A stretch of DNA of 64,000 bases from an uncultured Desulfobacula sp. GTDB taxonomy: Bacteria; Desulfobacterota; Desulfobacteria; Desulfobacterales; Desulfobacteraceae. A program made the position numbers and the translations under genes. Below the pieces are notes generated by a model. It was given only the letters and a program-made list of their open reading frames with translations, was not told the origin of the DNA and ran no database searches. Location: the NCBI GenBank assembly GCA_963674905.2, contig CAXXXR010000002.1, forward strand, positions 2,658,588 to 2,722,587, in the 5' to 3' direction. Below are positions 1-64,000 of the stretch, one piece after another. Positions within the stretch are counted from its first letter, which is position 1. Each line of letters begins with the position of its first letter.

Positions 1-1
1 G

Positions 2-1066
2 GGAATCTGCAATCCCCATATTGATTTCTACTGCTGTGCGGCCCATGCCTATCCCCTGCCCGGTTCCACGGCCCTTGTCTCCCAGTCCGGAAACATGGGG
101 ACCCAGTTGCTGGCCTTTGCCGAGCAGCAGGATATCGGTATCCGGGCATTTTCAGGGTCGGGAAATGAAGCCATGGTCACCATTGAAGATTATATGGAGG
201 TGTTTGAGATTGATGACCTGACAAAGACCGTGGTCCTGTACATTGAGAGCGTCAAACACGGGAAGCGGTTTTTCAAGAGTGCGGTGCGGGTGTCTCGGCA
301 AAAGCCGGTGGTGGTGCTCAAGGGGGGACGGACGGAAAACGGCCGAAAGGCAGCGGCAAGCCATACCGGAGCCATGGCTTCGAATACCCGGGTGTTTGAT
401 GCGGCCTGCCGCCAGGCCGGGATCATCCAGGTGGATCAGCCCATGGAACTTCTGGACCTGTCTGCGGTATTTTCATCCCTGCCCCTGCCCCGGGGAAACC
501 GGGTGGCCATCATGACCCTTGGGGGCGGATGGGGGGTGATCACCACGGACCTGTGTACGGAACGCGGGCTGGTGGTCCCGGAGTTGCCCCGGGATATTAT
601 TGAACGGCTTAACCGAATCCTGCCGCCGTTCTGGAGCCATGCAAACCCGGTGGATATCGTGGGGGAGGGTGATCCCAATATTCCCAAAACCTGTCTGGAG
701 GAACTGCTCAAATGGGATGGATGCGATGCGGTCATTCATCTCGGGATTCACGGCAAAAGGGTGCTGGTCAACAATATGATTGACTCGGTACTCCGGACAG
801 ACCCTGATATTGATCCGGCCCAGGCCGCTTTTTTTAAGGAGTCCATCCTTCAGTTTGAAGAGGAGTATACACAGTATGTGGTCAAAATGACCCAGAAGTA
901 TGAAAAACCGGTTCTCGGGGTGAGTCTTTTGACCGATGCGATCAGCAGGACCCTTTACCGGGTTGACGGGTATGAATACAAGAGTGTATTCTTTCCCTCT
1001 CCTGAGCGGGCCGTCAAGGCGCTCTGGGGAATGTGCCGGTATCAGGACTGGAAAAAATCCCGGTAA
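2..1066 (+). CDS. Acetate/acyl-CoA ligase (ADP-forming) alpha-subunit-like CoA-binding protein, 5' partial
   Basis: Frame is open from base 2 (GICNPH...ALVSQSGNMG). It has SQSG, SGSGNEA, LKGGRT..G..AA.SHTGAMA, TLGGGWGV and NPVDI motifs of the succinyl-CoA-ligase-like AcdA family. Confidence 0.85.
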   Translation, partial: GICNPHIDFYCCAAHAYPLPGSTALVSQSGNMGTQLLAFAEQQDIGIRAFSGSGNEAMVTIEDYMEVFEIDDLTKTVVLYIESVKHGKRFFKSAVRVSRQKPVVVLKGGRTENGRKAAASHTGAMASNTRVFDAACRQAGIIQVDQPMELLDLSAVFSSLPLPRGNRVAIMTLGGGWGVITTDLCTERGLVVPELPRDIIERLNRILPPFWSHANPVDIVGEGDPNIPKTCLEELLKWDGCDAVIHLGIHGKRVLVNNMIDSVLRTDPDIDPAQAAFFKESILQFEEEYTQYVVKMTQKYEKPVLGVSLLTDAISRTLYRVDGYEYKSVFFPSPERAVKALWGMCRYQDWKKSR

Positions 1067-1154
1067 AGTGTTCACCGAACGGATTTGAGAACAAAACGCC
1101 GGCCATGGGCTTAAGCAAAGGAATCGTCACTATAAATCTGAGGAGGCAAAGAAA

Positions 1155-1946
1155 ATGAAATCCAGGATCACCACATCAACATTGATTAAAATGAAGCAGG
1201 AACAACAGAAAATTACCGCCCTCACCGCCTATGATTATCCGTTTGCTGCCATGCTGGATGAGGCGGGAATTGAGATCGTTCTGGTGGGAGACTCCCTGGG
1301 CATGGTGGTCCAGGGAAAGGAAAACACCCTCCCGGTGACCATGGATGAAGCCATCTATCACACCTCTATGGTGTCAAGGGCCTGCAAAGTTGCCATGGTG
1401 GTGGGAGACATGCCCTTCATGTCCTACCAGGGTTCCCTGGACCGGGCCGTTGAAAATGGGGGACGATTCCTCAAGGAAGCCGGGGCCTCCGCAGTAAAAC
1501 TTGAAGGCGGGGCTGATGTCTGCCCGGTGATCACTGCCCTTGCACGGGCGGGTATCCCGGTTCAGGGACATATCGGCCTGACTCCCCAGTCGGTGCATCA
1601 AATGGGGGGGTTCAAGGTCCAGCGGGATGAGGAGCGGCTGTTAAAGGATGCGGCAGATGTCCAGGCAGCCGGCGCTTTTTCCGTGGTGCTGGAAGGGATT
1701 CCATCGCCAATTTCCGCACGGATCACCCAGGCCCTTGACATTCCCACCATTGGTATCGGTGCCGGTGCTGAATGTGACGGCCAGATCCTGGTGCTGCACG
1801 ACATGCTGGGGATCAATGGCCGATTTTTGCCCAAGTTTGTGAAAAAATACGCCGATCTTGCCGGAGAGGCAAGAAAAGGTCTTGACCAGTATATCAAAGA
1901 GGTAAAAGGCGGGGAGTTTCCCTCAAAAGACTATGAATACAAGTAA
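1155..1946 (+). CDS. panB: 3-methyl-2-oxobutanoate hydroxymethyltransferase
   Basis: [29 protein letters not shown] and GIGAG..CDGQILV motifs; AGGAGG RBS upstream. Confidence 0.97.
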
Positions 1947-2847
1947 AAAATACCGGGAATTCTGTATCATCGGGTGCGGCCGTCTGGGGATCAATCTTGC
2001 CGTTTTTCTTGCCGGAAAGGGATTTGTTCCCATGGCCTTTTCAAGCAAAAGTCTTAAATCCGCAGACCAGGCTGTTGAATATGCGGGCCGGGGCAGGAGT
2101 TATGAAGACCCTGTGGAGGCCGTAAAAACCTGCAATCTTGTTTTTATCACCACCCCGGACACCCGTATTGAGCCGGTGTGCGAAAGGATTGCCAAAGAAA
2201 ACGGGTTTGGCCCTGAATCCGTGGTCTTTCACCTGTCCGGGGCCCTGTCTTCATGCATCCTGGCCCCGGCAAAAAACAGGGGTGCGGGTACGGGTTCCAT
2301 TCATCCCCTGCAGGCCTTTGCACCCTATGAAAGGGGACAGAAGTCTCCATTCAAGGGGATTAACATGTCCATTGAGGGGGATGACCGAGCCGTTGCACTG
2401 GGCAAGGAAATCGTTAATGCCCTAAAGGCCAACTTCTTTACCATTCCCACCCGGGCCAAAACCCTCTACCATGCCTCGGCCGTGGTGGCATCCAACTATC
2501 TGGTGACCCTGGAGCATTTTGCCCTGGAACTGCTCAAACAGGCAGACCTGACCGAAGAAAATGCCTATGAGATTCTGGAACCGCTGATCATGGGGACGTT
2601 GAACAATATCAAGGCCCGGGGCAGTATCAACGCCCTCACCGGTCCCGTGGCCCGGGGGGATGACGAGATCGTGTCCCGGCACCTGACCGATATTGATGGA
2701 CGACTCCCGCAATTTTCCCGTCTCTACCGGGTTCTGGGCAGACATACCCTGGATATTGCCCTTGCCGGAGCGGCCCGGGACCCAAGCAGTAATCGGATCA
2801 GTGACCAGGCCCGGCAAAGGCTGGGGGAGCTCTTTACCGATGGATAA
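1933..2847 (+). CDS. Rossmann-like + DUF2520 oxidoreductase, candidate PanG-type ketopantoate reductase
   Basis: GCGRLG dinucleotide-binding motif, [21 protein letters not shown] and LTGPVARGD; overlaps the panB stop. Confidence 0.85.
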
Positions 2848-2848
2848 C

Positions 2849-2880
2849 GCCGTCAAATCTTGAACAGATTTAACGGCTTT
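2849..2880 (+). terminator. Probable intrinsic terminator between convergent genes
   Basis: gccgtcaaatct-tgaac-agatttaacggc is a 12-bp stem with 1 mismatch followed by ttt; it overlaps the 3' end of the convergent peptidase gene. Confidence 0.55.
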
Positions 2881-5864
2881 CCCCCTGTTGCCAACTGGGC
2901 ATTGGCCTGTTCCAGGCTCTTCTGGCTTGCGATGACGGCCGTGCCCTTCTGGTTGTCATCAATGGAGAAATAGGTCTGGGCAATGGCCTGGACCCGTTTT
3001 TTGTCCAGCCCCAGCAGCACATCCTTGAACCGCCGGCGGATGGAGTCATCCAGCCGGGTGATATCCCTGTAAAAGGCTTTCATGGCTGCGGGTCCCGGGG
3101 TTTCCGGCTTGTCGATTTCGGAACAGACCTGGAGGATGGCCTCTTTGACATCGGTCTGGGTATAGTTCCCCTGGATGATAAAATCACAGGCATTCTGATA
3201 GACATCCAGGGTTCGTTTGATGTGGGGGTCCCGGTATGACCCAAAGGAAAACAATCCTTCCTCGGAGTTGTAAATGGCAAAACCGCCGTAGGCACCGCCC
3301 TTTTCCCTTATCTCCCGATGAAGGTACAGGGACCTGAGCAGTTTTGCGATCACGGCCAGTCCCGGAGAATCCTCGTGAACAATCCGGGCCGTTTTAAACG
3401 ACTGACCCACGAAGGAGACCGAGGTGTTGGTATGCCAGCCGTCATGGGGCCGGTCTGTTGCAAAGGAAATATTTGGCGTGAAAAAACAGGGTCCGGCATG
3501 GTTTGACCCGGGACCATTTGACCCAGCATCATTTAATAGGGCATCGTGAATGGATCTCACCCTTTTTTCGGCATCTAAAATGGCATCTTTTCCCCCAATG
3601 ACGGCGGGTTTGAAATTGTCTTTTTTCAGGATGGACTCACTTATGGTGAGCAGGTTTTGTGACAGGGTCTCAAGGGTCTTGTGACCATTATCTCCTGAAT
3701 CCAATTGTTCCGTGATTTTTTTGACCAGTTGGTACTGGGCCACACCGTGCCAGAGTTCGTTGATATAGGAGGCCCGGGACAGGTGCCGGGAGGCCAGGGA
3801 GATGGCATACCGATGGCCCGTGGATACAATGGAGGCTTCCATTCCGGCCTGGTATTGCAGCAAGAGATTTTTCAGCCGGTTAAAATCCTGGAAATCTGCG
3901 GACTCAATGAACTCCCTGATCAGGTCAAACATGGGCGCCACATTCCGGTCCAGGGATTTTCCCTGGATGGCCAGAAAGGAATGGGACTCGGCTTCCTGGG
4001 AAAAATAGGACCCTGAAAACGGTGATACCGATATTCCTCCGGTATACAGATCCATGAGTTTGGCGATCTTGTCGTAGGTGTTTTGCCTGGTGCCGCTGTT
4101 GGTCAAGGCCTGGCAGAAAAACGGGACCAGTCCGAACAGGTCAGCCGGGATACTGCCGGCACCCACGGGGCAGGTAAAGTAGAGTATCCCGGAAGTGGCC
4201 TTGTCATAACAGGTGGAAAGCGTGACATCCTTGATCGCATCGGGCTTTATGATTTCAATCTCCGGGGGTACGTCAACCAGTTCCAGGGTGGGCAGGATGG
4301 ACACATCTTCTTCCCGTTCCTGGAGTGCTTCAAGGGTTTTGGTGTCTCTTCGTATCTGTTCAAGATCCTGTTCGGTCATCTGCTTTAATTTGCCTGCAAG
4401 CTCCTGCCGGGTCGCTTCAATCGTTTTTGCGGCCAGGCCCGTGTCCGGCTCAAGTGTGAAAAGGACCCTGTGGGGGTTGTCAAGGAAATACTGCCGTAAT
4501 TTTGCCTCAAGAAAAGGACCTTTCGTCAGATGGGCCTTTAATGTGTCCAGGTCGTGATCAATGTTAATGCAGGACACGGGATCTCCGTCATGGATCAGGG
4601 TGCTTGCGAAGGATAGAAGCAATTTGATCCCAAAGGGGTAGGGGGTGTTGGTGATCTCTTTTCTGTGGAATTCGATTTGATGGATGGCCGAATCAATCAG
4701 GTTTTGATCGATTCCCTGGTCCGCCAGTGTTTGAAGGGTTGAAAATATGATCTCTTCCACCTGTTTGACGGAATTTTTGGTAATATCCTTTAACCCGCAG
4801 GCAAACATGGTGTCCCGGTTGTCCGGGTCAAACCCGGTGGAATCCGCCAGGGCAGACCCGAGAGACGAGTCGATGAGGGCCTTTTTTAAGGGAGACGCCG
4901 AGTTTCCCAGGAGAATCTGTTCCAGGACGGTGAGCACAAGAATTTCAAAGGAATCTTTGACATCACAGGTGAGCCAGGCCACACAGGCCTGGTATTTTTT
5001 TGACAGATCTTTTGGGTCGTCATAGGCATAGGCCTGGGTAATTTCTTTTGGTGCATCCCACCGGGGCTGGGATGGAACACTTGAATCAATGGAAATCGCA
5101 TCAAATTGGTCCAGGACCTTTTCAGCGATAAACCCCAGGGTGTTTTCCAGGGGCAGATTTCCATAGGTGTAGAAACAGGCGTTGGACGGGTGATAGTACC
5201 CGGCATGGAATTCCTTTAGACCTTCCCAGGTCAGGGCCGGGATGTCGGCGGGCTCCCCTCCGGAGTTGTTTCGATAGGTGGTGTCCGGGTAGAGTGCTGC
5301 CAGAAGAGATCTTCCCATGACCTGACCCGGAGAGGACATGGCCCCTTTCATCTCATTGTAGACCACCCCTTTGTATTCCAGTTCAATCTCTTTTCCGTCT
5401 GTCTCGACAATCTCCATGCGGTGGCCTTCCTGCTTAAAGCTCAACTCATCTATTCGCGGGAAAAAGGCGGCATCCAGGTAAACATTCATGAGGTTGTAGT
5501 AATCTTTTGTGTTCTGGGTGGCAAAGGGGTACATGGTCCAGTCCGATGCGGTAAAGGCATTCATAAAAGTGGACAGGCTCCGCTTGATCATGGAAAAGAA
5601 AGGGTCCCGGACATTGAATTTTTTAGACCCGCACAATACCGTATGCTCCAGAATATGGGCCACCCCGGAAGAATCCGTGGGCACGGTTCTGAAAAATACC
5701 CCAAAGGTGTTTTCCTTGTCCCGGCTCAGGATATGGATGTGCCGGGCCTTTGTCCGGTTGTGCACAAGCTGGATCATGGCGGAATCTATTGTTTCAAGGG
5801 GTGTGATCTTTTCCAGGGTATATCCGCAGATTTCCTGACCTGGTTTGAATGCAGTCGTGTCCAT
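2853..5864 (-). CDS. Insulinase-family (M16C) Zn metallopeptidase, presequence protease PreP-like
   Basis: Inverted zinc motif HILEH, PFFSMIKRSL.TFMNAFT, GVVYNEMKG and IREKGGAYGG; about 1000 aa. Confidence 0.92.
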   Translation of the reverse strand: MDTTAFKPGQEICGYTLEKITPLETIDSAMIQLVHNRTKARHIHILSRDKENTFGVFFRTVPTDSSGVAHILEHTVLCGSKKFNVRDPFFSMIKRSLSTFMNAFTASDWTMYPFATQNTKDYYNLMNVYLDAAFFPRIDELSFKQEGHRMEIVETDGKEIELEYKGVVYNEMKGAMSSPGQVMGRSLLAALYPDTTYRNNSGGEPADIPALTWEGLKEFHAGYYHPSNACFYTYGNLPLENTLGFIAEKVLDQFDAISIDSSVPSQPRWDAPKEITQAYAYDDPKDLSKKYQACVAWLTCDVKDSFEILVLTVLEQILLGNSASPLKKALIDSSLGSALADSTGFDPDNRDTMFACGLKDITKNSVKQVEEIIFSTLQTLADQGIDQNLIDSAIHQIEFHRKEITNTPYPFGIKLLLSFASTLIHDGDPVSCINIDHDLDTLKAHLTKGPFLEAKLRQYFLDNPHRVLFTLEPDTGLAAKTIEATRQELAGKLKQMTEQDLEQIRRDTKTLEALQEREEDVSILPTLELVDVPPEIEIIKPDAIKDVTLSTCYDKATSGILYFTCPVGAGSIPADLFGLVPFFCQALTNSGTRQNTYDKIAKLMDLYTGGISVSPFSGSYFSQEAESHSFLAIQGKSLDRNVAPMFDLIREFIESADFQDFNRLKNLLLQYQAGMEASIVSTGHRYAISLASRHLSRASYINELWHGVAQYQLVKKITEQLDSGDNGHKTLETLSQNLLTISESILKKDNFKPAVIGGKDAILDAEKRVRSIHDALLNDAGSNGPGSNHAGPCFFTPNISFATDRPHDGWHTNTSVSFVGQSFKTARIVHEDSPGLAVIAKLLRSLYLHREIREKGGAYGGFAIYNSEEGLFSFGSYRDPHIKRTLDVYQNACDFIIQGNYTQTDVKEAILQVCSEIDKPETPGPAAMKAFYRDITRLDDSIRRRFKDVLLGLDKKRVQAIAQTYFSIDDNQKGTAVIASQKSLEQANAQLATGGKPLNLFKI

Positions 5865-5876
5865 TGTTTTTCCTTT

Positions 5877-6239
5877 TTAAACTTTTTTGTAGATGCCCCG
5901 GGATACCCGTTGGATTCTTTTGATCTTGTCCAGCCTGAAGATAATATTTCTCAGCTTTTTGTCTTCAAATCCCGTGGCTGCCTTTATGGTTTTAAAATCA
6001 GTGCCGTCGGGGTGATTGGCAATCACATCCAGGACAACGGAAGACGCACTTTTCCGCCTGGCCCCGGTTCTGGCCCGATTCTTTTTTGATCTTGGCTGTC
6101 GTTGATAAATTAATTGTTCAAGCTTGTCAAGCCTGTGGTGCAGCGAAATGATATCTGGTCGTGTGGGAATATCCAGCCGGCTTAACAGCATTTTTATAAA
6201 GCTTTCCCAGTTGGTTCCCGGTTCCGGTACTTGTGTCAT
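5877..6239 (-). CDS. Small hypothetical protein: phasin-like coiled coil + basic linker + C-terminal winged HTH
   Basis: LDIPTR.DI..L..RLDKLE segment, K/R-rich linker, then ...TGFEDKKLRNIIFRL.K..RIQRVSRGIY; GGAGG RBS; 12 bp upstream of the peptidase gene. Confidence 0.7.
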   Translation of the reverse strand: MTQVPEPGTNWESFIKMLLSRLDIPTRPDIISLHHRLDKLEQLIYQRQPRSKKNRARTGARRKSASSVVLDVIANHPDGTDFKTIKAATGFEDKKLRNIIFRLDKIKRIQRVSRGIYKKV

Positions 6240-6415
6240 GATACGCCTCCCAAAGAAAAGGGTTTATTGTTGATATGTAATGGGTTATAAACGATCAACG
6301 CCAATGGGGTTGATATGAAATCCTGAAACATAAGCTCCGGCTGAGAAATGACTATAGTTTGCATGAATGAAGTATAGATATATGTACTTGCAAGGAATAA
6401 GAAAGTCAAGTAGCA

Positions 6416-6544
6416 ATCCCTGGCCGACATGCGGGGCCGTCTGCTTCGTTGCCTGCGGTCGTTCCTCTTTGCGGAGTATGGTTTATACACCTCAGTCGTC
6501 ACTCCTTGGCGCCTTGCATCCGGCACCGTATGACGGCCAGGGAT
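6416..6544. repeat. 129-bp MITE/REP-like interspersed element with 15-bp terminal inverted repeats
   Basis: atccctggccgacat (6416-6430) and atgacggccagggat (6530-6544) differ by 1 mismatch. The interior (cttcgttgcc...gcggagtat..atacacctc...cgccttgcatccgg) resembles a structured repeat I recall from Deltaproteobacteria. Confidence 0.6.
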
Positions 6545-6643
6545 AAAAATCCCAAGCCGGTGCTATTGGGAATATAAATTAGGCGGTGGATTTGGGGTTC
6601 TATACTGAGAAGGAATGAGTAAATTGGAAATAAATAAGGAAAA

Positions 6644-7483
6644 ATGACACATCCCGGGCAGATATTAAAGGCGAACAATTTGTATGCCGGCAAAGAGCTG
6701 GGCCAGAATTTTCTTTCAAATCCGGGTACGGCCGATATGATTGTCAAAAAGACCGGCATATCCCGGGATACCCGGGTCCTGGAAATCGGTTCCGGTCTGG
6801 GTGCCCTGACCATCCCCATTGCACGGGCCAGCGATCATGTGACCACGGTTGAAAAGGATTCCCGTCTCATCCCCCTTTTGCAGCAGGAACTGGAAACCCA
6901 GGGTCTGACCCATGTCAAGGTCATCAATCAGGACGTGTTAAAACTGGATCTTTGTGAAATTGCCCAAGACAAAAAGCTTGTGGTCATTGGAAATCTTCCC
7001 TATAATATTTCCTCCCAAATTTTGTTCAGGCTGGTTGAAAACAGAGCGTGTATTGATACGGCGTTTCTGATGTTTCAACGGGAACTGGCCAAACGGATTA
7101 TTGCACTGCCCGGGGGAAAAGAGTACTCAAGGCTGTCTGCCGTGGTTCAATATGCCGCTCAGATCAGCCTTACGGCAACTATCGGGCCCTCGTCTTTTTT
7201 TCCCAGGCCTGAAGTGGACTCCAGTATTTTAAGATTCAAATTTTTTGAGCCCGGGCCATTGAGTTTGGACGAAGAAAAGATGCTGTTCAATGTGATCAAG
7301 GCGGCTTTTTCAAAACGAAGAAAGTCGTTAAAAAACTCCATGGTGGGCAAGGAGTTTGACTTTGAAAAAGAATTTATTGTCCAGGCCCTGGAACAGGCTG
7401 GAATAGATCCGGCCAGACGGGCTGAAACCCTTACCGTGGAGGAGTTTATATCTCTTGCCCGGGCCGTATGGTCGACAAGCTGA
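6644..7483 (+). CDS. rsmA: 16S rRNA (A1518/A1519) dimethyltransferase
   Basis: LGQNFL, LEIGSGLG, GNLPYNISS, MFQRE, FFPRPEVDS and RRAETL motifs. Confidence 0.96.
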   Translation: MTHPGQILKANNLYAGKELGQNFLSNPGTADMIVKKTGISRDTRVLEIGSGLGALTIPIARASDHVTTVEKDSRLIPLLQQELETQGLTHVKVINQDVLKLDLCEIAQDKKLVVIGNLPYNISSQILFRLVENRACIDTAFLMFQRELAKRIIALPGGKEYSRLSAVVQYAAQISLTATIGPSSFFPRPEVDSSILRFKFFEPGPLSLDEEKMLFNVIKAAFSKRRKSLKNSMVGKEFDFEKEFIVQALEQAGIDPARRAETLTVEEFISLARAVWSTS

Positions 7484-7496
7484 AGGAAAATTTAAG

Positions 7497-8939
7497 ATGA
7501 CGATGAGAATTTCCATAGACAATCTGATTGAAATTGTGAAGGGCGGCGGAAAAGTCAAGACCGGTGTGGATGTGTATAACTCAAAGAGTATCCTCCTGCT
7601 GGACAAGGATGTTCTTGTGGAAAAGGTAAAAATTCTCGAGATTATCAAAGAAAGCGGCATCAACTCGATTCCGGTGAATGCCGCCTCAAACGGTGGTCTC
7701 TGGGACGAAAAAGGGAATATGATTCAGATGGGGGCAGACGGGATGGTTGATCTGGATGCCCAGACAAGCCCTGCTTCTGGGGATACTGAAACAGAAGAAG
7801 AGGAACCCGTCCATGCCTTTCCCGATACCGCAGCCAATGAAATCGAGATGCGGCTCCATGAAATTGAAGAGATAAAACAGGAAGCCGGTAAAAAATACAA
7901 TACCGCAAAAACAAGCATTAAAAAAGTGCTCACAGACATCAAAAGTACAGGCGGTGAATTTGACTTTGATGAAGTCCAGAACAATGTTTCAGACCTGGTT
8001 GATTTCCTGGTGGTGGCGGATAATCCCTTTGCCTATCTGACCCAGGAGCTTTTTTCCTATGATGATTATCTGTACAATCACTGCATCAATGTGTGCACCA
8101 TTGGAACGGCGGTGGTCAACCGGTTTAATACCAGTTTTTCCCACATTGTCGATGATTTGATCAACGGCCATTCCGCCGATATTTATAATCCCTTTGAAAA
8201 GTCAGGCAAGAAACAGGAAAATTCATTTACCTGCTATTATGCCGATGATCTGAGTGATATCTCCCTGGGGTTTTTTCTTCACGATATCGGGAAAATCATC
8301 GTTCCCGACGAGGTGCTGAACAAAGAGGGGCGGCTGACTCCGGCTGAATTTGAACAGGTCAAGAGACATTCCTATGAACATGGTGTGAACCTTCTGGACA
8401 AGAACAAGCTGAAGAATTCCGTAATCCGGAACATCGTTAAATACCATCATGCCCCCCTGTACGAGGGGGAAGAACGGTGCTATCCTCTGGATAAAAAGCA
8501 TACCCAGATCCCTTTGTATGCCAGAATCTGCAAGCTGGCGGATATTTACGATGCCATGACATCCAAGCGGTGCTATAAAGAGGCCATCAACCCCATTTCA
8601 GTGGTGACCCGTTTGTTCAGGTCCTATGCCAAAAAAGACAGGATGCTTCAGTATATCCTCCACGCCTTTGTCAAGAGTATCGGGATCTATCCCCCGGGCA
8701 GTATCGTGTACCTGAGAAACGGTCAGATGGCCTATGTCCTTGAAAGTGCCGGGCCCATTGTTCTGCCCTTTACCGACGGAGACGAAAAGACCCTGACCCA
8801 AAAGCCTGATCCCATCAATGTCGGTTCACCGGGCATTGACGAACTGACCATGGTGGACAACAGAAGAAGCGTGAAAACCCCCAAAGACGTATATGAAATT
8901 CTTCCCCCATATATCAAAAAAATAACCGAAAGACCCTGA
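7497..8939 (+). CDS. HD-GYP domain protein (c-di-GMP phosphodiesterase-like)
   Basis: YLYNHCINV, LHDIGK, HH...CYP (GYP variant), LADIYDAMTSKRCYKEA and GIYPPGS; ATG 7497 chosen from its RBS. Confidence 0.85.
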   Translation: MTMRISIDNLIEIVKGGGKVKTGVDVYNSKSILLLDKDVLVEKVKILEIIKESGINSIPVNAASNGGLWDEKGNMIQMGADGMVDLDAQTSPASGDTETEEEEPVHAFPDTAANEIEMRLHEIEEIKQEAGKKYNTAKTSIKKVLTDIKSTGGEFDFDEVQNNVSDLVDFLVVADNPFAYLTQELFSYDDYLYNHCINVCTIGTAVVNRFNTSFSHIVDDLINGHSADIYNPFEKSGKKQENSFTCYYADDLSDISLGFFLHDIGKIIVPDEVLNKEGRLTPAEFEQVKRHSYEHGVNLLDKNKLKNSVIRNIVKYHHAPLYEGEERCYPLDKKHTQIPLYARICKLADIYDAMTSKRCYKEAINPISVVTRLFRSYAKKDRMLQYILHAFVKSIGIYPPGSIVYLRNGQMAYVLESAGPIVLPFTDGDEKTLTQKPDPINVGSPGIDELTMVDNRRSVKTPKDVYEILPPYIKKITERP

Positions 8940-9014
8940 AGATAATGATTTTCTTATGGTTCAGGACATTTGGCCCTGCGGGCAGCGGGTCTGGATGGTG
9001 TGAAAGGACGTTTT

Positions 9015-10241
9015 ATGATCAGAGCAAATGAGCATTACAATAAGTTAAAAGCCTCCTATCTTTTTTCCGACATTGCCAAACGAGTGGCAGACTATCAAGT
9101 AAAAAACCCGGACGCCGATATTATCCGTCTGGGGATTGGTGATGTGACAAAGGCATTGGTTCCGGCCGTGGTCAAGGGCTTCCACGCCGGGGTGGAGCAA
9201 ATGGCTGCGGATGCATCGTTTAGAGGGTATGGCCCGGAACAGGGGTATGCATTTTTAAGAGAGGCCATTGCAGCCAACGATTTCCAGGCCAGGGGAGCGG
9301 ATATATCCCCGGATGAAATTTTTGTCAGTGATGGGGCCAAATGTGATACCGGCAATTTCCAGGAATTGTTTGCCGTCGACATCCGGGTGGCCATTCCTGA
9401 TCCCGTCTATCCCGCCTACCTGGACACCAATGTCATGGCCGGCCGGACCGGAGAATTTCAGAACGGCAGGTACCATGGAATTGTCTATATGGACTGTTTA
9501 AAAGAAAATAATTTTCTCCCGAAATTGCCTGAAGAGCCGGCGGACCTGATTTACCTGTGTTTTCCCAACAATCCCACAGGTGCAACAGCCACAAAGGCAC
9601 AACTGGAACAATGGGTTGAGTACGCCCGGGACAACCGGGCATTGATCCTGTTTGACGCGGCCTATGAATCCTTTGTCCGGGATGAAACCCTGCCCAGATC
9701 CATTTATGAGATCAAGGGGGCAAAAGAAGTGGCGGTTGAATTCCGAAGTTTTTCAAAGACAGCCGGATTTACCGGAACCCGGTGCGGATTCACCGTGGTG
9801 CCCAAAGACTGCATGATCTATAGTGAATCAGGAGAGCGACTATCCCTCCACGCCCTGTGGAACCGGCGGCACAGCACAAAATTTAATGGAGTCTCCTATC
9901 CGGTTCAACGGGCGGCCCAGGCCGTGTACTCACCCGAGGGAAAAGCCCAGGTGAGTGAGCAGATTGCCTATTACCTGAACAATGCCGACATCATCCGGGA
10001 AACTGTTGAAGCCCTTGGATTTGATACGATTGGTGGGAAAAATTCCCCCTATATCTGGGTGGACGGCCAGGGCAGGGATTCCTGGGATTTCTTTGATCTT
10101 CTGTTGTCCAAAGCCTCGGTGGTGTGTACGCCCGGCGGGGGGTTCGGCAGGTGCGGCAGGTCCCATATCCGGATCAGCGCCTTCAACAGCCTTGAGCGGG
10201 TGACCACAGCCATGGAAAGATGTAAAGAGGTATTAAGATGA
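9015..10241 (+). CDS. dapL: LL-diaminopimelate aminotransferase
   Basis: LGIGDVT, FRGYGPEQGY, SDGAKCD, CFPNNPTGA and RSFSKTAGFTGTRCG; ATG 9015 follows an aaagga RBS. Confidence 0.95.
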   Translation: MIRANEHYNKLKASYLFSDIAKRVADYQVKNPDADIIRLGIGDVTKALVPAVVKGFHAGVEQMAADASFRGYGPEQGYAFLREAIAANDFQARGADISPDEIFVSDGAKCDTGNFQELFAVDIRVAIPDPVYPAYLDTNVMAGRTGEFQNGRYHGIVYMDCLKENNFLPKLPEEPADLIYLCFPNNPTGATATKAQLEQWVEYARDNRALILFDAAYESFVRDETLPRSIYEIKGAKEVAVEFRSFSKTAGFTGTRCGFTVVPKDCMIYSESGERLSLHALWNRRHSTKFNGVSYPVQRAAQAVYSPEGKAQVSEQIAYYLNNADIIRETVEALGFDTIGGKNSPYIWVDGQGRDSWDFFDLLLSKASVVCTPGGGFGRCGRSHIRISAFNSLERVTTAMERCKEVLR

Positions 10242-11464
10242 ATCATTTTTTCAAGGTGAAGAGCCTTGAACAGGTACTGGAATTGACCTGTGAGTTCTCT
10301 CCAAAACCGTCTGAACAGGTACCGGTTTCAGAGGCATTTTCACGGGTTCTTGCCAGGGATATTTTCGCACCGCTTGACATGCCCGGATTCAGGCGGGCCA
10401 CCATGGACGGGTATGCGCTTGAGGCAAGGAGCAGTTTTGGTGCGTCCGAGTCCAGTCCGGCCTGGCTGGACATTGTTGGCACGGTTTTAATGGGGGATGT
10501 GCCCGGGTTCAGGATTGAACCGGGCCAGGCCGCTAAAATTTCCACCGGCGGCATGCTTCCGGAAGGGGCCGACGCTGTGGTCATGGTGGAACATACGGAA
10601 TTGGTGGACGACACATCTGTGGAGATTTACAAGAGTGTGGCCCCGCTCCAGCACGTGATTGATGCGTCTGAAGATTTTGCGGCCAAAGAAAAAGTCCTTT
10701 CACAGGGAACCTTTGTCCGTCCCCAGGAAGCCGGGCTTGCCGCAGGGCTCGGGTTTGAAACCCTGGAGGTCTATCAAACACCCCGGGTGGGAATCATTTC
10801 CACCGGGAATGAAATTATTCCCATCAATGAAGCGCCCGGACCCGGTAAAATCCGGGACATCAATTCCTATACCCTGGCCGGTTTTATCCGGGAAGCCGAT
10901 GCCGTTCCCTTGTGTTACGGCATTGTCAAAGATGACCGAAACGCCCTGGAAAAAGCAATTAAAAAAGCCCTGGAAGAAACAGACATGGTCCTGATTTCCG
11001 GGGGAAGTTCCGTGGGGACACGGGATTTTACCGTGGAGGTGCTCTCAGGCCTGCCCGACACCGAGATCCTGGTCCACGGTATGTCCGTGAGTCCGGGCAA
11101 ACCCACCATTCTTGCCCGGTCAGGGACAAAACCGGTATGGGGTCTACCCGGCCAGGTGGTTTCTGCCATGGTGGTGCTCAAGGTCGTGGTCATCCCGTTT
11201 TTAAACCGCTTAAAGGGGCTTGGACAACTGGACGGAACTGTCCGGGTACCGGCCCGCCTGACCCGGAATGTGGCCTCTGCCCAGGGCAGAAGGGAATTTA
11301 TCCGGGTCATCCTGGAAAAAAAGGAGAACCATCTGACGGCAAAACCGGTCCTGGGAAAATCCGGACTGATCAGGACCATGATCCATGCCCACGGACTGCT
11401 TGAAGTCAAGGACCATGTTGAAGGCCTGGAAAAAGACGCGCTGGTGGATGTTATCCTATTGTAA
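10238..11464 (+). CDS. moeA: Molybdopterin molybdotransferase (gephyrin-like MoeA)
   Basis: RATMDGYA, STGGMLPEGADAVVMVE, ISGGSSVG, PGKPT and GLPG motifs; ATGA overlap with dapL. Confidence 0.93.
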   Translation: MNHFFKVKSLEQVLELTCEFSPKPSEQVPVSEAFSRVLARDIFAPLDMPGFRRATMDGYALEARSSFGASESSPAWLDIVGTVLMGDVPGFRIEPGQAAKISTGGMLPEGADAVVMVEHTELVDDTSVEIYKSVAPLQHVIDASEDFAAKEKVLSQGTFVRPQEAGLAAGLGFETLEVYQTPRVGIISTGNEIIPINEAPGPGKIRDINSYTLAGFIREADAVPLCYGIVKDDRNALEKAIKKALEETDMVLISGGSSVGTRDFTVEVLSGLPDTEILVHGMSVSPGKPTILARSGTKPVWGLPGQVVSAMVVLKVVVIPFLNRLKGLGQLDGTVRVPARLTRNVASAQGRREFIRVILEKKENHLTAKPVLGKSGLIRTMIHAHGLLEVKDHVEGLEKDALVDVILL

Positions 11465-11491
11465 TCAAGTGCCTATGGATCAGACCAATTG

Positions 11492-11608
11492 ATGGAAATG
11501 ATTTCTAAAAATTTGGACAAAAACCACGCAGAAAATCAGGAAGAAAACCGGTACAAAAACCAGAACAAAAAATCGGAACCGCTATCAGGGAGACCCGTAT
11601 ATCAATGA
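11492..11608 (+). CDS. Possible 38-aa low-complexity leader ORF (MEMISKNLDKNHAENQEENRYKNQNKKSEPLSGRPVYQ)
   Basis: Open frame fills the gap between the two moeA genes; its TGA overlaps the next ATG (ATGA); built from degenerate 12-bp repeats. Confidence 0.3.
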   Translation: MEMISKNLDKNHAENQEENRYKNQNKKSEPLSGRPVYQ

Positions 11609-13539
11609 ATACCAAAAGAAACATATACCTGGATATGAAGAGTATAGAAGAGGCAAAAAAAATTCTCTTTGATCAATTTGAACACCATGCCACCCAAACA
11701 GAAACTATTGATGTGGTGTCTGCCCGGGGCCGGGTCCTTGTAAAACCGGCCGTTGCAGCCATCTCTTCGCCGAATTTTCATGCCGCTGCCATGGACGGAA
11801 TCGCCGTGGACGCCCAAGTCACCTTTGGGGCCTCTGAAGAGGCGCCCATCCGCCTGTGTCCCGGGGAAAACGCCTTCTGGGTGAATACCGGCCATGCCAT
11901 GCCCAAGGGGACCAATGCCGTCATCATGATCGAACACTTAAATACTATGGACGACAACACCGTTGAAATTGAAGCGCCGGTCTTTCCCTGGCAGCATGTC
12001 AGAAAAATGGGGGAGGATATCGTGGCCACGGAACTCCTGTTTTCAAGGGGACACAGGATTAACGCTTACTCTCTTGGGGCGCTCCTGGCCGGGGGGATAT
12101 TCACGGTGGAGGTGTATCGCCGACCCCGGGTGTTGATCATTCCCACGGGTTCAGAGCTTCGGCAATGGCATGAGATTGAACTGGACACCCTGGTACCCGG
12201 AGATGTGGTGGAATCCAATTCCGCCGTACTGGGCGGACTCTGCCGGGAGTACGGGGCCGAGTTTGAGCTTCATCCCATGCTCAGGGACAACCTTGAAAAT
12301 ATTAAACGATCGGTTCAGGCAGCAACAGAACAGGATTATGATATGATCTTCATCATTGGCGGGTCTTCGGCCGGGTCTGAAGATTTTGCAAAACCCGTGA
12401 TTTCTTCCCTGGGCAAGGTCTATGTCCACGGAGTCACCATGATGCCGGGAAAACCCGTGATGTTCGGGAGGGTGTCGGATACGCCGGTATTCGGGATACC
12501 CGGTTATCCGGTGTCGGCCATTGTTGCCTTTGAACAATTTGCAGGCCCCTTGCTCTTGAACATGCAGAATCTGCCCCCGAAAGAAGACAGGGAAGTCCTG
12601 GTGTCGCCGGCAAGAAAGATCGCATCAAAACTGGGCCAGGAAGAGTTTTTAAGGGTGAAGATCGGGTCGGTGGACGGCCGTCTCATTTCCTCCCAGTTGC
12701 CCCGGGGCGCGGGCAGTATCACCACCCTCACCGAAGCGGACGGGGTGATCAGGATTCCCCGGAATGTCGAGGGGATATCGGAAAATGAAGAAATCCGGGC
12801 CCGGTTGCTCCGGCCCCTGTCTGCCATTGAAAATACTATTGTGATTACCGGTTCCCATGACAACACCCTTGATATCCTGGCGGATGAAATTAAAGGCAGG
12901 AGCCGCGACGTGAGTATCTCCTCAAGCCACGTGGGCTCCATGGGCGGGCTCATGGCCATCAGGAGAGGGGCCTGCCATATGGCCGGTGCCCACCTCCTGG
13001 ACCCCAAGGACGGGTCCTATAATATCTCCTATATTCAAAAATATCTGCCCGAAGAAAAACTCTGGGTGGTGAATCTGGTCATGCGGGAGCAGGGACTGAT
13101 CGTGCCAAAGGGAAATCCTGAAAATATTCAATCCATTGAAGATTTAAAGGCAAAGAAGTTGACTTTTATCAACCGTCAACCTGGATCAGGCACACGGATT
13201 TTGTTTGATTACAAACTTGCCGGTCTGGGCATATCGCCTGAAGATATAAGGGGATATGGGAATGATGAGTACACCCATATGTCGGTGGCGGTCTCTGTTC
13301 TTTCCGGCCGGGCCAATGCAGGCTTGGGCATCCAGGCGGCGGCCAGGGCCCTGGACCTTGACTTTATCCCGGTGGTGACCGAAGAGTATGACCTGGTCAT
13401 TCCCGATCGGTTCTATTCCACCCCAAAAGTTCAGGTTCTGCTCGACACCATCCGGACCAGCCAGTTTCAGGACCGGGTCCTCTCTCTTGGGGGGTATGAC
13501 AACAAAAATACGGGCAAGGTGATGTACAGTTCTGTATAG
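11605..13539 (+). CDS. moeA: MoeA fused to a C-terminal PBP (LysR-type substrate-binding) domain
   Basis: HAAAMDGIA, GGSSAGSEDF and PGKP MoeA motifs, then GSHD, GSMGGL, REQGL, INRQPGSGTR and EYTHMSVA of the molybdate/tungstate PBP domain. Confidence 0.92.
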   Translation: MNTKRNIYLDMKSIEEAKKILFDQFEHHATQTETIDVVSARGRVLVKPAVAAISSPNFHAAAMDGIAVDAQVTFGASEEAPIRLCPGENAFWVNTGHAMPKGTNAVIMIEHLNTMDDNTVEIEAPVFPWQHVRKMGEDIVATELLFSRGHRINAYSLGALLAGGIFTVEVYRRPRVLIIPTGSELRQWHEIELDTLVPGDVVESNSAVLGGLCREYGAEFELHPMLRDNLENIKRSVQAATEQDYDMIFIIGGSSAGSEDFAKPVISSLGKVYVHGVTMMPGKPVMFGRVSDTPVFGIPGYPVSAIVAFEQFAGPLLLNMQNLPPKEDREVLVSPARKIASKLGQEEFLRVKIGSVDGRLISSQLPRGAGSITTLTEADGVIRIPRNVEGISENEEIRARLLRPLSAIENTIVITGSHDNTLDILADEIKGRSRDVSISSSHVGSMGGLMAIRRGACHMAGAHLLDPKDGSYNISYIQKYLPEEKLWVVNLVMREQGLIVPKGNPENIQSIEDLKAKKLTFINRQPGSGTRILFDYKLAGLGISPEDIRGYGNDEYTHMSVAVSVLSGRANAGLGIQAAARALDLDFIPVVTEEYDLVIPDRFYSTPKVQVLLDTIRTSQFQDRVLSLGGYDNKNTGKVMYSSV

Positions 13540-13567
13540 AGGCTTGCTATAGGTCTTGGCGGCAGGG

Positions 13568-13631
13568 GTTAAATATAAAACAGCCCCGGGAAAATCTTCG
13601 TTTTTCCGGGGCTGGTTGGCGCGTTCAAGTG
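13568..13631. repeat. Hairpin-containing direct repeat, copy 1 (terminator-like)
   Basis: gttaaatataaaa-cagccccgggaaaa-tcttcg-tttttccggggctg-gttggcgcgttcaagtg; near-identical to 14461-14528. Confidence 0.75.
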
Positions 13632-13641
13632 CACTGATACC

Positions 13642-13887
13642 TTATTCGGTTGGATTTAATACTTTTTCCCATTTTGCTTCAATGGTATCCGCAGATAAAT
13701 CTGCTCCACATTCCCACTCAATGAAATATTTTCCATTATTGAATCGTTTAAAGTTATCTTCATCCTTCAAGTCTTCAAATGCCTCTGACCCAAGGTAGGG
13801 GCTGACATCAAAAAAACCTTCCTGCCCGTCTTCACTAACCACATAAAGAATATATTTTTCTTTAGGAAGTATTTTGGCAATTTTCAT
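13642..13887 (-). CDS. DUF2442 domain protein (putative antitoxin-like partner)
   Basis: FDVSPYL, FEDLKD..F..F and IEWECGADLSADT; ATGA overlap with the DUF4160 gene. Confidence 0.85.
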   Translation of the reverse strand: MKIAKILPKEKYILYVVSEDGQEGFFDVSPYLGSEAFEDLKDEDNFKRFNNGKYFIEWECGADLSADTIEAKWEKVLNPTE

Positions 13888-14156
13888 TGATCAAGCCCCC
13901 TGATACGAAACGTTTTTTTTCCATTAACAGCAAGTTGCCAGTTTACCATCAAGTCTTCCTGGTGAATTTCAATCCAGGCAACAACCAATTTATGTTTTTT
14001 CATTGGTAAACTTCCTGCCAGTACATTTCCGTCTTGTATTGAATACACAGCTATTGCACCTTGATATTCAGCATGAATGTGTGGAAGATGGTGTTTTTCT
14101 GTATCATAGAAAAACATTCTGATGAGAATTCCATAAAAAATCGAAATGGTCGGCAT
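13884..14156 (-). CDS. DUF4160 domain protein
   Basis: MPTISIFYGILIRMF...H.LPHIHAEY, LV.AWIEIH.EDL..NW signature. Confidence 0.9.
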   Translation of the reverse strand: MPTISIFYGILIRMFFYDTEKHHLPHIHAEYQGAIAVYSIQDGNVLAGSLPMKKHKLVVAWIEIHQEDLMVNWQLAVNGKKTFRIRGLDQ

Positions 14157-14460
14157 CGTTCCACCTGTAAAATTTTACAATAAGGGAGATAGCAATTCCC
14201 CTACTTTTTTTGTCCGACATTTTTAAACACTAACTTTAAAAAATACGGGTGTCAACACTATTGTTTATATCCCATGATTCTGTTTCCGTTGCGACAAAGC
14301 CTAAAAGAGATTTCGGCTGATTTCCATAGCGATTATAAAAAACGGCTTTTATTCGATTTTGATTTTTGTGACAGCATCTGCAAAATCTTCCGGATAACCC
14401 AATCGGTTGAGAGGAATCGTCTCAGAGGTCTTGGCTGGCATCCGGATCTTGGTGTCAGCA

Positions 14461-14528
14461 GTTAAACATAAACCAGCCCCGCCCCGGGAAAATCCTGTTT
14501 TTTCGGGGCTGTTAAGCTCGCTCAAGTG
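14461..14528. repeat. Hairpin-containing direct repeat, copy 2
   Basis: gttaaacataaac-cagccccgccccgggaaaatcctgttttttcggggctg-ttaagctcgctcaagtg. Confidence 0.75.
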
Positions 14529-14600
14529 TTCTCTGGGGCAAAGAAACCATACAGAGGCTCGGTTTCTTTGCCCGGATGTATCGTTAGTTCAAAATGGATG

Positions 14601-15797
14601 TTAATACGGGTGAATCTCAACCCGCCGATTTAATGCCCGGCCCGTATCCGTACCGTTCAATGCTACCGGCTTGGTAAATCCAAAGCCCTGGGTTGCCATC
14701 CGGTTGCTCATGATTCCCTTGCCCGCCAAATAACTTTTAACGGCCCGGGCCCGTCTCATGGAAAGATCCATGTTATAGGCCGGCGTGCCTACATTGTCAC
14801 AGTGACCGTTCAATTCCACGCTCATGACGGGATTTTTTTCAAGGATCTCGGCAACGTTGTCCAGCAGGGGGTAAGCCATGGGTTTGATTTCATCGCGATC
14901 AAAGTCAAACAGGACATTTTCAAGGACCCAGCACCCAACCACATTCACTTTGGCGCCCAGGGGGGTTCCGGGACATTGATCATCCTCGTCATAGACCCCG
15001 TCCTTGTCACTGTCTTTTTTCATGGTCACCACCGGGGCGGCAGGTGCGGGAGCGGGAGCCGGTGCAGCAACAGCAGGGGCGGCAACGGCTTGTTTGTTCA
15101 GAAATACGGTTTCAACAAAGCCGGCCATGCCGGCACTGGTCAGGAGTTGGTCCGCAGTCGAGTAAAATCCGCATCCGCCAACGTCTGCTACCTCTTTCAG
15201 AAGTGTTTCACCCCGGGCTGACTCACCCACAAGGATGGGATAAAAACAGATGGAGTCGCCATAGAGGCTTTTTAATCTTTTTGCAGAGGCCAGAACGTCG
15301 CCGGGCAGATCAAGTCCGTCACTGATGATGATCACGGCATTCATGCCGCCAAGCCCCTTAAGGTCGGTTCCTGCATCATCAATGGCCCTGTACACGGGGC
15401 TGGTTCCACCGGGTTCGGTAATTTTTTCAAAATTATTCTCTAAATTGTGAGAAAAGTATTTTTCCATTCCATAAAACAGTTCGGTGGGATTTTTGGAAAC
15501 GTTGACAGAGTGGCCGGCAGACCTTAAGCCGGCAATCTGACCCAGTTCCGGGATGGTGTCGTTCATCCGGTGAACCAGGGCCTGGGCAATGCTGAATTTT
15601 GTATTTCCATTGAAACGTTCACCCATGGATGAGGATGCATCGAACAATATCATGAAATTATCAACCTTTGAGGCGTACATGGTTTTATCAAATTGTTTTG
15701 CCTCAAATGAGGGTAAACTGCCCATTTGTTTTGATGCGCATCCAAATAAGAACAGGAAGGCAAAAAGTGTTAACAAGCTTTTCGTTAAAAGTCTCAT
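14601..15797 (-). CDS. OmpA-family lipoprotein with N-terminal vWA domain
   Basis: Lipobox LFGC; MIDAS DASSS...T...SDG; Ala/Pro linker; DSDKDGVYDEDDQC repeat; OmpA C-terminal GHCD...NMDLS..RA and LNRRVEI; ATG 15797 follows an AGGAG RBS. Confidence 0.9.
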   Translation of the reverse strand: MRLLTKSLLTLFAFLFLFGCASKQMGSLPSFEAKQFDKTMYASKVDNFMILFDASSSMGERFNGNTKFSIAQALVHRMNDTIPELGQIAGLRSAGHSVNVSKNPTELFYGMEKYFSHNLENNFEKITEPGGTSPVYRAIDDAGTDLKGLGGMNAVIIISDGLDLPGDVLASAKRLKSLYGDSICFYPILVGESARGETLLKEVADVGGCGFYSTADQLLTSAGMAGFVETVFLNKQAVAAPAVAAPAPAPAPAAPVVTMKKDSDKDGVYDEDDQCPGTPLGAKVNVVGCWVLENVLFDFDRDEIKPMAYPLLDNVAEILEKNPVMSVELNGHCDNVGTPAYNMDLSMRRARAVKSYLAGKGIMSNRMATQGFGFTKPVALNGTDTGRALNRRVEIHPY

Positions 15798-16043
15798 GAT
15801 TTTTTCTCCTTTTGATGGTTTGATATTTTCATGATGTATTACTAAAGAAGTCACTGCCGGACACAATTACTACCTAACACAGCATCAATAGCATTTTTAC
15901 AGGAGAACAGGCATAAAATCAAGTCCTGTTTTGATCCTTCGCTTGGCTCCCGGTCTTTTTTTAAAATCTTGCAATTTATGCCCAGGAATTATATACGAAT
16001 GCTGTTTAACGGCCATAATCTAAAAAGAGAAAACATAAGATAA

Positions 16044-16910
16044 ATGGAACTTTATCAGGGAATTATCCTCGGCATTATCCAGGGACTTACGGAGTTTTTA
16101 CCGGTCAGCAGTTCCGGCCACCTGGTGCTGGGCCAGATTTTTTTTGGCATTACCCATTCCCAGTTGACCTTTGATATCAGTGTTCATGTGGGGACCCTCC
16201 TGGCAGTCCTGGTGGTGTATGCATCCGATATCCGGGCCATCCTGTTGTCCGTGGCGGGGTTCCTTGCAAAGGCTGCTCGGTTTCAACCTCTCCGGCCCCT
16301 GTTCACAAAAGATCCCCACCTGCAAACGGCAGTCTTTATTGTGACGGCATCTGTTCCCACTGCGGCCATCGGCCTTGTCCTCAAACAATTTGAGCACATT
16401 CTGTTCACCTCCCAGACCCTGGTGGGCCTGATGCTGATCCTGACAGGAACCATCCTCTGGGTTTCCAGAAATTTTTATTTCAGTGAAAACAGTGAAAATA
16501 ATTTGACTGAAAGCAATTTGATTGACAGCAAGGAAAACCAATTCACCATGAAAAAGGCAATTACCGTGGGGATTGTCCAGGGCCTGGCCGTGATTCCGGG
16601 AATTTCCCGGTCCGGCAGCACCATTGCCGCGGGCATGTTCATGCGGATTGACCGGCACCAGGCAGCCCGGTTTTCCTTTCTTCTGTCCATCCCGGCCATC
16701 CTGGGGGCGGAGATCCTGGGGTTAAAAGATGTCATGGACCAGGGTCTGGTCATTGACCCCGTGACCCTGTATGCTACAATGGCATCATTCGTCACCGGCC
16801 TGGTTGCGTTAAAAATATTGCTGCGGCTGGTTCACGCGGGAAGGTTCCATTTGTTTGCCCCCTATTGCTGGTTTGTAGGGGCAGTGGTCCTTTTATCAAA
16901 AATTTTCTAA
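16044..16910 (+). CDS. uppP: Undecaprenyl-diphosphate phosphatase
   Basis: QGLTEFLPVSSSGHL, HVGTLLA, PGISRSGSTI and ARFSFLLSIPA motifs. Confidence 0.95.
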   Translation: MELYQGIILGIIQGLTEFLPVSSSGHLVLGQIFFGITHSQLTFDISVHVGTLLAVLVVYASDIRAILLSVAGFLAKAARFQPLRPLFTKDPHLQTAVFIVTASVPTAAIGLVLKQFEHILFTSQTLVGLMLILTGTILWVSRNFYFSENSENNLTESNLIDSKENQFTMKKAITVGIVQGLAVIPGISRSGSTIAAGMFMRIDRHQAARFSFLLSIPAILGAEILGLKDVMDQGLVIDPVTLYATMASFVTGLVALKILLRLVHAGRFHLFAPYCWFVGAVVLLSKIF

Positions 16911-16920
16911 AGGAGGCATT

Positions 16921-18276
16921 ATGAATCCCGGGATTTTCAGAGAATATGATATACGGGGCGTTGCGGGCAAGGATATTCTGGACGCGGATGTGGTGAGTAT
17001 CGGCAGGGCCTTTGGCAGCATCCTGAACCGGCAGGGCAAAAAAAATGTGTCTGTGGGAAGGGACTGCCGCCTGACCTCGGAAAAATTCGCCCAACTCTTC
17101 ATCCAGGGCATCATTGCCACGGGCTGCGATGTGATTGATATCGGGGTATGCCCCACGCCGGTGCTGTATTTTTCCATTCAGCATCTGGACCTTGGGGGCG
17201 GGGCCATGGTGACGGCCAGCCACAATCCACCTGAGTACAACGGGTTCAAGCTCATGAGCGGACTTGACTCCATCCACAGCCAGGGGCTCCAGGAAGTTTG
17301 CCAGGTGATTGAGAAAAAAGACTATGTCCAGGGCCAGGGAAGTCTCACCCGGCAAGACGTGATCACCCCGTATATGGAGAATATTTTAAACACTATAGAG
17401 ATCCGGCACCCCCTTAAAATCGGGATTGATGCCGGCAATGGAACCGGCGGAATTACGGCCCTGCCGGTCCTGAAGAAGCTGGGCTGCGAAGTCCATGACA
17501 TCTATTGTGATATGGACGGTACTTTTCCCAACCACGAGGCAGACCCCACCCAGAAAAAAAATCAACTGGACCTGATCCGCCTGGTGCAGGAAAACCATCT
17601 TGATCTCGGGGTGGGGTATGACGGGGACGGGGACCGGATTGGGGTGGTGGATAAAAACGGGGAGGTGATCTACGGGGACCAGCTCATGGTGATCTATGCC
17701 CGGGAAATCCTGGGCCGGAAACCCGGGGCCACCTTTATATCGGAAGTCAAATGCTCCATGGTCATGTACGATGACATCCGGGCCCACGGCGGCAATGCCA
17801 TTATGTGGCGGACGGGCCACTCGCTGATCAAGAAAAAAATGAAAGAGGAAAATGCGGCCCTGGCCGGGGAAATGAGCGGGCATATGTTTTTCAAGGACCG
17901 GTACCTGGGATTTGATGACGCCCTCTACGCCACCTGTCGTCTGCTTGAAATTATTGCAGACACGGGTCTTGGAGTGGACGAGCTGATCCAGGACCTGCCG
18001 AAAACATTTACCACACCGGAACTCCGGGTGGAGTGTCCGGATGCGATCAAATTTGATGTGGTGGCGAAAATCGTGGCCCTGTTCAAGGCAAAACAGGAGG
18101 TCATCGACATTGACGGGTTAAGGGCTGTTTACCCGGATGGATGGGGGCTTGTCAGGGCCTCCAATACCCAGCCCGCACTGGTCCTCAGGTTTGAGGCACT
18201 GAGCGAGGCAAGGCGGGATGAGATCAGAGCCGAGATTGAGTCGACATTAAATATTATTATAGAGGAGACAAAATAA
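16921..18276 (+). CDS. Phosphomannomutase/phosphoglucomutase (AlgC-like)
   Basis: IFREYDIRG, TASHNP, DGDGDR, GEMSGH and RASNTQP motifs. Confidence 0.93.
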   Translation: MNPGIFREYDIRGVAGKDILDADVVSIGRAFGSILNRQGKKNVSVGRDCRLTSEKFAQLFIQGIIATGCDVIDIGVCPTPVLYFSIQHLDLGGGAMVTASHNPPEYNGFKLMSGLDSIHSQGLQEVCQVIEKKDYVQGQGSLTRQDVITPYMENILNTIEIRHPLKIGIDAGNGTGGITALPVLKKLGCEVHDIYCDMDGTFPNHEADPTQKKNQLDLIRLVQENHLDLGVGYDGDGDRIGVVDKNGEVIYGDQLMVIYAREILGRKPGATFISEVKCSMVMYDDIRAHGGNAIMWRTGHSLIKKKMKEENAALAGEMSGHMFFKDRYLGFDDALYATCRLLEIIADTGLGVDELIQDLPKTFTTPELRVECPDAIKFDVVAKIVALFKAKQEVIDIDGLRAVYPDGWGLVRASNTQPALVLRFEALSEARRDEIRAEIESTLNIIIEETK

Positions 18277-18312
18277 GGTTTTGATCTAATCAAATCTTAT
18301 CTTTAAATTTTT

Positions 18313-20178
18313 ATGGAGTTATCGGTACAGCAGCAGGACGCAGTAAACCATACCGGCTCCCCGGCACTTGTGGTCGCGGGAGCCGGTTCAGGTAAGACAC
18401 GGACCCTTACGGCCAAGTTTTCACACCTTGTGAACCAGGGCCATGATCCGAAAAAGATTCTGGCCATCACCTTTACCAACAAGGCGGCCGACGAGATGAA
18501 GTCCAGGCTCATCAAAATGACGGGCCTGGGATACCAGAGCTTTCAATGGGTTCGCACCTACCACTCCGCCTGTCTGATGATCTTAAAACAGCATTGCGAA
18601 CGACTGGGATATACCCCTCCCATACTGGTTTTTTCCGTGTACCAGCAGCAGAAGCTGGTCAAGGAGTTGTGCGTGAAAAACAATATTGAAAAAAAGCACG
18701 TCAATAAAATTTTATCCCGTATTTCCCGGGCCAAGAATTTCGGGAATCCAACAAAATACTTTGACCTAAAACCCTCTTTTTTCAATGTCCGGATGGAAGA
18801 CCTGTTTGACCAGTATGAAGAGCGGCTCCAGGAGATGAATAGTGTGGATTTTGATAATATCCTGTTAAAGGCAAGAGATCTTTTAAGGGATCATTCAGAG
18901 GTCCGGGAGTTTTATCAGAATTATTTTTCCTATATCCTGGTGGATGAGTACCAGGACACCAACAATCTCCAGGATGAGCTAACTACCCTGTTGCTGGGAA
19001 GCCACCGGAACCTGTTCTGCGTGGGGGATGACTGGCAGGCGGTTTACGGATTCCGGGGTTCCAACGTCAACCATTTTTTGGGGTTTGGCGAAAAATACAG
19101 GGACTCCAAAATTTTCAGGCTCGAGGAAAATTACCGGTCTGCCGATGAAATCGTCCAGGCGGCCAATGACCTCATCGACCACAATCCGGACAAGATGGAC
19201 AAGCGCTGCTTTTCCCAGAAAAAAGGCGGGGTGATTGAAATCTATGATTTTATGTCCGATGTCAGTGAAGCTGAGTGGGTGGCCCGGCGGATCAAGGGGT
19301 TGAACCGCCATGGCCAGGGCATCAGCCTGGATAAGATCGCTGTGGTGTACCGGACAAAATTCTGTTCTCTTCCCTTTGAAAAAATTTTCAGGGCCTATCG
19401 GATTCCCTATAGTCTGAAGGGGTCCCAGGGGTTTTTTGAGCGCATGGAGGTGCTGGATATCAACTCCTATCTGAGCGCCGCGTTTTTCCCCAACGACGAT
19501 GTCTCGTTTGAGCGTATCGTCAACACCCCCAAACGGGGGATCGGGCCGTCCATGATCAAGAAGATGGCCGATATCCGGGCCCCGGGAATCAGCCTCCAGG
19601 ATGCGGCAAGAATCATGGTAAAGGATCGGGTGCTGACCCCGAAAATTCATGAAAATCTCTCCCGGGTGATCGAGGTCCTAGACGAGATCGTGGAGCTTCC
19701 CCCGGCCCGGGCCATGGAAGTGGTGATGGAAAGAATCGATTATCTTGACTATCTCAAGAAAAAAACCAAAACATCGGCCGAGTTTGTGTCCAAGCAGGAA
19801 AATCTCCAGCAGTTGATTTTCACGGCCAGGTCTAAAACCGATCTTCTGGAATACCTGGAAGAGGCGGCCCTGATCCGGGAGGACAAGGAAGACGATGAGG
19901 ATGATTCAGACGGTTCCGGCGTTTCCCTGCTCACCATCCATTCGGCCAAGGGCCTGGAATATGACACTGTATTTATCGTGGGGTGTGAAGAGCGGCTGTT
20001 TCCCCACTGGCGGTCCATTGATGCCGGTGATGCGGCTGTTTTCGAGGAAAGGCGGCTCATGTACGTGGCCATGACCCGGGCGGAGCGGTTTTTATACCTC
20101 ACCCATGCCAATTACAGGAAAGGTGAATTTGCCACCCCAAGCCGGTTCATCGATCAGATCCACGAGTATTTATTATAA
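18313..20178 (+). CDS. UvrD/PcrA-family SF1 DNA helicase
   Basis: AGAGSGKT, TFTNKAA, VDEYQDTN, VGDDWQ, LEENYRS, TIHSAKGLE and EERRLMYVAMTRA. Confidence 0.93.
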   Translation: MELSVQQQDAVNHTGSPALVVAGAGSGKTRTLTAKFSHLVNQGHDPKKILAITFTNKAADEMKSRLIKMTGLGYQSFQWVRTYHSACLMILKQHCERLGYTPPILVFSVYQQQKLVKELCVKNNIEKKHVNKILSRISRAKNFGNPTKYFDLKPSFFNVRMEDLFDQYEERLQEMNSVDFDNILLKARDLLRDHSEVREFYQNYFSYILVDEYQDTNNLQDELTTLLLGSHRNLFCVGDDWQAVYGFRGSNVNHFLGFGEKYRDSKIFRLEENYRSADEIVQAANDLIDHNPDKMDKRCFSQKKGGVIEIYDFMSDVSEAEWVARRIKGLNRHGQGISLDKIAVVYRTKFCSLPFEKIFRAYRIPYSLKGSQGFFERMEVLDINSYLSAAFFPNDDVSFERIVNTPKRGIGPSMIKKMADIRAPGISLQDAARIMVKDRVLTPKIHENLSRVIEVLDEIVELPPARAMEVVMERIDYLDYLKKKTKTSAEFVSKQENLQQLIFTARSKTDLLEYLEEAALIREDKEDDEDDSDGSGVSLLTIHSAKGLEYDTVFIVGCEERLFPHWRSIDAGDAAVFEERRLMYVAMTRAERFLYLTHANYRKGEFATPSRFIDQIHEYLL

Positions 20179-20198
20179 CTATCCTGAAACAGCAGAGG

Positions 20199-21443
20199 AT
20201 GAAAATGGCTGAATTTCCTTTCCTGCCCCAACCCCTGTCCGGGATTGCCCTGAAGTTTTTCCGCAGTGGAAAGGGCCTCATTCCCACGGATCAAAAAGGG
20301 ATTTTCATCACCCTGTTTTTTGCGATTTTTTCCACCGTGACCGGGGTGGGCATCGTGGTGCCGCTGCTGCCGGTGTATGCCAATGATCTGGGAGCCACCG
20401 GCATATACGTGGGTATGATATTCGGATCATTTTCCATCTCCAGAACCCTGCTGCTGCCCTATTTCGGAAGGCTTTCCGACCAGAAGGGCAGAAAGCCCTT
20501 TATTGTGACCGGCCTGTTTGTCTATACCCTGATCTCCATTGCATTTGTATTTTCAAAAAACGTGGAAACTCTTATCGGACTCAGGTTTATCCAGGGGGCG
20601 GCCTCAGCCATGATCATGCCTGTGGTCCAGGCCTATGTGGGAGAGATCACCCCCAAAGGTTCGGAAGGGTATTCCATGGGTCTGTTCAATCTGTCCATGT
20701 TTTTGAGCCTGAGCCTGGGCCCCCTGATGGGGGGTGTCATCAAAGACATCTGGTCCCTGGATGCCGCCTTTGTCTGCATGGGTGTCCTGTCCGGTGTGGG
20801 ACTGGTCCTGTGTGCCGTTTTCCTTCCCCCCAGGTCCCGGGAACAGGTCAAGACTTCGGCAAAGGGAGTGGTTTCCTGGTTCCATATTTTAAACGACCGG
20901 GATCTTGTGGCCATCTTTTTGTTCCGTTACGCCTACACCGCCTGCATCGGCGTGATCTGGTGTTTTCTGCCCCTGTTTGCCGACCGGGAATTCGGTCTTT
21001 CCGGTTCCCTCACCGGGGTCCTGGTCATGCTCGGGGTTTTTGTGTCCGGGATTCTCCAACTGCCCATGGGAGTTGTGGCAGACCGGTCCGACAAGCGGAT
21101 GATGATCGTTGCCGGGGGAATTCTGTCCAGCATCGGCATGGTCCTGCCGTTCTGGGCCGCTTCTTTTTCTGACCTGGTGATTGCCGTTTCAATTTTTGGT
21201 GTGGGCGGGGGGATTTCCATGCCCGCCATTATGGCCTGTGCCGTGATCAAGGGAGATGAACGAGAAGCCATGGGATCGGTGATTTCGGTCATGACCGTGG
21301 CCCACAGCCTGGGCATGCTCACAGGGTCCATGGCCGCCGGGCTGGCCATGGATTTTTTGAGCCTCCGCCTGTCTTTTCCCTGCGGAATGCTCATCATGGT
21401 CGTGGGCACTCTGGTGGTCCTGCTCTGTCTGAATAAAAAATAA
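20199..21443 (+). CDS. MFS transporter (DHA1/TetA-like)
   Basis: About 12 hydrophobic segments; motif A GRLSDQKGRK and a second-half DRSDKR. Confidence 0.88.
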   Translation: MKMAEFPFLPQPLSGIALKFFRSGKGLIPTDQKGIFITLFFAIFSTVTGVGIVVPLLPVYANDLGATGIYVGMIFGSFSISRTLLLPYFGRLSDQKGRKPFIVTGLFVYTLISIAFVFSKNVETLIGLRFIQGAASAMIMPVVQAYVGEITPKGSEGYSMGLFNLSMFLSLSLGPLMGGVIKDIWSLDAAFVCMGVLSGVGLVLCAVFLPPRSREQVKTSAKGVVSWFHILNDRDLVAIFLFRYAYTACIGVIWCFLPLFADREFGLSGSLTGVLVMLGVFVSGILQLPMGVVADRSDKRMMIVAGGILSSIGMVLPFWAASFSDLVIAVSIFGVGGGISMPAIMACAVIKGDEREAMGSVISVMTVAHSLGMLTGSMAAGLAMDFLSLRLSFPCGMLIMVVGTLVVLLCLNKK

Positions 21444-21504
21444 AACTCAAAAAAAACTGCCGGAGATTTGCCGACCAACGTCTTTTTATAGTCCGGTCGG
21501 GCAT

Positions 21505-21658
21505 GGGTTGCGACTCAGATGATTGGTCATTCCTACAGGGTCTAAATTCCGTTCCGCTGACCGGGAAAATTAGTTTTATTCAAAAACAAATTCCCGGTCT
21601 TGCGCTCCACTTCATCAAAACCCTGTACGGAAGGCCAATAAATTATTCCCTGCAACTC
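21505..21658. mobile_element. 154-bp MITE with ~37-bp imperfect terminal IRs and a 3-bp target duplication (CAT)
   Basis: Left end gggttgc...attggtcattcctacagggt; right end reverse-complements to gagttgc...attggccttccgtacagggt; cat at 21502-21504 and 21659-21661. Confidence 0.7.
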
Positions 21659-22000
21659 CATGCCCCGCCCTCCTCGATAGTTTTTACGATATTCAGGATA
21701 TCAAAAATGCGCTTATATGCCCTTCCTCAACTCCAATAAAGAACATTCTGAAATATGTTTTCTGATTAAATTATATTTTCACCAAAGGTGATCTTCAATA
21801 TCTTTACAGGTTTCGGTTGTTAAGAATCGAATAGTGTAACGCCAAAGCCCCGAATCAGTGACAAAATACTGTAACGGGTATATCCCGCGACCAAACCCCG
21901 CCAATAGCAAAAAAATATACCCCGCTATCCCGTCGACTGTTCCCAAGCTGCCGGTTTGCGTATGTTTTTTGTCCAGCTTTGAACGCTGGAGAATTTATGA

Positions 22001-22303
22001 TGGCAAAAAATATGCAGTCCGGCATGTCAGAAAGAACAGCATCGAAGACAGTCTGAAAAATGGAACAGGAAGAATAAGGCGTATTTCAAAAGCAACTATT
22101 TGGCTGATAAGATTGATGCGATTGAGCAAAAGGAACAATCGAAAGATCCACCCATTATTGCACAGCAATCAGATCAGACAAAACCGATTTTACCAATGGA
22201 TGTCATCCTGGCTCAGTGGGGGAAGAGGTCTGAGGTCATCATCCGATATCTGGTCTTCCAGGTCACTCGCCATGTTCGTATCCGGTATAGAAAAAATGCC
22301 TGA
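22001..22303 (+). pseudogene. Remnant of a small Cys-rich protein (WQKICSPACQKEQHRRQSEKWNRKNKAYFKSNYL...), no intact start
   Basis: Open frame after the TGA at 21998. The CxxxCQ...W..KN..YF..NYL pattern resembles small ORFs I recall in deltaproteobacterial IS21-linked elements (unverified). Confidence 0.35.
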
Positions 22304-22586
22304 TAACATCAGGTCGTTTATCCAAAGCAAAGTCCCGACATTCGTTTTCAGATATTCAAAAACAGTGGAAAGAAAATATTTTGCAAACACCTGTCCGTAT
22401 TGCAATGTTATTTACGGCGACTTTTTTCTGCATGATGAAGCTGGGATCCCTTTTTTCCCCGCTGATGAGGACGACGCCAAGTTGCTATATATCAAAGAGA
22501 TTCCTATAAACGGACCCTTTGAAATCGAAGGTGGGGCAGGATCCGGAACGGGAGAAATGATTCTGGATCATGCAATACGAGTATGA
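22272..22586 (+). pseudogene. Probable 5'-truncated gene: C-terminal part resembling DUF5710-associated proteins
   Basis: FRYSKTV...YFANTCPYC...GDFFLHDE.G.PFFP is protein-like, whereas the upstream part of ORF 21858-22586 is not. Confidence 0.45.
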
Positions 22587-22725
22587 GTGCAACAACCATT
22601 AAAAATCTCACAATTATAATTTGTTTTGAACGATCAATTTCATAAACATTGACAAAAAAGCATGCCTTATGTAATTCATTTCAGATGAACCTTCTTTATA
22701 CGCCACAAAATGAGAAAGTATTCTA

Positions 22726-25710
22726 ATGATATCAAATAATTCTCAAATTAGTTTTAATGCGCTTCTTGAAAAATTTGAGATGATATCTGAAGGATACAAG
22801 TCTCCGAGTCTATTGTTACCCAATGACCTTCATTTGTCGGATAGTGACAAAATTATTTTAGAACAGGCGGGGAAATATAATGTTGATGCGGTATATGTAA
22901 GGCAATTCAATGATGGACGAACCTCTATCCCACAAATATACATATATGATTTTATAAAAAACCCCAGGAAAGATAATGAGATAACAGAACTGTATCGAAA
23001 AATTTGGAACTCCGGGCATGTTCCTCTTATTTTTTTATTTTTTAAAACAGAAATTCAAATATTAACCTGTTTAAAACAACCAGATTTCGATCCTAAAACC
23101 GGAAATCTTGCATATAGCCTATTTGAAAAGATTCATTTGGCGTCGAAAGCAAAAAAAGAGTTGGATAAATTTAAACGATTATCTGCTAGACGGTTTGATA
23201 ATGGCTCATTCTGGACTGACTCAAAATATAAAAGCAAATTTTCGTTAAAAGAGACTGCCTATATAAAGCTTTTAACTGAACTCAAAACAGCCAAACGAGA
23301 TATCATTAAAAAAGAGATTCTGGATGAGAATCTTACAAAAAAACTTCTTGTGATGTCGATTCTTGTCAAATACCTTGAAGAGAGAAAGGATAAAGACGGT
23401 AACAAAGTTTTTCCCAAAAGGTTTTTTATCAAATTTTCAAATGGGGAGGATAATTTTTTAGATGTCCTTCGTAAAAAAGGAGGATGCCTTCGATTATTTG
23501 ATGAACTGAGCAGCAAGAATAGTTTTAATGGAGAAATTTTTGCCTGGAACGGCAAAAAAGAAAGAGAGCAGTTAGCCGAAGCAGACTTGAACTCTTTTGC
23601 CGAATTTTTTGAAGGGCGGCTTGATAATGGTCAGTACACTTTTTGGCGGCTTTATTCATTTAATGATTTACCCATCGAGCTCATCAGTAATATCTATGAG
23701 GAATTTTTAGATAAAAAAGCCGGAGTCGTTTACACGCCGCCTTATTTGGTCAATTTGCTTATCGACGAGCTACTGCCGTTGTCTGATTTCGGAAAAAAAG
23801 AATTTAAGGTGTTGGATCCTGCGTGTGGGTCAGGTATTTTCCTGGTGGCCGCATACAAAAGGATGATTCAGTGGTGGAAAATCCGCAACAATTGGGCCAA
23901 ACCTGATTCCCAGAACTTAAATGAACTAAAAGAAATTTTAAAAAATAACATTTTTGGTGTTGATATTCACGAAGAAGCCGTACGCTTAACGTTTTTCAGC
24001 CTTAGTTTGGTGCTTTTAGATGAATTGTCACCAAAGGTTATCTGGGAAAATTTAAAATTTGATAATCTTATTGGGAACAATTTCATCAGCAATGATTTTT
24101 TTGAACTAATTGAGAACGATTTACTAAAGCCGGAATTCGATCTTATTGTGGGGAATCCTCCCTTTGAATCAAAATTGACAGATAGCGCAGCAAGGATTGA
24201 AAACAAAAGACGCCGGACGTATCCAAAATTACCGGATAATCAAATCGCACTGCTTCTTCTGGACCAGTCTATCACCCTGTGCAAAGAAAATGCATCTCTT
24301 TGTTTGATAATGCCGTCAGGCCCCTTTTTATACAATACCAATTCTGCTGATTTTCGAACTTATTTTTTTAACAAGTATCATGTTCCGCAGCTAATTGATT
24401 TTACGTTCCTCAGCCAGGTCCTTTTTGAGAGCGCAAACGTGCCGGTCACAGCGGTTTTTGCAAAGAATCAAAAGCCTGATGAAACAGACATCCTTCATGT
24501 TACGGTCCGCAGGACAAAACCAGCCAAAGAAAAGCTCTACTTTGAATTGGACCACTATGATTTTCATAAGGTGCCTTTTAAGGACGCTTTAAAAAGCAGG
24601 CTTGTCTGGAAAGCCAATTTGCTGGGAGGCGGCAGGCTAAGGCAGCTTTTGGACAGACTGGAACCCATCCGAAGTTTTGGTGCATTTCTATCTGAAAAAG
24701 AGCAGAATGACGGGTGGAAAATCGCAGAGGGATTTATCGTTGGAAATAAAGAGAAAATTGATACGCTTGTTAAATTGAAAGAAAAAGCGCCGGAATTATC
24801 TGATGAGGAAAACCTGAAGTTGAAGGAACTTGAAAAGAAGTTTCAACCAGCAGAATACCTTACCGGGAAAAATACACTGCCAACGGATGCATTCACAGAA
24901 GATGGCATCAATGACAATGAAATCTACAAACTTGAAAACAAATATTTTTATCGGAGTAGCAAAAAGAATAAAGAAATTTTTGAAGCCCCTCATCTTCTTA
25001 TAAAGGAAGGCGTATCAGAGACTTCAATTCCAGTAATATTTCGGGAAGACGACCTTTCCTTCAGGCATGAAATAATCGGTATTCATGCTCCGAATCAAGC
25101 AGAGGCTCTCAAAAAAATAGAAAACCGTTTCAGGAATAACAGAACATACCTTTTTCATGTTGCCGGATTCAGCAGCAGGTATATGATCACCAGAGCTACG
25201 GCCTTTCTAAAAAATGATATTGAATGCCTGCCTTACCCTGAGGATGAGACAGAGCTTAATCTATCGGATCTCGAACAAATTCTTATGGATGATGTGCTTG
25301 ATTATATGCTTGATTTCAGGAGAAAGGGCGAAAATGCGGACTCGGAAAAACCGGTAACACAGGGCCAGTTGAAACTATTTTCCAATGTCTATTGTAAGGT
25401 TTTGAATTCTGTTTATAAAAACATCAAACCGTATCACTCTTTTGAAACAAAATCATATATCTGCTTTCCTTTTTATTTTGATGATCCTTCATCCATTGCG
25501 CTTCAAAAAACCAAGGGGCTTGAAGACGATCTTGATGAACTGATCAAAAATAATGTGAGTTCTAATTCAAGAATCATTCGAATGCTTCGAATTTATGAAA
25601 ATAATATTATTTATCTTATTAAACCTAAGCAGACGCGCTATTGGTTACGTTCGGTTGCAATTCGGGATGCTGACGAAACCTTTTCTGATTTAGTGAACCA
25701 AGGGTTTTAA
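22726..25710 (+). CDS. Large N6-adenine DNA methyltransferase (gamma class, type IIG/HsdM-like, probable fused specificity domain)
   Basis: ISNIYE, GVVYTPPYLV, motif I VLDPACGSGIFL, FGVDI and motif IV IVGNPPF; 994 aa; AT-rich. Confidence 0.9.
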   Translation: MISNNSQISFNALLEKFEMISEGYKSPSLLLPNDLHLSDSDKIILEQAGKYNVDAVYVRQFNDGRTSIPQIYIYDFIKNPRKDNEITELYRKIWNSGHVPLIFLFFKTEIQILTCLKQPDFDPKTGNLAYSLFEKIHLASKAKKELDKFKRLSARRFDNGSFWTDSKYKSKFSLKETAYIKLLTELKTAKRDIIKKEILDENLTKKLLVMSILVKYLEERKDKDGNKVFPKRFFIKFSNGEDNFLDVLRKKGGCLRLFDELSSKNSFNGEIFAWNGKKEREQLAEADLNSFAEFFEGRLDNGQYTFWRLYSFNDLPIELISNIYEEFLDKKAGVVYTPPYLVNLLIDELLPLSDFGKKEFKVLDPACGSGIFLVAAYKRMIQWWKIRNNWAKPDSQNLNELKEILKNNIFGVDIHEEAVRLTFFSLSLVLLDELSPKVIWENLKFDNLIGNNFISNDFFELIENDLLKPEFDLIVGNPPFESKLTDSAARIENKRRRTYPKLPDNQIALLLLDQSITLCKENASLCLIMPSGPFLYNTNSADFRTYFFNKYHVPQLIDFTFLSQVLFESANVPVTAVFAKNQKPDETDILHVTVRRTKPAKEKLYFELDHYDFHKVPFKDALKSRLVWKANLLGGGRLRQLLDRLEPIRSFGAFLSEKEQNDGWKIAEGFIVGNKEKIDTLVKLKEKAPELSDEENLKLKELEKKFQPAEYLTGKNTLPTDAFTEDGINDNEIYKLENKYFYRSSKKNKEIFEAPHLLIKEGVSETSIPVIFREDDLSFRHEIIGIHAPNQAEALKKIENRFRNNRTYLFHVAGFSSRYMITRATAFLKNDIECLPYPEDETELNLSDLEQILMDDVLDYMLDFRRKGENADSEKPVTQGQLKLFSNVYCKVLNSVYKNIKPYHSFETKSYICFPFYFDDPSSIALQKTKGLEDDLDELIKNNVSSNSRIIRMLRIYENNIIYLIKPKQTRYWLRSVAIRDADETFSDLVNQGF

Positions 25711-25712
25711 TA

Positions 25713-26420
25713 ATGTTCAATGAAAAATATGAATCAGAAGTATCTGGCAGATTATCCGGACCTTACATACCTGAGTTTGACACATCGATCAAAGAGGTGA
25801 TTCTATTCATAGAAAAAAATCTCATTATTTTTTCTGAATCTATTGCGGTGTCCCAAATTCAAAATGAAAAAGGCCTCACACAAACGCTTGTCCAAATTCT
25901 CAATTTAAACGCCATGGGAGGATTTTCACCCTTTTGGTTCGAAAAAGAGTATATGGAAAATCCAGACAGGGGCGACAGCCCCTCGGTTGATATAGGTACG
26001 CTAAAAGTTGATAGTAGCGGTAATGTTATCAATTCAGTAGTTCTTGGAAATAAATCCTTTTATTCGATCGAGGCCAAAAGATTGCCCACACCAGGCAGTA
26101 ATAGAGAAAAAGAATATGTAATCGGTTCAAAAAACAATGGTGGAATTGAGCGCTTCAAAACCGGGAGACATGGATCTGAGCTAAAACACAGTGGAATGAT
26201 TGGGTTTGTTCAGAAAAATGATTTTAAATACTGGAATAAAAAAATTAACGAGTGGATTGTTGAGTTGACACAGACAAATAGCGAATCTGATATAAACTGG
26301 TATGAATCTGAGATTTTAATTCCTCAACATTTTAAAAAGACCACAGCTCAATTGATTTCGAAACACGAAAGAATGAACAAATCATACATATCTTTGTGTC
26401 ATTTATGGGTGTGCTTATGA
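25713..26420 (+). CDS. Hypothetical protein with a PD-(D/E)xK nuclease-like signature
   Basis: NEKGLT...E...SVDIG...IEAKRL, then EYV, GGIERFK.G.H and GMIGFV; starts 2 bp after the MTase stop. Confidence 0.65.
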   Translation: MFNEKYESEVSGRLSGPYIPEFDTSIKEVILFIEKNLIIFSESIAVSQIQNEKGLTQTLVQILNLNAMGGFSPFWFEKEYMENPDRGDSPSVDIGTLKVDSSGNVINSVVLGNKSFYSIEAKRLPTPGSNREKEYVIGSKNNGGIERFKTGRHGSELKHSGMIGFVQKNDFKYWNKKINEWIVELTQTNSESDINWYESEILIPQHFKKTTAQLISKHERMNKSYISLCHLWVCL

Positions 26421-26445
26421 ATGGCGGAATCAAGGACAGTAAACG

Positions 26446-27122
26446 ATGAATCAGTATCAAACAGATTATTCCAATGAAGTTCACCAACTAATTGTAACAC
26501 CATCAAAACATTTTTTCGTCACACGCAATGGCATTTTAAAATATCAAAAGAAACCCTTTGAAATAAAGCTTGAAAATTGTAACAATTTCAAAAAGACGCA
26601 TATAATTCATTATCTTATCAGAGATCATTTTAGCGGGTTGGTTTACTACGAGACATGTACATCTGATGCAGCAATCCCAATTCATGAATTTCTATTTAGA
26701 TCCTGGACTAAAAAGGAAAACAACCTTTCTATGGAATGCCTTCCTGTATGACTATCCCTAAAAATGTCCAACTATTTTTCCCTGGTTTGGTGAATTTTGT
26801 TGAAACATTGGGTATTGATTTCATAAAAGTCACAAGCGGTTTTCAAGGGGGTGTTCGCGACATAAGAACGATAGAAGATGAATTAAGATGCGCTGGATTG
26901 TTTTTGGGGAATCCTGAACAATTTCAGACTGAATTACCTTTTGAACTGATTTTAGAAAAATCATACGAAATCTGTTCCAGGCTTTCAGATAATTTTTATC
27001 GAAAACCGTCAAAAAAAGAAACTTGGTTCTCGGGCTTTGGTTCTGAACAAAAAATAAACATCCCCGAATCTTTAGAAATATTCAAAACTACATATCAAAG
27101 CATCGTGGAATCAGAATTTTGA
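26446..27122 (+). pseudogene. Frameshifted hypothetical gene (ORFs 26446-26751 + 26736-27122), integrase-core/RNase H-like
   Basis: Adding one base in the A-runs at 26710-26720 joins ...HYLIRDHFSGLVYYE...FLFRSWTKK to (E/G)KQPFYGMPSCMTIPK...; the second frame opens right after TAA at 26709. Confidence 0.6.
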
Positions 27123-27160
27123 TAGATAGAAACTTGAAAGCATACATATTCAAGAGTAAA

Positions 27161-27210
27161 TCCTAACAAAAAAATGCTGACGGGCAAGCCGCAGATTTTT
27201 GTGGTTGGGC
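27161..27210 (+). mobile_element. attC: Short attC-like integron cassette recombination site
   Basis: R'' TCCTAAC and R' GTTGGGC (exact GTTRRRY); arms aaaat[G]ctg[A]cgg / ccg-cag-atttt pair with two extrahelical bases; 39 bp downstream of a stop codon; only 50 bp long. Confidence 0.6.
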
Positions 27211-27215
27211 ATCCG

Positions 27216-27253
27216 TAATCACGCTTGACGTTAATCACGCAATGCGTTAATAT
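27216..27253 (+). promoter_or_regulatory. higBA promoter with probable operator
   Basis: TTGACG (27225-27230), 17 bp, TAATAT (27248-27253); direct repeat taatcacgc x2 (27216, 27232); palindrome acgca-a-tgcgt (27237-27247). Confidence 0.7.
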
Positions 27254-27259
27254 ATACCC

Positions 27260-27538
27260 ATGATAAAATCTTTCAAATGCAAATATACAAAAGCACTTTC
27301 GAAAGGCCAACGTGTTAAGCAGTTCGTAAATATTGAAAATGTTGCACGGCGTAAACTTAGGCAGCTTGAAATTGCTGGTCGAATTGAAGATTTGAGAGTC
27401 CCACCCGGAAATCACCTTGAAATGCTCAAAGGTTACCGTTCCGGCCAACACAGTATTCGAATAAACGATCAGTGGCGCCTTTGCTTCTGCTGGACGGATG
27501 CAGGTGCGGAAAATGTGGAGATAGTTGATTACCACTGA
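27260..27538 (+). CDS. higB: RelE/ParE-family toxin HigB
   Basis: MIKSFK, ARRKL..L, DLRVPPGNHLE.LKG.RSGQHSIRINDQWRLCF.W and VEIVDYH. Confidence 0.95.
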   Translation: MIKSFKCKYTKALSKGQRVKQFVNIENVARRKLRQLEIAGRIEDLRVPPGNHLEMLKGYRSGQHSIRINDQWRLCFCWTDAGAENVEIVDYH

Positions 27539-27550
27539 GGAGGATGTATT

Positions 27551-27862
27551 ATGAATAAGCTTAAACCGATTACACCGGGCGAGATTCTTTTGGAAGAATT
27601 TCTCAAGCCTATGGGTATCAGTCAATATCGTTTAGCCAAGGAAATAGACGTTCCTGCTCAGCGCATCAGTGAAATTGTTGCCGGGAAGCGCTCGGTTACT
27701 GCTGATACAGATTTACGGCTATGTCGATTTTTTGGTTTATCCAATGGGTACTGGCTTCGAGCACAAGCTGCTCACGATACGGAAATAGCCGAGCGAACCC
27801 TGAATGATATCATCATAAAAATCAGACCCTGGTCTGAGCATGTTGCCCAGCCAAACGCTTGA
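27551..27862 (+). CDS. higA: HigA addiction-module antitoxin (HTH)
   Basis: PITPGEILLEEFLKPMGISQYRLAK, RISEIVAGKR.VTADT.LRL.RFFG and W...Q..HD; GAGGAGG RBS. Confidence 0.95.
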   Translation: MNKLKPITPGEILLEEFLKPMGISQYRLAKEIDVPAQRISEIVAGKRSVTADTDLRLCRFFGLSNGYWLRAQAAHDTEIAERTLNDIIIKIRPWSEHVAQPNA

Positions 27863-27973
27863 GAGGGACTGGGCTTACTGAGCGGCTTTTCGCAAATATG
27901 TGGTTTGAAAAATAAAAACTATTATCTGAGGTTCCGGGTTCAAGACGCCCGGCCCCTCAGCTCCACGTTAGCC
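27845..27973 (+). mobile_element. attC: Long (129-bp) attC-like site closing the higBA cassette
   Basis: R'' GCCCAGC (AAC>AGC variant) overlaps the higA 3' end; L arm gcttgagagggactgggc pairs with gcccggcccctcagc via bulges; ends tcagctccac-GTTAGCC. Confidence 0.72.
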
Positions 27974-28182
27974 CTTTTGTTCTATAAACACACATTAAAT
28001 TCAGACCTCCTGACATCAGGCATTTTTAAATGCAAAATATGCCGCCTGAAAAACAAGTTTGGTTCAATTTTTTAAAACCTCACCTCTCGCAGATGAAAAC
28101 ATTGACGTGTCGAGGAATAAAGATATTCCAAGGGATATGGAAAATCCAGAGATGTCACGGCGGTGCTGTAAAAAGCCTCCTT

Positions 28183-29175
28183 CTAAACGGGTGTGGCTTC
28201 AGTGCCGGTCAGGGGGAAGTGACAGGCCACAAATTCACCCGGCCCGATTTCCCGCAGCCCGGGCAATGTGGTCCGGCAGATGTCTTTGGCGTAGGCACAC
28301 CGGTTTTCAAATCCGCATCCCTTTGGGAGGTTAAAGGGGCTGGGCACTTCTCCCTGGACTTTAGGGGCCCGGATTTCTGCAAGGGGGTCTGCCGTATACA
28401 CAGAGTCCATCAGGACTTTTGTATAGGGATGCCGGGGTTTTTGGCGGGACAGATCGGCTGAAATGATTTCCACGATTCTGCCCAGGTACATAACGATGAT
28501 GCGCTGGCAGAAATAATCCACCAGGGCCAGGTCATGGGAAATAAACAGATAGGTCATGTCGAACTGATCGCCCAGTTCCTGGAGAAGCAGGATAATCTGG
28601 GCCTGAACCGAGACATCCAGGGCTGCCGTGGGCTCATCCAGAATGATGAATTCCGGGACCAGGGCCAGGGCCCGGGCAATGACGGCCCGCTGTTTCTGGC
28701 CGCCGGAGAGCTGGTGGGGATAGGCCCGGCAGTGCTCCGGTTTCAGGCCCACCATGCCCAGGAGTTCCAATATCCGTTCATTTATCTTTTCCTGGGGAAT
28801 GGGGACCTTTTGAATCTTGAACACCTCTTCCAGACTCCGGTAAATGGAATTTCTGGGGTCAAGAGATGAATGGGGGTCCTGGAACACCATCTGCATTTTC
28901 CGCCTCAACCTGCGCAGCCGGGTTTTTGAAATCTGATTGATCTTTTGTCCGTCAAAGAGAATGTCGCCGAAAGAGGGTTTGATCAGGTTTAAAATGAGTC
29001 TGGCAAGGGTGGATTTGCCGCATCCGGATTCGCCCACAACCCCCAGGGATTCTCCCTTGAAAATATCAAAAGAAACATCATTCACAGCCTTTACCTCGCC
29101 GATTTTCCGGTGCATGAGTCCGCCGGTCACCGGGAAAAATTTGGACAGGTTCCGGACTTGAACAAGGGGCTTCAT
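28183..29175 (-). CDS. Peptide/nickel ABC transporter ATP-binding subunit (DppF/OppF-like)
   Basis: [23 protein letters not shown] and HPYT...C.F..RC; ATG 29175 overlaps the upstream TGA. Confidence 0.92.
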
Positions 29176-30155
29176 TGGGCGGTCCTCCACTGGCTGGTGA
29201 ATTGATGGCATTTCACCCGGGTATTGTTCTTCAGGGTCTGGGTTTTGGGGACAATTTCTTTGCAAAGGGGCCTGGCCTCGGGACACCGGGGGTGGTACCG
29301 GCACCCTTCAGGAAAGGTTCTCACGCTGGGAACGTTTCCCGGAATCGCGGCCAGGGACCTGTCCGTCATGCCCAGTTTGGGGATGCAGCCCAGCAGGGCC
29401 CGGGTATAGGGATGGCCCGGGTCCGTAAAGATTGAGGTCACAGGACCTGTCTCCACCAGGGTTCCCGCATACATGACCACCACCCGGTCACACAGATGGG
29501 AAATGATACCCAGGTCATGGGTGATCATGATCAGTCCGATATTCCTTTCCAGGGTGGTCTGTTTGAACAACTCAATAATCTGGGCCTGGACCGTTACATC
29601 CAGGGCTGTGGTGGGTTCATCCGCAATGAGAAGCCGGGGGTCGGCACACAGGCCCATGGCAATGACGATTCGCTGTTTCAGTCCCCCGGACAATTGATGG
29701 GGATATTGGCCGAATACCTTTGCCGAGTTGGGAATGCCCAGGGATGTCATCACCTCCACGGCCCGTTTTTCCGCCGCATCCCGGGTGATATCCATGTGCA
29801 GTTTCAATCCCTCCACAATCTGATCCCCCACCCTGTAAACCGGGTCAAGGGAGGTCATGGGGTTTTGTGAAATCAAAGAGATTTGGTTTCCCCTCAACTG
29901 CTGATACATCTGTTCTGAAATGGTGAGCAAATCCTGATCCTTGAAAAAAATCCTGCCGGCAGAGACCCTGCCGTCCAGAAACGGGAGCAGTCCCATGATG
30001 GCCTGGGCCGTAACGGATTTGCCCGACCCGGTTTCACCCACGATCCCCAGGATTTCTCCGGCTTCCATGTCAAAGCTGATACCGTTCAAGGGCTCCACCG
30101 ACCCGTCCCGGGTTTTGAATTCCACCTTTAAATTTTCCACCGTTAAAAGACTCAT
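29172..30155 (-). CDS. Peptide ABC transporter ATP-binding subunit (DppD/OppD-like)
   Basis: GETGSGKS, LSGGLKQR, IADEPTTALDVT and GCRYHPRC. Confidence 0.93.
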   Translation of the reverse strand: MSLLTVENLKVEFKTRDGSVEPLNGISFDMEAGEILGIVGETGSGKSVTAQAIMGLLPFLDGRVSAGRIFFKDQDLLTISEQMYQQLRGNQISLISQNPMTSLDPVYRVGDQIVEGLKLHMDITRDAAEKRAVEVMTSLGIPNSAKVFGQYPHQLSGGLKQRIVIAMGLCADPRLLIADEPTTALDVTVQAQIIELFKQTTLERNIGLIMITHDLGIISHLCDRVVVMYAGTLVETGPVTSIFTDPGHPYTRALLGCIPKLGMTDRSLAAIPGNVPSVRTFPEGCRYHPRCPEARPLCKEIVPKTQTLKNNTRVKCHQFTSQWRTAQ

Positions 30156-31036
30156 TTAAGGGTATCCTCCCGGATATCCATGATATCCACCAGAGCATCC
30201 CCGAAGAGATTGAATCCAAAAACAGTTATCATCATGGCGATCCCCGGAAAAATAATCACCCAGGGGGAAATGAACAGATAGGCGGTTCCATTGCTCATCA
30301 TGGCTCCCCAACTGGGGGTGGGGGGCTGGGCGCCCATGCCCAGAAACCCAAGGGTGGCCTCCAGTACAATGGCCTGGCCGATGCCGATGGTGGCGGCAAC
30401 AATCACCGGTGCAATTGCATTGGGGAAAAGATGTTTGAACAGGATGGTAAAGTCCGTTGCCCCCAGGGATCGGGTGGCCTCCACATAGATTTCATTTTTC
30501 AGCATCAGGATCTGGCCCCGGATCAACCGGGCATACTGGGCCCAATAGGTCAGGGCAATGGCAATGATCACGCATTCAATGCCTGCGCCTACCACGGCCA
30601 CCAGCAAAAGGGCCACAAGGATTTCCGGCAGGGACCAGGTCAGGTCCGTGATAACGGATAAACTCTGGTCCAGCCAGCCTCCGTAATATCCGGCCAGGGC
30701 TCCCAGAATCACCCCGATGATCACCGACAGCCCCACCGACACAACCCCCACATACACTGAAATCCGTGATCCGTGGAGAATACGGGAGAACACATCCCTT
30801 CCAAACTCATCGGTTCCCATGAAATGGTCTCCGGACGGCGGGCTGTTCATGATGCTCAGGTTTTGTTCTTTGTACGAGTAGGGGGCGATCAAATCGGCGG
30901 ACAGGGCAATAAAGATAAGGCCTGCGATGATGATCACGCCCAGGAGCCCGGCCCTGTTTGATTTTATTTTTTTGACCCGTCTCAGCCATCGGTTGGCCGG
31001 CGGTCGGATACTGTCTTGATTCTGATTGTTTTCCAT
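30152..31036 (-). CDS. Peptide ABC transporter permease (DppC-like)
   Basis: HFMGTDEFGRDVFSR, EAA-like YVEATRSLGA, KHLFPN and LGFLGMGAQPP.PSWG. Confidence 0.92.
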   Translation of the reverse strand: MENNQNQDSIRPPANRWLRRVKKIKSNRAGLLGVIIIAGLIFIALSADLIAPYSYKEQNLSIMNSPPSGDHFMGTDEFGRDVFSRILHGSRISVYVGVVSVGLSVIIGVILGALAGYYGGWLDQSLSVITDLTWSLPEILVALLLVAVVGAGIECVIIAIALTYWAQYARLIRGQILMLKNEIYVEATRSLGATDFTILFKHLFPNAIAPVIVAATIGIGQAIVLEATLGFLGMGAQPPTPSWGAMMSNGTAYLFISPWVIIFPGIAMMITVFGFNLFGDALVDIMDIREDTLK

Positions 31037-31065
31037 AGGTGATCGTTAAAACCTACCCCTTTGTT

Positions 31066-31992
31066 TTAGTGGTGTTGATCCCTGACCCTGGGATCGGTGA
31101 GGGCGTAGAGGATGTCGGCCAGAAAGGTGCCCATCATGATGCCCATGGCCAGGATCAGCATGGCCCCCTGGATCACGGGGTAATCCCTTCGAAACAGACC
31201 GGTGATGAGCAATTGTCCCAGACCCGGCCGTCCAAAAACGATTTCAACGGTGACGGTTCCCCCCAGAACCCACCCGATCCGCAATCCCAGGATGGTGATC
31301 ACCGGTATCAGGGCATTCCTTAAAATATGCTTGAGCAGGATGGCTCGTTTGCCCAGGCCCTTGGCGTGGAGCATCACAATAAAATCCTTGGATGCCACCT
31401 CGAGCATGGACACCCGGGTGACCCTTGCAATGAGCCCGGCCCCCCCCAGCCCAACCGTCACCGCCGGAAGCACCAGGGACATGAGGCTGCCGGACCCGGA
31501 AATCGGGAACCAGGTCAGCCAGACAGCAAAGATCAGGATGAGGATCAGCCCCAGCCAGAAAGCCGGGATGGTCACCCCGAACAGGGCCACCAGCATGGCC
31601 AGATGATCAAAAATGGTATTTTTGGCCGCCGCAGAGATGATGCCCATGGAAACCCCCAGCACAAAGGAGAGCACAATGGCGGTGAGACCCAGGGAGAGGC
31701 TGTAGGGCAGGTGGTGGAGCAGAAGTTCCGTGACCGGCCGTTTTTCGATGATGGACCGCCCCAGATCCCCGTGGAGCATATTTTTAAACCAGAGATAGTA
31801 TTGGACGGGAATGGGTTTGTCCAGATGGTATTTTTCCACCAGTTTTTGTTCGTGGGCCTTGGTCATCCCCGGTCCCATGAGGTTGTCTATGGGGGTGCCC
31901 GGTACGATGTGAATCAAAGAAAAAATAATGATGGACACCACCACAAATATCGGGATCATCAATAAAGAACGGCGTAGGACAAACTGCCACAT
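31066..31992 (-). CDS. Peptide ABC transporter permease (DppB-like)
   Basis: HLDKPIPVQY, GDLGRS, IPAFWLG, HAKGL, KHILRNA and FGRPGLG; likely ATG 31992. Confidence 0.92.
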   Translation of the reverse strand: MWQFVLRRSLLMIPIFVVVSIIIFSLIHIVPGTPIDNLMGPGMTKAHEQKLVEKYHLDKPIPVQYYLWFKNMLHGDLGRSIIEKRPVTELLLHHLPYSLSLGLTAIVLSFVLGVSMGIISAAAKNTIFDHLAMLVALFGVTIPAFWLGLILILIFAVWLTWFPISGSGSLMSLVLPAVTVGLGGAGLIARVTRVSMLEVASKDFIVMLHAKGLGKRAILLKHILRNALIPVITILGLRIGWVLGGTVTVEIVFGRPGLGQLLITGLFRRDYPVIQGAMLILAMGIMMGTFLADILYALTDPRVRDQHH

Positions 31993-32093
31993 GCTTTTCT
32001 TCTCCAGAGGTTTTTTGTTTAATTTTCCCCGGATTTTTCCGCTGCCGCCAGGCAACTGAAAAACCCGGGGAACACTTTATGGAAAAGAAGGGA

Positions 32094-33668
32094 TTATTTT
32101 AAATCCCAGTCCAGTACGCCCATTCCCATGAAACGCCGGTCAAGGGCATTTTCAGGATAGACCAGCCGTTTGCCAACGGCAAAAATCGTATCCGGCAGAT
32201 AGAACGGTGCCCACACATACTGGTTCAGAAGGTAGGTGTGATACGCCTTGAAATTTTCCACCCGTTCTTCCTGGGTCCGGGACCGGGTCATGGCTTTGTG
32301 CATGAGATAGTCTGCCTCGTTGTCATGGTACATGGCGGCATTGGGATACCCCATGCGGGTTGAGTTTAAAAACCACTCGAGGATGTCGGCATTTTCCCAT
32401 TCATATGAACGGATGGCCAGTTGGTGTTCCCCTTTTTTGTAGTAGGCCCGGATGGAGCTTGGGTCCATGAGGGTGATTTTTGCATCCACACCGGCCTTTG
32501 CCAACTGGGCCTGGATCACCTCGGCAGACCGCCGGTAGGAGGATTCATTCTTGGCCAGGAGTTTCAGCTCAAGTTTGTTGCCGTCCTTGTCCTGGCGGAT
32601 CCCGTCCGGTCCCATTTTCCAGCCCGCCTCTTCAAAGGCGGCCTTTGACCCTTCAAGGTCAAACCGGATCTGGTCTTTGACCGCCACCTTGCTTGCCGGC
32701 AGTGAATCGATAAGATAGGTGTAGGCGGGCTTGCCCGCATTTGCAAACACACTCTTGGTGATGCTGGCCTGGTCCACTGCCAGGGCAATGCCCTTTCTGA
32801 CCAGCACATTGTCCAGGGGAGGGGACTGGGTGTTCATGACCATGTGGTACAATGAATCCCCGGGCTGCCGGATAAGCCCCAGGTTTTTATCCTGTTCAAT
32901 CTTGTCAATGAACATGGTGGGGACCGAAAAAACCACATCCAGTTTCCCGGTTTTCAGCTCTAAAAACCGGGTGGATTCTTCTTTCATATCCCGGTAGATG
33001 ACTTTGTCGATGATGGCCGGCCCTTTGTTGTTCACCAGGGCCGGTCCCCAGGTGTACTCCTCGTTTTTGGTCAATACCAGTTCATTCCCCGGCGACCAGG
33101 ATTCAAACTTATAGGGGCCTGATCCCACCACATGTTTGGTGCCGAACTCTTCGCCATACTTTTTATAGGCCACCATGCTGGGAACCGCCATAAAGGTCTG
33201 GGACATGTTAAAGAACATGTTGGGGTCGGGGTATTTATAGTGGATGATGACGGAATGGGGTCCTGTGATCTCCACATTGTCTATGGAGGCCACCATGTAT
33301 CCCGAGGGACCGGTTTCCATTTCCTTGAGGAACCATTTTACCAGTTCAGAATTAAAGGGAGACCCGTCATGAAACTTCACCCCTTTTTTTAACTTCACAT
33401 CCCAGGTCAGGCCGTCATCACTGATGGTCCAGGATTCAGCCAGGGACGGGTAAAATTTTCCATCGATTCCCCATTCAATGAGTTTGTCAAAGATCAGGGA
33501 CATGGCCTCGTGATTGAGCTCCACTTTAATGGGGTTAAATGTTGTGACCCCTAGTTCATTGGGATCACCGGCGGCATAGATGACTTTTTCCGCCTTTGCA
33601 TGCACAGGTGCCAGAATAAACAATGCCGTCAACAGCATTAAACATAAACAACCAATCCTTTTTTTCAT
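32094..33668 (-). CDS. Family-5 ABC substrate-binding protein (DppA/OppA-like)
   Basis: Signal peptide MKKRIG...PVHA, LAESW, VKFHDG and VGSGPYKF; AGGAGG RBS before ATG 33668. Confidence 0.92.
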   Translation of the reverse strand: MKKRIGCLCLMLLTALFILAPVHAKAEKVIYAAGDPNELGVTTFNPIKVELNHEAMSLIFDKLIEWGIDGKFYPSLAESWTISDDGLTWDVKLKKGVKFHDGSPFNSELVKWFLKEMETGPSGYMVASIDNVEITGPHSVIIHYKYPDPNMFFNMSQTFMAVPSMVAYKKYGEEFGTKHVVGSGPYKFESWSPGNELVLTKNEEYTWGPALVNNKGPAIIDKVIYRDMKEESTRFLELKTGKLDVVFSVPTMFIDKIEQDKNLGLIRQPGDSLYHMVMNTQSPPLDNVLVRKGIALAVDQASITKSVFANAGKPAYTYLIDSLPASKVAVKDQIRFDLEGSKAAFEEAGWKMGPDGIRQDKDGNKLELKLLAKNESSYRRSAEVIQAQLAKAGVDAKITLMDPSSIRAYYKKGEHQLAIRSYEWENADILEWFLNSTRMGYPNAAMYHDNEADYLMHKAMTRSRTQEERVENFKAYHTYLLNQYVWAPFYLPDTIFAVGKRLVYPENALDRRFMGMGVLDWDLK

Positions 33669-33803
33669 GTGTTCCTCCTTGCCGCTTCTTGTTGGGTTAA
33701 ATATTGCTGGGTTAAAAATAGTGTTCCATTTCATACCTTATCGTACCATGGCCGCCGGTCCAGGTATCCCTGTTAATTTAGGACCGTAAATTCATCCTGA
33801 GTC

Positions 33804-35489
33804 CTAATCCCTGACCAGTCGTTTTCCGGGAAGTGCTCTTGTGTGTCGTCCGTTCTCGATCACCAGCCTGCCGTTGACCATCACATGGACGATCCCCTGG
33901 GGATACTCATGGGGATGATCAAAACTTGCCTGGTCCTTGACCGTGTTTGGATCAAACAGCACCAGGTCGGCTGCCCGGCCTTTCTGGATCAGGCCCCGGT
34001 CTTTGAGACCGATCTTTTTTGCGGGAAGGCCGGTCATTTTGTGAATGGCCTGTTCCAGGGAGATGACCTGTTTCTCCCGGACATATTTTCCCAGGATCCT
34101 GGGAAAGGTTCCGTAAAACCGGGGATGAACCGGTGATTTCCCGCTGGGGCCAAGGGGGGAAACAGAGCGCCCGTCCGAACCGATCATGCCGAGCGGATCT
34201 TTTAATATGGTGATCAGGTCCTGTTCAGACATGGCAAACACGATCATGCTCAGTCCGCCCTTTTCTTGGCAGTACACCTGGAAAACAGCCTCCACGGGCT
34301 CAAGTCCCAGGACCTCGGCCAGAGCCCGGATGGTAAGACCGTTCAGTTTTTGGTTTTCCGGCAAGGTATATCCCATGATCCTGGCCTGGTCCCAGTCCAG
34401 TCCCTCCATGGGATTTTCCCATCCCGATGAGGGATTGATCATGTCCGCCCTTACCTTTTTTCGGGTTTTGGGCGAGTTGAGGATCTGCCTCATCTGTTTT
34501 GCCCCGCATTCCTTGGCCCATGGGGGAAAAATTTCGATTAAGCCGGTACCATAGGCAGTATAGGGATATTGATCAAAATGGACCTGGATTCCCTCCTGCC
34601 GGGCCTGGTGGATTTTTTCCAGGACCAGGGAGGCTTTTCCCCACATGGCCGGGGTCTCACACTTGAGGTGGGAAATTTCCAGGGATACCCCGGATTGCCT
34701 TGCCGTTGCCAGGGCCTCGTCCACGGCTTCAAATAGAAAGGTTCCCTCGCTGCGCATGTGGGTTGAGTACATGCCGTTGAAGGCGGCCACCTCTGCGGTG
34801 AGCTGGGCCAGTTCCGGGGATCGGGCAAAGGCTCCGGGATGATAGATCAGGCCGGATGACAGACCAAAGGCACCTTTTTCAAGTTCTTGCCTTAAAAGGT
34901 GTTTCATACGTTGCATCTCTGTCTGGTCCGGCACCCTGTTTGCATATCCCATGACATTGGCCCTCAGGGTGGAGTGTCCCACCAGAGGGGCCACATTCAC
35001 TGCCGTACCCTTAGTATAAAGGTGATCGTAAAAATCATCCAGGGTTTTGAATTGCCATGCCTGGTCCGGTAAATGCCGTTTATAGTGTTTGCCCAGATCG
35101 GTCATATACTCCATAAAGGCATCTTTTCCCGAGTCAAGAATCGGGGCGGGCGATCCCCCGCAATTGCCCGTGACCTCCGTTGTCACCCCCTGGCTCACCC
35201 GGCTGTCGGCCGTGGGTTCCAGGAGGAGAGAAAAATCCGAATGGGTGTGGATGTCGATGAAACCCGGGCTTACCACCAGTCCTGATCCGTCGATGATCTT
35301 TGCACTGGCCCGGTCCATTCCGGTTCCTTTAACAGACGCTGAAACAGGCTCACTCCCAGGTTCTATAACAGACTCTATAACTGGCTCTATACTGGTGATG
35401 ATTCCGTCGGCAACGGTTATATCGGCAAAAAAACCGTCTGCACCGGTGCCGTCAATCACCCGGGCATTTTGAATGATCAGGTCAGGCAT
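33804..35489 (-). CDS. N-acyl-D-amino-acid deacylase (D-aminoacylase, amidohydrolase superfamily)
   Basis: PGFIDIHTHSD, GNCG, THMR, SHLK, IGSDG, HPRFYGTFPR and ADLVLFD; 8-bp overlap with the upstream gene. Confidence 0.9.
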   Translation of the reverse strand: MPDLIIQNARVIDGTGADGFFADITVADGIITSIEPVIESVIEPGSEPVSASVKGTGMDRASAKIIDGSGLVVSPGFIDIHTHSDFSLLLEPTADSRVSQGVTTEVTGNCGGSPAPILDSGKDAFMEYMTDLGKHYKRHLPDQAWQFKTLDDFYDHLYTKGTAVNVAPLVGHSTLRANVMGYANRVPDQTEMQRMKHLLRQELEKGAFGLSSGLIYHPGAFARSPELAQLTAEVAAFNGMYSTHMRSEGTFLFEAVDEALATARQSGVSLEISHLKCETPAMWGKASLVLEKIHQARQEGIQVHFDQYPYTAYGTGLIEIFPPWAKECGAKQMRQILNSPKTRKKVRADMINPSSGWENPMEGLDWDQARIMGYTLPENQKLNGLTIRALAEVLGLEPVEAVFQVYCQEKGGLSMIVFAMSEQDLITILKDPLGMIGSDGRSVSPLGPSGKSPVHPRFYGTFPRILGKYVREKQVISLEQAIHKMTGLPAKKIGLKDRGLIQKGRAADLVLFDPNTVKDQASFDHPHEYPQGIVHVMVNGRLVIENGRHTRALPGKRLVRD

Positions 35490-36669
35490 GGCCGCCCTCC
35501 TTTTCATTATTCAGGGTTTTTTTCCTGGGGGTGGTGTCGGGCAGAGCCTCATGGGTCCTGATAAATTCCTGGATCACGGGAAGGATTTTGTCGATGGACT
35601 CTTCTAAAGGGCAGATCACGGGAATTTTGAGTCTTTTTTCAAGATGACGGCTGTATGCGGCCAGGTCTGCTTTGCCAGCGCCCGTGCCGTTGAGGGTCAC
35701 GGCAATCACCCGGGTGCCGTACATCTCAATGAGTCTGATTTCGCTGTCAATATCCGGGAGCAGGCACCCCAAATTTTCCGTTGAGTCATAGAATTCCCGG
35801 AACGGGGTGTGCTGAAGCACCACGCCTTTGATGTTTCCCGACACAATGATCTCAGATCCGCAGGGGCCCAAAGGATTCCTCATCCCGGACTGCCCCTCCA
35901 GGATTATCAGATCCGGGCAGGCCTCACGCTCGCACTGGACAATGGCGTTTTCGACCTCTCCGCTGACAAAATCATTCACCGTGGTGTCCAGAATAAATCC
36001 ATAGGGATTTCCCTGGAGCCAGCCGGTCTGGCCGGTATAGATCATCTCGGCCCATATCCCGGCGCTGGAGCAGACGTCGACCATCATCCTGGAAGTGGTG
36101 CGTTTGCCCAGGGCACAATCCGTCCCCAGAACGGCCAGGCGGGGCACCCGCATGTCAAAGATTTGGCCCGACCAGAAATGAAGCTGATCAAAGGGCTTGT
36201 GCCGCCGGATATCAATGATGGTGACATTGTTATCCCGGGCAGCCTGCCTGAAAGTCGGATGGTCACCCAGCAGCATGTGCATTCCGTTGACAATGGAGAT
36301 CCCGCAATTGATCATGTCCAGGGCCAGGGCCTGCCAGTGTTCATCCAGCCTGCCCCCGCAAAGGGCCACACCAATGATCGCAAAATCGGGTTTTTCTCTT
36401 CCGGAAGCCAGGAAGGCGTCCCTGTCTTCATAAACCGGGATGTCCCGAAAGATCCCGTCCAGGACCTCTCCGGCATCTTGACCTGCGCTGTTAGAGTCTA
36501 TGACGCCCATGATCTTAAACCGTTGGGTGCCACGGATCAGACCGTGGGCCGTCTTTGCATCGGCCTGGTCCAGGAGGCCGTTGGTCAGGATAACGGCAGT
36601 GCCCATCATCATGGCGTTTTTCTTTTCCAGATAAGCCTTTGTTTTTTCTGTTTTTGTATCAGGTTTCAT
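35482..36669 (-). CDS. DUF1611 protein, DgcN-like D-amino-acid N-acetyltransferase
   Basis: AKTAHGL, GTDCALGKRTT, TGQTG, DFVSGEVE and EGQSG; TAATG overlap with the epimerase gene. Confidence 0.85.
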   Translation of the reverse strand: MKPDTKTEKTKAYLEKKNAMMMGTAVILTNGLLDQADAKTAHGLIRGTQRFKIMGVIDSNSAGQDAGEVLDGIFRDIPVYEDRDAFLASGREKPDFAIIGVALCGGRLDEHWQALALDMINCGISIVNGMHMLLGDHPTFRQAARDNNVTIIDIRRHKPFDQLHFWSGQIFDMRVPRLAVLGTDCALGKRTTSRMMVDVCSSAGIWAEMIYTGQTGWLQGNPYGFILDTTVNDFVSGEVENAIVQCEREACPDLIILEGQSGMRNPLGPCGSEIIVSGNIKGVVLQHTPFREFYDSTENLGCLLPDIDSEIRLIEMYGTRVIAVTLNGTGAGKADLAAYSRHLEKRLKIPVICPLEESIDKILPVIQEFIRTHEALPDTTPRKKTLNNEKEGGHA

Positions 36670-37733
36670 TAGATTTTTTTGACTCCCAGCCCCGGTAGAT
36701 CTGTGGTCCGCATCCATCCGTTTTCCATTATAAAACCGTTGGTTACAATATCCCGAGCCAGATCCAGGCTCCCGTCAAGGTCCAGGTATTTGGTCGCTTT
36801 GGAGGCAAGGGCCGCATGGAGTGCCCCGGATATACCGATGATACTCTCATCCATGCACCCCCACATCAGGTCAATGCCTGCCAGGTCTGCCATGCCGGCG
36901 ATTTCCAGCCCAGGACCAATGCCCCCGCATTTCATGAGTTTGATATTAAAAATGCCAAAGGGGTGGGGGGGACAGAGTAGATCAATTGTGGTTTCAGGCC
37001 CCAGAAGGCTTTCATCGGCAGCGCAGATTTTCCGGATATCTTCGGGCATGGACTGCATGGTCCCGATATCACCCGCCTTAAGGGGCTGTTCAATGAATTC
37101 TACCATTCCCGCGGTTTTTTCAAAAAACTTTTGTAATTCTTTGCCGCCGTATCCCTGATTGGCATCCACCCGCAGGAGTATTTTTGATCCAAAGGTTTCA
37201 TTCAGTCGGAAGATGCGCACCATATCCTCTTCAAGGTTCAGCCCGGTTTTAATCTTCAGGATGGAAAATCCCCTGTCCAGGTATTCTCGGGCCTCTTCCA
37301 GGGTTTCATCCACCCCCTTGATCCCGATGGTGATAGAGGTGGGCAATGTCTCGTGGACCCGGCCCAGGATGTCCACCAGGGGAAGCCCCATGGTTTTGGC
37401 CGAAAGATCGTGAAGCGCGATATCTGCTGCGGCCAATGCCGCGGGCGTGGCGGAAAGCTCCTCTTTCAGTGTCTTGAGAAGTGTCCTGGAATATCGGAGG
37501 TCTTTTCCCATGAGAATACCTTCAAGTCGGGTGTTCAATGCGGTCTCAGACGCCTCAAGGCTCTCGCCGGTCACATCTTCGGCAGGAGACCCAACTCCCA
37601 GGCCCGTGACCCCGTCTGTGGTCTCAAGGCAGACAAACAGGTTTTCCACCGAAGAGATGGTTTCATAGGCAATGGTATAGGGCCGTGTCAGTTCCAGGTC
37701 CTCTTTCCACACACTGATCTTTTTGATTTTCAT
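36669..37733 (-). CDS. Enolase-superfamily dipeptide epimerase (L-Ala-D/L-Glu epimerase / DgcA-like)
   Basis: KIKTG, RVDANQ, IEQP, ADES, NIKLMKCGG and DLDG; likely ATG 37733. Confidence 0.9.
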   Translation of the reverse strand: MKIKKISVWKEDLELTRPYTIAYETISSVENLFVCLETTDGVTGLGVGSPAEDVTGESLEASETALNTRLEGILMGKDLRYSRTLLKTLKEELSATPAALAAADIALHDLSAKTMGLPLVDILGRVHETLPTSITIGIKGVDETLEEAREYLDRGFSILKIKTGLNLEEDMVRIFRLNETFGSKILLRVDANQGYGGKELQKFFEKTAGMVEFIEQPLKAGDIGTMQSMPEDIRKICAADESLLGPETTIDLLCPPHPFGIFNIKLMKCGGIGPGLEIAGMADLAGIDLMWGCMDESIIGISGALHAALASKATKYLDLDGSLDLARDIVTNGFIMENGWMRTTDLPGLGVKKI

Positions 37734-37750
37734 ACATTTGTCCTTGGAAG

Positions 37751-38248
37751 TTATTTTATCCAGCCGCTGATCTGGGGCGGCAGAAGGGTCCACTTGCGCC
37801 GGGTATTGGTCACCATGAATGATTCCGCATGGCTGATCCCGTCTATTTTGCTCATCTGTTCTTCGTAGAATTGAAACATCCATTCAATGCCTTCGGTCAC
37901 GATGATTTCGGCAAAGATATCGTAGCGGCCGGTTACGGCTACGGCCCAGTGAACATTTTCAAACTCCATGAGCTGATCAATCACCTGCCCCATTTTTCCG
38001 TTATCATCCACCCGGATGGCAATGATGGCCACCAGCATATCCTTCACCCGGAAGGTGTTAACCATGCCGGCCACTTTGAGGATGCCCCTTTCAATGAGGG
38101 AATGGACCCGGGATTTGATGGTGGGGGCCGAGACCTTGAGATTTTCCGCCATTTCCTTGGCCGGCATCCTGCCGTCCTGGGAGAGCAGTTTGATCACCTG
38201 CCGGTCCAATATGTCCAGTTCTTTGTCGTCCGGCATTTTGTCTGCCAA
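37751..38248 (-). CDS. Lrp/AsnC-family transcriptional regulator
   Basis: LDILDRQVIKLL.QDGR, HTH, and a C-terminal RAM domain VTGRYD. Confidence 0.92.
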   Translation of the reverse strand: MADKMPDDKELDILDRQVIKLLSQDGRMPAKEMAENLKVSAPTIKSRVHSLIERGILKVAGMVNTFRVKDMLVAIIAIRVDDNGKMGQVIDQLMEFENVHWAVAVTGRYDIFAEIIVTEGIEWMFQFYEEQMSKIDGISHAESFMVTNTRRKWTLLPPQISGWIK

Positions 38249-38400
38249 TCCTTATTTAGGGATCACCCAAAGTTGCGTTATCGGCACTTTTGTTAAAAGT
38301 TTTTATTGAGGATAAGGCCCTGTCCAAAAGTATAATAATGCAAGCACGACCCCTGTTATCCCCTGGGTGCTTTATAATATGATATTTCAATGGGAAAAAA

Positions 38401-38444
38401 TTATATTATATAAAATGTATTGTCAATAATTTTATATAATATAA
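38401..38444. promoter_or_regulatory. 44-bp near-perfect AT-rich palindrome containing TTGACA on the minus strand
   Basis: ttatattatataaaat-g-tattg-t-caata-attttatataatataa: perfect 16-bp outer arms and 5-bp inner arms; upstream of the lrp operon. Confidence 0.65.
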
Positions 38445-38452
38445 ACAAAAAA

Positions 38453-39481
38453 TCAGGACAGGTGCTTGAAATACCATGGCGCGGCCTGGTCAAGCCCCTG
38501 GAGCACGGAGAATTGTGGATGGTACCCCAGAAGGGATTTTGCCTTTGAAATGTCGGCCAGAGAATGCTTCACGTCTCCGGGCCGAAAATCGCGATAGGTA
38601 GGGCTGACTTCGGCATGGTCATCCTTGAGAGCCTTCACCCGATCCTGGATATGGGTGAAAAGCTGGGTCAGGGTGGTTCTTTCGCCAAAGGCAACGTTGT
38701 AGACCTGGTTGAAAGCCTCCGGGTTTTCGGCTGTTGCCGCCATGATATTGGCCTGGACGCAATTGTCGATATAGCAGAAATCACGGCTGGTTGTCCCGTC
38801 CCCGTTGATAAAGATTTCTTCTCCGGCCATTAAGCCTGCAAACCACTTGGGGATGACCGCGGCATAAGCCCCGTCAGGGTCCTGGCGCTGGCCGAAGATA
38901 TTGAAATACCGGAGCCCCACCGGCCTGATTTTGTAACACCGGCAGAAGACATCGGCATACAGTTCGTTCACGTACTTTGTCACGGCATAGGGGGAGAGGG
39001 GCCGCCCTATGAGGTCTTCCTGCTTGGGCAGGCCGGGGTGATCCCCATAGGTGGAGCTTGATGCGGCATAGACAAAGGTTTCAACCTTCTGATCCCGGGC
39101 CGCCACCAGCATGTTTAGAAATCCGGTAAGATTGTTGTCATGGGTGAGTACGGGGTTTTCAAGGGAGCGGGGAACCGAACCCAGGGCCGCTTCGTGCAGG
39201 ACATAGTCGACATCCTGGCAGGCCTGGTTACAGGTATCCGCATCTCGGATATCTCCCCGGGTAAAAGAAAACCTGTCCCACTGGGCCGGGGTCACAAGGG
39301 CTTTTACCTGATCCAGGTTGTGCTGCCGGCCCGTGGAAAAATTATCAAGTCCCTTTACCTGCTGGTCGCAGGCCAGCAAAGTTTCCAGAAGGTTTGACCC
39401 GATAAATCCGGCCACGCCGGTTACCAGCCATTTTTTCGGAGAGGCTGCCAGGTCTTCCTTCACTTGGGCATAGTGTCGCAT
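38453..39481 (-). CDS. UDP-GlcNAc/GalNAc(A) C4-epimerase (WbpP/TviC-like SDR)
   Basis: [41 protein letters not shown] and [10 protein letters not shown]; ATG 39481 follows a GAGGTG RBS. Confidence 0.92.
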
Positions 39482-39526
39482 ATCCACCTCATCTATGATT
39501 TCATAAAATAATGGATTACCATACAC

Positions 39527-39629
39527 GAGTTGCCTGGAAAAATAAAACTCAAAAAAGTCTGCTGGATATTTGCCGGTCCTTTTCATCAAGATCCTGTACG
39601 GAACGCCAATAAATCATTCACTGCAACTC
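39527..39629. mobile_element. Shorter relative of the 21505-21658 MITE
   Basis: Begins gagttgc and ends gcaactc; 39592-39629 matches the 21621-21658 right IR with about 4 substitutions; no target duplication seen. Confidence 0.55.
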
Positions 39630-39894
39630 TATCCCCCACCCTCTTTGGAAAAATTCGCTTCAGGTCTATCGCCAATTATAGTTTCATGGAGTATTGGTTT
39701 GTTCTGTTTTGTTTTTTTGATAAAGATTCACCATAGAAGCCGGTAAAATTAAGGATATATTTTGCTATTTCCAATTTTTTAATGTAACCTTCATTCAGAT
39801 AATTTTTGCAGTCCTCTACAATTTGCACAATTGAAAAAAATAGGGCAGCTTTCAAAGATGATGTCTCCTATCCTCTGAACGGGAAACGGTGGAT

Positions 39895-42800
39895 ATGAAA
39901 TTTTTAAATTCACTTTCAATAAACAAAAAGCTAACCTTATTGATCGTTTTTGCGGTTTTGCCCTGCCTTGCAATTCTTCTTTATTCCGGAATCGAACTGA
40001 GAAACCATCTTATAGAAGATGCCCGGTCAAATGTTGTGTTAATAAGCCATAACATGGCGTTGGCCCAGAAAGGGATGACACAATCTACACGACAAATTCT
40101 CTCTACCTTGTCTAAACTACCGTCAATTCAGTCCATGGATTCCAACGCCGGTTCCATTATTCTCAGGGCCGCGCTTGAACAGAATGACAGCTTTATCAAT
40201 ATTTCCCTGGTTGATCTCAACGGAGAGGTCCTGGCTTCGAGCCAACCGTTTACCGGCGTCAATCTTGCCGACCGTAAGCATGTGAAGGAAGCCCTGGAAA
40301 AAAATGAGTTTGCAGTTGGGGAATATATTGTTACCAGGATCGGGACAGCCATTCCGGCGTTTACTTTCGCCTTTCCGGTACGTGACAAAGAAGGCAGGCC
40401 CAAAGCTGTTTTAGCGGCTGCCGCCAAACTGGATATTTTCCACCAATTCTATGATGTTAGGACACTGCCTGGGAAATCTTTTGTAGCTGTGACCGATTAT
40501 AAGGGGTCCCGTTTATTTTACCATCCCGTTCAAAAAAATACCAATCCGGTTGGTAAGCCGATTCGAGCCGATGTCTGGGGTAAGGTCGAAAAAGGAGAAG
40601 AACATGGATTTTTCCTGGCGGCCGGTTCAGATGGCCTGCGTCGAATCGTTGCCTATGAGAAAGTTGCTCTCAACCAGGACTCCCCGCCCTATCTGTGTGT
40701 ATGGGCTGGCATTCCTGAAGCCTATATCCTCAAGGCTGCCAACGCCTCCCTGGTCCGGAATTTATTACTCATGCTCCTGGGGACGATGATATCTGTTTTC
40801 ATTGCCTGGGTGATCGGCAAAAACACATTGATCTCCCCCATACGAAGTCTTGTTTCTTTGACTCAAAAATTTGCCCAGGGGAACCTTGAGGCTCGCAGCG
40901 ACCTATCCGCCAATGCAAGTGAGATTGGAATGCTGACGTCGGCGTTTCACAATATGGCCGAATCCCTGACAAAGAGCAGGAAGACGCTTCAGGAAAAGGA
41001 GCAACGGTTCCGAAGCATTATTGAGGATGTATCAGAGATATCTATCCAGGGGTATAATGAAAACAGGGAGGTGATATTCTGGAATCATGCCAGTGAAAAA
41101 TTATATGGCTATACAAAAAAAGAAGCCATGGGAAGAAAACTTGAAGATTTGATTATCCCTCACCCAATGCGGGAAGAGATTAAAATGCTGCATCACCGGT
41201 GGATAAAATCCGGTGAAAAAATACCGGCAGGTGAAGTTGATTTAATCGATCAACATGGGGCTGTGGTGCCGGTTTATTCTTCCCATGTCCTCACCGAAAC
41301 AAACGATGGGAAAGAAATGTTTTGTATTGATCTTGACATGGGGCCGATCAAACAGGCGGAAGAGGCATTAAAAAGGAGTGAAGCCCTTTTCAAACTCATC
41401 ACCGGAAATACCAGTGCCCTTGTTTCTATCCATGATTCGGCCGGAAACTATATTTTTGCAAGCCCATCCCATGAAAGACTGGGATATAAGCCCGAGGACC
41501 TGATGGGTAAATCCGGAGGGACAATGATCCTGGAACAAGACATTGGCGCCCTATTGAAACAATTGGAAAAATTCCAGGAGCGGAAACTGTCCAGAGCTTT
41601 CCTTAATTATAGGATTCAAGATAAAAAAGGGGAAATTCATTATTATAGAGGCTCATTTGATGCTGTTTTTAAAACCGATGGTTCAATGGAAAGGATTGTT
41701 TGTGTAGGAGAAGACATTACTGAATTGCGCAAGGCCCAGTCTGAAAAAGAAAAAGCCTATTCCCTGGCAGCGGAAAGCGAAAAACTCGCCCTGGTCGGTC
41801 GGGTTGCGGGAAAAATGGCCCATGACTTTAACAATATTCTTGGGGTCATCATGGGCAATGCCGAACTGGCACTGCTTGACTGCCGGGACGATGGAACAAA
41901 AAAGACACTGGAATTGATATACAATCAAACCATTCGTGGAAAAAATCTGACGAAAAACCTGGTGGCATTTGCCAGGGATCAGGAACCCAAGCAGGAATTT
42001 TTTAAAATCGATGAGAAAATGGATCTTGTCATAACCCTTTTAAAAAAGGACATGGAAGGTATTGCCGTCACCAGAGAATACAGCCATGATGTGCCGGAGA
42101 TCCTGGCAGACCCCGGAATGATAGAGCATGCAATTGTAAATCTTGTTCAAAATTCAATTCATGCAACAAGCCTGGTTGAACAGCCCAAAATCATCATTCG
42201 GACCTTTCAACAGGATGGACGGATTTTTATTGAAATTGAAGACAACGGATGTGGTATTCCCCTGGAGTTTCTTGGGGATATTTTTGAACCCTCCTTTACA
42301 CTGAAAGGCAGTAAAGATAAGGCAGGCAGGTATAAACCAGGCATTAAGGGAACCGGGTACGGCATGGCCAATGTGAAGAAATATGTTGAACAGCACAAAG
42401 GGCTTATCTCTATTCATTCTGAACTGAACAAGGGTACAAAAGTTACCATCAGCCTGCCCGTAATAAGAAAAGAATTGTCCGTTAATGAAATCGAAGCAGT
42501 TAAACAGGAAAAAATCTGTTTTGAAAAGTATATTCTGCTTGTTGAAGACGAACAGGCCATCTCCGATGTCCAGTACAGGATACTAACCCATGAGCCCTGC
42601 AATCATAAGGTGGATATCGCCGGTAACGGACAGGTTGCCATGGATTTATTGGACAGAAATAAATATGACCTCATCAGTCTGGACTATATCCTCCCGGCAG
42701 GATTTAACGGTATGGACATATATCATCATGTCCGGGAAACGGACAAAACCATTCCAATACTTTTTATTTCCGGGAACATAGAATTTTTAGAGTCCATTAA

Positions 42801-42906
42801 AGACCTAAAACAGAAAGATCCATATATCGATCATCTGTCAAAGCCCTGCATGAATATTGACTATTTAAATAGTATCAATACATTGCTGGAAAAGTTGACA
42901 GGTTAA
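39895..42906 (+). CDS. Hybrid sensor histidine kinase (TM-dCache-TM-HAMP-PAS-PAS-HisKA-HATPase-REC)
   Basis: AHDFNN H-box, NLVQNS, DNGCGI, FEPSFT and GTGYG; C-terminal LLVEDE...LISLDY receiver domain. Confidence 0.92.
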   Translation: MKFLNSLSINKKLTLLIVFAVLPCLAILLYSGIELRNHLIEDARSNVVLISHNMALAQKGMTQSTRQILSTLSKLPSIQSMDSNAGSIILRAALEQNDSFINISLVDLNGEVLASSQPFTGVNLADRKHVKEALEKNEFAVGEYIVTRIGTAIPAFTFAFPVRDKEGRPKAVLAAAAKLDIFHQFYDVRTLPGKSFVAVTDYKGSRLFYHPVQKNTNPVGKPIRADVWGKVEKGEEHGFFLAAGSDGLRRIVAYEKVALNQDSPPYLCVWAGIPEAYILKAANASLVRNLLLMLLGTMISVFIAWVIGKNTLISPIRSLVSLTQKFAQGNLEARSDLSANASEIGMLTSAFHNMAESLTKSRKTLQEKEQRFRSIIEDVSEISIQGYNENREVIFWNHASEKLYGYTKKEAMGRKLEDLIIPHPMREEIKMLHHRWIKSGEKIPAGEVDLIDQHGAVVPVYSSHVLTETNDGKEMFCIDLDMGPIKQAEEALKRSEALFKLITGNTSALVSIHDSAGNYIFASPSHERLGYKPEDLMGKSGGTMILEQDIGALLKQLEKFQERKLSRAFLNYRIQDKKGEIHYYRGSFDAVFKTDGSMERIVCVGEDITELRKAQSEKEKAYSLAAESEKLALVGRVAGKMAHDFNNILGVIMGNAELALLDCRDDGTKKTLELIYNQTIRGKNLTKNLVAFARDQEPKQEFFKIDEKMDLVITLLKKDMEGIAVTREYSHDVPEILADPGMIEHAIVNLVQNSIHATSLVEQPKIIIRTFQQDGRIFIEIEDNGCGIPLEFLGDIFEPSFTLKGSKDKAGRYKPGIKGTGYGMANVKKYVEQHKGLISIHSELNKGTKVTISLPVIRKELSVNEIEAVKQEKICFEKYILLVEDEQAISDVQYRILTHEPCNHKVDIAGNGQVAMDLLDRNKYDLISLDYILPAGFNGMDIYHHVRETDKTIPILFISGNIEFLESIKDLKQKDPYIDHLSKPCMNIDYLNSINTLLEKLTG

Positions 42907-42971
42907 TTTTTTTCCTTTTAATTTATTCACGAAGCGTCGCTAAAAGATTGAGTCGTGAAACGGCTCATGTG

Positions 42972-44120
42972 TTATAACTCGTTAATCAACCGGCAATACA
43001 TTTGACACGCCTCTTCTATCTGCCGGACAGCGCATCGTTCATTTTTCATATGTGCCAGCTTATATTCACCCGGTCCAAATCCAATACAGGGGATGCCCAT
43101 TGAAACCGGCGTGACCGCATTTGTGCTGAAATCCCAAAAATCAAAACATTCAGGCCCATGATTATAAACCTTATGATATGCTTTTATCGCAGCCCTGGTA
43201 AGTGGATGGTCTTCATCGATTTTCCAGGGGGCATGCATGGGCTCATACACCAACTCAGTGCCGGTCCAGCTTGTCCGGTGCAGTGTGCCGACCTTCCAGG
43301 AGGCATTTTTTCCTTTTATCAGGGACATCATCTCCTCTGTTACCCCTTCCAGGGTTTCACCGAGTGCCAATCTGCGATCAAGATAAATCGTGCATTCACT
43401 CGGAACCGCATTTAATGAAACATTGGCACAGGAAATATCGGACAGGACTATGGTGCCGTGGGGTTCATCTTCCTTGTATAGTGATTTGTTTAACGCCTGG
43501 ACTCTTGAAATTATCTCTGCCATTTCATACACCGCATTCAACCCTTTCTCAGGCGCAGAACCGTGAGCAGCGACACCATGCGAAATTATACAAATTTGTG
43601 CTTTTCCTTTATGGCCAAGAGTGATGATGTTGTTGCTCGGTTCACAGATGATGCAGTAATTCGGCTTTAACGACAGTTCTTTATAAAGGTGTCTAAGGTT
43701 TTCACCGTCGCAATATTCTTCACAGACTGTTCCTGTTACATAAAGGGTTTTCCCTTCAATAAACCCATTGTCCCTTGCCAGAGCGGCACCGTAAATACTT
43801 GCACACAATGCTGATTTCATATCGACACTGCCGCGTCCCCATAGATAACCTTCCGCTATTTCTCCTGAAAAAGGAGAGAATTGCCATTCTTCAGCGTCAT
43901 GTACCTGGACCGTATCCATATGAGAGTCAAACTGGATAATCACCGGGCCGTTTCCAATTCGCCCAATTATATTGCCGGTGGAGTCTGTAAATACCTCATC
44001 ATAATTCAGCTTTTTCATCTCATTTAAAAAAATGTTTGCAACCGCCTCTTCTTCATTGGAGTAGCTTCTTGTCTGCACCGCCCTTTGGGTGAATCTGATC
44101 AGTTCCTGAATCTTAAGCAT
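42972..44120 (-). CDS. M20 metallohydrolase, YgeY-like
   Basis: DSHMDTV, WGRGSVDMK, TVCEEYCDG, GHKGK, AHGSAPE.G.NA and FSTN...GIPCIGFGPG. Confidence 0.85.
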   Translation of the reverse strand: MLKIQELIRFTQRAVQTRSYSNEEEAVANIFLNEMKKLNYDEVFTDSTGNIIGRIGNGPVIIQFDSHMDTVQVHDAEEWQFSPFSGEIAEGYLWGRGSVDMKSALCASIYGAALARDNGFIEGKTLYVTGTVCEEYCDGENLRHLYKELSLKPNYCIICEPSNNIITLGHKGKAQICIISHGVAAHGSAPEKGLNAVYEMAEIISRVQALNKSLYKEDEPHGTIVLSDISCANVSLNAVPSECTIYLDRRLALGETLEGVTEEMMSLIKGKNASWKVGTLHRTSWTGTELVYEPMHAPWKIDEDHPLTRAAIKAYHKVYNHGPECFDFWDFSTNAVTPVSMGIPCIGFGPGEYKLAHMKNERCAVRQIEEACQMYCRLINEL

Positions 44121-44184
44121 CTGAAATTTCTCCTTTTGTACTGAACAATCATTAACAGTCCCTAAAATATTTAAACCAATTGGC

Positions 44185-45876
44185 TTATTCCAAAAGCCAG
44201 GACTCGTGGTTGTAAATGCTTAAGAGAGCCGGGTGCAGCAGGGTATTGATCAAGGTGTTGTCAGTTGTCAGTTCACCTTTGCCGAAAACAAGTTCGCTTT
44301 TAAACACTTCCGGGGTGATAAACCGGGTGTCCACTTTGATTTCCATCCGGTCGATTCTGTCCATGATCTTTTCCTGTTTGGACTTTTTTTGTGTGGTCTG
44401 GGGGTGCCAGGCCAGGAACCATCCCCAGTCCCCAAAGCTGGGCACGTTTTCGTGGAAGGGAAGGATGGCGAGACCGGCGCTCTGGATGGTCCTGCCGATG
44501 CATAGAAAACTTTCCCTGGCAAGGTAGGGGGAGGTTGCCTGGACCACCATGAGTCCGTTTTGGGACAGGTGCAGCCTGACTTTTTTGTAAAACTGGGTGG
44601 CGTACAGCTTGGTCAGCTCGGGTGTGGACGGGTCGGGCATGTCGATGATGATTACATCCCAGGCCCCGGGCACCTGGCTTAAAAATTTATCTGCATCCAC
44701 ATTCATAATTTTGACGTCGGCAAGTTTTTGGGTCACAGGATGCCGGGTGTGGGGGTCTTTTCTGGGGGTGTCCATGTAGAGCTGTTTGTCGTCACCCGGG
44801 GCAACCCCCTGGCCTGTGGACACCACAACCCGGGCATCTTTGAACGCACCCTGGTTGATTCTTGCCAGAACCGGGTGGGTTCGGGCAAGGGTTGTCATTT
44901 CAGGATCAAGGTCCACCAGGAGCACCTGCTGTACCGCCTCATACTTTAAGACTTCCCTTAAGACGCAGCCGTCACCCCCGCCCAGGATGAGAACCCGTGA
45001 CTTGATTGGGGCAAGATTCATGACCGGGTGGACCATGGGTTCGTGGTAGCGCTGCTCATCCGTGCTGCAGTACTGGAGGTTCCCGTTCAAAAAGAGCCGG
45101 ACCTCGTCAAAGGGCTTGTAATGGGTGATAACGATGTGCTGGTATTGGGTGGTTTGACTTAAGATAATGGGATCATCGTAAAGAGGCTGCTCGATCTTGA
45201 TGTTCCACTCCCGGTTGTTCATAAACCCGTAGGATACGGCGCAGAAAACCGTGACCATGACAACGGGGATAAGCACCCCCTTTTGAATCAGGCCTTTATT
45301 TGAAAAATAGACAAAGGTGACAAAGGCCAGGGAAAAATTGACCCCGGCGGTGAGAAAGGCTGCCTCGGTAATAGGGAGGTATCTTAAGAGGATGAACACG
45401 TAGACCAGTGCCCCGGCCAGGCTTCCGATGTAATCGGCACTCAGGATGTTTCCCAGGTTGGTGGACAGTTCTTTGCTGAAGTCATTGTTGATCCGGATGA
45501 TCACGGGGATCTCAAGCCCAATCATGATCCCGATGAAAGAAACGAAAAAATAGAGGACCAGGCTGTAATGGGCCGTATATCCATAGGCGATATAGGTGAG
45601 GGTGGGTGAAAACCCGCCGGCCAGGGAAAGTCCGGTTTCAACCCCGATAAAGGCATAGATGAGGTGCTTTTTTTTGATCTGTGCCTGGATCAGGCTGCCG
45701 AATCCCATCCAGAACAGCATCAGCCCGATCACCATGGCCCATTGTTCAAAAGAGTTGCCCAGGATCATGGAGGCCAGGCTTGCCTGGATATATTCAAGAA
45801 TGATCCCGCAGGCCCCGCTGGCAAACATGCAGGCGCAGAGCAGGATCGAGGCAAAACTTGTTTTGGGGCGGCTCAT
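44185..45876 (-). CDS. speE: Membrane-bound polyamine aminopropyltransferase (multi-TM + spermidine-synthase domain)
   Basis: About 7 N-terminal TM helices; TQYQHIV, LFLNGNLQ..S.DE.RYHE, LGGGDG, VDLDP, DAD and IIDMPDP. Confidence 0.88.
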   Translation of the reverse strand: MSRPKTSFASILLCACMFASGACGIILEYIQASLASMILGNSFEQWAMVIGLMLFWMGFGSLIQAQIKKKHLIYAFIGVETGLSLAGGFSPTLTYIAYGYTAHYSLVLYFFVSFIGIMIGLEIPVIIRINNDFSKELSTNLGNILSADYIGSLAGALVYVFILLRYLPITEAAFLTAGVNFSLAFVTFVYFSNKGLIQKGVLIPVVMVTVFCAVSYGFMNNREWNIKIEQPLYDDPIILSQTTQYQHIVITHYKPFDEVRLFLNGNLQYCSTDEQRYHEPMVHPVMNLAPIKSRVLILGGGDGCVLREVLKYEAVQQVLLVDLDPEMTTLARTHPVLARINQGAFKDARVVVSTGQGVAPGDDKQLYMDTPRKDPHTRHPVTQKLADVKIMNVDADKFLSQVPGAWDVIIIDMPDPSTPELTKLYATQFYKKVRLHLSQNGLMVVQATSPYLARESFLCIGRTIQSAGLAILPFHENVPSFGDWGWFLAWHPQTTQKKSKQEKIMDRIDRMEIKVDTRFITPEVFKSELVFGKGELTTDNTLINTLLHPALLSIYNHESWLLE

Positions 45877-45879
45877 TTT

Positions 45880-46770
45880 TTACATGGAAAAGGCGATGAT
45901 GACGGCCACGGCATTAATGGCGCTTTCCACCAGGACCATGGCGGCAACGTTCCGGTCCTGTTCGATCTCCACGGCAATATTGGTGGTGGGTAGCAAAATC
46001 CGGTCCACCACCATCCTGAAGATCAGGAGCATGACAATGCCGTAGATCGTATACACGGCAAAACCGGCCACATCCCTGCCCCAGCCGGTAAAGGGCCCGG
46101 AAATACTGGCCATGAGAATAATTCCCAGGGCAATGAGGATCCCGCCCAGCCCGATGCCGGCGGCAAGATTGTTTTTCTTGATCTCATTTCTCACGTTAAA
46201 GGGGGTGATCAGTTCGTAGAGGAATCCAAAGACCAGAAGGGCCACCTGACCCAGAATAAAAAAGAGGCCGGCACTGAGGATGCCCTGGACAAAGGTGCCG
46301 CCGCCGCCGGATACGGCCCCGTTTAAAATAAATCCCGTGGCAATGTACATGCCCGCTTCCACCACGCCCACGGCGGTATTGCCGACCTTCCGGGTCCCGT
46401 CGGGCTGAATGAAGGTCTTGATGCATTCCTGGTCATTGTTGATATTGCCCAGCATGATATAATCGTTGATAAAGCGGGAGGAAAACATGAACCCCGTGAT
46501 AATCAGGCCGTCAATCAACAATTGGATGATGTCCAGGAAAAAGCCCCGGGAAGATCCGCCCATGGCACCGGACAATGCAATGGCGATCCCGAGATAGAGT
46601 CCGGCCCGTCTCAGTCCCACGGCAAGATTTCCATCGTCGATATGGCGATCATCATCAAAGTCTTTTGTGCGCCGGTCATCCAGGAGTTTGACCAGCCAGA
46701 TGAAGGCGATTCCCAGGACAACATAGATAAACCCCTGACCGAGACCTGCAAGTGTTATACCGATATTCAT
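45880..46770 (-). CDS. Tandem DUF350 membrane protein
   Basis: Two repeats of ...I..GN.AVG/NLAAGI... plus DRNVAA, all hydrophobic helices. Confidence 0.8.
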   Translation of the reverse strand: MNIGITLAGLGQGFIYVVLGIAFIWLVKLLDDRRTKDFDDDRHIDDGNLAVGLRRAGLYLGIAIALSGAMGGSSRGFFLDIIQLLIDGLIITGFMFSSRFINDYIMLGNINNDQECIKTFIQPDGTRKVGNTAVGVVEAGMYIATGFILNGAVSGGGGTFVQGILSAGLFFILGQVALLVFGFLYELITPFNVRNEIKKNNLAAGIGLGGILIALGIILMASISGPFTGWGRDVAGFAVYTIYGIVMLLIFRMVVDRILLPTTNIAVEIEQDRNVAAMVLVESAINAVAVIIAFSM

Positions 46771-46791
46771 TCTTTTCTCCTTAACATTTTT

Positions 46792-48417
46792 CTATTTACC
46801 TTTATTGTTCGGTCCGCCGCCCCGGAGGCCGGAAGCGGCACCCCGGACGGAAGCGGTCTGGGATCTGAACCCCCCGGTCCTTGCAAAATTCGAACTTTGA
46901 AATCCAGGGGATTGTTTGACTGCCGTGCCCGAGGTTCCATACTGCTGGAACCCGTTCTGGGTTTTACCGAAATAGGGCCGGCTGTTTCGATAGCCGCTGT
47001 TCCACCCGTTCCAGGAATTATACCCGTAATAGGAGGGCCGGGAATTGAAGAGCATTGAAAACAGGGCATATTTGCCATACCAGGACCAGAAGGAATTGCC
47101 TGAACTGTCCGTTTTCCACTCCCCGTATTTGTCGTTGCCCACATAGGCCATGCCCGGGGGAGCCGCCTGGACGTCCCGGTCTTCTTCAAACACCCCATAG
47201 GGCTTGGCCAGGATGGCCATACCGAGATATTCAAAATTGGCATCATAAACGTCCGGCTCCACCGGTTCCCAGTCCGTCTCCCGGGTCTCGCCCTCCTGTT
47301 CCAACAGATACTTATGAAAATAGGCTTCCCTTGAGTCTTCTACCCAGAACGCGGCGGCATTGTGCCCTCTTCCCGGCCAGTGTTCAGCCGGGTTTATGGC
47401 CAGCTCTTTCCACCGATCCCCGATTTTGCTTGAAAATTTTGATCCGGTAAATCCCGCGGTGATGGTGGCGATGGTGTCCAGATCCTCTGCAATCAGGGCC
47501 TCGTAAAGTTCAGGACTGACCTGGCGCTGGTAGGTGGCAAATCTGGGGTCGTAATAATCGGAGTTTTCATCCCAGGACTCTCTTTTGATGGTGACAAAAT
47601 AGTCTTCCTTCATATCCTTGAGGATCTTGGTGTAGCTGGTATAGAGCTGGGCCATTTGTTTGGAAAAGGTTTTTTCATGTTCCAGGGCCTGTTTAAGCCC
47701 TGCATCAAGGGCCTGGGTGCTGTCGGCAAATGCGGCATAGTCCGGGTCTGATCCTGACCTGTGGTTGGCGTATTGGGTTTTCACCACAGTGGAATGGTTT
47801 CGGGACTGGCTGTCAAGTTTTGACAGGGGCGCAAACCGGGCATTGATTTTGTCGCTTAACCCTGGAAAGTCTGCCAGGGCTTTTGCCATGACATTGTTTT
47901 GTATCTCCTCAGCAATTTTCCGGATCTGTCGCGCATGGGTCTCTGCCCGGGGTGCCAGGGCGTCTGCGTTCTGAATACTGTCTCTTATTAAAGTATACCG
48001 GGACATGGGTGCCCGGGCCAGGTCTTCCCCATCCTGGATCACACCTTGAATCCGGGTGATCTGCTGTTTGACCTGGGCCGCAAGTTCGGGTGTGTTCTTT
48101 TTGACCAGAGGTTTCAGGTCCTGGTCGTAGAGTGATCCTGCCCGTGAAAGCTCATCCCGGGCTTCTTGGAATTTTTGGGTCCAGTTTTCCTTCGCCGCAT
48201 AGGATTCAACCGCCTTGAATTCAGATGTTTTTGCAAGGCTCTTGTACCGGTCCTCTTGTACGTCCACCCGGGAGCCGGCCTCCTTGACAATCTGGGGAAC
48301 CGCCCTGGCTTTATCCCTGAGGTCCCCGGGAAGACCCGGGCCACATCCCGTTAAAAACAGCAGTCCTGCCACGGCCATTCCTGCCACAAGGGTCTTGACC
48401 GGATAATTTTTGATCAT
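46792..48417 (-). CDS. Hypothetical lipoprotein with helical N-half and Gly/Ser/aromatic-rich tail ending RGGGPNNKGK
   Basis: Lipobox LTGC; YVGNDKYGEW..DSSGNSFW.WYG.Y motif; low-complexity C-terminus. Confidence 0.8.
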   Translation of the reverse strand: MIKNYPVKTLVAGMAVAGLLFLTGCGPGLPGDLRDKARAVPQIVKEAGSRVDVQEDRYKSLAKTSEFKAVESYAAKENWTQKFQEARDELSRAGSLYDQDLKPLVKKNTPELAAQVKQQITRIQGVIQDGEDLARAPMSRYTLIRDSIQNADALAPRAETHARQIRKIAEEIQNNVMAKALADFPGLSDKINARFAPLSKLDSQSRNHSTVVKTQYANHRSGSDPDYAAFADSTQALDAGLKQALEHEKTFSKQMAQLYTSYTKILKDMKEDYFVTIKRESWDENSDYYDPRFATYQRQVSPELYEALIAEDLDTIATITAGFTGSKFSSKIGDRWKELAINPAEHWPGRGHNAAAFWVEDSREAYFHKYLLEQEGETRETDWEPVEPDVYDANFEYLGMAILAKPYGVFEEDRDVQAAPPGMAYVGNDKYGEWKTDSSGNSFWSWYGKYALFSMLFNSRPSYYGYNSWNGWNSGYRNSRPYFGKTQNGFQQYGTSGTAVKQSPGFQSSNFARTGGFRSQTASVRGAASGLRGGGPNNKGK

Positions 48418-48419
48418 CC

Positions 48420-49052
48420 TTATTGATCTCCTTTGCTGATAATGGTGACTGCGCCCGGTTCAACAGGAGTTGAGGTGTAGATCCGGTACTCATCCCTGCC
48501 CGATCCAGACCACTCCTCAACCGTGAGAAATTTCGTATGGCTTTCATTTTCAAATTCATACATATAGACTTTTTCTCTTCTGTCCCCCCGAAGGTATATG
48601 GCGGCCCAGTCATCCTCATACCAGAAGTTTTCCCCGGCAAGGACGATCACATCCTTGTCATCGGCAATCTGGTCAAGGTCATCTTCATCTATGGCCTGTC
48701 CCCCGTCATCTTTTAAATCCCTGAAGGAGAGACGTTCAAGGGTCATGGAGATTTCAAGTTCATCATCAAATTCCCACTCAAGGTGAACGCTTTTTCCGGT
48801 GTCCAGGCAGAGGCAGGTGAGTTCATGGATGAAATACCCCTGTCCGGTTTTAAAATCATCCGAGAACTCTTCGTATGTATTGATGTCCGTGACAACATAG
48901 GTCTGGCCGTGGCAGTCGAAAAACGATTGGACCCCGGCATCTCTGATGTCCAGTCTTGATGCCTCCTGCCCTGAAACAAGGTCTGCTTGTTTCAGGCTCC
49001 GGATGGCTGTGATTCTTGACTGAAAAGATTTTTGTGTGGCCGCGTCAAGCAT
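48420..49052 (-). CDS. DUF4178-like protein
   Basis: Beta-rich and acidic; LEWE.DDELE, YMYEF, FLTVEEW and Y.STPVEP..VTI. Confidence 0.65.
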   Translation of the reverse strand: MLDAATQKSFQSRITAIRSLKQADLVSGQEASRLDIRDAGVQSFFDCHGQTYVVTDINTYEEFSDDFKTGQGYFIHELTCLCLDTGKSVHLEWEFDDELEISMTLERLSFRDLKDDGGQAIDEDDLDQIADDKDVIVLAGENFWYEDDWAAIYLRGDRREKVYMYEFENESHTKFLTVEEWSGSGRDEYRIYTSTPVEPGAVTIISKGDQ

Positions 49053-49091
49053 GGAATGCCTCCATTGGTTTAGTGGGTTTGGCCGGCAACA

Positions 49092-50324
49092 TCAATCCTT
49101 GCGCCGTGCCGTTAATGCATCGGTCCTTGCCCGGAACCGGTCGTTCATTTTTCCCAGGGCATTGGAACTCTGGGAGGCAATATTAATGGTTTCCTGGGAA
49201 ATCAGGGCATAGGTTTCAAATGCCTGTTCATAGGTCTGACACGCCTCTTCCAGGGCCTCGATGTTCACGGTCATGCTCTGGCTCATCTGGGCACCCTTGA
49301 TGGCGGCGTTGCCGATGACCTTTGCCGTGTCCTTCATGGTTTCTGCGGCTGCCTGCTGGACCATGTCCAGGTGCTGGAGGGTTTCCATCTGCTGTTCCGC
49401 CGCCACCCGGACGGCCAGGGCATTTTTAACGGCAGTGGAAAGGATCATGTCGGTCCGCTGGACCAGGCGCCGAACCAAATGGGAGTTTCTCACCATCATC
49501 TCGCCGCCGAACCGGGTCTGGAGATTTGAATTGTCAATGGTCTGGAGGTCCACCACGGCCATGGCAAGATCCGAGGTCAGGGTGGTCAGGGCCTCTTTAT
49601 TCCTGGGGTCGTCAATGGTGGCCAGATGCTCCATGAGCTTCTGCCAGATGATCTGGCCGAGAAAGATCTGCTCCTGGAGCCGGGGCTGGATCTCCTTTAA
49701 TGCGTCACAGATGGTGGACAACTCTGCCGCATCAAAGGCCACCTGGTCGGATTCGTTTCTCAAATGGTCCCGGATGCCGTCAATGGTGGAGTTAACGGTT
49801 TCCCTGCGCTCGGCAATGATCCTCAGGATTTCATCCCCCTTGGGCAGACGGTTCACGGTCTTGGTGAACAGGCCCAGCATTTTTTTGGGAAACGGGAGTT
49901 CGGTTTTCCCCACCACGGTTGGATTAACCTTGTCCAGTTCCGTTTTAATGGCCAGAATATTTTTCCCCACAGGTGAGGATTCATCCGTAGCCACATTCCT
50001 GAGCACGTTGCCCATCTTGCGGTCATAGAGACTGACCTGGGTCTGGGTCTCCTGCATGATGTCCCGGCCCAGGCCGAAAACAAAATCGCCCAGTTGCCAG
50101 TCGGAGGGGTCCTCTTTGATTTTTTCAAGGAATTCATTTGCCCGGGCTTCAGCCGCCTGTATATCTTCCACGGTCATATGTTTGGGCTGAACCGGTTCAA
50201 GGTTGGAAGGGGTCTGGACTGGGGTCAGGGCACCCTGACCCGATACCTGGGTCACCTCGGCAAGGACGGGGGCCTTTGCCTGGTGGGCAACATTTTGAAG
50301 GTCCTGGGTCATGTCATTCATCAT
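49092..50324 (-). CDS. Toxic anion resistance protein (TelA/KlaA family)
   Basis: Long coiled-coil protein; true start MMNDMTQD at 50324 follows AAGGAGG; TelA-like N-terminal G...Q and NS.LV..VQR. Confidence 0.7.
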   Translation of the reverse strand: MMNDMTQDLQNVAHQAKAPVLAEVTQVSGQGALTPVQTPSNLEPVQPKHMTVEDIQAAEARANEFLEKIKEDPSDWQLGDFVFGLGRDIMQETQTQVSLYDRKMGNVLRNVATDESSPVGKNILAIKTELDKVNPTVVGKTELPFPKKMLGLFTKTVNRLPKGDEILRIIAERRETVNSTIDGIRDHLRNESDQVAFDAAELSTICDALKEIQPRLQEQIFLGQIIWQKLMEHLATIDDPRNKEALTTLTSDLAMAVVDLQTIDNSNLQTRFGGEMMVRNSHLVRRLVQRTDMILSTAVKNALAVRVAAEQQMETLQHLDMVQQAAAETMKDTAKVIGNAAIKGAQMSQSMTVNIEALEEACQTYEQAFETYALISQETINIASQSSNALGKMNDRFRARTDALTARRKD

Positions 50325-50364
50325 ATCCTCCTTAGGGAACTTTGTTTTGTTAATCCAGCGTTCT

Positions 50365-50943
50365 TCATGAAAATTTTCCGGCAAGGAAATTGGCCATGGT
50401 CTTGAATTCCGCAGTCTCGTTTTTTTCAACAATATCCCTGGACCGGTGGGAGACCTCGTGCAGGTTTTCAATGGTTTCCTCGAAGATGGCCGCCTGGTTT
50501 TTCCGGCTCTCCGTGGACAGGTCAAGGTATTCCTTGACTGTGTTGAAAAGATGCTTTTTACCGATCTTCTTGATCTCATAGGTCAGGGCTTCACCGGGGT
50601 ATCGTTCCATCATGGCCGGGGTGACAACACTTAAATCATCAATAATGGTCTCTATCTTCTGGGTCATGCCATCGGGAAGATCCCGGTCTTTTCTCAGGAC
50701 CATATTACATTGCAGCAGCACCTCCAGGATGGATTTAAACTCCTGGTCAGGAGATTGTCCCGGCCCGGAAGAGGAACCTTGCCCGGAGGAGGACTGGGGC
50801 CCGTGGTCAGACCCTGTTTTTTGGGGTTGAGTGTTGCCCGATTGAGCTTGCCCGGATTTATTTTTGGGGGACCTGTTTTTCATCATCAGGGCAACGCCCA
50901 CAACGGCGATGCAGAATACGGCGGCTGTAATGATCGTTGTCAT
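50365..50943 (-). CDS. Membrane-anchored hypothetical protein, XpaC-like TelA partner
   Basis: N-terminal TM, Ser/Gly/Gln linker, and helical domain with YLDLS...F...ANFLAGKF; AAGGAG RBS; directly upstream of telA. Confidence 0.6.
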   Translation of the reverse strand: MTTIITAAVFCIAVVGVALMMKNRSPKNKSGQAQSGNTQPQKTGSDHGPQSSSGQGSSSGPGQSPDQEFKSILEVLLQCNMVLRKDRDLPDGMTQKIETIIDDLSVVTPAMMERYPGEALTYEIKKIGKKHLFNTVKEYLDLSTESRKNQAAIFEETIENLHEVSHRSRDIVEKNETAEFKTMANFLAGKFS

Positions 50944-51119
50944 TGTGCGGCTCCTTGGGGGTTAACCTTTTTAATTCCATCATATTTTAGGAAACAATAA
51001 TGCAAAACTTCAATTTTACAAGGCCGGGAAAATTGCTAAATATGACCCCACTCTATATGGGGTATGCCCAAAAATCAAGCCGGACCCGGGAGATTTGTCG
51101 TCCCGGAAAAAATGGATAC

Positions 51120-51148
51120 TTGTACCCGGAACAAAGGTGATGTAAAAT
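51120..51148 (+). promoter_or_regulatory. Sigma70-type promoter for the slyB-like gene
   Basis: TTGTAC, 17 bp, TAAAAT. Confidence 0.5.
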
Positions 51149-51252
51149 AGGAGGAATCCGGCCCACAAAAAAAATGCCTGGGTGCAGCCCTTCAAACGTA
51201 AGGTGTGGCATACCGGCCCGGGTCTGATTATACTTTTAAAAAGGATGGAGCA

Positions 51253-51723
51253 ATGAAGATATTTAGATCAGCAGTTGTGGGTTTGGTTTTTACGGCAATG
51301 GTGGCCATGGTTGGTGCAGGGTGTGCCTCCAGCCGGTCCGGCCAGGTGTATTCCCGGGACGAGGCCAGACAGGTCCAGACCGTTGAAAACGGGACGGTGG
51401 AGTCGGTGAAGCAGGTGATCATTGAAGGCACCAAAACCCCCATCGGCACGGCGGCCGGAGGGGTTGCCGGCGGTGTGCTCGGCAGCACCGTGGGAGGAGG
51501 ATCCGGTAAAACAGTGGCCGTGGTGATCGGGGCCCTTGCCGGTGCCGCCGCAGGCACCATGGCCGAAGAGGGCATCACCCGGAAACCCGGACTTGAAATC
51601 ATTGTGAAAATAGACGGCGGCCGGACCATTGTGGTGGTCCAGGAGGATGACATGGCTGTTGCGGCCGGGGACAGGGTCAGGATTATCACGGCACCGGACG
51701 GCACCACCCGGGTGTCGAAGTAG
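51253..51723 (+). CDS. Glycine-zipper 2TM outer-membrane lipoprotein (SlyB/Pcp)
   Basis: Lipobox GAGC; VYSRDEARQVQTV; G..AGG..G..VGGG.G zipper; VVQE...GDRV. Confidence 0.88.
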   Translation: MKIFRSAVVGLVFTAMVAMVGAGCASSRSGQVYSRDEARQVQTVENGTVESVKQVIIEGTKTPIGTAAGGVAGGVLGSTVGGGSGKTVAVVIGALAGAAAGTMAEEGITRKPGLEIIVKIDGGRTIVVVQEDDMAVAAGDRVRIITAPDGTTRVSK

Positions 51724-51851
51724 GGCACCCATCGGCAGGTCATAGCGGTTTTTTTCTTCTGCTGTTAAAGAGTTGACCTTTAAATTTTCATGGTTACCTT
51801 TGCAGCCTGCGAACAATCCGCGAATAATCACGGGATATTAACAGGAGAATC

Positions 51852-53699
51852 ATGAAAAAGAACACCCAGACCAATGATAAATTACGGAATATTGCCATCA
51901 TCGCCCATGTTGATCACGGCAAGACCACCCTTGTTGACGCCATGTTCAAGCAGAGCGGGCTTTTCAGGGAAGGCCAGGAGACGGACGACCGCCTCATGGA
52001 CAGCATGGATCTTGAAAGAGAGCGGGGAATCACCATTGCGGCCAAAAACTGTTCCGTGAAATGGAAAGACGTTAAAATTAATATTATTGATACCCCGGGC
52101 CATGCGGATTTCGGCGGTGAGGTGGAACGGGCCCTGTCCATGGCAGACAGCGCCATCCTTCTGGTGGATGCGTCCGAAGGCCCTCTGCCCCAGACCCGGT
52201 TTGTCCTTAAAAAAACCTTTGAGGCCAATCTTCCGGTCATGGTCATCATCAATAAGATTGACCGTAAGGATGCCCGGCCCGACGAAGTCCTGGACATGGT
52301 GTATGACCTGTTCATCGACCTTGAAGCCACGGAAGAGCAGCTTGATTTTACCTATCTGTACGCCATCGGCCGTGACGGGATCGTTAAACGGGAACTGGAA
52401 GAAGATGTTGACAATCTGACGGTCCTGTTTGACCTCATTGTGGAAGAGATGCCGGCCCCGTCCTATGATCCCTCCGCTCCCTTTCAGATGCTGGTCTCGG
52501 ATCTGGGATATTCCGACTACCTCGGCCGTCTGGCCATCGGCAAGATTTTTAACGGCAGTGCCACGTCCAATGAAAGCCTTGTGTGCATCAATGAAGACAA
52601 TAAACAGAAATTATTAAAGGTGTCCAAGCTCCAGACCTATGACGGGATGACCCTTTATCCCGTGGAACAGGCCCAGGTGGGAGATATTATCGTATTGTCC
52701 GGTATCGAGGAGGTCAAGATCGGGGACACCATCTGTACCCGCCAGGACCCCGTACCCCTGAAACGGATCACCGTGGATGAACCCACCGTGTCCATGCGGT
52801 TTTCCATTTCCACCTCTCCCTTTGCCGGCCGGGAGGGCAAATATGTCCAGTCCAGAAAAATCCGGGAGCGGTTGCTCAAGGAGACCCTGATGAACGTGGC
52901 CATAGAGGTGGAGGAGAGCACCACGGACGAAAGCTTTACGGTCAAGGGAAGGGGAGAGCTCCAACTGGCCATCCTCATCGAAACCATGAGAAGAGAGGGG
53001 TTTGAACTCTGTGTGGGACGGCCAAAGGTTATCTACAAGTACAGGGATGGAAAAACCCTGGAACCCATTGAACATCTGTTTGTGGATTGCGGTGAAGATT
53101 TTCTCGGGGTTGTAACGGAAAAACTCTCCATCCGGAAGGGCAAGATGCTCAACCTGGTGAACAACGGCAAGGGCCGGGTGAGAATTGAATTTTCAATCCC
53201 CTCAAGGTCTTTGATCGGATATCGGGATGAGTTTATGACCGATACCCGGGGAACCGGAATCATGAACTCCTACCTGTCCGGGTACGAGGAGCACCGGGGG
53301 GAATTCCCGGTGCGGTATACCGGCTCCATCGTGTCCGACCGCCAGGGGAAAGCCGTTCCCTATGCCCTGTTCAACCTTGAGCCCAGGGGGCAGTTGCTCA
53401 TCGAGCCAGGCACTCCGGTGTACGAGGGCATGATCGTGGGAGAACACAACCGGCACCAGGACATTGACGTGAATGCCTGCAAGGAGAAAAAATTGACCAA
53501 TATGCGGGCCTCGGGCAAGGACGAAAGTGTGATCTGTTCACCCATAAAGGCCATGACCCTTGAAAAGGCCCTTCATTTTATCCGGGACGATGAGATGGTG
53601 GAGGTCACCCCCCTTTCCATCCGCCTGAGAAAAACCACGTTGAACGCCTCCCAGCGCCAGGTGCTGAAGGCCAAACAAAAAAAGATGGAGCAGGAGTAA
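51852..53699 (+). CDS. typA: Translational GTPase TypA/BipA
   Basis: IAHVDHGKTT, ERERGITI, DTPGHADF, NKID, GRGELQL and EVTP..IRLRK. Confidence 0.97.
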   Translation: MKKNTQTNDKLRNIAIIAHVDHGKTTLVDAMFKQSGLFREGQETDDRLMDSMDLERERGITIAAKNCSVKWKDVKINIIDTPGHADFGGEVERALSMADSAILLVDASEGPLPQTRFVLKKTFEANLPVMVIINKIDRKDARPDEVLDMVYDLFIDLEATEEQLDFTYLYAIGRDGIVKRELEEDVDNLTVLFDLIVEEMPAPSYDPSAPFQMLVSDLGYSDYLGRLAIGKIFNGSATSNESLVCINEDNKQKLLKVSKLQTYDGMTLYPVEQAQVGDIIVLSGIEEVKIGDTICTRQDPVPLKRITVDEPTVSMRFSISTSPFAGREGKYVQSRKIRERLLKETLMNVAIEVEESTTDESFTVKGRGELQLAILIETMRREGFELCVGRPKVIYKYRDGKTLEPIEHLFVDCGEDFLGVVTEKLSIRKGKMLNLVNNGKGRVRIEFSIPSRSLIGYRDEFMTDTRGTGIMNSYLSGYEEHRGEFPVRYTGSIVSDRQGKAVPYALFNLEPRGQLLIEPGTPVYEGMIVGEHNRHQDIDVNACKEKKLTNMRASGKDESVICSPIKAMTLEKALHFIRDDEMVEVTPLSIRLRKTTLNASQRQVLKAKQKKMEQE

Positions 53700-53776
53700 G
53701 GACCGCAAGCGAAACAAGGAGTCCCATATTTGAATACCCGGCCCAGGACCAGGAGAGGACACGACAAATCCCCAAC

Positions 53777-53816
53777 CTTGATCTTTGATTTTCTTAATGG
53801 AGAGTCAAAGATCAAG
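53777..53816. terminator. Probable bidirectional terminator between convergent typA and the ligase gene
   Basis: cttgatctttga (53777-53788) and tcaaagatcaag (53805-53816) form a perfect 12-bp inverted repeat. Confidence 0.55.
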
Positions 53817-53825
53817 AATTAAAGA

Positions 53826-55487
53826 TCAGGCCCCGGTTTTTTTCATGATCTTGCGCCTTTCCCCGTCACGGACTTCCCGCCGCAGCAGCTTGCCCACCTT
53901 TGACTTGGGAAGCATGTCCCTGAATTCCACATATCCCGGGACCTTGTAGGAGGCCAGGCGTTCACTGCACCAGCGGATCAGTTCAACACCCCCCACTCCC
54001 CGGGCATCCTCCTTGAGCACCACAATGGCTTTGATGCGTTCCCCGGCCCGTTCATCGGGAATGCCGATGACACAGGCATTGATCACGGTGGGGTGATCCT
54101 GGAGAACGGCTTCAATTTCCGAGGCCGATACCCGGTATCCCTTGTGTTTGATCACGTCTGCAGACCGTTCCATGTAAACCAGTTCCCCGTCCGGTTTGCA
54201 CGAGACAAAATCTCCCATGCGGCAGTAGAGCTTGTCGTTCACCCGGATATAGGTCTTGTCAGTTTCTTCAGGTTTTTCATAGTACTCTTTTAACGAATAG
54301 GGTGAGGTGACAAAGAGTTCGCCGTTTTCGCCGTCTTCAACACATTCCAGGGTCACCGGGTCCACCACGAGACACTCCCGGCTTTCCAGGGGGTATCCAA
54401 TGGAACCCGAAGAGGGCTCGGTTCCGATCCTGCTGTAGGTGACGTGGCCGGCTTCCGTGGACCCGTAAACCTGGTAGATGGGAAGGTCATATTTTTCCCG
54501 GAACCGGTTCATGACTTTTCCGGGCAGCACATCTCCGCCGCAGAAGCAGTATTTCAGGGAGGACAGGTCATATTGATCCAGGCGGTCGTTTTCCAGGATC
54601 ATCCGGTACAGGGCCGGTACCCCGAGAAACCATCTCACCCGGTATCTCTGGACACATTCTAAAATGGCATCCACCTGGGGCTGGGGCATGAGCACCACCA
54701 TGTTGCCTTTATTTAACCCCACGGCCATGAAAAATCCCAGGGCCATGATGTGAAACAGGGGGTTCACGGCAATATAGACATCCGTTCCCTCTTTTAAGTG
54801 GCTCCCGGCCACATCATAGGTCACGTTGTTGATATAGGAGGTGGAGCCGATATGGTTGCCCGGCACCCCCTTGGGAAAACCCGTGGTCCCCCCGGTGTAG
54901 AGGATATATGACAGGTCCTTCACCGGGTCGATCTCTATGGCTTCGGTCATGGGCCCGGCCTTGAGCAGGGATAAAAATGAGAGAATCCTTTCATCATAGT
55001 CCACTCTGCCGTTGGGCACCTTGTCGAACAAAAATCCCAGGCCCCGTTTCCAGGCCGGCAAAAGGTCCACAAGGTTGGTGACAATGGCCCGCTTTAAGGG
55101 GGTGGTGCCGAAGGTTTCCTTTACATATCCGAAATTGGTGTCCATGCAGATGATGGTTTCGGCCCCGGAATTCTTGATCATATATCCGATTTCATGGGAG
55201 GTGTAGATTGGGGAAACCGGGACAAGGACGGCCCCGGCCCTCTGGATGCCGAGATAGGCAATCACCCATTGAATACAATTGGGAATATACAAGAGCACCT
55301 TGTCTCCCTTTTGTACCCCCAGGTTTCGCAATCCCCCGGCAAACCGCCGGCTCAGATCTCCCAGGCGCTGATAGGAGAATGATTCGCCCAGGTAGGACAC
55401 GGCCGTGTTTTGCGGATACATCTCAGTCATTCGATCAAATCGGGAAAAAGACAATTCCTTCTCAAGTGGTATGGCATGCTTGCCCAT
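53826..55487 (-). CDS. AMP-binding acyl-CoA ligase (long-chain/aromatic acid)
   Basis: YTGGTTGFPKG, YGSTEAG, MGD, IKHKGYRV...EIE and SKVGK. Confidence 0.9.
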   Translation of the reverse strand: MGKHAIPLEKELSFSRFDRMTEMYPQNTAVSYLGESFSYQRLGDLSRRFAGGLRNLGVQKGDKVLLYIPNCIQWVIAYLGIQRAGAVLVPVSPIYTSHEIGYMIKNSGAETIICMDTNFGYVKETFGTTPLKRAIVTNLVDLLPAWKRGLGFLFDKVPNGRVDYDERILSFLSLLKAGPMTEAIEIDPVKDLSYILYTGGTTGFPKGVPGNHIGSTSYINNVTYDVAGSHLKEGTDVYIAVNPLFHIMALGFFMAVGLNKGNMVVLMPQPQVDAILECVQRYRVRWFLGVPALYRMILENDRLDQYDLSSLKYCFCGGDVLPGKVMNRFREKYDLPIYQVYGSTEAGHVTYSRIGTEPSSGSIGYPLESRECLVVDPVTLECVEDGENGELFVTSPYSLKEYYEKPEETDKTYIRVNDKLYCRMGDFVSCKPDGELVYMERSADVIKHKGYRVSASEIEAVLQDHPTVINACVIGIPDERAGERIKAIVVLKEDARGVGGVELIRWCSERLASYKVPGYVEFRDMLPKSKVGKLLRREVRDGERRKIMKKTGA

Positions 55488-55504
55488 TTGGATTGGCTCC
55501 TTTT

Positions 55505-56254
55505 TTATGAAACACCAAAATATGCGGATTTTACATCTGGATTGCCCATGAGTTCCTCCCGGGTTCCCTCCATGACGGCGGCCCCGTTTTCAAGGATATA
55601 GGCATAATCCACAATGGGAAACACGGGCCGGGCATATTGTTCGGCCACGATGACGGCGATCCCGGTTTCCTGCTGGATCACCTTGACGGCCTTGATCAGG
55701 GTGGCCTGCATGAGCGGGCTTAATCCCAGCAAAGGCTCATCCAGGAGCAACACCTTTGGCTGGGCCATGAGGGCCCGGCCGATGGCCACCATCTGCTGCT
55801 CACCCCCGCTCAAAAAACCGCCCAGACGGTTTTTCAGTTTTTCCAGGGCAGGGAACATGTTCATCACGTAATCCAGGGTATATTTTGCCTGGGCCCTGGT
55901 GGCCAGGTATCCCCCGATACGAAGGTTCTCCAGCACGGAACTCTCCTTGAACAGGCGTCGTCTTTCAGGACAGAGGACAATCCCGGCCCTGGCCCGGAGG
56001 CTGGGTTTCAGGTTCATGATGCTTTCACCCTGGAATATCACGTCCCCGGTAAGGGTGATCCGTTCTCCCCCGGCCATGTCCTCTTTTTTCTGGATATCCA
56101 GCATGATGCCGGACAGGGCGTACATGAGGGTGGATTTGCCGGCGCTGTTGGCCCCGAATACGCCCACGATCTGATTGTCTGCGCAGGTGATGCTGATATT
56201 ATTCAGGGCCAGCATGTTTTCGTAAAATACCATCAAATCAACGGCTTCAAGCAT
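55505..56254 (-). CDS. HAAT-family ABC ATP-binding subunit (LivF-like)
   Basis: GANSAGKST, LSGGEQQM and LLDEP. Confidence 0.92.
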   Translation of the reverse strand: MLEAVDLMVFYENMLALNNISITCADNQIVGVFGANSAGKSTLMYALSGIMLDIQKKEDMAGGERITLTGDVIFQGESIMNLKPSLRARAGIVLCPERRRLFKESSVLENLRIGGYLATRAQAKYTLDYVMNMFPALEKLKNRLGGFLSGGEQQMVAIGRALMAQPKVLLLDEPLLGLSPLMQATLIKAVKVIQQETGIAVIVAEQYARPVFPIVDYAYILENGAAVMEGTREELMGNPDVKSAYFGVS

Positions 56255-57116
56255 AGGTCATGACCTCCTCAACCTCTTCAGATCCAAAATAGGCAGCCTT
56301 GACCCGTTCATCGGCCATGACCTCGGAGGGACTGCCTTCAATGAGTTTTTCGCCGAAGTTCAGGACCATGACCCTGTTGGCCACCTGGAACAGCTCCCGT
56401 AGCCTGTGCTCGATCATGACAATGGTAATGCCTTCGTCCTGGAGCCGCTCGATCAGGGGCACCATGGAGGCGATCTCACTCATGGACAACCCGGAAAACA
56501 CCTCGTCGCAGATAATGATTTCGGGTTTGAGGGCCAGGCACCTTGCCAGTTCCAGCCGCTTTAAATAGCCCGTGGGCAGGGTGGATGTTTTTTTAAACGG
56601 GATATACGAGTCCCGTTCAAACCCGATTTCTTCCAGAATATCAATGGCAATGGTCTGCCGGTTCCCGAGCCGTCCCCCGCCCCGCCAGCCTCCGGTCCGC
56701 TTGGCCCGGGGAGAGAACAAAGGGATGACAAGATTTTTGTAGGCCGGCAGGCTGTGATAGGGCCGCATGATCTGGAAGGTCCGGGTCACCCCCAGGTCGG
56801 CAATCTTGTGTGGGGGACGTCCCGTGATATTTTTACCCTTAAAATAGATCCTGCCTGAACCGGGTTTGATAAACCCGGTAATGCTGTTGACAATGGTGGT
56901 CTTGCCTGATCCGTTGGGCCCGATAATCCCAAGGACATCTCCGGGAAACACATCAAAGCTGACATCCTTGAGGGCCGTCACCCCGCCGAAAGCCTTGGAG
57001 AGCCCGTCAATCTTAAGAATCGGATCTGTTGGGGCGGGTTTGCTTTCCTGTTTGATACCTGGTTTCCTGTCTGATTTCATATCCGGTTTAGGTTCTGAAG
57101 TCATATTTGATTTCAT
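56247..57116 (-). CDS. HAAT-family ABC ATP-binding subunit (LivG-like)
   Basis: GPNGSGKTT, GVTRTFQ, ICDEV, IEH and AAYFG; ATG 57116 overlaps the upstream TGA; repetitive N-terminus. Confidence 0.9.
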   Translation of the reverse strand: MKSNMTSEPKPDMKSDRKPGIKQESKPAPTDPILKIDGLSKAFGGVTALKDVSFDVFPGDVLGIIGPNGSGKTTIVNSITGFIKPGSGRIYFKGKNITGRPPHKIADLGVTRTFQIMRPYHSLPAYKNLVIPLFSPRAKRTGGWRGGGRLGNRQTIAIDILEEIGFERDSYIPFKKTSTLPTGYLKRLELARCLALKPEIIICDEVFSGLSMSEIASMVPLIERLQDEGITIVMIEHRLRELFQVANRVMVLNFGEKLIEGSPSEVMADERVKAAYFGSEEVEEVMTYA

Positions 57117-58126
57117 ATTTGGGTCCACCGTTCAAACTGTTCATATTTGCGCTGTCCAAAGGCCATGATCCCGTCGCTGCGAAACAGGATAAATCCCACC
57201 AGGATTGAGGCGTAGAATGCAATCCTCAAGGTTCCGAAATCCCTTAACAGCTCGGACACCGGCACCAGGATCAGGCAGCCGATCAAAGGGCCCACCAGGG
57301 TGCCGGCTCCGCCGATGACTGTGGCGGCAATGGGCAGGATGGAAAAATCCAGGGCAAACTGGGAGATGCCCGACCACATGTAAATATGGGTGAGGCAGGC
57401 TCCGGCCATGCACCCCATGGCCGAGGCAATGAATACGGCCAAAGCCTTGTACCGGGTAATGCTGATGCCCGAGGCTTTCACGGCCTGGTCATTGTCCATG
57501 ATGGCGGTGAAGATCAGGCCCCGGTCCGTGGTGACAAACCGCCTGATCCCAAACAGGAAGACCAGCACCATGGCGATGACAAAGTATTGTTCTGCAAAGG
57601 AGGATGAAAAACTGTCGATTCCGGTGAGTCCGTCGGTTCCCCCGAAAATGTCAAAGGCCTCGATAATCCGGGCCATGAACAACGGATACATCAGGGTGAC
57701 AATCGCAAAGTACACCCCTTTCAACGGCAGGCAGGGAAGCAGCAGAACCGTGCAGACCACCCCGCCGATGAGGGCGGCCAGGGGCACGGTGAGAAACGGG
57801 GGAACACCGAAATAGGAGTTGAGTATGCCCGCGATATACCCCCCGGTTCCAATGAAAAAGGCCCCTCCCAGGGAAACCAGTCCAACGTAATGGGCCAGGA
57901 AATCAAAGCTCAGGGCCAGGATGGCATAGATACAGACAATGGAGATGACCCGCTGCCAGTACATGCCCGGCACCAGAAAGGGCAGGGCCAGCATCCCGGC
58001 GATCAAAATAAACCTGGGCAGGGTGAGATAGGACAATTCCCGCCAGGACATCAGGGCATAGAGTCCGTCGGTCCGGACCTTTATCCCGCGGTCGATGCGC
58101 TCTTTTCGTGATGCTTGATCCTTCAT
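57113..58126 (-). CDS. HAAT-family ABC permease (LivM-like)
   Basis: GLVSLG..FFI.TGGY, YFAIVTL, GGTDGL, AVKASGI and IGGAGT. Confidence 0.9.
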   Translation of the reverse strand: MKDQASRKERIDRGIKVRTDGLYALMSWRELSYLTLPRFILIAGMLALPFLVPGMYWQRVISIVCIYAILALSFDFLAHYVGLVSLGGAFFIGTGGYIAGILNSYFGVPPFLTVPLAALIGGVVCTVLLLPCLPLKGVYFAIVTLMYPLFMARIIEAFDIFGGTDGLTGIDSFSSSFAEQYFVIAMVLVFLFGIRRFVTTDRGLIFTAIMDNDQAVKASGISITRYKALAVFIASAMGCMAGACLTHIYMWSGISQFALDFSILPIAATVIGGAGTLVGPLIGCLILVPVSELLRDFGTLRIAFYASILVGFILFRSDGIMAFGQRKYEQFERWTQI

Positions 58127-58129
58127 CTC

Positions 58130-58996
58130 TTATACCCTCTCTTCTAGTTCTTTTTGCCGGCCGAACAGGCCGGATGGTTTCAGGATCAGGGTGAGGATGA
58201 TGGCCAGGAGGGCCACCACCATCTGGAAATGAGATCCGATAAAGACCACCGTGAGGATCTGGGCGAACCCGATGATAAAGGCGGCGAAAAACGCCCCCAT
58301 CCATGACCCTAAGCCCCCCACAATGCACACGGCAATGGACATGATGAGCACATTGTACCCGGATTCCACCACGATATTGCCCAGGGGCAGAATCAGGGTG
58401 GCGGCCACTCCGGCCAGGACCGCCCCGAATCCCATGGCCAGCATGGCCATGAGATCTGAGTCAATGCCCAGCATGAGGGCGGCCCGTTCATCCTGGGCCA
58501 TGCCCTGGAGGGCCAGCCCGATCCGGGTATAGTGGGTAAACACCCAGAGTCCGGCCACCAGAAGAATGCCGATCATCATCATCACCAGCCGGTGGAAATC
58601 CACGGGCACCCCGCCGATCATGAAACTGCCCTCCACGAAAACGGGAAGGGTATAGGTCATGCCCCTGAAGCCCCCGAATCTCAGGCCTTCAAGAATGGCA
58701 AGGCCGATGGCATAGGAAGAGATGATTTCGGAAATGTTCATCCCCCTTACCCGGATCAGGACAAACCGATACATGATCATTCCCAGGGCCGCGTTGCAGC
58801 AGAGGGAAAGCAAAATTGCCAGGGCATAGGGCAGCCCCAGCCGGTGAAACAGGGTCCAGGTTACAAACCCGCAGATGATATACAATGCCCCGTGGGCGAA
58901 ATTGGGCACCCGGCTGATGCCGTATACCATGGCAAAGCCGAGGCCCATTAAGGCAAGGGACACGGAGTTGATGGTCCCGTACACTAGAATCTCCAT
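58130..58996 (-). CDS. HAAT-family ABC permease (LivH-like)
   Basis: GFAMVYG, NFAHG, AALMLGID, IVGGLGS and KPSGLFG. Confidence 0.92.
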   Translation of the reverse strand: MEILVYGTINSVSLALMGLGFAMVYGISRVPNFAHGALYIICGFVTWTLFHRLGLPYALAILLSLCCNAALGMIMYRFVLIRVRGMNISEIISSYAIGLAILEGLRFGGFRGMTYTLPVFVEGSFMIGGVPVDFHRLVMMMIGILLVAGLWVFTHYTRIGLALQGMAQDERAALMLGIDSDLMAMLAMGFGAVLAGVAATLILPLGNIVVESGYNVLIMSIAVCIVGGLGSWMGAFFAAFIIGFAQILTVVFIGSHFQMVVALLAIILTLILKPSGLFGRQKELEERV

Positions 58997-59012
58997 AAGG
59001 TTCTGCTCCGTC

Positions 59013-59087
59013 CGGTTTGAGTTGATTCGCTTTAAGTTCGTCTGATCCTAATTTGTCCGATCTTAGTTCATCCGATTTTAGTTCATC
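59013..59087 (-). repeat. Five degenerate 15-bp tandem units spanning the SBP stop codon
   Basis: gatgaactaaaatcg / gatgaactaagatcg / gacaaattaggatca / gacgaacttaaagcg / aatcaactcaaaccg. Confidence 0.75.
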
Positions 59088-60346
59088 CAGGGCGGCAGTA
59101 GAATGCTGCCTTTGGCAATGCTTTTGGGGTATACGACGATCCGCTTGCCGTTCTGCCACTGGAGAATGGACCCCACGGCCCCCTCTTTGGGGTCCAGGGC
59201 CGTGATGACCTGGTGGGTTTTGGGATCAAACCTCAGCCTGCCGTAAACTCCCATGATATCGATTTGCTCAAGGGCCGTCACCACCTTGTCCGACTTGAGT
59301 GTTCCCGCTCTTTCAATGGCGTCCTTTAAGGCATAGACCGCCATGTAGGAACTGGATGATCCCAGGCCTTCAGGTTCAACTCCCCATTTTTGGGTATAGG
59401 CATCATAAAATTTCATGGTCCATTCCGTGGCATCGGAAGGGGCGTTCCCGGCATTGACCACGTTGCACAGGGTATACTCTCCCTTGCCCTCGGTGGCGTC
59501 CCAGAAACCCGGTTGTTCCGCTGCCGCCAGAGTGGAACCAAAGGGCAGGGCCGGGATTTTCAGATCATACCACTGCTTGAGCAGGATGGCGCTTTCCGGC
59601 ATGTCCATCCAGATATTGATGATCTGGGAACCCGTGGATTTAACCTTTAACAGGGCCATGGAATAGTCGGTGGTGCCGGTGGGGAAGATTTCAGTACCCG
59701 TGACCTCAAATCCCTTGGATCCGGCCACCTTCCCCATGACTTCGGCCGCTCCCCTGGCATGGGATACATCCTGGGCCATGATAAATACCTTGGTCAGCCC
59801 GTATTCTTCCTTGAGGTCTTTAAAGTTGGCGATCATTTCACCGATCAGGTTGACCGCTTCCCCGTGAATCCTAAAACAATATTTAAATTTGTCGTATTTT
59901 TCCGCCACCATTTTATGATATTTCGGGGTCAGGACCCCGGAGGTGACAATGGAGACCCGTTTGTATTTGGCCAGCAGAGACATGGCGGCCAGGGCCGCTT
60001 CCGACCGGTTGGGTCCGCCCAGGATAAAATCGGCTTTTTTGTTTAAGATCAGTCGTTCAAGGGCCATCAGGGCTTCACTCACCGGGACTCCGGGCTCAAG
60101 ATCCCGGGTGTCGATGACTTCCACGGCAAAGGGTCTTTTCTTGCCCTTTACATCCACCCCGCCGGCGGCGTTGATTTCATCCACGGCAAGTTTGATGCCC
60201 CTTTCCGCGTCCCATCCATAAACATAGGCTGTTGACAGAGGTGCCCCTAAAATAATGGGTTTTTCCGCAAAGGCCAGGGTTCCCCACACCAGTAAAAACA
60301 TGGATACAAAAAGGGCGAGATAACTTTTAAATCTGCTACGCTTCAT
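59078..60346 (-). CDS. HAAT-family (type I PBP) ABC substrate-binding protein
   Basis: Signal peptide; ERGIKLAVDEINAAGGV, TTDYS and GVYGRLRFD. Confidence 0.9.
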   Translation of the reverse strand: MKRSRFKSYLALFVSMFLLVWGTLAFAEKPIILGAPLSTAYVYGWDAERGIKLAVDEINAAGGVDVKGKKRPFAVEVIDTRDLEPGVPVSEALMALERLILNKKADFILGGPNRSEAALAAMSLLAKYKRVSIVTSGVLTPKYHKMVAEKYDKFKYCFRIHGEAVNLIGEMIANFKDLKEEYGLTKVFIMAQDVSHARGAAEVMGKVAGSKGFEVTGTEIFPTGTTDYSMALLKVKSTGSQIINIWMDMPESAILLKQWYDLKIPALPFGSTLAAAEQPGFWDATEGKGEYTLCNVVNAGNAPSDATEWTMKFYDAYTQKWGVEPEGLGSSSSYMAVYALKDAIERAGTLKSDKVVTALEQIDIMGVYGRLRFDPKTHQVITALDPKEGAVGSILQWQNGKRIVVYPKSIAKGSILLPPWMN

Positions 60347-60388
60347 ACGAATTCTCCTTTTGTTGACACGTTGTTGTTATGGGCCTTA

Positions 60389-61462
60389 CTATTGTTGGCT
60401 GTCGCGTTCACTGAGGGTGAAAGTGGAAAACAAATCTTCGTCAACACTATCGACCCGGTTCCTGATCGTCATGAAATCATCAAAATGATGGATAAAAATA
60501 TCAAGGAGTTCCGGGTCAAAGTGTTCGCCCCTTTCTTTTTTCATGATATCAAAGGTGACCTGGGGAGGATAGGGATCTTTATAGGGCCGTTTGGAGGTGA
60601 TGGCATCAAAGGTGTCGGCAATGGCGACAATCCGGCCGGAGATGGGGATGTCGGTTCCCTTCAGCCCGTTGGGATATCCCTTTCCATTGAATTTTTCATG
60701 GTGGGTCAGGGCGATTTCCTGGGCCATCTGGAGAATTTTTGATTTGGACCGGGACAAGAGCCTGGCCCCGATCTGGGCATGGGTTTTAATGGTTTCAAAC
60801 TCGATATGGTTGAGTTTTCCCGGCTTTAACAGAATCTTGTCCGGGATGCCTATTTTTCCGATATCGTGCATGGGCGCGGCATAGTAAATGGTTTCGATAA
60901 AATCGTCGGAAAGGTTTAACTTTTCCGCCATGAACGAACAATACTGCCCGATTCTCACGATGTGATCCCCGGTGTCTTCATCTTTGTACTCCGCCGCCAT
61001 GACCAGGCGGTGGATGGAGTCGATATAGGAGATCTTAAGTTCTTCGTGGGCTTTTTTTGCAATCTGCTTCAGGCTTCTTTCCCTCAGCACACGGTCGATT
61101 CTGAGAATGATTTCCCGGGGTGAAAAGGGTTTTTGCACAAAATCACTGGCACCGATGGTGATGATTTCATCATACTGGTAGTCCCGGATCTGTCCGGTCA
61201 TGACAATGACATCTGCTGTATAATCGGATTTGATGATTTTGGCCAGCTCAATCCCGTTGAGAATGGGCATGTCAATGTCGGTGACCACCACATCAAAGGG
61301 ATGTTGTGCCATCATTTCCAGGGCCTTTTCCCCATTTTCCGCAAATCGGCAGGGATATTGGGTCCTCTCTAATGTGTTTTCAAGCAGATCCCGTATCATG
61401 GGCTCATCGTCAACAATCAGAATACTGGCATTCGGGGAATCCGGAACAACAAAATCTTCCAT
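60389..61462 (-). CDS. Response regulator with HD-GYP output domain (RpfG-like)
   Basis: ILIVDDE...VVTDIDMP receiver domain; MHDIGK, HHEKFNGKGYP and ADTFDAITSKRPYK. Confidence 0.93.
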   Translation of the reverse strand: MEDFVVPDSPNASILIVDDEPMIRDLLENTLERTQYPCRFAENGEKALEMMAQHPFDVVVTDIDMPILNGIELAKIIKSDYTADVIVMTGQIRDYQYDEIITIGASDFVQKPFSPREIILRIDRVLRERSLKQIAKKAHEELKISYIDSIHRLVMAAEYKDEDTGDHIVRIGQYCSFMAEKLNLSDDFIETIYYAAPMHDIGKIGIPDKILLKPGKLNHIEFETIKTHAQIGARLLSRSKSKILQMAQEIALTHHEKFNGKGYPNGLKGTDIPISGRIVAIADTFDAITSKRPYKDPYPPQVTFDIMKKERGEHFDPELLDIFIHHFDDFMTIRNRVDSVDEDLFSTFTLSERDSQQ

Positions 61463-61731
61463 TATTTTTGCCTTGGTTAGGTTTTTTGTGGGTTATATTA
61501 CAAGATTATATCAAAAATGAAAACAGCAAATCCGGAAAACTCCGGGTGAATCTAAAAAAACATAGTGCCGCCGGGACAGAATCGTGTTGACGGCTTTGAT
61601 TATGGACTATTGCCGGATAAAATGATAAATAGAACAAAATTAACAAAGACAGGGCTCCGGAACGAGGCGCCCATGGAAAATTGATGAATCAATTCAGACG
61701 ATAATTTTATTAGATAACTTGAGACGATAAA

Positions 61732-63012
61732 ATGGAAAGATTTTTTGTGATTCTTGTTTCCGCTGCCGTTGGAACGGCCTTTTACCTGTGGTTTTCCCGG
61801 GCCGTTAAAACACAAACCATGCAGGCATTCATCCGTTCGCACCTGTGGTTGTTGCACCCCAACTCAATCTGCTATTGGCGGACCGCCATGGCCTTCCTGG
61901 GATTCTGCCTCTACTTTTCCAGCACCTATCAGGCCGCTGCCATCTTTATCTTTACCTTTGCGGCCATCCTTGACGGAGCCGACGGTGTGGTGGCCAGACA
62001 ATGTGATCTTGGGACCCTGTGGGGAGAGACCCTGGATCCCCTGTGCGACAAGCTCACCTACCTTCCCCCTTTGATCGGATTTGCCTATGCCGGGATCATC
62101 CGTCCGGACCTGGTGTGGATCCTTGTGATCATTGAATTTTCAGGCCAGTTTCTTGCCCGGCGGATACTGACCTGGATCAAGTTTTCCGGGGCAGCCAATA
62201 ATTTTGGAAAGATCAAGGCCATCATCTGTTTCGGTCTGGTGATCCTGTGCGCATTGATGGATAAAAATCCGGGACTGGTCAACATTGCCGACAGTATCCT
62301 TATGGCCTGTATTGTTCTTTCCTCGGCATCCGTGGTTTTTAAATTTATTCCCAACCGGCTCTATGCAGATATCCTTTCCATACTCAATTTTATCTGCGGC
62401 GTGACCAGTCTGGTTCTCACCCACCACCACTATTTTGCCTGGGCCATCTGCATTATCATCATCGGGCAGTTGTTTGACCTGTTTGACGGCCGCATGGCCT
62501 TAAAGCACGGGGGAACCAAGTATGGTCCATACCTGGATGATATTGCCGATTTTGTCAGCTTTGGACTGGCCCCGGCCTATGTGGTGGTGGAAAAAGGCGG
62601 ATCACTGGCCTGGCTTGTGGGAGCCCTCTTTATTTTCGGGGTGGGATACCGTCTGGTCCGGTTTGTGGCAAAGGATAAACGCAGGACCGACCTGCCCGAG
62701 GGGATCTTCAACGGACTTCCCAGTCCTGCCGGGGCCCTGATCGTTCTGGGGGCCTCCCTTGTTTCAGCCCCGGTGGTATTGTGGGGATTCACCCTTGCCT
62801 CAACCGGCCTGATGATCAGTCATATCCGTTTCGCTCATTTTGGACGCCTGATCCTCAAGCAGATTCCCAAGCCCGTGTTCTTCGTGATCAGTGCCGCCAT
62901 CATCATGACCCTGTCCTTTATTTTTAAAACACGGAATATCCAGATGTTTGGATTTCTCATCCTGGGGTCTGTCATGGTCTACATGGTTGTGGGTAGGAAG
63001 TGGGTCCACTGA
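61732..63012 (+). CDS. Protein with two tandem CDP-alcohol phosphatidyltransferase domains
   Basis: Motif 1 DGADGVVAR...G...DPLCD; motif 2 DLFDGRMA...G...DDIAD plus a PssA-like FNGLPSPAG. Confidence 0.85.
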   Translation: MERFFVILVSAAVGTAFYLWFSRAVKTQTMQAFIRSHLWLLHPNSICYWRTAMAFLGFCLYFSSTYQAAAIFIFTFAAILDGADGVVARQCDLGTLWGETLDPLCDKLTYLPPLIGFAYAGIIRPDLVWILVIIEFSGQFLARRILTWIKFSGAANNFGKIKAIICFGLVILCALMDKNPGLVNIADSILMACIVLSSASVVFKFIPNRLYADILSILNFICGVTSLVLTHHHYFAWAICIIIIGQLFDLFDGRMALKHGGTKYGPYLDDIADFVSFGLAPAYVVVEKGGSLAWLVGALFIFGVGYRLVRFVAKDKRRTDLPEGIFNGLPSPAGALIVLGASLVSAPVVLWGFTLASTGLMISHIRFAHFGRLILKQIPKPVFFVISAAIIMTLSFIFKTRNIQMFGFLILGSVMVYMVVGRKWVH

Positions 63013-63065
63013 TCGGGTTAAAAAATTTCAATCGCTTTGCTTCCATCAATTGGTTCGCAAGGCTG

Positions 63066-63998
63066 TTAAGGTTCAATGATTTTAAAGGACCCCCCTTCTG
63101 GGTGATCATTCTTAAATGCCTTTAACCGGGTGTCAAGATCATTGAACCTATCCCTGCCGGTGAGGGACACGCAGGCCCTTAGTCCCTCGTGGCGGTCACT
63201 GCCCGTGGTGGTCAGGGAGATGGCGCTGATACCGTAGTACAAGAGTTCTTCCACCAGCTCTACTCCGGAGAATCCCGGATATGAGAGGGTGAAGTAAAAC
63301 CCGTCGGCAATGGGTTCGCCCTCATCCATGTCATAGACAATGTTAAATCCGTTGTCCGTGAACAGTTTTTTCATGACCTTGGCCCGGTCCCCGTATTCTT
63401 TGACGGAATCCACAAAATTGTATTCGCCGCTGTTGACGGCCTTTAAGAGGCCGGCAAGTCCCCATTGATTGGAATGGGAAACCCCGGAGCTCAAGGCATA
63501 CATGGCCCCGAAGATATAGGCATACCCGAAGTTGTCAGACCCGAAAAAGGGTTCAAGGTTGTTGCCCCGGGAGTTGAAGAGCTTGTCCGGGATGGCGGTC
63601 ATGCCGATTCTCTGGCCGGCCAGGGAAAAGGACTTGGAGCTGGAGATCAGAAGGATATAATTGTCCGTATATTTGGCAACAGAGGGGATATACGGTGCCC
63701 GGCCCGGAACGGAATAGTCTTTCCGAAAATCCATGCCGAAATAGGCCAGATCTTCCATAACAATGCAGTCGTATCGGGTGGCCAGTTCTCCGATGATACT
63801 CAGTTCCTGCTCGGTGAAGCAGATCCAGGAGGGGTTGTTGGGGTTGGAGTACATGAGCGAGGCAATATCCCCTTTTTCAAGGAAAGATTCAAGCTTTGCC
63901 GCCAGTTTGTCCCCCCGGAATTCATACACGTCAAAGCTCTCATAGGGGGCCCCCAGTACGCCGGCCTGGCGCTTGTTGACCGGAAAACCCGGGTCCAG
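63066..63998 (-). CDS. PLP-dependent aminotransferase class I/II, 5' partial
   Basis: Frame is open to the window edge (LDPGFPV...); YSNPNNP, MEDLAY and SSSKSFSLAGQRIG. Confidence 0.9.
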   Translation of the reverse strand: MDPGFPVNKRQAGVLGAPYESFDVYEFRGDKLAAKLESFLEKGDIASLMYSNPNNPSWICFTEQELSIIGELATRYDCIVMEDLAYFGMDFRKDYSVPGRAPYIPSVAKYTDNYILLISSSKSFSLAGQRIGMTAIPDKLFNSRGNNLEPFFGSDNFGYAYIFGAMYALSSGVSHSNQWGLAGLLKAVNSGEYNFVDSVKEYGDRAKVMKKLFTDNGFNIVYDMDEGEPIADGFYFTLSYPGFSGVELVEELLYYGISAISLTTTGSDRHEGLRACVSLTGRDRFNDLDTRLKAFKNDHPEGGSFKIIEP

Positions 63999-64000
63999 GA

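Follow-up and report, generated by a model that had tools for sequence, protein, structure and literature searches.

A two-gene module of an N6-adenine methyltransferase with an exchangeable recognition domain and a putative PD-(D/E)xK-type nuclease, a candidate split type IIG/IIL-like restriction-modification system

A 64,000-nucleotide stretch of DNA from an uncultured Desulfobacula sp. (GCA_963674905.2, CAXXXR010000002.1:2658588-2722587; referred to here as the window) contains two abutting genes, coding for a 994-aa methyltransferase (MTase) and a 235-aa partner of uncharacterized family, which probably form a split, two-subunit restriction-modification (R-M) system of type IIG/IIL-like organization, with the MTase and its target-recognition domain (TRD) guiding a nuclease subunit that acts in trans. 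Linkage is obligate whichever of the two genes is taken as the starting point, and this holds in many phyla.

Results

The gene pair and its genomic setting

The small ORF begins 2 nt past the MTase stop codon, the junction reading TTT TAA TA ATG, with an AAGGG Shine-Dalgarno-like motif upstream; both ORFs lie exactly where a first-pass annotation of this DNA had placed them (Table 1). DNA similarity to the nearest relatives (loci L002 and L003) starts at 22638-22648, with differing flanks, and a promoter search of the leader that travels with the module gave no match above chance. The pair is located in an AT-rich island (GC 0.34-0.42 over ∼22-28 kb, vs ∼0.53 outside) with a HigB/HigA toxin-antitoxin pair nearby. 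There are no Rfam elements or tRNAs and no convincing direct repeats at the island borders, and no ORF within the island codes for HsdS, HsdR, or a Res helicase-nuclease. The first-pass annotation was thus correct that hsdS and hsdR genes are lacking nearby, but its description of a typical defense context holds only in part: the AT-rich island and the HigBA module are present, whereas the attC sites it listed are unsupported, no attC-like repeat array or family having been found in 21.3-28.4 kb, and the defense context is modest among relatives, as described below.

The ORFs at 26446-27122 were considered as a third component and rejected, as they are decaying fragments present only in the closest relatives. 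The genes flanking the island are housekeeping genes, and a second AT-rich patch in the window codes for a sensor kinase.

Table 1. Coordinates of the gene pair, its domains, candidate catalytic residues, and neighboring features, counted from the first nucleotide of the window
Feature	Coordinates	Strand	Basis or remark
Leader, presumed promoter region	22638..22725	+	Travels with the module; DNA similarity to relatives begins here
MTase ORF, 994 aa	22726..25710	+	
MTase N-terminal alpha/beta domain, residues 1-140	22726..23145	+	At the type IIG nuclease position; without conserved catalytic residues
MTase helical connector, residues ∼141-300	23146..23625	+	All-helical in the AF2 model; aligns to PADLOC REase_MTase_IIG PDLC03603/03623
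Gamma-class N6-adenine MTase catalytic domain, residues ∼301-630	23626..24615	+	Pfam, motifs, Foldseek
Motif I (DPACGSG), residues 364-370	23815-23835	+	Invariant across the MTase family
Motif IV (NPPF), residues 477-480	24154-24165	+	Invariant across the MTase family
Swappable TRD, residues ∼631-900	24616..25425	+	Identity drop between otherwise near-identical proteins
MTase constant C-terminal domain, residues 901-994, and stop codon	25426..25710	+	Among the protein's most conserved parts
Small partner protein, 235 aa, putative PD-(D/E)xK-type nuclease subunit	25713..26420	+	Invariant motif and predicted secondary-structure order
E52, candidate catalytic residue	25866-25868	+	Invariant
D93 (in SVDIG), candidate catalytic residue	25989-25991	+	Invariant
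E120-A-K122 (in IEAKRL), candidate catalytic residues	26070-26078	+	Invariant
HigB/HigA pair	27260-27862		Near the MTase/small-gene pair

Domain organization of the methyltransferase

The 994-aa MTase is collinear with the type IIG/IIL enzymes BpuSI, DrdV, and MmeI. Pfam matches above the cut-offs are to Eco57I (1.4e-20), N6_Mtase (1.5e-19), and MmeI_Mtase (2.7e-8), and the PADLOC profile REase_MTase_IIG matches at 5.6e-42, with an alignment that starts only at residue 142. Foldseek retrieves BpuSI (3s1s), DrdV (7lo5), MmeI (5hr4), CamA, and BrxX with E values of 1e-15 to 4e-11; the matches to MmeI, BpuSI, DrdV, and CamA span the MTase and the TRD, and the structures 8q56 and 9ex7 are also among the fold matches. 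Motifs I and IV, reported as intact by the first-pass annotation, are indeed present.

The N-terminal domain is predicted by AF2 to be ordered as H39-49, E55-59, E68-75, H83-96, E101-105, and E109-114, but no acidic residue or lysine is invariant within residues 1-145 in the family alignment. Only L14, A48, Y57, Q70, and P100 are conserved at 90% or more in this domain, and its acidic residues and lysine vary (D75, 88%; E46, 81%; K107, 52%; D54, 44%; E109, 34%), in agreement with the earlier observation that no clear PD-(D/E)xK motif is visible there. When the MTase profile is compared with PDB sequences, the match is confined to the catalytic core and the N-terminal domain is unmatched. A GIY-YIG-like interpretation of this domain, suggested by its beta-beta-alpha-beta order and the conserved Y57, was dropped, as there is no Pfam match and no conserved Arg or Glu. 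At the opposite end, residues 951-994 have top-residue frequencies of 0.69-0.77, and K966, P967, W973, L974, S976, A978, R980, D981, A982, D983, and T985 are invariant.

The small partner protein

The small protein is a putative PD-(D/E)xK-type nuclease, as judged from its motif and predicted topology only. E52, D93, E120, and K122, the last three of which had been picked out at the first pass, are 100% conserved in 64 complete pairs and 36 diverse homologues, and there are further invariant residues at R131, E134, Y135, E146-R-F-K149, H153, W174, W196, H230, and W232. The AF2 model (pLDDT 83.7, pTM 0.83) has the order H52-69, E74-81, E91-98, E117-124, H144-149, and E159-166, a predicted alpha-beta-beta-beta-alpha-beta core by secondary-structure order only, with E52 on helix 1, D93 in strand 2 (91-98), and E120 and K122 in strand 3 (117-124). 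This helix-1/strand-2/strand-3 placement of the active residues on such a core is reportedly that of PD-(D/E)xK enzymes, as described by Steczkiewicz and colleagues in 2012.

Database searches return nothing that identifies the protein. It has no match in Pfam, PADLOC, or NCBIfam, none in the PDB by sequence or by profile, and none to GIY-YIG, and searching Pfam and PHROGs with 36 family members individually is equally negative. The Foldseek search proposed at the first pass did not bear out a nuclease fold, with nothing significant in the PDB (best E value, 0.23) or BFVD (0.018); the sub-threshold PD-(D/E)xK matches are McrC, NucC, Cas4, DUF2800, and MmcB. Comparison of the MTase N-terminal domain, TRD, and C-terminal domain with the small protein by hhalign shows no homology, so the small protein is not an MTase domain that has become separated. 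The family comprises 945 clusters at 50% identity, of which the best-scoring 150 are all stand-alone proteins of 123-266 aa (mostly 210-260); none of these 150 is fused to an MTase, and there is therefore no Rosetta-stone support for a complex. An ORF with a PDY...IIEAKK motif beside a degraded copy in locus L112 was considered as a reference nuclease and rejected, being without an annotated family.

Linkage and distribution of the two genes

In loci found with a 10-sequence alignment of the small protein, a full-length MTase homologue lies directly upstream on the same strand in all 77 that could be evaluated, and when loci are chosen by the MTase instead, the small gene is downstream in 71 of 73 evaluable cases, which supplies the adjacency count that the first-pass annotation had proposed. 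Gene order is fixed in all loci, and 72 of 77 have the start of the small gene at -4 to +6 nt from the MTase stop codon, a spacing that is consistent with translational coupling. Across 80 loci, conservation is limited to two gene clusters; there is no conserved third gene, and neither a helicase nor PglZ, BrxC, BrxL, or any other BREX component is conserved beside the pair. One locus (L153) has an intact, solitary MTase with no small partner.

The carriers are phylogenetically broad and include Desulfobacterota, Bacteroidota, Acidobacteriota/Aminicenantes, Clostridia, Atribacterota, Armatimonadota, Cloacimonadota, Campylobacterota, Lentisphaerota, Verrucomicrobiota, and Acholeplasmataceae; 20 alphaproteobacterial plasmids also bear the pair, and none of the phage genomes and viral contigs searched does. 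Neighboring genes elsewhere include SIR2, SoFic, PtuA/GajA-like, and MADS genes, but defense genes are only a minority of the neighbors.

Exchange of target-recognition domains

The TRD is modular, and the small protein does not vary with TRD type. In four locus pairs (L015/L020, L013/L020, L065/L119, and L077/L119), MTase residues 1-630 and 901-994 are 90-100% identical and the small proteins 85-97% identical, but the TRDs share only 13-50% identity; between MTases whose TRDs have been swapped, the C-terminal domain is 97-100% identical. Among 115 pairs there are 51 TRD types on 18 frames, and a single small-protein cluster (at least 75% identity, 6 loci) accompanies five TRD types. TRD identity and small-protein identity are uncorrelated in 66 close pairs (rho, -0.11 and -0.01). 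Because the small protein remains 85-97% identical when the TRD is exchanged, it cannot hold a matching sequence specificity of its own, and these sequence comparisons place specificity in the MTase and not in the small protein. The reverse situation is seen with L119 and L138, whose MTase frames have an identity of 0.89 but whose small proteins are only ∼30% identical in their N-terminal halves; such a divergent allele on a near-identical frame argues for a tolerant interface.

Discussion

Relationship to known systems

The closest structural parallels are the MmeI family (IIL/IIG), BpuSI, and DrdV, which have the same succession of helical connector, gamma-class N6-adenine MTase, C-terminal TRD, and constant C-terminal domain, likewise change specificity through TRD variation, and likewise operate with no separate MTase, HsdS, or ATPase. 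Those enzymes, however, are single nuclease-MTase-TRD chains, whereas the N-terminal domain here is without PD-ExK residues and does not align with the IIG nuclease part, and the candidate nuclease is a separate 235-aa protein unrelated to the MTase domains; the 994-aa MTase thus lacks the fused catalytic endonuclease domain by which type IIG is defined. Morgan et al. (2009) had already put forward this logic for MmeI homologues without a nuclease motif, YeeA/YeeB/YeeC (PMC2731913), in which an MmeI-like MTase-TRD without PD-ExK is, as here, invariably linked to one or more separate putative cleavage genes. YeeABC differs in being a three-gene set with a DEAD-type helicase and a GIY-YIG nuclease, rather than two genes with no helicase and a D...ExK partner, and no restriction of incoming plasmid DNA was seen with its Bacillus subtilis representative DnmA (YeeA)/YeeB/YeeC, the only analogue studied (Nye et al. 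2020, PMC7261158).

Dependence of a nuclease-bearing polypeptide on another subunit for recognition, as proposed here, is also a feature of Type III Mod/Res and the Type IIB enzyme BcgI, but Res carries an SF2 ATPase and Mod has a different MTase class arrangement, and BcgI has its nuclease fused to the MTase and a separate specificity subunit, the reverse of the split described here; neither partner type is present in this pair. BREX PglX/BrxX is a structurally similar large MTase-TRD without nuclease activity, but the MTase scores only 34-58 bits against NCBIfam PglX models, far below their cut-offs of 400-900, and has no conserved BREX neighbors. PADLOC, NCBIfam, and Pfam do not contain the pair, and as far as these libraries go, the first-pass statement that it was not recognized as a named system stands; no paper naming the two-gene pair was found in a literature search. 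The concept has a published precedent in YeeA/YeeB/YeeC.

Proposed mechanism

In the split type IIG/IIL-like arrangement that we favor, the 994-aa protein would be an active N6-adenine MTase that methylates host sites, with the C-terminal TRD recognizing a short and probably asymmetric DNA sequence and the N-terminal domain, at the nuclease position of type IIG enzymes, being non-catalytic. The 235-aa protein, presumably expressed from the same operon and translated directly after the MTase, would supply the missing PD-(D/E)xK-type active site (E52, D93, and E120-x-K122); having no specificity of its own, it would be recruited or licensed by the MTase-TRD at an unmethylated site. Since there is no ATPase, cleavage is expected near the site or at a fixed distance from it, without translocation, and probably requires two bound complexes, as in MmeI. 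The nuclease fold and activity, the complex of MTase and small protein, the cleavage geometry, and a defense phenotype are inferred. The proposal of a split IIG with a trans-acting nuclease made at the first pass gains from the strict linkage, the abutting or overlapping stop and start codons, the lack of a third gene, and the TRD swaps, but its nuclease component is unsupported by Foldseek and profile searches.

A bolder version, toward which we are tentative and lean slightly against, is that the pair represents an uncatalogued and widespread class of R-M systems, in which a constant nuclease subunit of an unrecognized family is steered by an MTase with a cassette-like TRD, amounting to a natural two-component, programmable restriction enzyme. 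The nuclease fold, with its many invariant aromatic and His residues, would then be too divergent for Foldseek, and docking might occur at the silent N-terminal domain or the ultra-conserved C-terminal tail of the MTase.

Alternative explanations

The lack of any significant fold or family match between the small protein and a nuclease leaves room for a non-defense role, in which it is an accessory of an epigenetic MTase: a regulator, a DNA-binding or methyl-reading cofactor, or, on the model of dcm-vsr, a repair nuclease. Many residues beyond the D/E/K triad are invariant, and some could form a base-binding pocket, the solitary MTase of L153 shows that the enzyme exists alone, and the related MTase DnmA has regulatory effects, whereas restriction by it is undetectable (PMC7261158). 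This role is nevertheless unlikely, given the invariant E...D...ExK on canonical strands of the AF2 model, the horizontal spread of the pair and its presence on plasmids and in an AT-rich island, and the swapping of TRDs, whereas regulatory orphan MTases normally keep one specificity. The repair variant faces the further difficulty that m6A poses no deamination-repair problem comparable to that of 5mC.

A guard or abortive-infection module would also fit the strict 1:1 linkage, in which the MTase gene comes first, and a small protein that does not follow TRD type. In such a module the MTase would be a sensor or act like an antitoxin, and its partner would be a latent toxic DNase or RNase, freed when a phage inhibits the MTase with an anti-restriction protein or DNA mimic. 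PrrC, which is held by EcoprrI, is an analogue. PglX-like MTases are known targets of Ocr, 8q56 and 9ex7 are among the fold matches, and the copy in the window adjoins a toxin-antitoxin pair. We consider such a module quite unlikely: diversification of the TRD (51 types in 115 pairs) is a signature of selection on DNA specificity, as in R-M, and superfluous for a guard, and toxicity or RNase character of the small protein is purely hypothetical.

Least credible is an ordinary Type II system, consisting of a gamma-class MTase and a conventional Type IIP/IIS endonuclease that reads the same sequence by itself, which we regard as improbable even though an adjacent PD-(D/E)xK-like ORF of ∼235 aa is of typical Type II endonuclease size and the M-then-R order would delay restriction upon entering a new host. 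Where the TRD is replaced (13-50% identity), the small protein stays 85-97% identical, and an independent endonuclease would therefore cut the host's own DNA. The small-protein family is moreover one coherent group, whereas Type II endonucleases of different specificity normally have no detectable mutual similarity (PMC2731913), and the order and spacing of the genes are fixed in all loci.

Significance

Should the split type IIG/IIL-like reading fail, the strict linkage of the MTase to its partner would still be a sign of a new function associated with the MTase. If it is true, it would add a missing R-M architecture, an MTase-TRD with a helicase-free nuclease in trans, and would provide a function for a family of ∼945 clusters (50% identity) that is called hypothetical in every database. 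PADLOC, DefenseFinder, and REBASE could then flag thousands of loci whose MTases currently count as orphans. With specificity and cleavage on separate polypeptides and TRDs that are swapped naturally, the pair would also lend itself well to the engineering of restriction enzymes with new specificities, a goal that has been pursued with MmeI.

Linkage and distribution of the two genes

The two ORFs lie where the first-pass annotation had placed them, 2 nt apart (junction TTT TAA TA ATG), with an AAGGG Shine-Dalgarno-like motif within the 3' end of the methyltransferase (MTase) gene, ahead of the small gene; promoter- and terminator-like signals were searched for between the two ORFs and none rose above chance. 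The adjacency recurs elsewhere. Scanning with the small protein, one genome per species, yields 80 loci, spread over Desulfobacterota, Bacteroidota, Aminicenantes, Clostridia, Atribacterota, Armatimonadota, Cloacimonadota, Campylobacterota, Lentisphaerota, and Verrucomicrobiota, with a Limnohabitans and an Acholeplasmataceae; three are cut by contig ends and not evaluable, and each of the 77 for which upstream DNA is available has a full-length MTase homologue immediately 5' of the small gene, in the same orientation. For 72 of these 77, the distance from the MTase stop to the small-gene start is between -4 and +6 nt. Among metagenome loci chosen by their MTase, the small gene follows in 71 of 73 that are evaluable, the others being homologous locus L112, with a truncated MTase, and L153, with a solitary intact one. 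Clustering of all flanking ORFs reveals no third conserved gene, the next-ranking clusters being antisense shadow ORFs within the MTase gene.

Cultured Desulfobacula toluolica Tol2 carries a near-identical copy of the pair, as does D. phenolica; Tol2 (DSM 7467), whose genome is complete, has it at 90% identity or more (CCK78361/CCK78362). Twenty plasmids of alphaproteobacteria also bear the pair, Agrobacterium pTi and Labrenzia plasmids among them, under the annotations 'N-6 DNA methylase' and 'hypothetical protein'; it was not found in 50,697 phage genomes or in IMG/VR contigs. Its neighbors in 33 other loci are heterogeneous and include many housekeeping genes, a few defense genes (SoFic/Fic, PtuA/GajA/AriA-like ATPases, and MADS components), and a few integrase and conjugation genes. 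On Agrobacterium fabrum pTiAg57 (L161) the pair neighbors a SIR2-family gene that is accompanied by two hypothetical genes, and on a Labrenzia plasmid (L162) it adjoins a cluster of radical-SAM, 3'-5' exonuclease, AAA ATPase, and HD-domain genes; these plasmid neighbors are possibly further defense genes.

The large protein

The large protein matches Pfam Eco57I (1.4e-20), N6_Mtase (1.5e-19), and MmeI_Mtase (2.7e-8), as well as PADLOC type IIG model PDLC03603 (5.6e-42), the last starting only at residue 142 (profile position 109); BREX PglX models score 34 to 58 bits, against cutoffs of 400 to 900. Its AlphaFold model (pLDDT 83.7, pTM 0.82) is structurally closest to BpuSI (3s1s; E 1e-15 over 978 columns), with further matches to CamA, BrxX/PglX, DrdV, M.BseCI, and MmeI. 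These sequence and structural matches show the MTase to be collinear with type IIG/IIL enzymes, in the order N-domain, helical connector, gamma N6A MTase, target-recognition domain (TRD), and C-terminal domain. The intact motifs I (DPACGSG, residues 364 to 370) and IV (NPPF, residues 477 to 480) reported at first pass are present and invariant in 35 homologues.

The same annotation saw no PD-(D/E)xK motif in the N terminus, and the family alignment agrees: the fold of the N-domain is conserved, and none of its acidic residues or lysines is invariant (D54 44%, D75 88%, E46 81%, K107 52%, and E109 34%), the only positions conserved at 90% or more being L14, A48, Y57, Q70, and P100. Judged from its sequence, the N-domain is probably not an active nuclease.

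The small protein as a candidate nuclease

Whether a single sequence or a profile was used, the small protein had no match in Pfam, PADLOC, NCBIfam, PHROGs, or the PDB. Its family is large and uniform and comprises 213 clusters at 90% identity in a word-indexed search, all 'hypothetical,' and 945 clusters at 50% identity in an exhaustive profile search; the best 150 of these 945 are all stand-alone proteins of 123 to 266 aa, with no fusion proteins among them. Residues E52, D93, E120, and K122 are 100% conserved, as are E134, Y135, G143, E146-R-F-K149, H153, W174, W196, and H230. Beyond the D/E/K triad, the invariant residues of positions 125 to 235 (window 26085-26417) also include R131, N179, W181, S216, and W232, and this Trp/His cluster may form a surface for base binding or docking.

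The structural model is confident (pLDDT 83.7, pTM 0.83), and the order of its elements and the placement of the motif fit the canonical pattern of PD-(D/E)xK enzymes. Foldseek returned nothing significant for this model (best E 0.23 in the PDB and 0.018 in BFVD), with McrC, NucC, Cas4, DUF2800, and MmcB-like proteins far below threshold, so it is from motif and topology that we infer a PD-(D/E)xK-type nuclease. Adjoining the degraded MTase copy of L112 is a 208-aa ORF (7257-7883, minus strand) with a textbook PDY...IIEAKK nuclease-like motif and no Pfam family.

Swapping of the target-recognition domain

Domain-wise identities were compared among 115 complete MTase and small-protein pairs. 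In many locus pairs, MTase residues 1 to 630 and 901 to 994 (the frame) are 90 to 100% identical and residues ~631 to 900 (the TRD) only 13 to 50%, with sharp boundaries, and the small proteins of such TRD-swapped pairs are 85 to 97% identical (e.g., L015/L020, L013/L020, L065/L119, and L077/L119). Among the TRD-swapped relatives are Roseivirga ehrenbergii KMM 6017 and a Reichenbachiella sp. The TRDs of 66 close pairs span identities of 0.30 to 0.95, which show no correlation with how similar the small proteins are (Spearman -0.11 and -0.01). Eighteen MTase frames bear 51 TRD types (at least 50% identity within a type), and one small-protein cluster (at least 75% identity, six loci) is paired with five of them. 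Since the TRD is swapped and the small protein stays constant, specificity resides in the cassette-like TRD of the MTase, the small protein being specificity-neutral. Conversely, in L119/L138 and L065/L127 the MTase frames are 83 to 89% identical and the small proteins only ~30% over their first 120 residues; thus, the small gene, too, can undergo allelic exchange that does not involve the MTase frame.

Genomic context in the window

GC content is 0.34 to 0.42 over about 22 to 28 kb, versus about 0.53 in the surroundings, and this stretch is flanked by a transporter gene on one side and an ABC-ATPase operon on the other. The AT-rich island and toxin-antitoxin module of the first-pass annotation are confirmed; its attC sites are not, as no attC-like repeat family was found in 21.3-28.4 kb, nor any tRNA or Rfam element. 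DNA similarity to the closest relatives is confined to 22638 to about 27126, with unlike flanks, which makes this a mobile unit.

Other features of the region are listed in the table. The HigB/HigA pair is intact, lies just 3' of the module in the same island, and is absent from the relatives' loci. The ORFs at 26446-27122 are pieces of one decaying gene, frameshifted here, shortened differently in the nearest relatives L002 (8811-9422) and L003 (7168-7461), and matching no family; as decaying fragments that accompany the module in the closest Desulfobacula-like relatives only, they were rejected as part of it. The ends of the dispersed repeat at the island's left edge (21440-21473 and 21611-21640) reappear contiguously at 39542-39611; assembly depth is about 7 times background at ~21540, and breaks between assembly contigs fall at 21522-21572 and 27245. 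The inverted repeat brackets most of the island, each arm being itself a small hairpin (CCTGAT..ATCAGG), and may be due to chance or mark the island ends. A second AT-rich patch (39-43 kb) codes for an ordinary hybrid sensor kinase.

Features of the gene pair and its surroundings (window coordinates unless residues are indicated)
Feature	Position	Strand	Description
MTase ORF	22726..25710	+	994 aa
MTase N-domain	residues 1-140		helix 39-49, strand 55-59, strand 68-75, helix 83-96, strand 101-105, strand 109-114
Small-protein ORF	25713..26420	+	235 aa
Small protein, N-terminal elements (residues)			helix 52-69 (E52 at start), strand 74-81, strand 91-98 (D93), strand 117-124 (E120, K122)
Small protein, remaining elements (residues)			helix 144-149, strand 159-166, helix 171-188, then C-terminal three-stranded sheet
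HigB/HigA toxin-antitoxin pair	27260-27862		Pfam HigB-like_toxin 4.6e-18, HTH_3 4.7e-9; HigB-like toxin 92 aa, HTH antitoxin 103 aa
Decaying gene	26446-27122		ORFs of 101 and 128 aa
ORF 5' of module	21858-22586		C-terminal CPYC motif (…TCPYCNVIYGDFFLHDE…); no family match, not in relatives
Short dispersed repeat	21440-21640		
Inverted repeat	22292-22315 / 28004-28027		24 nt, 83% complementary

A probable split restriction-modification system

The pair is probably a split IIG/IIL-like restriction-modification (R-M) system. The MTase-TRD would bind its own site and methylate host DNA, and the co-translated small subunit would contribute the PD-(D/E)xK active site, cutting unmethylated DNA solely upon recruitment or licensing by the MTase; a nuclease that spares methylated host sites and is specificity-neutral would have to take its targeting from the MTase-TRD subunit. 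No translocation is expected because there is no ATPase. The small protein might dock on the MTase N-domain or on the ultra-conserved C-terminal tail (residues 951 to 994); nuclease activity, a complex of both proteins, the docking surface, and the cut position are all predictions of this model. As to the split-IIG architecture proposed at first pass, organization and linkage are strongly supported, and it is the nuclease fold that Foldseek does not corroborate.

A classical type II system, in which the small protein is an independent endonuclease with its own specificity, is very unlikely: such an enzyme must change along with MTase specificity, whereas the small protein stays 85 to 97% identical under TRD swap. 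Counting against the split R-M model are the negative fold search, the lack of fusion proteins, the solitary MTase, the exchange of small-protein alleles on a constant MTase frame (L119/L138), and the studied analogue DnmA/YeeB/YeeC, which showed no restriction (PMC7261158). That the small protein is a non-restriction accessory factor is unlikely in our estimation, and a guard or abortive-infection module is a rather improbable reading. Extensive TRD diversification is typical of R-M systems selected for new specificities, and its extent here speaks against an orphan MTase with a regulatory role alone.

A split R-M pair would work like type IIG/IIL enzymes but lacks their defining fused nuclease and so is not type IIG/IIL sensu stricto. 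The closest concept in print comes from Morgan et al. 2009 (PMC2731913): MmeI homologues without PD-ExK (YeeA type) always have a helicase and a GIY-YIG protein at their flanks, and the MmeI-like subunit was speculated to lend its specificity to cleavage subunits that are separate from it. Unlike YeeA/YeeB/YeeC, the present system has two genes, no helicase, and a partner from a different, unannotated family. No paper naming the two-gene pair was found in the literature, and a prior listing in REBASE or DefenseFinder is possible. Under the split model the pair belongs to a known kind, R-M, with an architecture that differs from the forms compared here.

Follow-up and report, generated by a model that had tools for sequence, protein, structure and literature searches.

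The window, by which we mean the whole 64-kb stretch of Desulfobacula-like chromosome that was analysed, includes a low-GC stretch (~21450-28050) in which a type IIG restriction-methyltransferase block is followed by a frameshifted gene and a toxin-antitoxin pair, the latter bracketed, as the original prediction had it, by two co-oriented attC-like sites. The features, the attC sites being placed by model alignments, are as follows.

22726-26420, plus strand: type IIG restriction-methyltransferase (994 aa) and a 235-aa partner of unknown function (Pfam, PADLOC)
26446-27122, plus strand: cassette-1 gene for a ~224-aa protein of unknown function, with a frameshift near 26719-26740
27161-27210, plus strand: attC1, 50 nt, the attC of cassette 1
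27204-27210, plus strand: attC1 R' box GTTGGGC, crossover G27204/T27205
27205-27967, plus strand: higBA cassette (cassette 2), 763 bp, comprising promoter, higB, higA and attC2
27225-27253, plus strand: promoter-like site TTGACG-17-TAATAT with repeated CGTTAAT motifs (consensus scan; putative function)
27260-27538, plus strand: higB, RelE-like toxin, 92 aa (PF05015, E 4.6e-18)
27551-27862, plus strand: higA, HTH antitoxin, 103 aa (PF01381, HTH_3, E 4.7e-9)
27845-27973, plus strand: attC2, 129 nt, VCR-like, with three extrahelical bases and a degenerate R''
27967-27973, plus strand: attC2 R' box GTTAGCC

The bottom strand of an attC site folds into a bulged hairpin made up of an R box, an unpaired spacer and an L box with extrahelical bases. 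The integron integrase binds this hairpin and cuts the R' box between G and TT (top strand); attC x attC recombination excises a cassette as a circle, and attC x attI or attC x attC recombination inserts one. In both sites of the window the R box spans 7 bp and the spacers measure 5 nt (5' side) and 5-6 nt (3' side). Behind the 5' spacer come blocks of 3 bp separated by extrahelical bases on L'', a layout shared with the aac(6')-Ib, blaVIM-1 and blaOXA-2 attCs used for training; the bulged inverted arms that had been proposed are present at both. In the model alignment, the 5' half of attC1 reads R'' TCCTAAC, spacer AAAAA, L'' AAT[G]CTG[A]CGG and loop GCAAG, and its 3' half L' CCGCAGATT, spacer TTTGTG and R' GTTGGGC. 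For attC2 the corresponding halves are R'' GCCCAGC, spacer CAAAC and L'' GCT[T]GAG[A]GGG[A]C..., followed by L' ...GCCCCTCAGC, spacer TCCAC and R' GTTAGCC. The paired RYYYAAC / GTTRRRY pattern that had been claimed for both sites is matched in full by attC1 (TCCTAAC / GTTGGGC), and at attC2 it holds for R' and fails for R'', where AAC is replaced by AGC; GCCCAGC still pairs with R' through a G-T wobble, and relatives read GCCCAAC. The CCAAAC that was probably meant as the R'' of attC2 in the original prediction corresponds to the spacer. The statement that each site lies just after a stop codon needs correcting: attC1 starts 39 nt past the stop of the upstream ORF at 27122, and attC2 starts inside higA, 17 nt short of its end, so that the higA TGA (27860-27862) sits within L'', and the last six higA codons overlap R'', spacer and L''. 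The L box of attC2 (AGAGGGAC, three extrahelical bases 3 bp apart) is presumably VCR-like, a resemblance that serves as a lead only. The A-tract and T-tract flanks of attC1 are also compatible with a weak intrinsic terminator, and attC1 is shorter than every training attC.

The sites were scored with two home-made covariance models, R1, trained only on 16 clinical class-1 cassette attCs, and R2, a broader model that includes Desulfobacteraceae attCs (among them the homolog of attC2 on plasmid pHRM2a). Training used an arm-anchored alignment of attC sequences with N-run centres, which replaced a structurally wrong plain MAFFT alignment. In a check of the kind suggested along with the original prediction, R2 placed attC2 first and attC1 second in the window, both on the plus strand, the next match over the 128 kb searched having an E-value of 9.8. 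The R2 score of attC2 (26.0 bits, E 9e-4) is inflated by the presence of its pHRM2a homolog among the training sequences; with the class-1-only R1, attC2 again came top in the window (12.7 bits, E 0.52). In 1.12 Mb of related genomes R2, run with default filters under which weak matches can be lost, gave four matches. Three of these fall in surroundings recognisable as integrons, with two flanking a cassette ORF in locus L063 and one beside intI in locus L070. R2 also found decoys of 13-15 bits within housekeeping genes, and ~0.4 matches of 14 bits are expected per window; scores alone are weak and E-values rough. A geometric scan picked out exactly the two sites, but its 1-2 matches per window are not significant when shuffles yield 0.41 under strict and 1.56 under relaxed settings, and the z-scores of unconstrained folding were unremarkable for attC1 and attC2 alike. 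It is position and homology, and not score or geometry alone, that give the sites their significance, and their status as genuine attCs follows from comparison with other arrays, which settles the matter where scores stay weak.

As predicted, the DNA between the sites is a self-promoted higBA, with higB matching PF05015, higA matching HTH_3 and a promoter-like site just upstream; from sequence, the pair has the layout of a HigBA bicistron, with the toxin gene first, a 12-nt gap and both Pfam families present. The protein search with higA returned at least 8000 matches at E <= 1e-10, the best 120 of which were 80-96% identical and came from many metagenome contigs. Positions 27204-27963 of the window are 89.4% identical to positions 1567-2322 of L102, a metagenomic toxin-antitoxin array, and positions 27204-27849 are 82% identical to L104; the homology starts at the G (27204) of the upstream R' box. 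The TTGACG-17-TAATAT site is kept in all cassette homologs, and the stretch ATCACGCTTGACGTTAATCA is invariant across the window, L102, L103 and L104. The L102 and L104 copies of higBA lie between strong attCs (25-37 bits) inside co-oriented arrays, of which that of L102 also holds hicAB and mazEF and that of L104 a second higB-HTH pair, and the attCs upstream of higBA in the window, L102 and L104 are mutually unrelated. Additionally, the source sample holds a second higBA cassette copy that departs from the window exactly at 27204, after another attC-like 3' end. In the window, L102 and L104, higBA is therefore a unit of ORF and attC that occurs in different arrays with boundaries at G|TT. The closing attC2 itself is homologous to the L102 attC along its full length and 85.7% identical (E 2e-27) to an intergenic attC of pHRM2a, where similarity stops at GTTAGC. 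An exact-pattern metagenome scan with the 3' arm of attC2 gave no match, and no excision or circle junctions of the higBA cassette were seen in the assembled contigs of the source sample.

The absence of any tyrosine recombinase gene from the window, part of the original prediction, stands. Neither intI nor an intI remnant was found in the 64 kb, tblastn with IntI1 and Desulfobacterales IntI giving weak matches only, and the two ORFs checked under the best of these encode a DUF4178 protein and an ABC ATPase. We also considered, and rejected, a decayed intI gene at the left edge of the island (best match 21562-21714, E 0.35, no Pfam family). Likewise, ARAGORN found no tRNA or tmRNA fragment at attC2 that might be an island attachment site. 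The window had no match to Rfam families, and exact-protein look-ups of its proteins returned none on record. The array may nevertheless be the distal part or a satellite of a complete integron with an intI located beyond the 64 kb, whose integrase could mobilise attC1-bounded cassettes in trans, a possibility that we regard as real and yet clearly the less probable one. Desulfobacula toluolica Tol2 carries two intI genes without attCs (In0) in the table of an IntegronFinder survey (PMC5371416, Data Set S1). Furthermore, in the relative L070 intI adjoins the ortholog of the MFS transporter gene of the window, and further attCs of this family occur in the source sample besides the second higBA copy. 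Against an out-of-window integrase stand the lack of intI and of any remnant within 64 kb, the presence of just two attCs with none in the 5.7 kb upstream, and the decay of attC2 and of the cassette-1 gene.

This decay involves several elements. Compared with its relatives, attC2 looks decayed: its R'' reads AGC, its spacer is shorter by 1 nt, and its recombinogenic fold is predicted to be rare on the bottom strand (pfold ~2e-8, where the homologs on pHRM2a and in L102 reach 0.24 and 1e-4, respectively), with competing local hairpins predicted to be favoured (-20.7 vs -9.5 kcal/mol). The proposed folding of the bottom strands gave different predictions for the two sites, the attC fold being the predicted minimum-energy fold for attC1 (pfold 0.22). 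The cassette-1 gene is split by its frameshift into ORFs of 101 aa (26446-26751) and 128 aa (26736-27122), which tblastn matched to the N-terminal and C-terminal parts, respectively, of the intact genes of L106, L109 and L110; its homologs mostly encode ~220 aa in one ORF, and no family match was found in Pfam or PADLOC. The earlier description of the array as a relic fits, because attC2 degenerates and the upstream cassette gene is frameshifted.

The identification of attC1 requires a separate argument. With R2 it scored 14.3 bits (E 0.43) and with R1 only 7.8 bits (~E 12 for the whole window), decoys equal its R2 score, and the geometric scan yields ~0.4 such sites per shuffled window. These figures, together with a stem CTG(A)CGG/CCGCAG set between an A-run and TTTTTGTGG, would suit a mere intrinsic terminator or chance hairpin behind the upstream operon, which would leave attC2 as a lone real site (SALIN). 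We consider this improbable: a terminator scan made no call there, a 14-bit match on the right strand inside the 137-nt spacer has a chance of ~5e-4, and the R' box coincides to the base with the start of the homology among higBA cassettes from different arrays. In addition, the left end of L102 bears a copy of attC1 that is 90% identical, and L105 carries a homolog; in both, similarity ends at GTT, after which a different cassette follows (TTATAT... where the window reads TTGGGC...). Homologs of the cassette-1 gene, moreover, have attCs of 49-52 nt behind them, scoring 21.1 bits (E 0.004) in L105 and as much as 33.2 bits in L109. It is very improbable that both sites are some other palindromic repeat (REP- or MITE-like) or toxin-antitoxin regulatory hairpins unrelated to integrons, as might be suggested by L094-L096, where higBA comes without the 3' arm of the attC and has inverted TGTCCCC / GGGGACA motifs on either side, and by the 5' arm of attC2, which accompanies higA at every locus examined, since the clinical-only R1 recognises the attC2 homolog (25.4 bits, E 8e-5) and 13 further pHRM2a sites co-oriented with small genes, the same array includes a clinical lnu(F) cassette, blastn searches of the window and of 1.1 Mb from relatives found no further copy of either attC, and the homology breakpoints fall at G|TT.

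Taken together, these results suggest that the locus is very probably a genuine CALIN, a short, partly decayed, integrase-less cassette array on the chromosome of a Desulfobacula-like sulfate reducer. A CALIN is, by the IntegronFinder definition, a cluster of attC sites lacking an integron integrase (PMC4889954); here two co-oriented attCs lie 634 bp apart with no intI within 4 kb, a count of at least two attCs less than 4 kb apart that is reached because attC1 was accepted on context and homology, not on score. The region would represent the last two cassettes of an array without a nearby integrase, cassette 1 (~26428-27204) consisting of the frameshifted gene for a ~224-aa protein and a minimal 50-nt attC, and cassette 2 (27205-27967) of a widely dispersed higBA with its own promoter and a closing 129-nt attC. 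The same attC1 with different followers and the same higBA with different preceding attCs indicate that both cassettes arrived through such exchanges; the switch of partners falls at G|TT each time across arrays. Expressed from its own promoter, higBA would act as an addiction module, making loss of the region costly. With no integrase in the 64 kb, a degraded attC2 for which misfolding is predicted and a disrupted cassette-1 gene, the array is by now probably largely frozen; attC1 may still be in good shape for any integrase supplied in trans.

The boundaries to the left are less clear-cut. DNA homology of cassette 1 with other loci begins at ~26428, and neither an attC nor an attI marks this end. 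Further upstream, the 994-aa protein of the type IIG block matches Pfam Eco57I and N6_Mtase and PADLOC REase_MTase_IIG (E 6e-42), and the 5.7 kb searched revealed no attC, either between the type IIG genes or farther upstream. At 87-90% identity, the block and the cassette-1 gene occur together in another genomic context, without attC1 or higBA, in L111-L113. Apparently nothing ties the methyltransferase block to any attC, and the earlier suggestion that it had arrived through the array is supported neither way. The higBA family also occurs alone, adjoining defence genes and housekeeping genes, and several of its close relatives retain only the attC 5' arm. A speculative and rather doubtful extension is that higBA-attC may form a promiscuous self-stabilising family in Desulfobacterota, spreading within arrays as well as by insertion at non-integron defence-side sites (Zorya, BrxE, type IIG), with subsequent loss of the 3' arm and fixation, and that the entire low-GC block, made up of the type IIG enzyme, the 235-aa gene and the 224-aa gene, would be a single defence cassette of several genes that has lost its upstream attC.

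Among known systems, the array most resembles other CALINs, which are on record in Desulfobacterales chromosomes (PMC5371416, Data Set S1): it has at least two co-oriented attCs within 4 kb, each behind a co-oriented ORF, no intI nearby and signs of decay. It differs from the typical case in standing at the two-attC minimum and lacking a left boundary, and, by E-values that are rough, one of its sites comes within the IntegronFinder cut-off of E <= 1 only in the home-made model broadened by Desulfobacteraceae attCs. The cassette array of at least 14 attCs on the mobilisable plasmid pHRM2a of Desulforapulum autotrophicum HRM2 (NC_012109.1), 14 of whose attCs R1 picks out in one orientation, shares with the window the 86% identical attC and holds many toxin-antitoxin or defence-like cassettes (HigB, RelE/ParE, TIR, GIY-YIG); there, unlike in the window, the attC2 homolog has an unrelated 142-aa ORF ahead of it and a HigB from a different family behind it. 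The lnu(F) cassette of pHRM2a is 99.4% identical to clinical cassettes and is bounded by flanking R' boxes. The superintegron of V. cholerae reportedly carries higBA and other toxin-antitoxin cassettes, work that is said to go back to Christensen-Dalsgaard and Gerdes in 2006, Szekeres in 2007 and Guerout in 2013. Like those cassettes, the higBA cassette is a self-promoted type II pair that ends in an attC and presumably stabilises the array. The host, in contrast, is a member of the Thermodesulfobacteriota, the array has two cassettes rather than hundreds and lacks an integrase, and its higBA family is also found alone beside defence and housekeeping genes. Cassettes are reportedly also inserted outside integrons at secondary GTT sites (attG), a process that Loot et al. 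are said to have described in 2024. The chromosomal site without attI or intI and the left boundary without an attC recall such insertion; an empty-site comparator, in contrast, is absent among 80 relatives, in all of which uvrD-MFS is kept and synteny breaks after MFS.

The CALIN described here is real but of a well-known kind, and it leaves knowledge of integrons unchanged. Of the by-products, the pHRM2a array is the most useful, since it puts lnu(F), a cassette known from clinical settings, next to environmental ones in a sulfate reducer from the sea. Beyond this, the locus offers clean cassette exchange, resolved to the base, in a phylum whose integrons are known mostly from automated surveys. 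It also displays a route of decay, in which a synonymous change of a higA codon removes the AAC of R'', the attC2 spacer loses 1 nt and the cassette-1 gene is frameshifted. This chromosome, the plasmid of a cultured sulfate reducer and several metagenomic arrays share one toxin-antitoxin cassette and its accompanying attC families.

The two attC sites lie at the end of a low-GC stretch (~21450-28050, 31-47% GC vs ~54% for the genome), which runs from an MFS gene to a convergent ABC-transporter operon (from 28183) and has all its genes on the + strand. The window comes from a Desulfobacula-like species of the Desulfobacteraceae: the uvrD and MFS genes before the stretch (18313-21443) encode proteins 73-86% identical to those of metagenome-assembled Desulfobacula genomes, with synteny kept; in the synteny comparison, no content downstream of the MFS gene was common with any of 80 relatives. 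No tRNA genes or Rfam families were found in the whole window. The features of the stretch are:

21858-22586, +, ORF with no family match
22726-25710, +, type IIG restriction-methyltransferase, 994 aa (Eco57I and N6_Mtase; PADLOC REase_MTase_IIG, E 6e-42)
25713-26420, +, 235-aa ORF
26446-27122, +, overlapping ORF pair, 101 and 128 aa
27161-27210, +, attC1: TCCTAAC / AAAAA / AAT[G]CTG[A]CGG / GCAAG / CCGCAGATT / TTTGTG / GTTGGGC
27260-27538, +, higB (PF05015)
27551-27862, +, higA (HTH_3)
27845-27973, +, attC2: GCCCAGC / CAAAC / GCT[T]GAG[A]GGG[A]C... ...GCCCCTCAGC / TCCAC / GTTAGCC

Both sites showed the canonical layout when read against 16 attCs from clinical class-1 arrays on plasmids (aadA1, aadA2, aadA16, lnu(F), blaIMP-8, blaIMP-22, aac(6')-Ib, aac(6')-IIa, dfrA14, dfrA27, arr-3, blaGES-5, cmlA5, blaVIM-1, orfD and blaOXA-2), nearly all of which have a 7-bp R box and a spacer of 5 nt on the 5' side and 5-6 nt on the 3' side, followed by 3 bp, an extrahelical base and then 6 bp or 3+3 bp. 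The higA stop codon falls inside the L'' box of attC2. A geometry-only scanner matched attC1 and attC2 and nothing else in the window; dinucleotide shuffles gave 0.41 (strict) or 1.56 (relaxed) matches per window, so geometry alone is no proof for either site.

When a covariance model (R1) trained on nothing but the 16 class-1 attCs was run with filters off, attC2 came out as the top match of the whole window, though with a score of no more than 12.7 bits (E 0.52); attC1 scored 7.8 bits. On plasmid pHRM2a the same model found 14 attCs (E 4e-13 to 0.04), every one oriented like the small genes of an array there, and judged by this result it is clearly competent. A second model (R2), from 37 class-1 and pHRM2a matches, scored attC2 at 26.0 bits (E 9e-4), a value helped by the presence of its pHRM2a homolog in the training set, and attC1 at 14.3 bits (E 0.43), the next match having E 9.8. 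Since R2 decoys of 13-15 bits occurred inside housekeeping genes of one relative, the attC1 score alone is not discriminating; the chance that such a match falls within the 137-nt spacer before higB in the correct orientation is ~5e-4.

Homology, as read from sequence comparison, is the decisive evidence for attC identity. Positions 27856-27972 of attC2 match an intergenic element of pHRM2a, from Desulforapulum autotrophicum HRM2, at 85.7% identity (E 2e-27), with similarity ending at GTTAGC; this element sits behind an unrelated ORF and is one of the 14 attCs from the independent model R1 (25.4 bits, E 8e-5). HigA relatives share 80-96% identity among the best 120 of at least 8000 matches. 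Two metagenomic contigs (L102 and L104) carry the higBA pair within co-oriented arrays, flanked on both sides by attCs of 25-37 bits and accompanied by further cassettes (hicAB and mazEF in L102, a second higB-HTH pair in L104). Window 27204-27963 is 89.4% identical to L102 1567-2322, a span that opens with the G of the R' box upstream and stops no more than 4 nt before the one downstream; homology to L104 likewise begins at 27204, and in the window, L102 and L104 higBA is preceded by attCs that are mutually unrelated. Assembled contigs of source-sample runs X1 and X2 contain a second higBA cassette variant (~92-94% identical over window 27204-27740, at 2-3 times the depth of the window copy), which diverges from the window exactly at 27204, where another attC-like 3' end precedes it. 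A separate contig of the source sample holds another attC of the attC2 family (match 27922-27969).

The 101-aa and 128-aa ORFs are halves of one ~224-aa gene, whose homologs elsewhere are followed by 49-52-nt attCs (L105, 21.1 bits; L109, 33.2 bits; L106, weakly). Homologs of attC1 are the L105 attC and a 90%-identical copy at the left end of L102; in both, similarity ends at GTT, the next cassette beginning TTATAT... vs TTGGGC... in the window. Breakpoints of this G/TT kind recur on both sides across multiple independent contexts, the mark left by attC x attC exchange. The original observation, two co-oriented attC-like sites bracketing higBA, is confirmed. The ~224-aa protein (window 26446-27122; L105, L106, L109 and L110) belongs to no known family; in several arrays its gene immediately precedes a short attC.

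No integron integrase or remnant was found in the 64 kb by tblastn with IntI1 and a Desulfobacterales IntI from beside the MFS ortholog of L070, a relative's locus; matches were weak, and two checked ORFs under the best ones encode a DUF4178 protein and an ABC ATPase. The best tblastn match to the IntI1 catalytic region (31% over 58 aa, E 0.35, insignificant) falls in a 78-aa ORF on the left margin of the low-GC stretch (21503-21739, +); this ORF has no Pfam match and was rejected as an intI remnant. Together with the cassette homologs in other arrays, these results support an integrase-less cassette array in a sulfate reducer. No additional attCs occur in 21300-28300, which leaves the left end of cassette 1 unmarked.

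The proposed relic status also fits. Relative to its homologs, attC2 reads AGC for AAC in R'', where a higA Gln codon has gone synonymously from CAA to CAG, has T for C in the L'' extension and has a 3' spacer 1 nt shorter. The R'' and L'' changes, specific to the window, jointly make a perfect local inverted repeat (GCCCAG...CTGGGC, 27845-27874) that spans the higA stop codon and competes with the attC fold. Folded with DNA energy parameters, the bottom strand of attC2 is predicted to favour local hairpins (-20.7 vs -9.5 kcal/mol). Predicted probabilities of the recombinogenic fold are 0.22 for attC1 and ~2e-8 for attC2, against 0.24 for the pHRM2a homolog, 1e-4 for L102 and 0.05-0.5 for two clinical attCs. 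Present activity of the array is probably low. The cassette-1 gene, split in the window, is broken in L105 too and has a 489-bp deletion in L111, a locus with the type IIG block; three genomes in all carry a frameshifted or deleted copy.

The original prediction also suggested that the upstream block may have arrived through the array. In Desulfobacterales bacterium RIFOXYA12_FULL_46_15 the methyltransferase, the 235-aa gene and what is left of the 224-aa gene recur at 87-90% identity, in a different genomic context and without attC1 and higBA. The genes before the 224-aa gene are varied and defence-like: the type IIG enzyme in the window and, elsewhere, AbiJ-like, RhuM-like, or Mu F-like and 162-aa genes. 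The sequences would suit a fused multi-gene cassette as well as a neighbour unrelated to the array, and no attC was found in 21300-28300 that decides between the two.

Other close higBA relatives retain the attC 5' arm only and stand alone, beside Zorya or BrxE genes or another toxin-antitoxin pair, or between housekeeping genes. The closest (L094 ~7590-8470, L095 and L096; 91% DNA identity) lack an attC 3' arm, have inverted TGTCCCC / GGGGACA flanks and adjoin Zorya (ZorA-like) or BrxE genes; this arrangement hints at a second vehicle for the same higBA module.

Plasmid pHRM2a (NC_012109.1, array at ~46400-65000), from a cultured marine sulfate reducer, has 14 or more attCs in one orientation and lacks intI. 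Its lnu(F)/linG cassette matches clinical class-1 cassettes at 99.4% identity over 941 bp, a match that ends where the flanking attCs have their R' boxes; other cassettes encode TIR, GIY-YIG, HigB and RelE/ParE proteins. A full-text literature search found no paper linking this organism with integrons. Three relatives that are more distant have integron parts immediately upstream of the MFS ortholog, the window cassettes being downstream of their MFS gene. The attCs in all three relatives score 25-46 bits, and the L070 intI is 45% identical to IntI1:

L070, 47-117 (-), 627-1631 (+) and 1879-3033 (+), integron parts
L063, 232-988, integron parts
L071, 693-748, integron parts

This adjacency may be coincidence or a recurrent neighbourhood.

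Self-promoted toxin-antitoxin cassettes, including higBA, classically characterise the Vibrio superintegron. CALINs are common and are listed for Desulfobacterales chromosomes (PMC4889954; PMC5371416, Data Set S1; PMC9668308), and Desulfobacula toluolica has intI genes without attCs (PMC5371416, Data Set S1). The integron mechanism is established for the family, and we infer it for the window array, which is a correctly identified further example of this already known CALIN type.

Follow-up and report, generated by a model that had tools for sequence, protein, structure and literature searches.

The DgcN-DgcA(-DgcH) system is the D-glutamate catabolic pathway of Pseudoalteromonas sp. CF6-2 (Yu et al., 2023, ISME J 17:537). 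Comparison with its enzymes was made through the NCBIfam equivalog models NF041892 and NF042940. The N-succinylamino-acid racemase (NSAR) pathway of Geobacillus kaustophilus reportedly combines a GNAT succinyltransferase, NSAR and an L-desuccinylase in an irreversible D-to-L conversion. Cationic dipeptide epimerases are said to have been assayed on dipeptide libraries only, with their biological role left open. The D-acylase Bb3285 reportedly accepts both N-acetyl-D-Glu and L-Met-D-Glu. D-acylase site residues have been described for KleDacyl, AfaDacyl and Bb3285, and a cascade of NSAR with a D-acylase is functional in vitro (PMC12149444).

We analysed a window of 64,000 nucleotides from an uncultured Desulfobacula sp., in which nine co-oriented minus-strand genes run from 38248 to 28183 (ORF calls with translations, Pfam/NCBIfam scans). 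Their order is lrp, epimerase, DUF1611, D-aminoacylase-family amidohydrolase and the genes of a Dpp/Opp-type ABC importer (Table 1). The gene families named in the original prediction agree with the domain scans, and the arrangement it described, with TAATG and an 8-bp overlap between the enzyme genes, was confirmed by ORFs, domain scans and junction reads. As read from the sequence, lrp and the epimerase gene are spaced by 17 nt, the epimerase/DUF1611 junction is TAATG (36671-36667), and the DUF1611/amidohydrolase junction is ATGCCTGA, an 8-bp overlap (35489-35482) preceded by AGGAGG. A gap of 135 nt lies between the amidohydrolase and the ABC genes, as against these tight overlaps among the three enzyme genes. 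Further on, an AAGGAGG ribosome-binding site precedes the binding-protein ATG at 33668, and by ORF coordinates there is one 4-bp overlap each at permC/atpD and atpD/atpF, the atpF ATG at 29175 overlapping the atpD stop codon.

The cluster was surveyed across genomes, and the same nine-gene order was found in 9 other species and an eight-gene version without lrp in 2 more. Upstream of lrp, 12 species share an ATTGACA box followed by an AT-rich stretch. Since the gene order recurs across species and this TTGACA box is conserved, the arrangement is not due to chance. The genes are presumably co-transcribed. A 12-bp inverted repeat (38440-38429 and 38416-38405) that flanks the -35 box occurs in the source genome only among the compared species; it could be an operator. 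A generic promoter scan gave a chance-level result. The lrp ORF starts at TTG 38248, with ATG 38236 the more likely start. Orthologues of lrp (73-86% identity) lie directly upstream of the epimerase gene in 9 loci and in Desulforapulum autotrophicum HRM2. The host genome carries dsrAB, so that its earlier description as a sulfate reducer was fair.

Table 1. Features of the operon and its upstream region (window coordinates).
Feature	Position	Strand	Features supporting the assignment
Probable operon promoter	38398..38440	-	TTGACA box 38426-38421, then AT-rich -10 region
AsnC/Lrp-family regulator (lrp)	37751..38248	-	HTH_AsnC-type and AsnC_trans_reg domains
Enolase-superfamily dipeptide-type epimerase	36669..37733	-	MR_MLE_N and MR_MLE_C domains
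DUF1611 protein	35482..36669	-	DUF1611_N and DUF1611 domains; DgcN-family fold, not DgcN equivalog
N-acyl-D-amino-acid deacylase-family zinc hydrolase, predicted cytoplasmic	33804..35489	-	best PDB matches 3GIP, 9G5M, 1M7J
Periplasmic family-5 substrate-binding protein	32094..33668	-	SBP_bac_5, 276 bits; Sec signal peptide
DppB/OppB-type permease	31066..31992	-	BPD_transp_1 and BPD_transp_1_N domains
DppC/OppC-type permease (permC)	30152..31036	-	BPD_transp_1 and OppC_N domains
DppD/OppD-type ATPase (atpD)	29172..30155	-	ABC_tran and oligo_HPY; 4-bp overlap with permC
DppF/OppF-type ATPase (atpF), last operon gene	28183..29175	-	ABC_tran and oligo_HPY

The operon had been proposed as a Dgc-pathway variant. 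This holds insofar as a putative DUF1611 acyltransferase is paired with an enolase-type epimerase, but neither protein is a DgcN or DgcA equivalog. The DUF1611 protein scores 104.8 bits on the DgcN model (cut-off 480) and the epimerase 131.6 bits on the DgcA model (cut-off 400), which excludes the D-Glu version of the pathway. PDB matches of the DUF1611 protein are 2G0T at 144 bits and the DgcN homologue 7XRJ, probably the DgcN structure itself, at 70.8 bits; we propose that it is an N-acyltransferase for a D-amino acid. In 64 of 80 loci its gene and that of the epimerase are same-strand neighbours, and these loci span Desulfobacterota, Acidobacteriota, Bacteroidota, Gammaproteobacteria, SAR324 and KSB1. 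An unbiased sample of 151 genomes of the order likewise gave adjacency in all six genomes having both genes of our type. The two proteins diverge in step, epimerase and DUF1611 being 54% and 50% identical to the L043 pair, 37% and 38% to the tier-2 pair, and 32% and 26% to DgcA and DgcN. One metagenome-assembled genome holds a pair of our type alongside a true DgcN-DgcA pair, whose scores of 531.8 and 485.1 bits exceed the respective cut-offs; from this coexistence we infer that ours is a distinct paralogue, a separate specificity of the same two-step design.

What that specificity may be is indicated by the epimerase. It matches PDB 3RIT/3RO6 ("Dipeptide epimerase"; E = 1e-112, 54% identity to 3RIT) and is an orthologue, at 72% identity, of Swiss-Prot C0QM06 ("L-Lys-D/L-Arg epimerase"). 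In alignment the catalytic residues match those of C0QM06, the 50s loop and the GCMDES and DLDGS segments are identical, and the 20s loop differs by one residue over its aligned part; a subfamily-invariant Asp takes the place of Ile298 of Bacillus subtilis YkfB. Because its orthologues are named for L-Lys-D/L-Arg, the D-residue handled is probably basic (of Lys, Arg or Orn type). N-acetyl-D-Glu and L-Ala-D-Glu, earlier considered as substrates, are disfavoured by the same naming, and nothing ties the operon specifically to D-Glu or to peptidoglycan peptides. The evidence points instead to the fallback offered in the original prediction, a different amino acid or peptide delivered by the family-5 binding protein.

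The amidohydrolase aligns with solved D-acylases at 245-255 bits, 3GIP, among its best matches, being an N-acyl-D-glutamate deacylase, and scores 178 on the PRK09061 subfamily model (cut-off 340). It has each of the amidohydrolase motifs HxH, GNCG, YPY, SDG and HPR. Those D-acylase residues of the metal, carboxylate and acyl sites that could be mapped are retained without exception: for the metals the HxH, the bridging Cys, two His and an Asp, at the carboxylate site the YPY Tyr and the HPR Arg, and at the acyl site a Tyr and an Asp. No residue could be assigned to the side-chain site. The amidohydrolase differs from the solved enzymes in being encoded beside an importer and an epimerase pair, and in an enlarged mobile lid about 100 residues longer than theirs (residues ~318-413 are unaligned). 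No signal peptide was found in the operon enzyme. All 11 loci with this amidohydrolase also hold Dpp-type ABC genes, and an amidohydrolase-superfamily hydrolase is present in all 12 loci that have a Dpp-type importer; a paralogue in the same genome, 38% identical, lies in another Dpp operon that lacks DUF1611 and epimerase genes. Bacteroidota counterparts have a signal peptide in 16 of the 16 cases with the N-terminus on the contig (a beta-lactamase-family domain is fused in 7 of those 16, and in one more cut at a contig end), and thus cannot act after a cytoplasmic pair. Because the hydrolase travels with the importer and Bacteroidota export their version, its step more likely precedes the DUF1611-epimerase pair than follows it as that of a third Dgc enzyme, the place earlier considered for it; the accompanying argument, that no D-specific deacylase can follow a DgcN-like step, is upheld. 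The Bacteroidota role may not transfer to the operon enzyme, because those hydrolases are only ~31% identical to it and are without the Cys ligand.

The operon is most likely a variant of the known D-glutamate salvage route, not a copy. We tentatively read it as an AsnC/Lrp-controlled salvage of D-amino-acid-containing peptides, by import, hydrolysis, N-acylation, epimerisation and housekeeping deacylation. A first module, importer plus amidohydrolase, would use the family-5 binding protein and the Dpp/Opp-type transporter to take up a small peptide, or an N-acyl amino acid, that ends in a C-terminal D-residue, and the zinc hydrolase would free the (probably basic) D-amino acid in the cytoplasm. 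A second module of lrp, epimerase and DUF1611 would follow, in which the DgcN paralogue would N-acylate the D-amino acid from a presumed acyl donor and the epimerase would invert the acylated residue at C-alpha. The L-amino acid would then be freed by an L-specific housekeeping deacylase or dipeptidase whose gene lies outside the operon. This second module stands alone in HRM2, where the C0QM06 gene adjoins DUF1611 in an lrp-epimerase-DUF1611 neighbourhood and the pair has no peptide importer nearby. Elsewhere the pair is partnered by a polar amino-acid ABC importer (Desulfotignum- and SAR324-type loci) or by an APC permease and the exported hydrolase (Bacteroidota). With an amino-acid rather than a peptide transporter as partner, an acylation step is needed to make the epimerase substrate.

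Several points count against this salvage. A cytoplasmic D-acylase expressed together with a D-amino-acid N-acyltransferase would set up a futile cycle if the hydrolase accepted the product of DUF1611, and no L-specific deacylase gene was found within the operon. To judge from the tight overlaps of their genes and the gap that separates these from the ABC genes, the three enzymes may act as one unit. The peptide as cargo is an assumption, because the binding protein has no close solved relative (best PDB match 139 bits) and the nearest ones bind glutathione, nickel, opines or peptides. Finally, the only activity attached to close epimerase relatives is on free dipeptides, for which DUF1611 is not needed.

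In a direct dipeptide route, which we consider rather unlikely, the importer brings in basic L-Xaa-D-Yaa dipeptides, the epimerase turns them into L,L-dipeptides and general dipeptidases finish, with the hydrolase as a parallel L-Xaa-D-Yaa dipeptidase and DUF1611 in another role, such as detoxifying released D-amino acid. Orthologues of the epimerase have been assayed in vitro for that conversion, its closest relatives (3RIT, C0QM06) are named and solved as dipeptide epimerases, and a Dpp-type importer lies in the same operon; the D-acylase family also reportedly includes enzymes cleaving L-Xaa-D-Xaa dipeptides. However, this would leave unexplained the most conserved feature, the synteny of DUF1611 with the epimerase subfamily, as well as the many lineages that pair both genes with amino-acid transporters and the HRM2 pair with no peptide importer nearby, and the paralogous DgcN-DgcA pair is known to acylate first and then racemise.

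It is improbable that the amidohydrolase instead ends a Dgc-like pathway, with DUF1611 acylating a D-amino acid, the epimerase inverting it and a hydrolase of evolved L- or other acyl specificity freeing the L-amino acid. The translational coupling of the three enzyme genes would fit, amide hydrolases recur beside DUF1611-epimerase pairs (M20 in L046, a creatininase-domain protein in the tier-2 cluster), and the enlarged lid could alter specificity. Yet all D-acylase-defining carboxylate-site and metal residues are kept, we know of no L-specific member of the D-aminoacylase family, the hydrolase tracks the ABC genes rather than the pair, and its Bacteroidota counterpart is exported. In an L-to-D scheme, DUF1611 would put the acyl group on an L-amino acid, the epimerase would bring the acylated L- and D-forms to equilibrium and the D-specific deacylase would withdraw free D-amino acid. 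Only this scheme would make these three activities chemically coherent in one compartment without extra assumptions, it has the working in vitro NSAR plus D-acylase cascade as precedent and, if true, it would be nature's PLP-independent equivalent of the industrial racemase-plus-D-acylase process, but it is highly improbable: in almost all lineages the pair comes with importers and an amino-acid-type regulator, the exported Bacteroidota hydrolases do not fit, no basic D-amino-acid consumer gene lies nearby, and both the Dgc relative and the Geobacillus NSAR pathway run from D to L.

In the salvage reading, the operon likely shares the Dgc logic of acylating and then inverting, by analogy with that pathway. 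As in Dgc, a DUF1611 gene stands beside one for an enolase enzyme of the dipeptide-epimerase family; the operon DUF1611 has the P-loop (GTDCxxGK), TGQTG and EGQ motifs in common with a bona fide DgcN, and the operon epimerase has the DxD motif in common with DgcA. Unlike in Dgc, neither DUF1611 (26% identity to its counterpart in a true pair) nor the epimerase (32%) comes near its equivalog cut-off, the epimerase belongs to the basic-dipeptide clade whereas DgcA is in a YcjG-like clade, and the cluster includes a D-acylase-family hydrolase, a Dpp-type importer and an Lrp regulator. With the G. kaustophilus NSAR pathway the operon shares the strategy of acylation, racemisation by an enolase-superfamily enzyme and deacylation. 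There, however, the acyltransferase is GNAT rather than DUF1611, the enolase subgroup is NSAR/OSBS rather than dipeptide epimerase and the hydrolase is an L-specific M20 enzyme; a domain scan found no genes of the NSAR-pathway type in the operon. The cationic dipeptide epimerases of D. autotrophicum (C0QM06) and Methylococcus capsulatus (3RIT/3RO6) have in common with the operon epimerase the catalytic Lys-x-Lys, the Asp/Glu/Asp metal ligands, the second catalytic Lys and the DxD motif. What sets the operon gene apart is its neighbourhood of DUF1611, an importer and a hydrolase of the D-acylase family, and this context suggests that the real epimerase substrate is an N-acylated basic D-amino acid.

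The operon comprises nine genes, all on the minus strand between 38248 and 28183, as delimited by ORF listing and translation and by Pfam and NCBIfam scans. This bears out the co-oriented set of lrp, epimerase, DUF1611, D-aminoacylase and importer genes in the original prediction, and direct reading confirmed the TAATG and the overlap that it had placed between the enzyme genes (see table).

Genes and junctions of the operon, in order of transcription within each group
Feature	Position or junction	Strand	Source
AsnC/Lrp regulator (lrp)	first gene of operon	minus	Pfam/NCBIfam
MR_MLE-type enolase-superfamily enzyme (epimerase)	second gene	minus	Pfam/NCBIfam
DUF1611_N + DUF1611 protein	third gene	minus	Pfam/NCBIfam
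D-aminoacylase-family amidohydrolase	fourth gene	minus	Pfam/NCBIfam
Family-5 binding protein, two permeases, two oligo_HPY-tailed ATPases	distal genes	minus	Pfam/NCBIfam
lrp/epimerase junction	17-nt gap	minus	direct sequence reading
Epimerase/DUF1611 junction	TAATG, 36671-36667	minus	direct sequence reading
DUF1611/amidohydrolase junction	ATGCCTGA, 35489-35482; AGGAGG upstream	minus	direct sequence reading
Amidohydrolase/binding-protein junction	135-nt gap	minus	direct sequence reading
permC/atpD and atpD/atpF junctions	4-bp overlap each	minus	ORF coordinates

An ATTGACA box with an AT-rich stretch after it precedes lrp and is kept in both position and sequence in 12 species. Generic promoter and terminator scans gave chance-level results only, an Rfam search of the window gave no match, and reading of the gap between the amidohydrolase and binding-protein genes found no T-tailed hairpin. 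From the overlaps, the conserved putative promoter and the absent terminator, we infer that the operon is co-transcribed. A hairpin with a T-rich tail does occur at the binding-protein stop codon (32090-32107, minus strand), ahead of the permease genes, and could be an attenuator giving surplus binding protein; shuffled sequence contains such hairpins at least as often. A low-GC island (window 22001-28000, GC 0.37-0.385 vs about 0.53 in the operon) borders the operon at its 3′ end. Upstream of the promoter is a gene (38453-39589, minus strand) for a protein of 378 aa that in translation reads like an NAD-dependent sugar-nucleotide epimerase/dehydratase; its neighborhood with the operon is not kept in Desulforapulum autotrophicum HRM2. 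The host (Desulfobacteraceae) genome consists of a 4.77-Mb chromosome and a 0.44-Mb second replicon, and contains dsrAB, in keeping with the description of the host as a sulfate reducer.

The DUF1611 protein and epimerase had been read as a variant of DgcN, a D-Glu N-acetyltransferase, and DgcA, an N-acetyl-D-Glu racemase, and neither role is borne out by the equivalog models. Against the DgcA model NF042940 the epimerase scores 131.6 bits (curated cut-off 400), and against the DgcN model NF041892 the DUF1611 protein scores 104.8 bits (curated equivalog cut-off 480). The positive controls for these searches were a true DgcA at 485.1 bits, which comes close to passing the E. coli YcjG model as well, and a true DgcN at 531.8 bits. 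The DUF1611 protein does have the DgcN architecture, with DUF1611_N and DUF1611 domains, a P-loop, and GTDCxxGK, TGQTG and EGQ motifs; these three motifs are invariant in our DUF1611 alignment A1 and are found also in the DgcN of locus L083. It is nearer to Thermotoga TM0796 (2G0T, 144 bits) than to 7XRJ (70.8 bits), the structure that a bona fide DgcN matches at E = 1e-117. The protein is best described as a relative of DgcN, not DgcN itself.

A gammaproteobacterial metagenome-assembled genome (G001) encodes both kinds of pair: the true DgcN and DgcA that served as controls, adjacent at L083, and a pair of the operon's kind at L043. The two pairs are therefore paralogous, with different jobs. 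Identity to the operon's epimerase and DUF1611 protein drops in parallel, from 54%/50% for the L043 pair through 37%/38% for a second-tier pair of the same order to 32%/26% for DgcA/DgcN.

The best solved relative of the epimerase is the Methylococcus capsulatus enzyme of PDB 3RIT/3RO6, titled 'Dipeptide epimerase' (E = 1e-112, 54% identity). The 3RIT structure is reported to contain L-Arg-D-Lys. Closer still, at 72% identity, is ACN14312.1 of HRM2 (Swiss-Prot C0QM06), whose UniRef name is 'L-Lys-D/L-Arg epimerase'; the C0QM06 and 3RIT proteins are the enzymes that Lukk et al. 2012 reported as 'cationic dipeptide epimerases'. The epimerase was aligned with these two, YkfB, a true DgcA and 19 DUF1611-adjacent relatives. 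All residues typical of the dipeptide epimerase family are present: the Lys-x-Lys of strand 2, the Asp/Glu/Asp metal ligands, the catalytic Lys of strand 6 with a second-shell Lys three residues on, and the DxD after strand 8, in segments (LKIKTG, RVDANQGY, EFIEQP, AADESL, FNIKLMKCGG and YLDLDGS) that align with YkfB and 3RIT. Roles of K162, K268 and K271 have been described (bioRxiv 10.1101/2022.03.03.481873). The 50s loop and the GCMDES and YLDLDGSLDLARD segments are identical between the epimerase and C0QM06, and a single residue differs in the aligned 20s loop. The Asp of GCMDES is invariant across the subfamily; YkfB has Ile298 at this position. By these features the epimerase is a close orthologue of the characterised members of the L-Lys-D/L-Arg (cationic dipeptide) epimerase group. 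Two candidate markers were discarded. DxD fails to discriminate dipeptide from N-acetyl substrates since the true DgcA keeps it, and position 24 (Arg24 of YkfB) varies, being Glu in our epimerase and C0QM06 and Arg in 3RIT, despite the naming of both C0QM06 and 3RIT as basic-dipeptide epimerases; neither is thus diagnostic.

[quoted passage not shown] Aligned to these it keeps the metal ligands, namely HxH, the bridging Cys, two His and the Asp (DIHTHSD, GNCGG, THMRSE, ISHLK, GSDG), the carboxylate-site Tyr of the YPY hinge and Arg of HPR (QYPYT, HPRFYG), and the acyl-site Tyr and Asp (GLIY, SDG); residue roles are from PMC12149444. About 100 of its residues, in the mobile lid, are without counterpart in the solved structures. 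The side-chain-site position (Arg295 in Bb3285, Leu298 in AfaDacyl, Gln292 in KleDacyl) falls where the enlarged lid begins, immediately after the aligned segment, and a search with this fragment alone gave no match. No signal peptide was found in the protein. Read most simply, it is predicted to be a hydrolase that requires its substrate to have a D-configured residue with the alpha-carboxylate free.

The distal genes encode an Opp/Dpp-type importer by their Pfam content: a family-5 binding protein, two permeases (one with OppC_N) and two oligo_HPY ATPases. All its scores on NCBIfam equivalog models are far under the cut-offs. The best solved relative of the binding protein scores 139 bits, and the ligands of its neighbors are glutathione, nickel, opines or peptides.

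The basic-dipeptide epimerase clade is tied in synteny to its own DUF1611 subfamily. A single-protein search of the genome contigs for the locus gave no match, and an alignment-based scan of the contigs yielded 80 DUF1611 loci from many phyla. The epimerase gene directly adjoins DUF1611 on the same strand in 64 of the 80 (epimerase first in 29, DUF1611 first in 35); contig ends truncate at least four of the others. In an evenly drawn sample of 151 genomes of the order, both genes of the operon's kind occur in six, adjacent every time, and a seventh genome has the epimerase alone, on a short contig. DUF1611 also adjoins the nearest relatives of the 3RIT gene in the locus set (59-64% identity). 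Surveyed across genomes, as the original prediction had proposed, the full operon is present in 11 other species, nine of them with lrp. The amidohydrolase gene follows the ATPase genes at L033 and in genome G077, and HRM2 and L004 have lrp-epimerase-DUF1611 only. The specific link to peptidoglycan peptides that had been suggested was rejected: an Amidase_2 gene lies upstream in HRM2 only and is not conserved.

The clade is also repeatedly joined to importers and to predicted D-residue-releasing hydrolases. Wherever the cytoplasmic, Cys-type (GNCG) amidohydrolase occurs, Dpp-type ABC genes are present too (11/11 loci). One locus (L010) has the Dpp-type ABC genes without it, with another Amidohydro_3 hydrolase inside the ABC operon, and L033 has an extra beta-lactamase-family hydrolase. 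In 17 Bacteroidota loci an amidohydrolase about 31% identical to ours, with GQDG where ours has GNCG, is encoded directly upstream of DUF1611, and in many of them an APC permease gene is downstream of the epimerase. A signal peptide is present in all 16 of these amidohydrolases whose N-terminus is complete. Fusion to a beta-lactamase-family domain occurs in seven of the 16 and in one more that is truncated by a contig end. In Desulfotignum, SAR324 and a delta-proteobacterial genome, the pair is accompanied by a polar amino-acid ABC system. This survey of partners suggests that the operon consists of two modules, one of importer and hydrolase and the other of lrp, epimerase and DUF1611.

Several loci merit description in their own right. 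The exported Bacteroidota fusions, about 840-860 aa (L044, L055, L064, L065, L070 and L074, with L076 cut at a contig end), combine a Cys-less D-aminoacylase-family domain with one of the beta-lactamase (serine hydrolase) family, and their genes immediately precede DUF1611/epimerase. At L046 (3840-14260, delta-proteobacterial) the pair and polar amino-acid ABC system occur with an M20 hydrolase, a YheO-type regulator, Thr/Ser-dehydratase-like (EutB-like) and cyclodeaminase-family (EutC-like) enzymes, and an aminotransferase nearest GntC/VioD, whose nearest named relatives act on arginine derivatives. Most of these genes are shared by the SAR324 locus L030, and the set may point to the breakdown of an amino-acid derivative, basic or cyclic. 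Elsewhere in the operon's own genome, a second Dpp-type ABC operon (C2:202730-214671) includes genes for a paralogue of the amidohydrolase, which shares 38% identity and the enlarged lid with it, and for an Amidohydro_3-like protein of 573 aa; a glutamine-amidotransferase-like and two M20-like genes follow, and neither DUF1611 nor epimerase was found in this operon. Importer, amidohydrolase and enolase-type enzyme apparently come in another combination on the second replicon (C1:164796-173376), the families being named from sequence: a Dpp-type ABC importer and an amidohydrolase of 409 aa are encoded there with a GntR-like regulator and an enolase-superfamily protein (370 aa, 27% identity to the epimerase). 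A conserved four-gene cluster (L096-L101, e.g. L097:4712-10407), present in about 14-15 of the 150 genomes sampled from the order and absent from the operon's own, encodes in order a ThrC-like PLP enzyme, DUF1611, a protein of about 800 aa with an N-terminal SGGKDS PP-loop motif and C-terminal creatininase-family domain, and a dipeptide-epimerase-like enzyme; it looks biosynthetic.

Most observations are fitted by a model that we favor tentatively, at somewhat short of even chances. A peptide or N-acyl amino acid with a terminal D-residue would be taken up, the D-residue would be freed by the amidohydrolase and N-acylated by the DUF1611 protein, as DgcN does to D-Glu, the acylated residue would be inverted by the epimerase, and a housekeeping L-deacylase would complete the route. 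The residue is taken as basic because of the orthology to L-Lys-D/L-Arg epimerases. The main weakness of the model is the possible futile cycle between a D-amino-acid acyltransferase and a D-acylase that is itself cytoplasmic. The hydrolase must favor peptide acyl groups and refuse the DUF1611 product, and how the two enzymes work side by side without such a cycle is an enzymological puzzle. A direct dipeptide route, calling on the activity for which the epimerase's relatives are named, is rather unlikely and leaves DUF1611 unexplained. That the amidohydrolase, with its D-acylase residues, is instead an L-specific terminal deacylase seems quite improbable. Very improbable is an L-to-D 'acyl-handle' cycle of the three coupled enzymes, in which DUF1611 would load a basic L-amino acid with an acyl or aminoacyl handle, the epimerase would equilibrate it and a D-specific deacylase would free D-Lys, D-Arg or D-Orn; if true, basic D-amino acids would be made by a natural dynamic kinetic resolution that needs no PLP.

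For the epimerase and DUF1611, synteny gives a proposed role in inversion of basic D-amino acids by acylation then epimerisation, under which the acylate-then-flip logic would reach past D-Glu. Anaerobic sediment bacteria would then own a dedicated, oxygen-independent route by which D-Lys, D-Arg or D-Orn in peptide debris becomes usable, with a bearing on necromass and D-amino-acid turnover in anoxic sediments.

The nearest known system is DgcN-DgcA, presented in PMC12363236 as a pathway that racemises acidic D-amino acids irreversibly. The operon's pair differs from it in falling below both equivalog cut-offs and in having an epimerase of another clade. The Geobacillus NSAR pathway has similar chemistry in protein families different from those of the operon. 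To our knowledge, no biological role has been assigned to the 'cationic dipeptide epimerases', which are active in vitro, and DgcN is the one characterised member of DUF1611. New here are the assignment of the epimerase to the basic-dipeptide clade, the tie of a cytoplasmic hydrolase to a Dpp-type importer, and the Lrp-headed core module.
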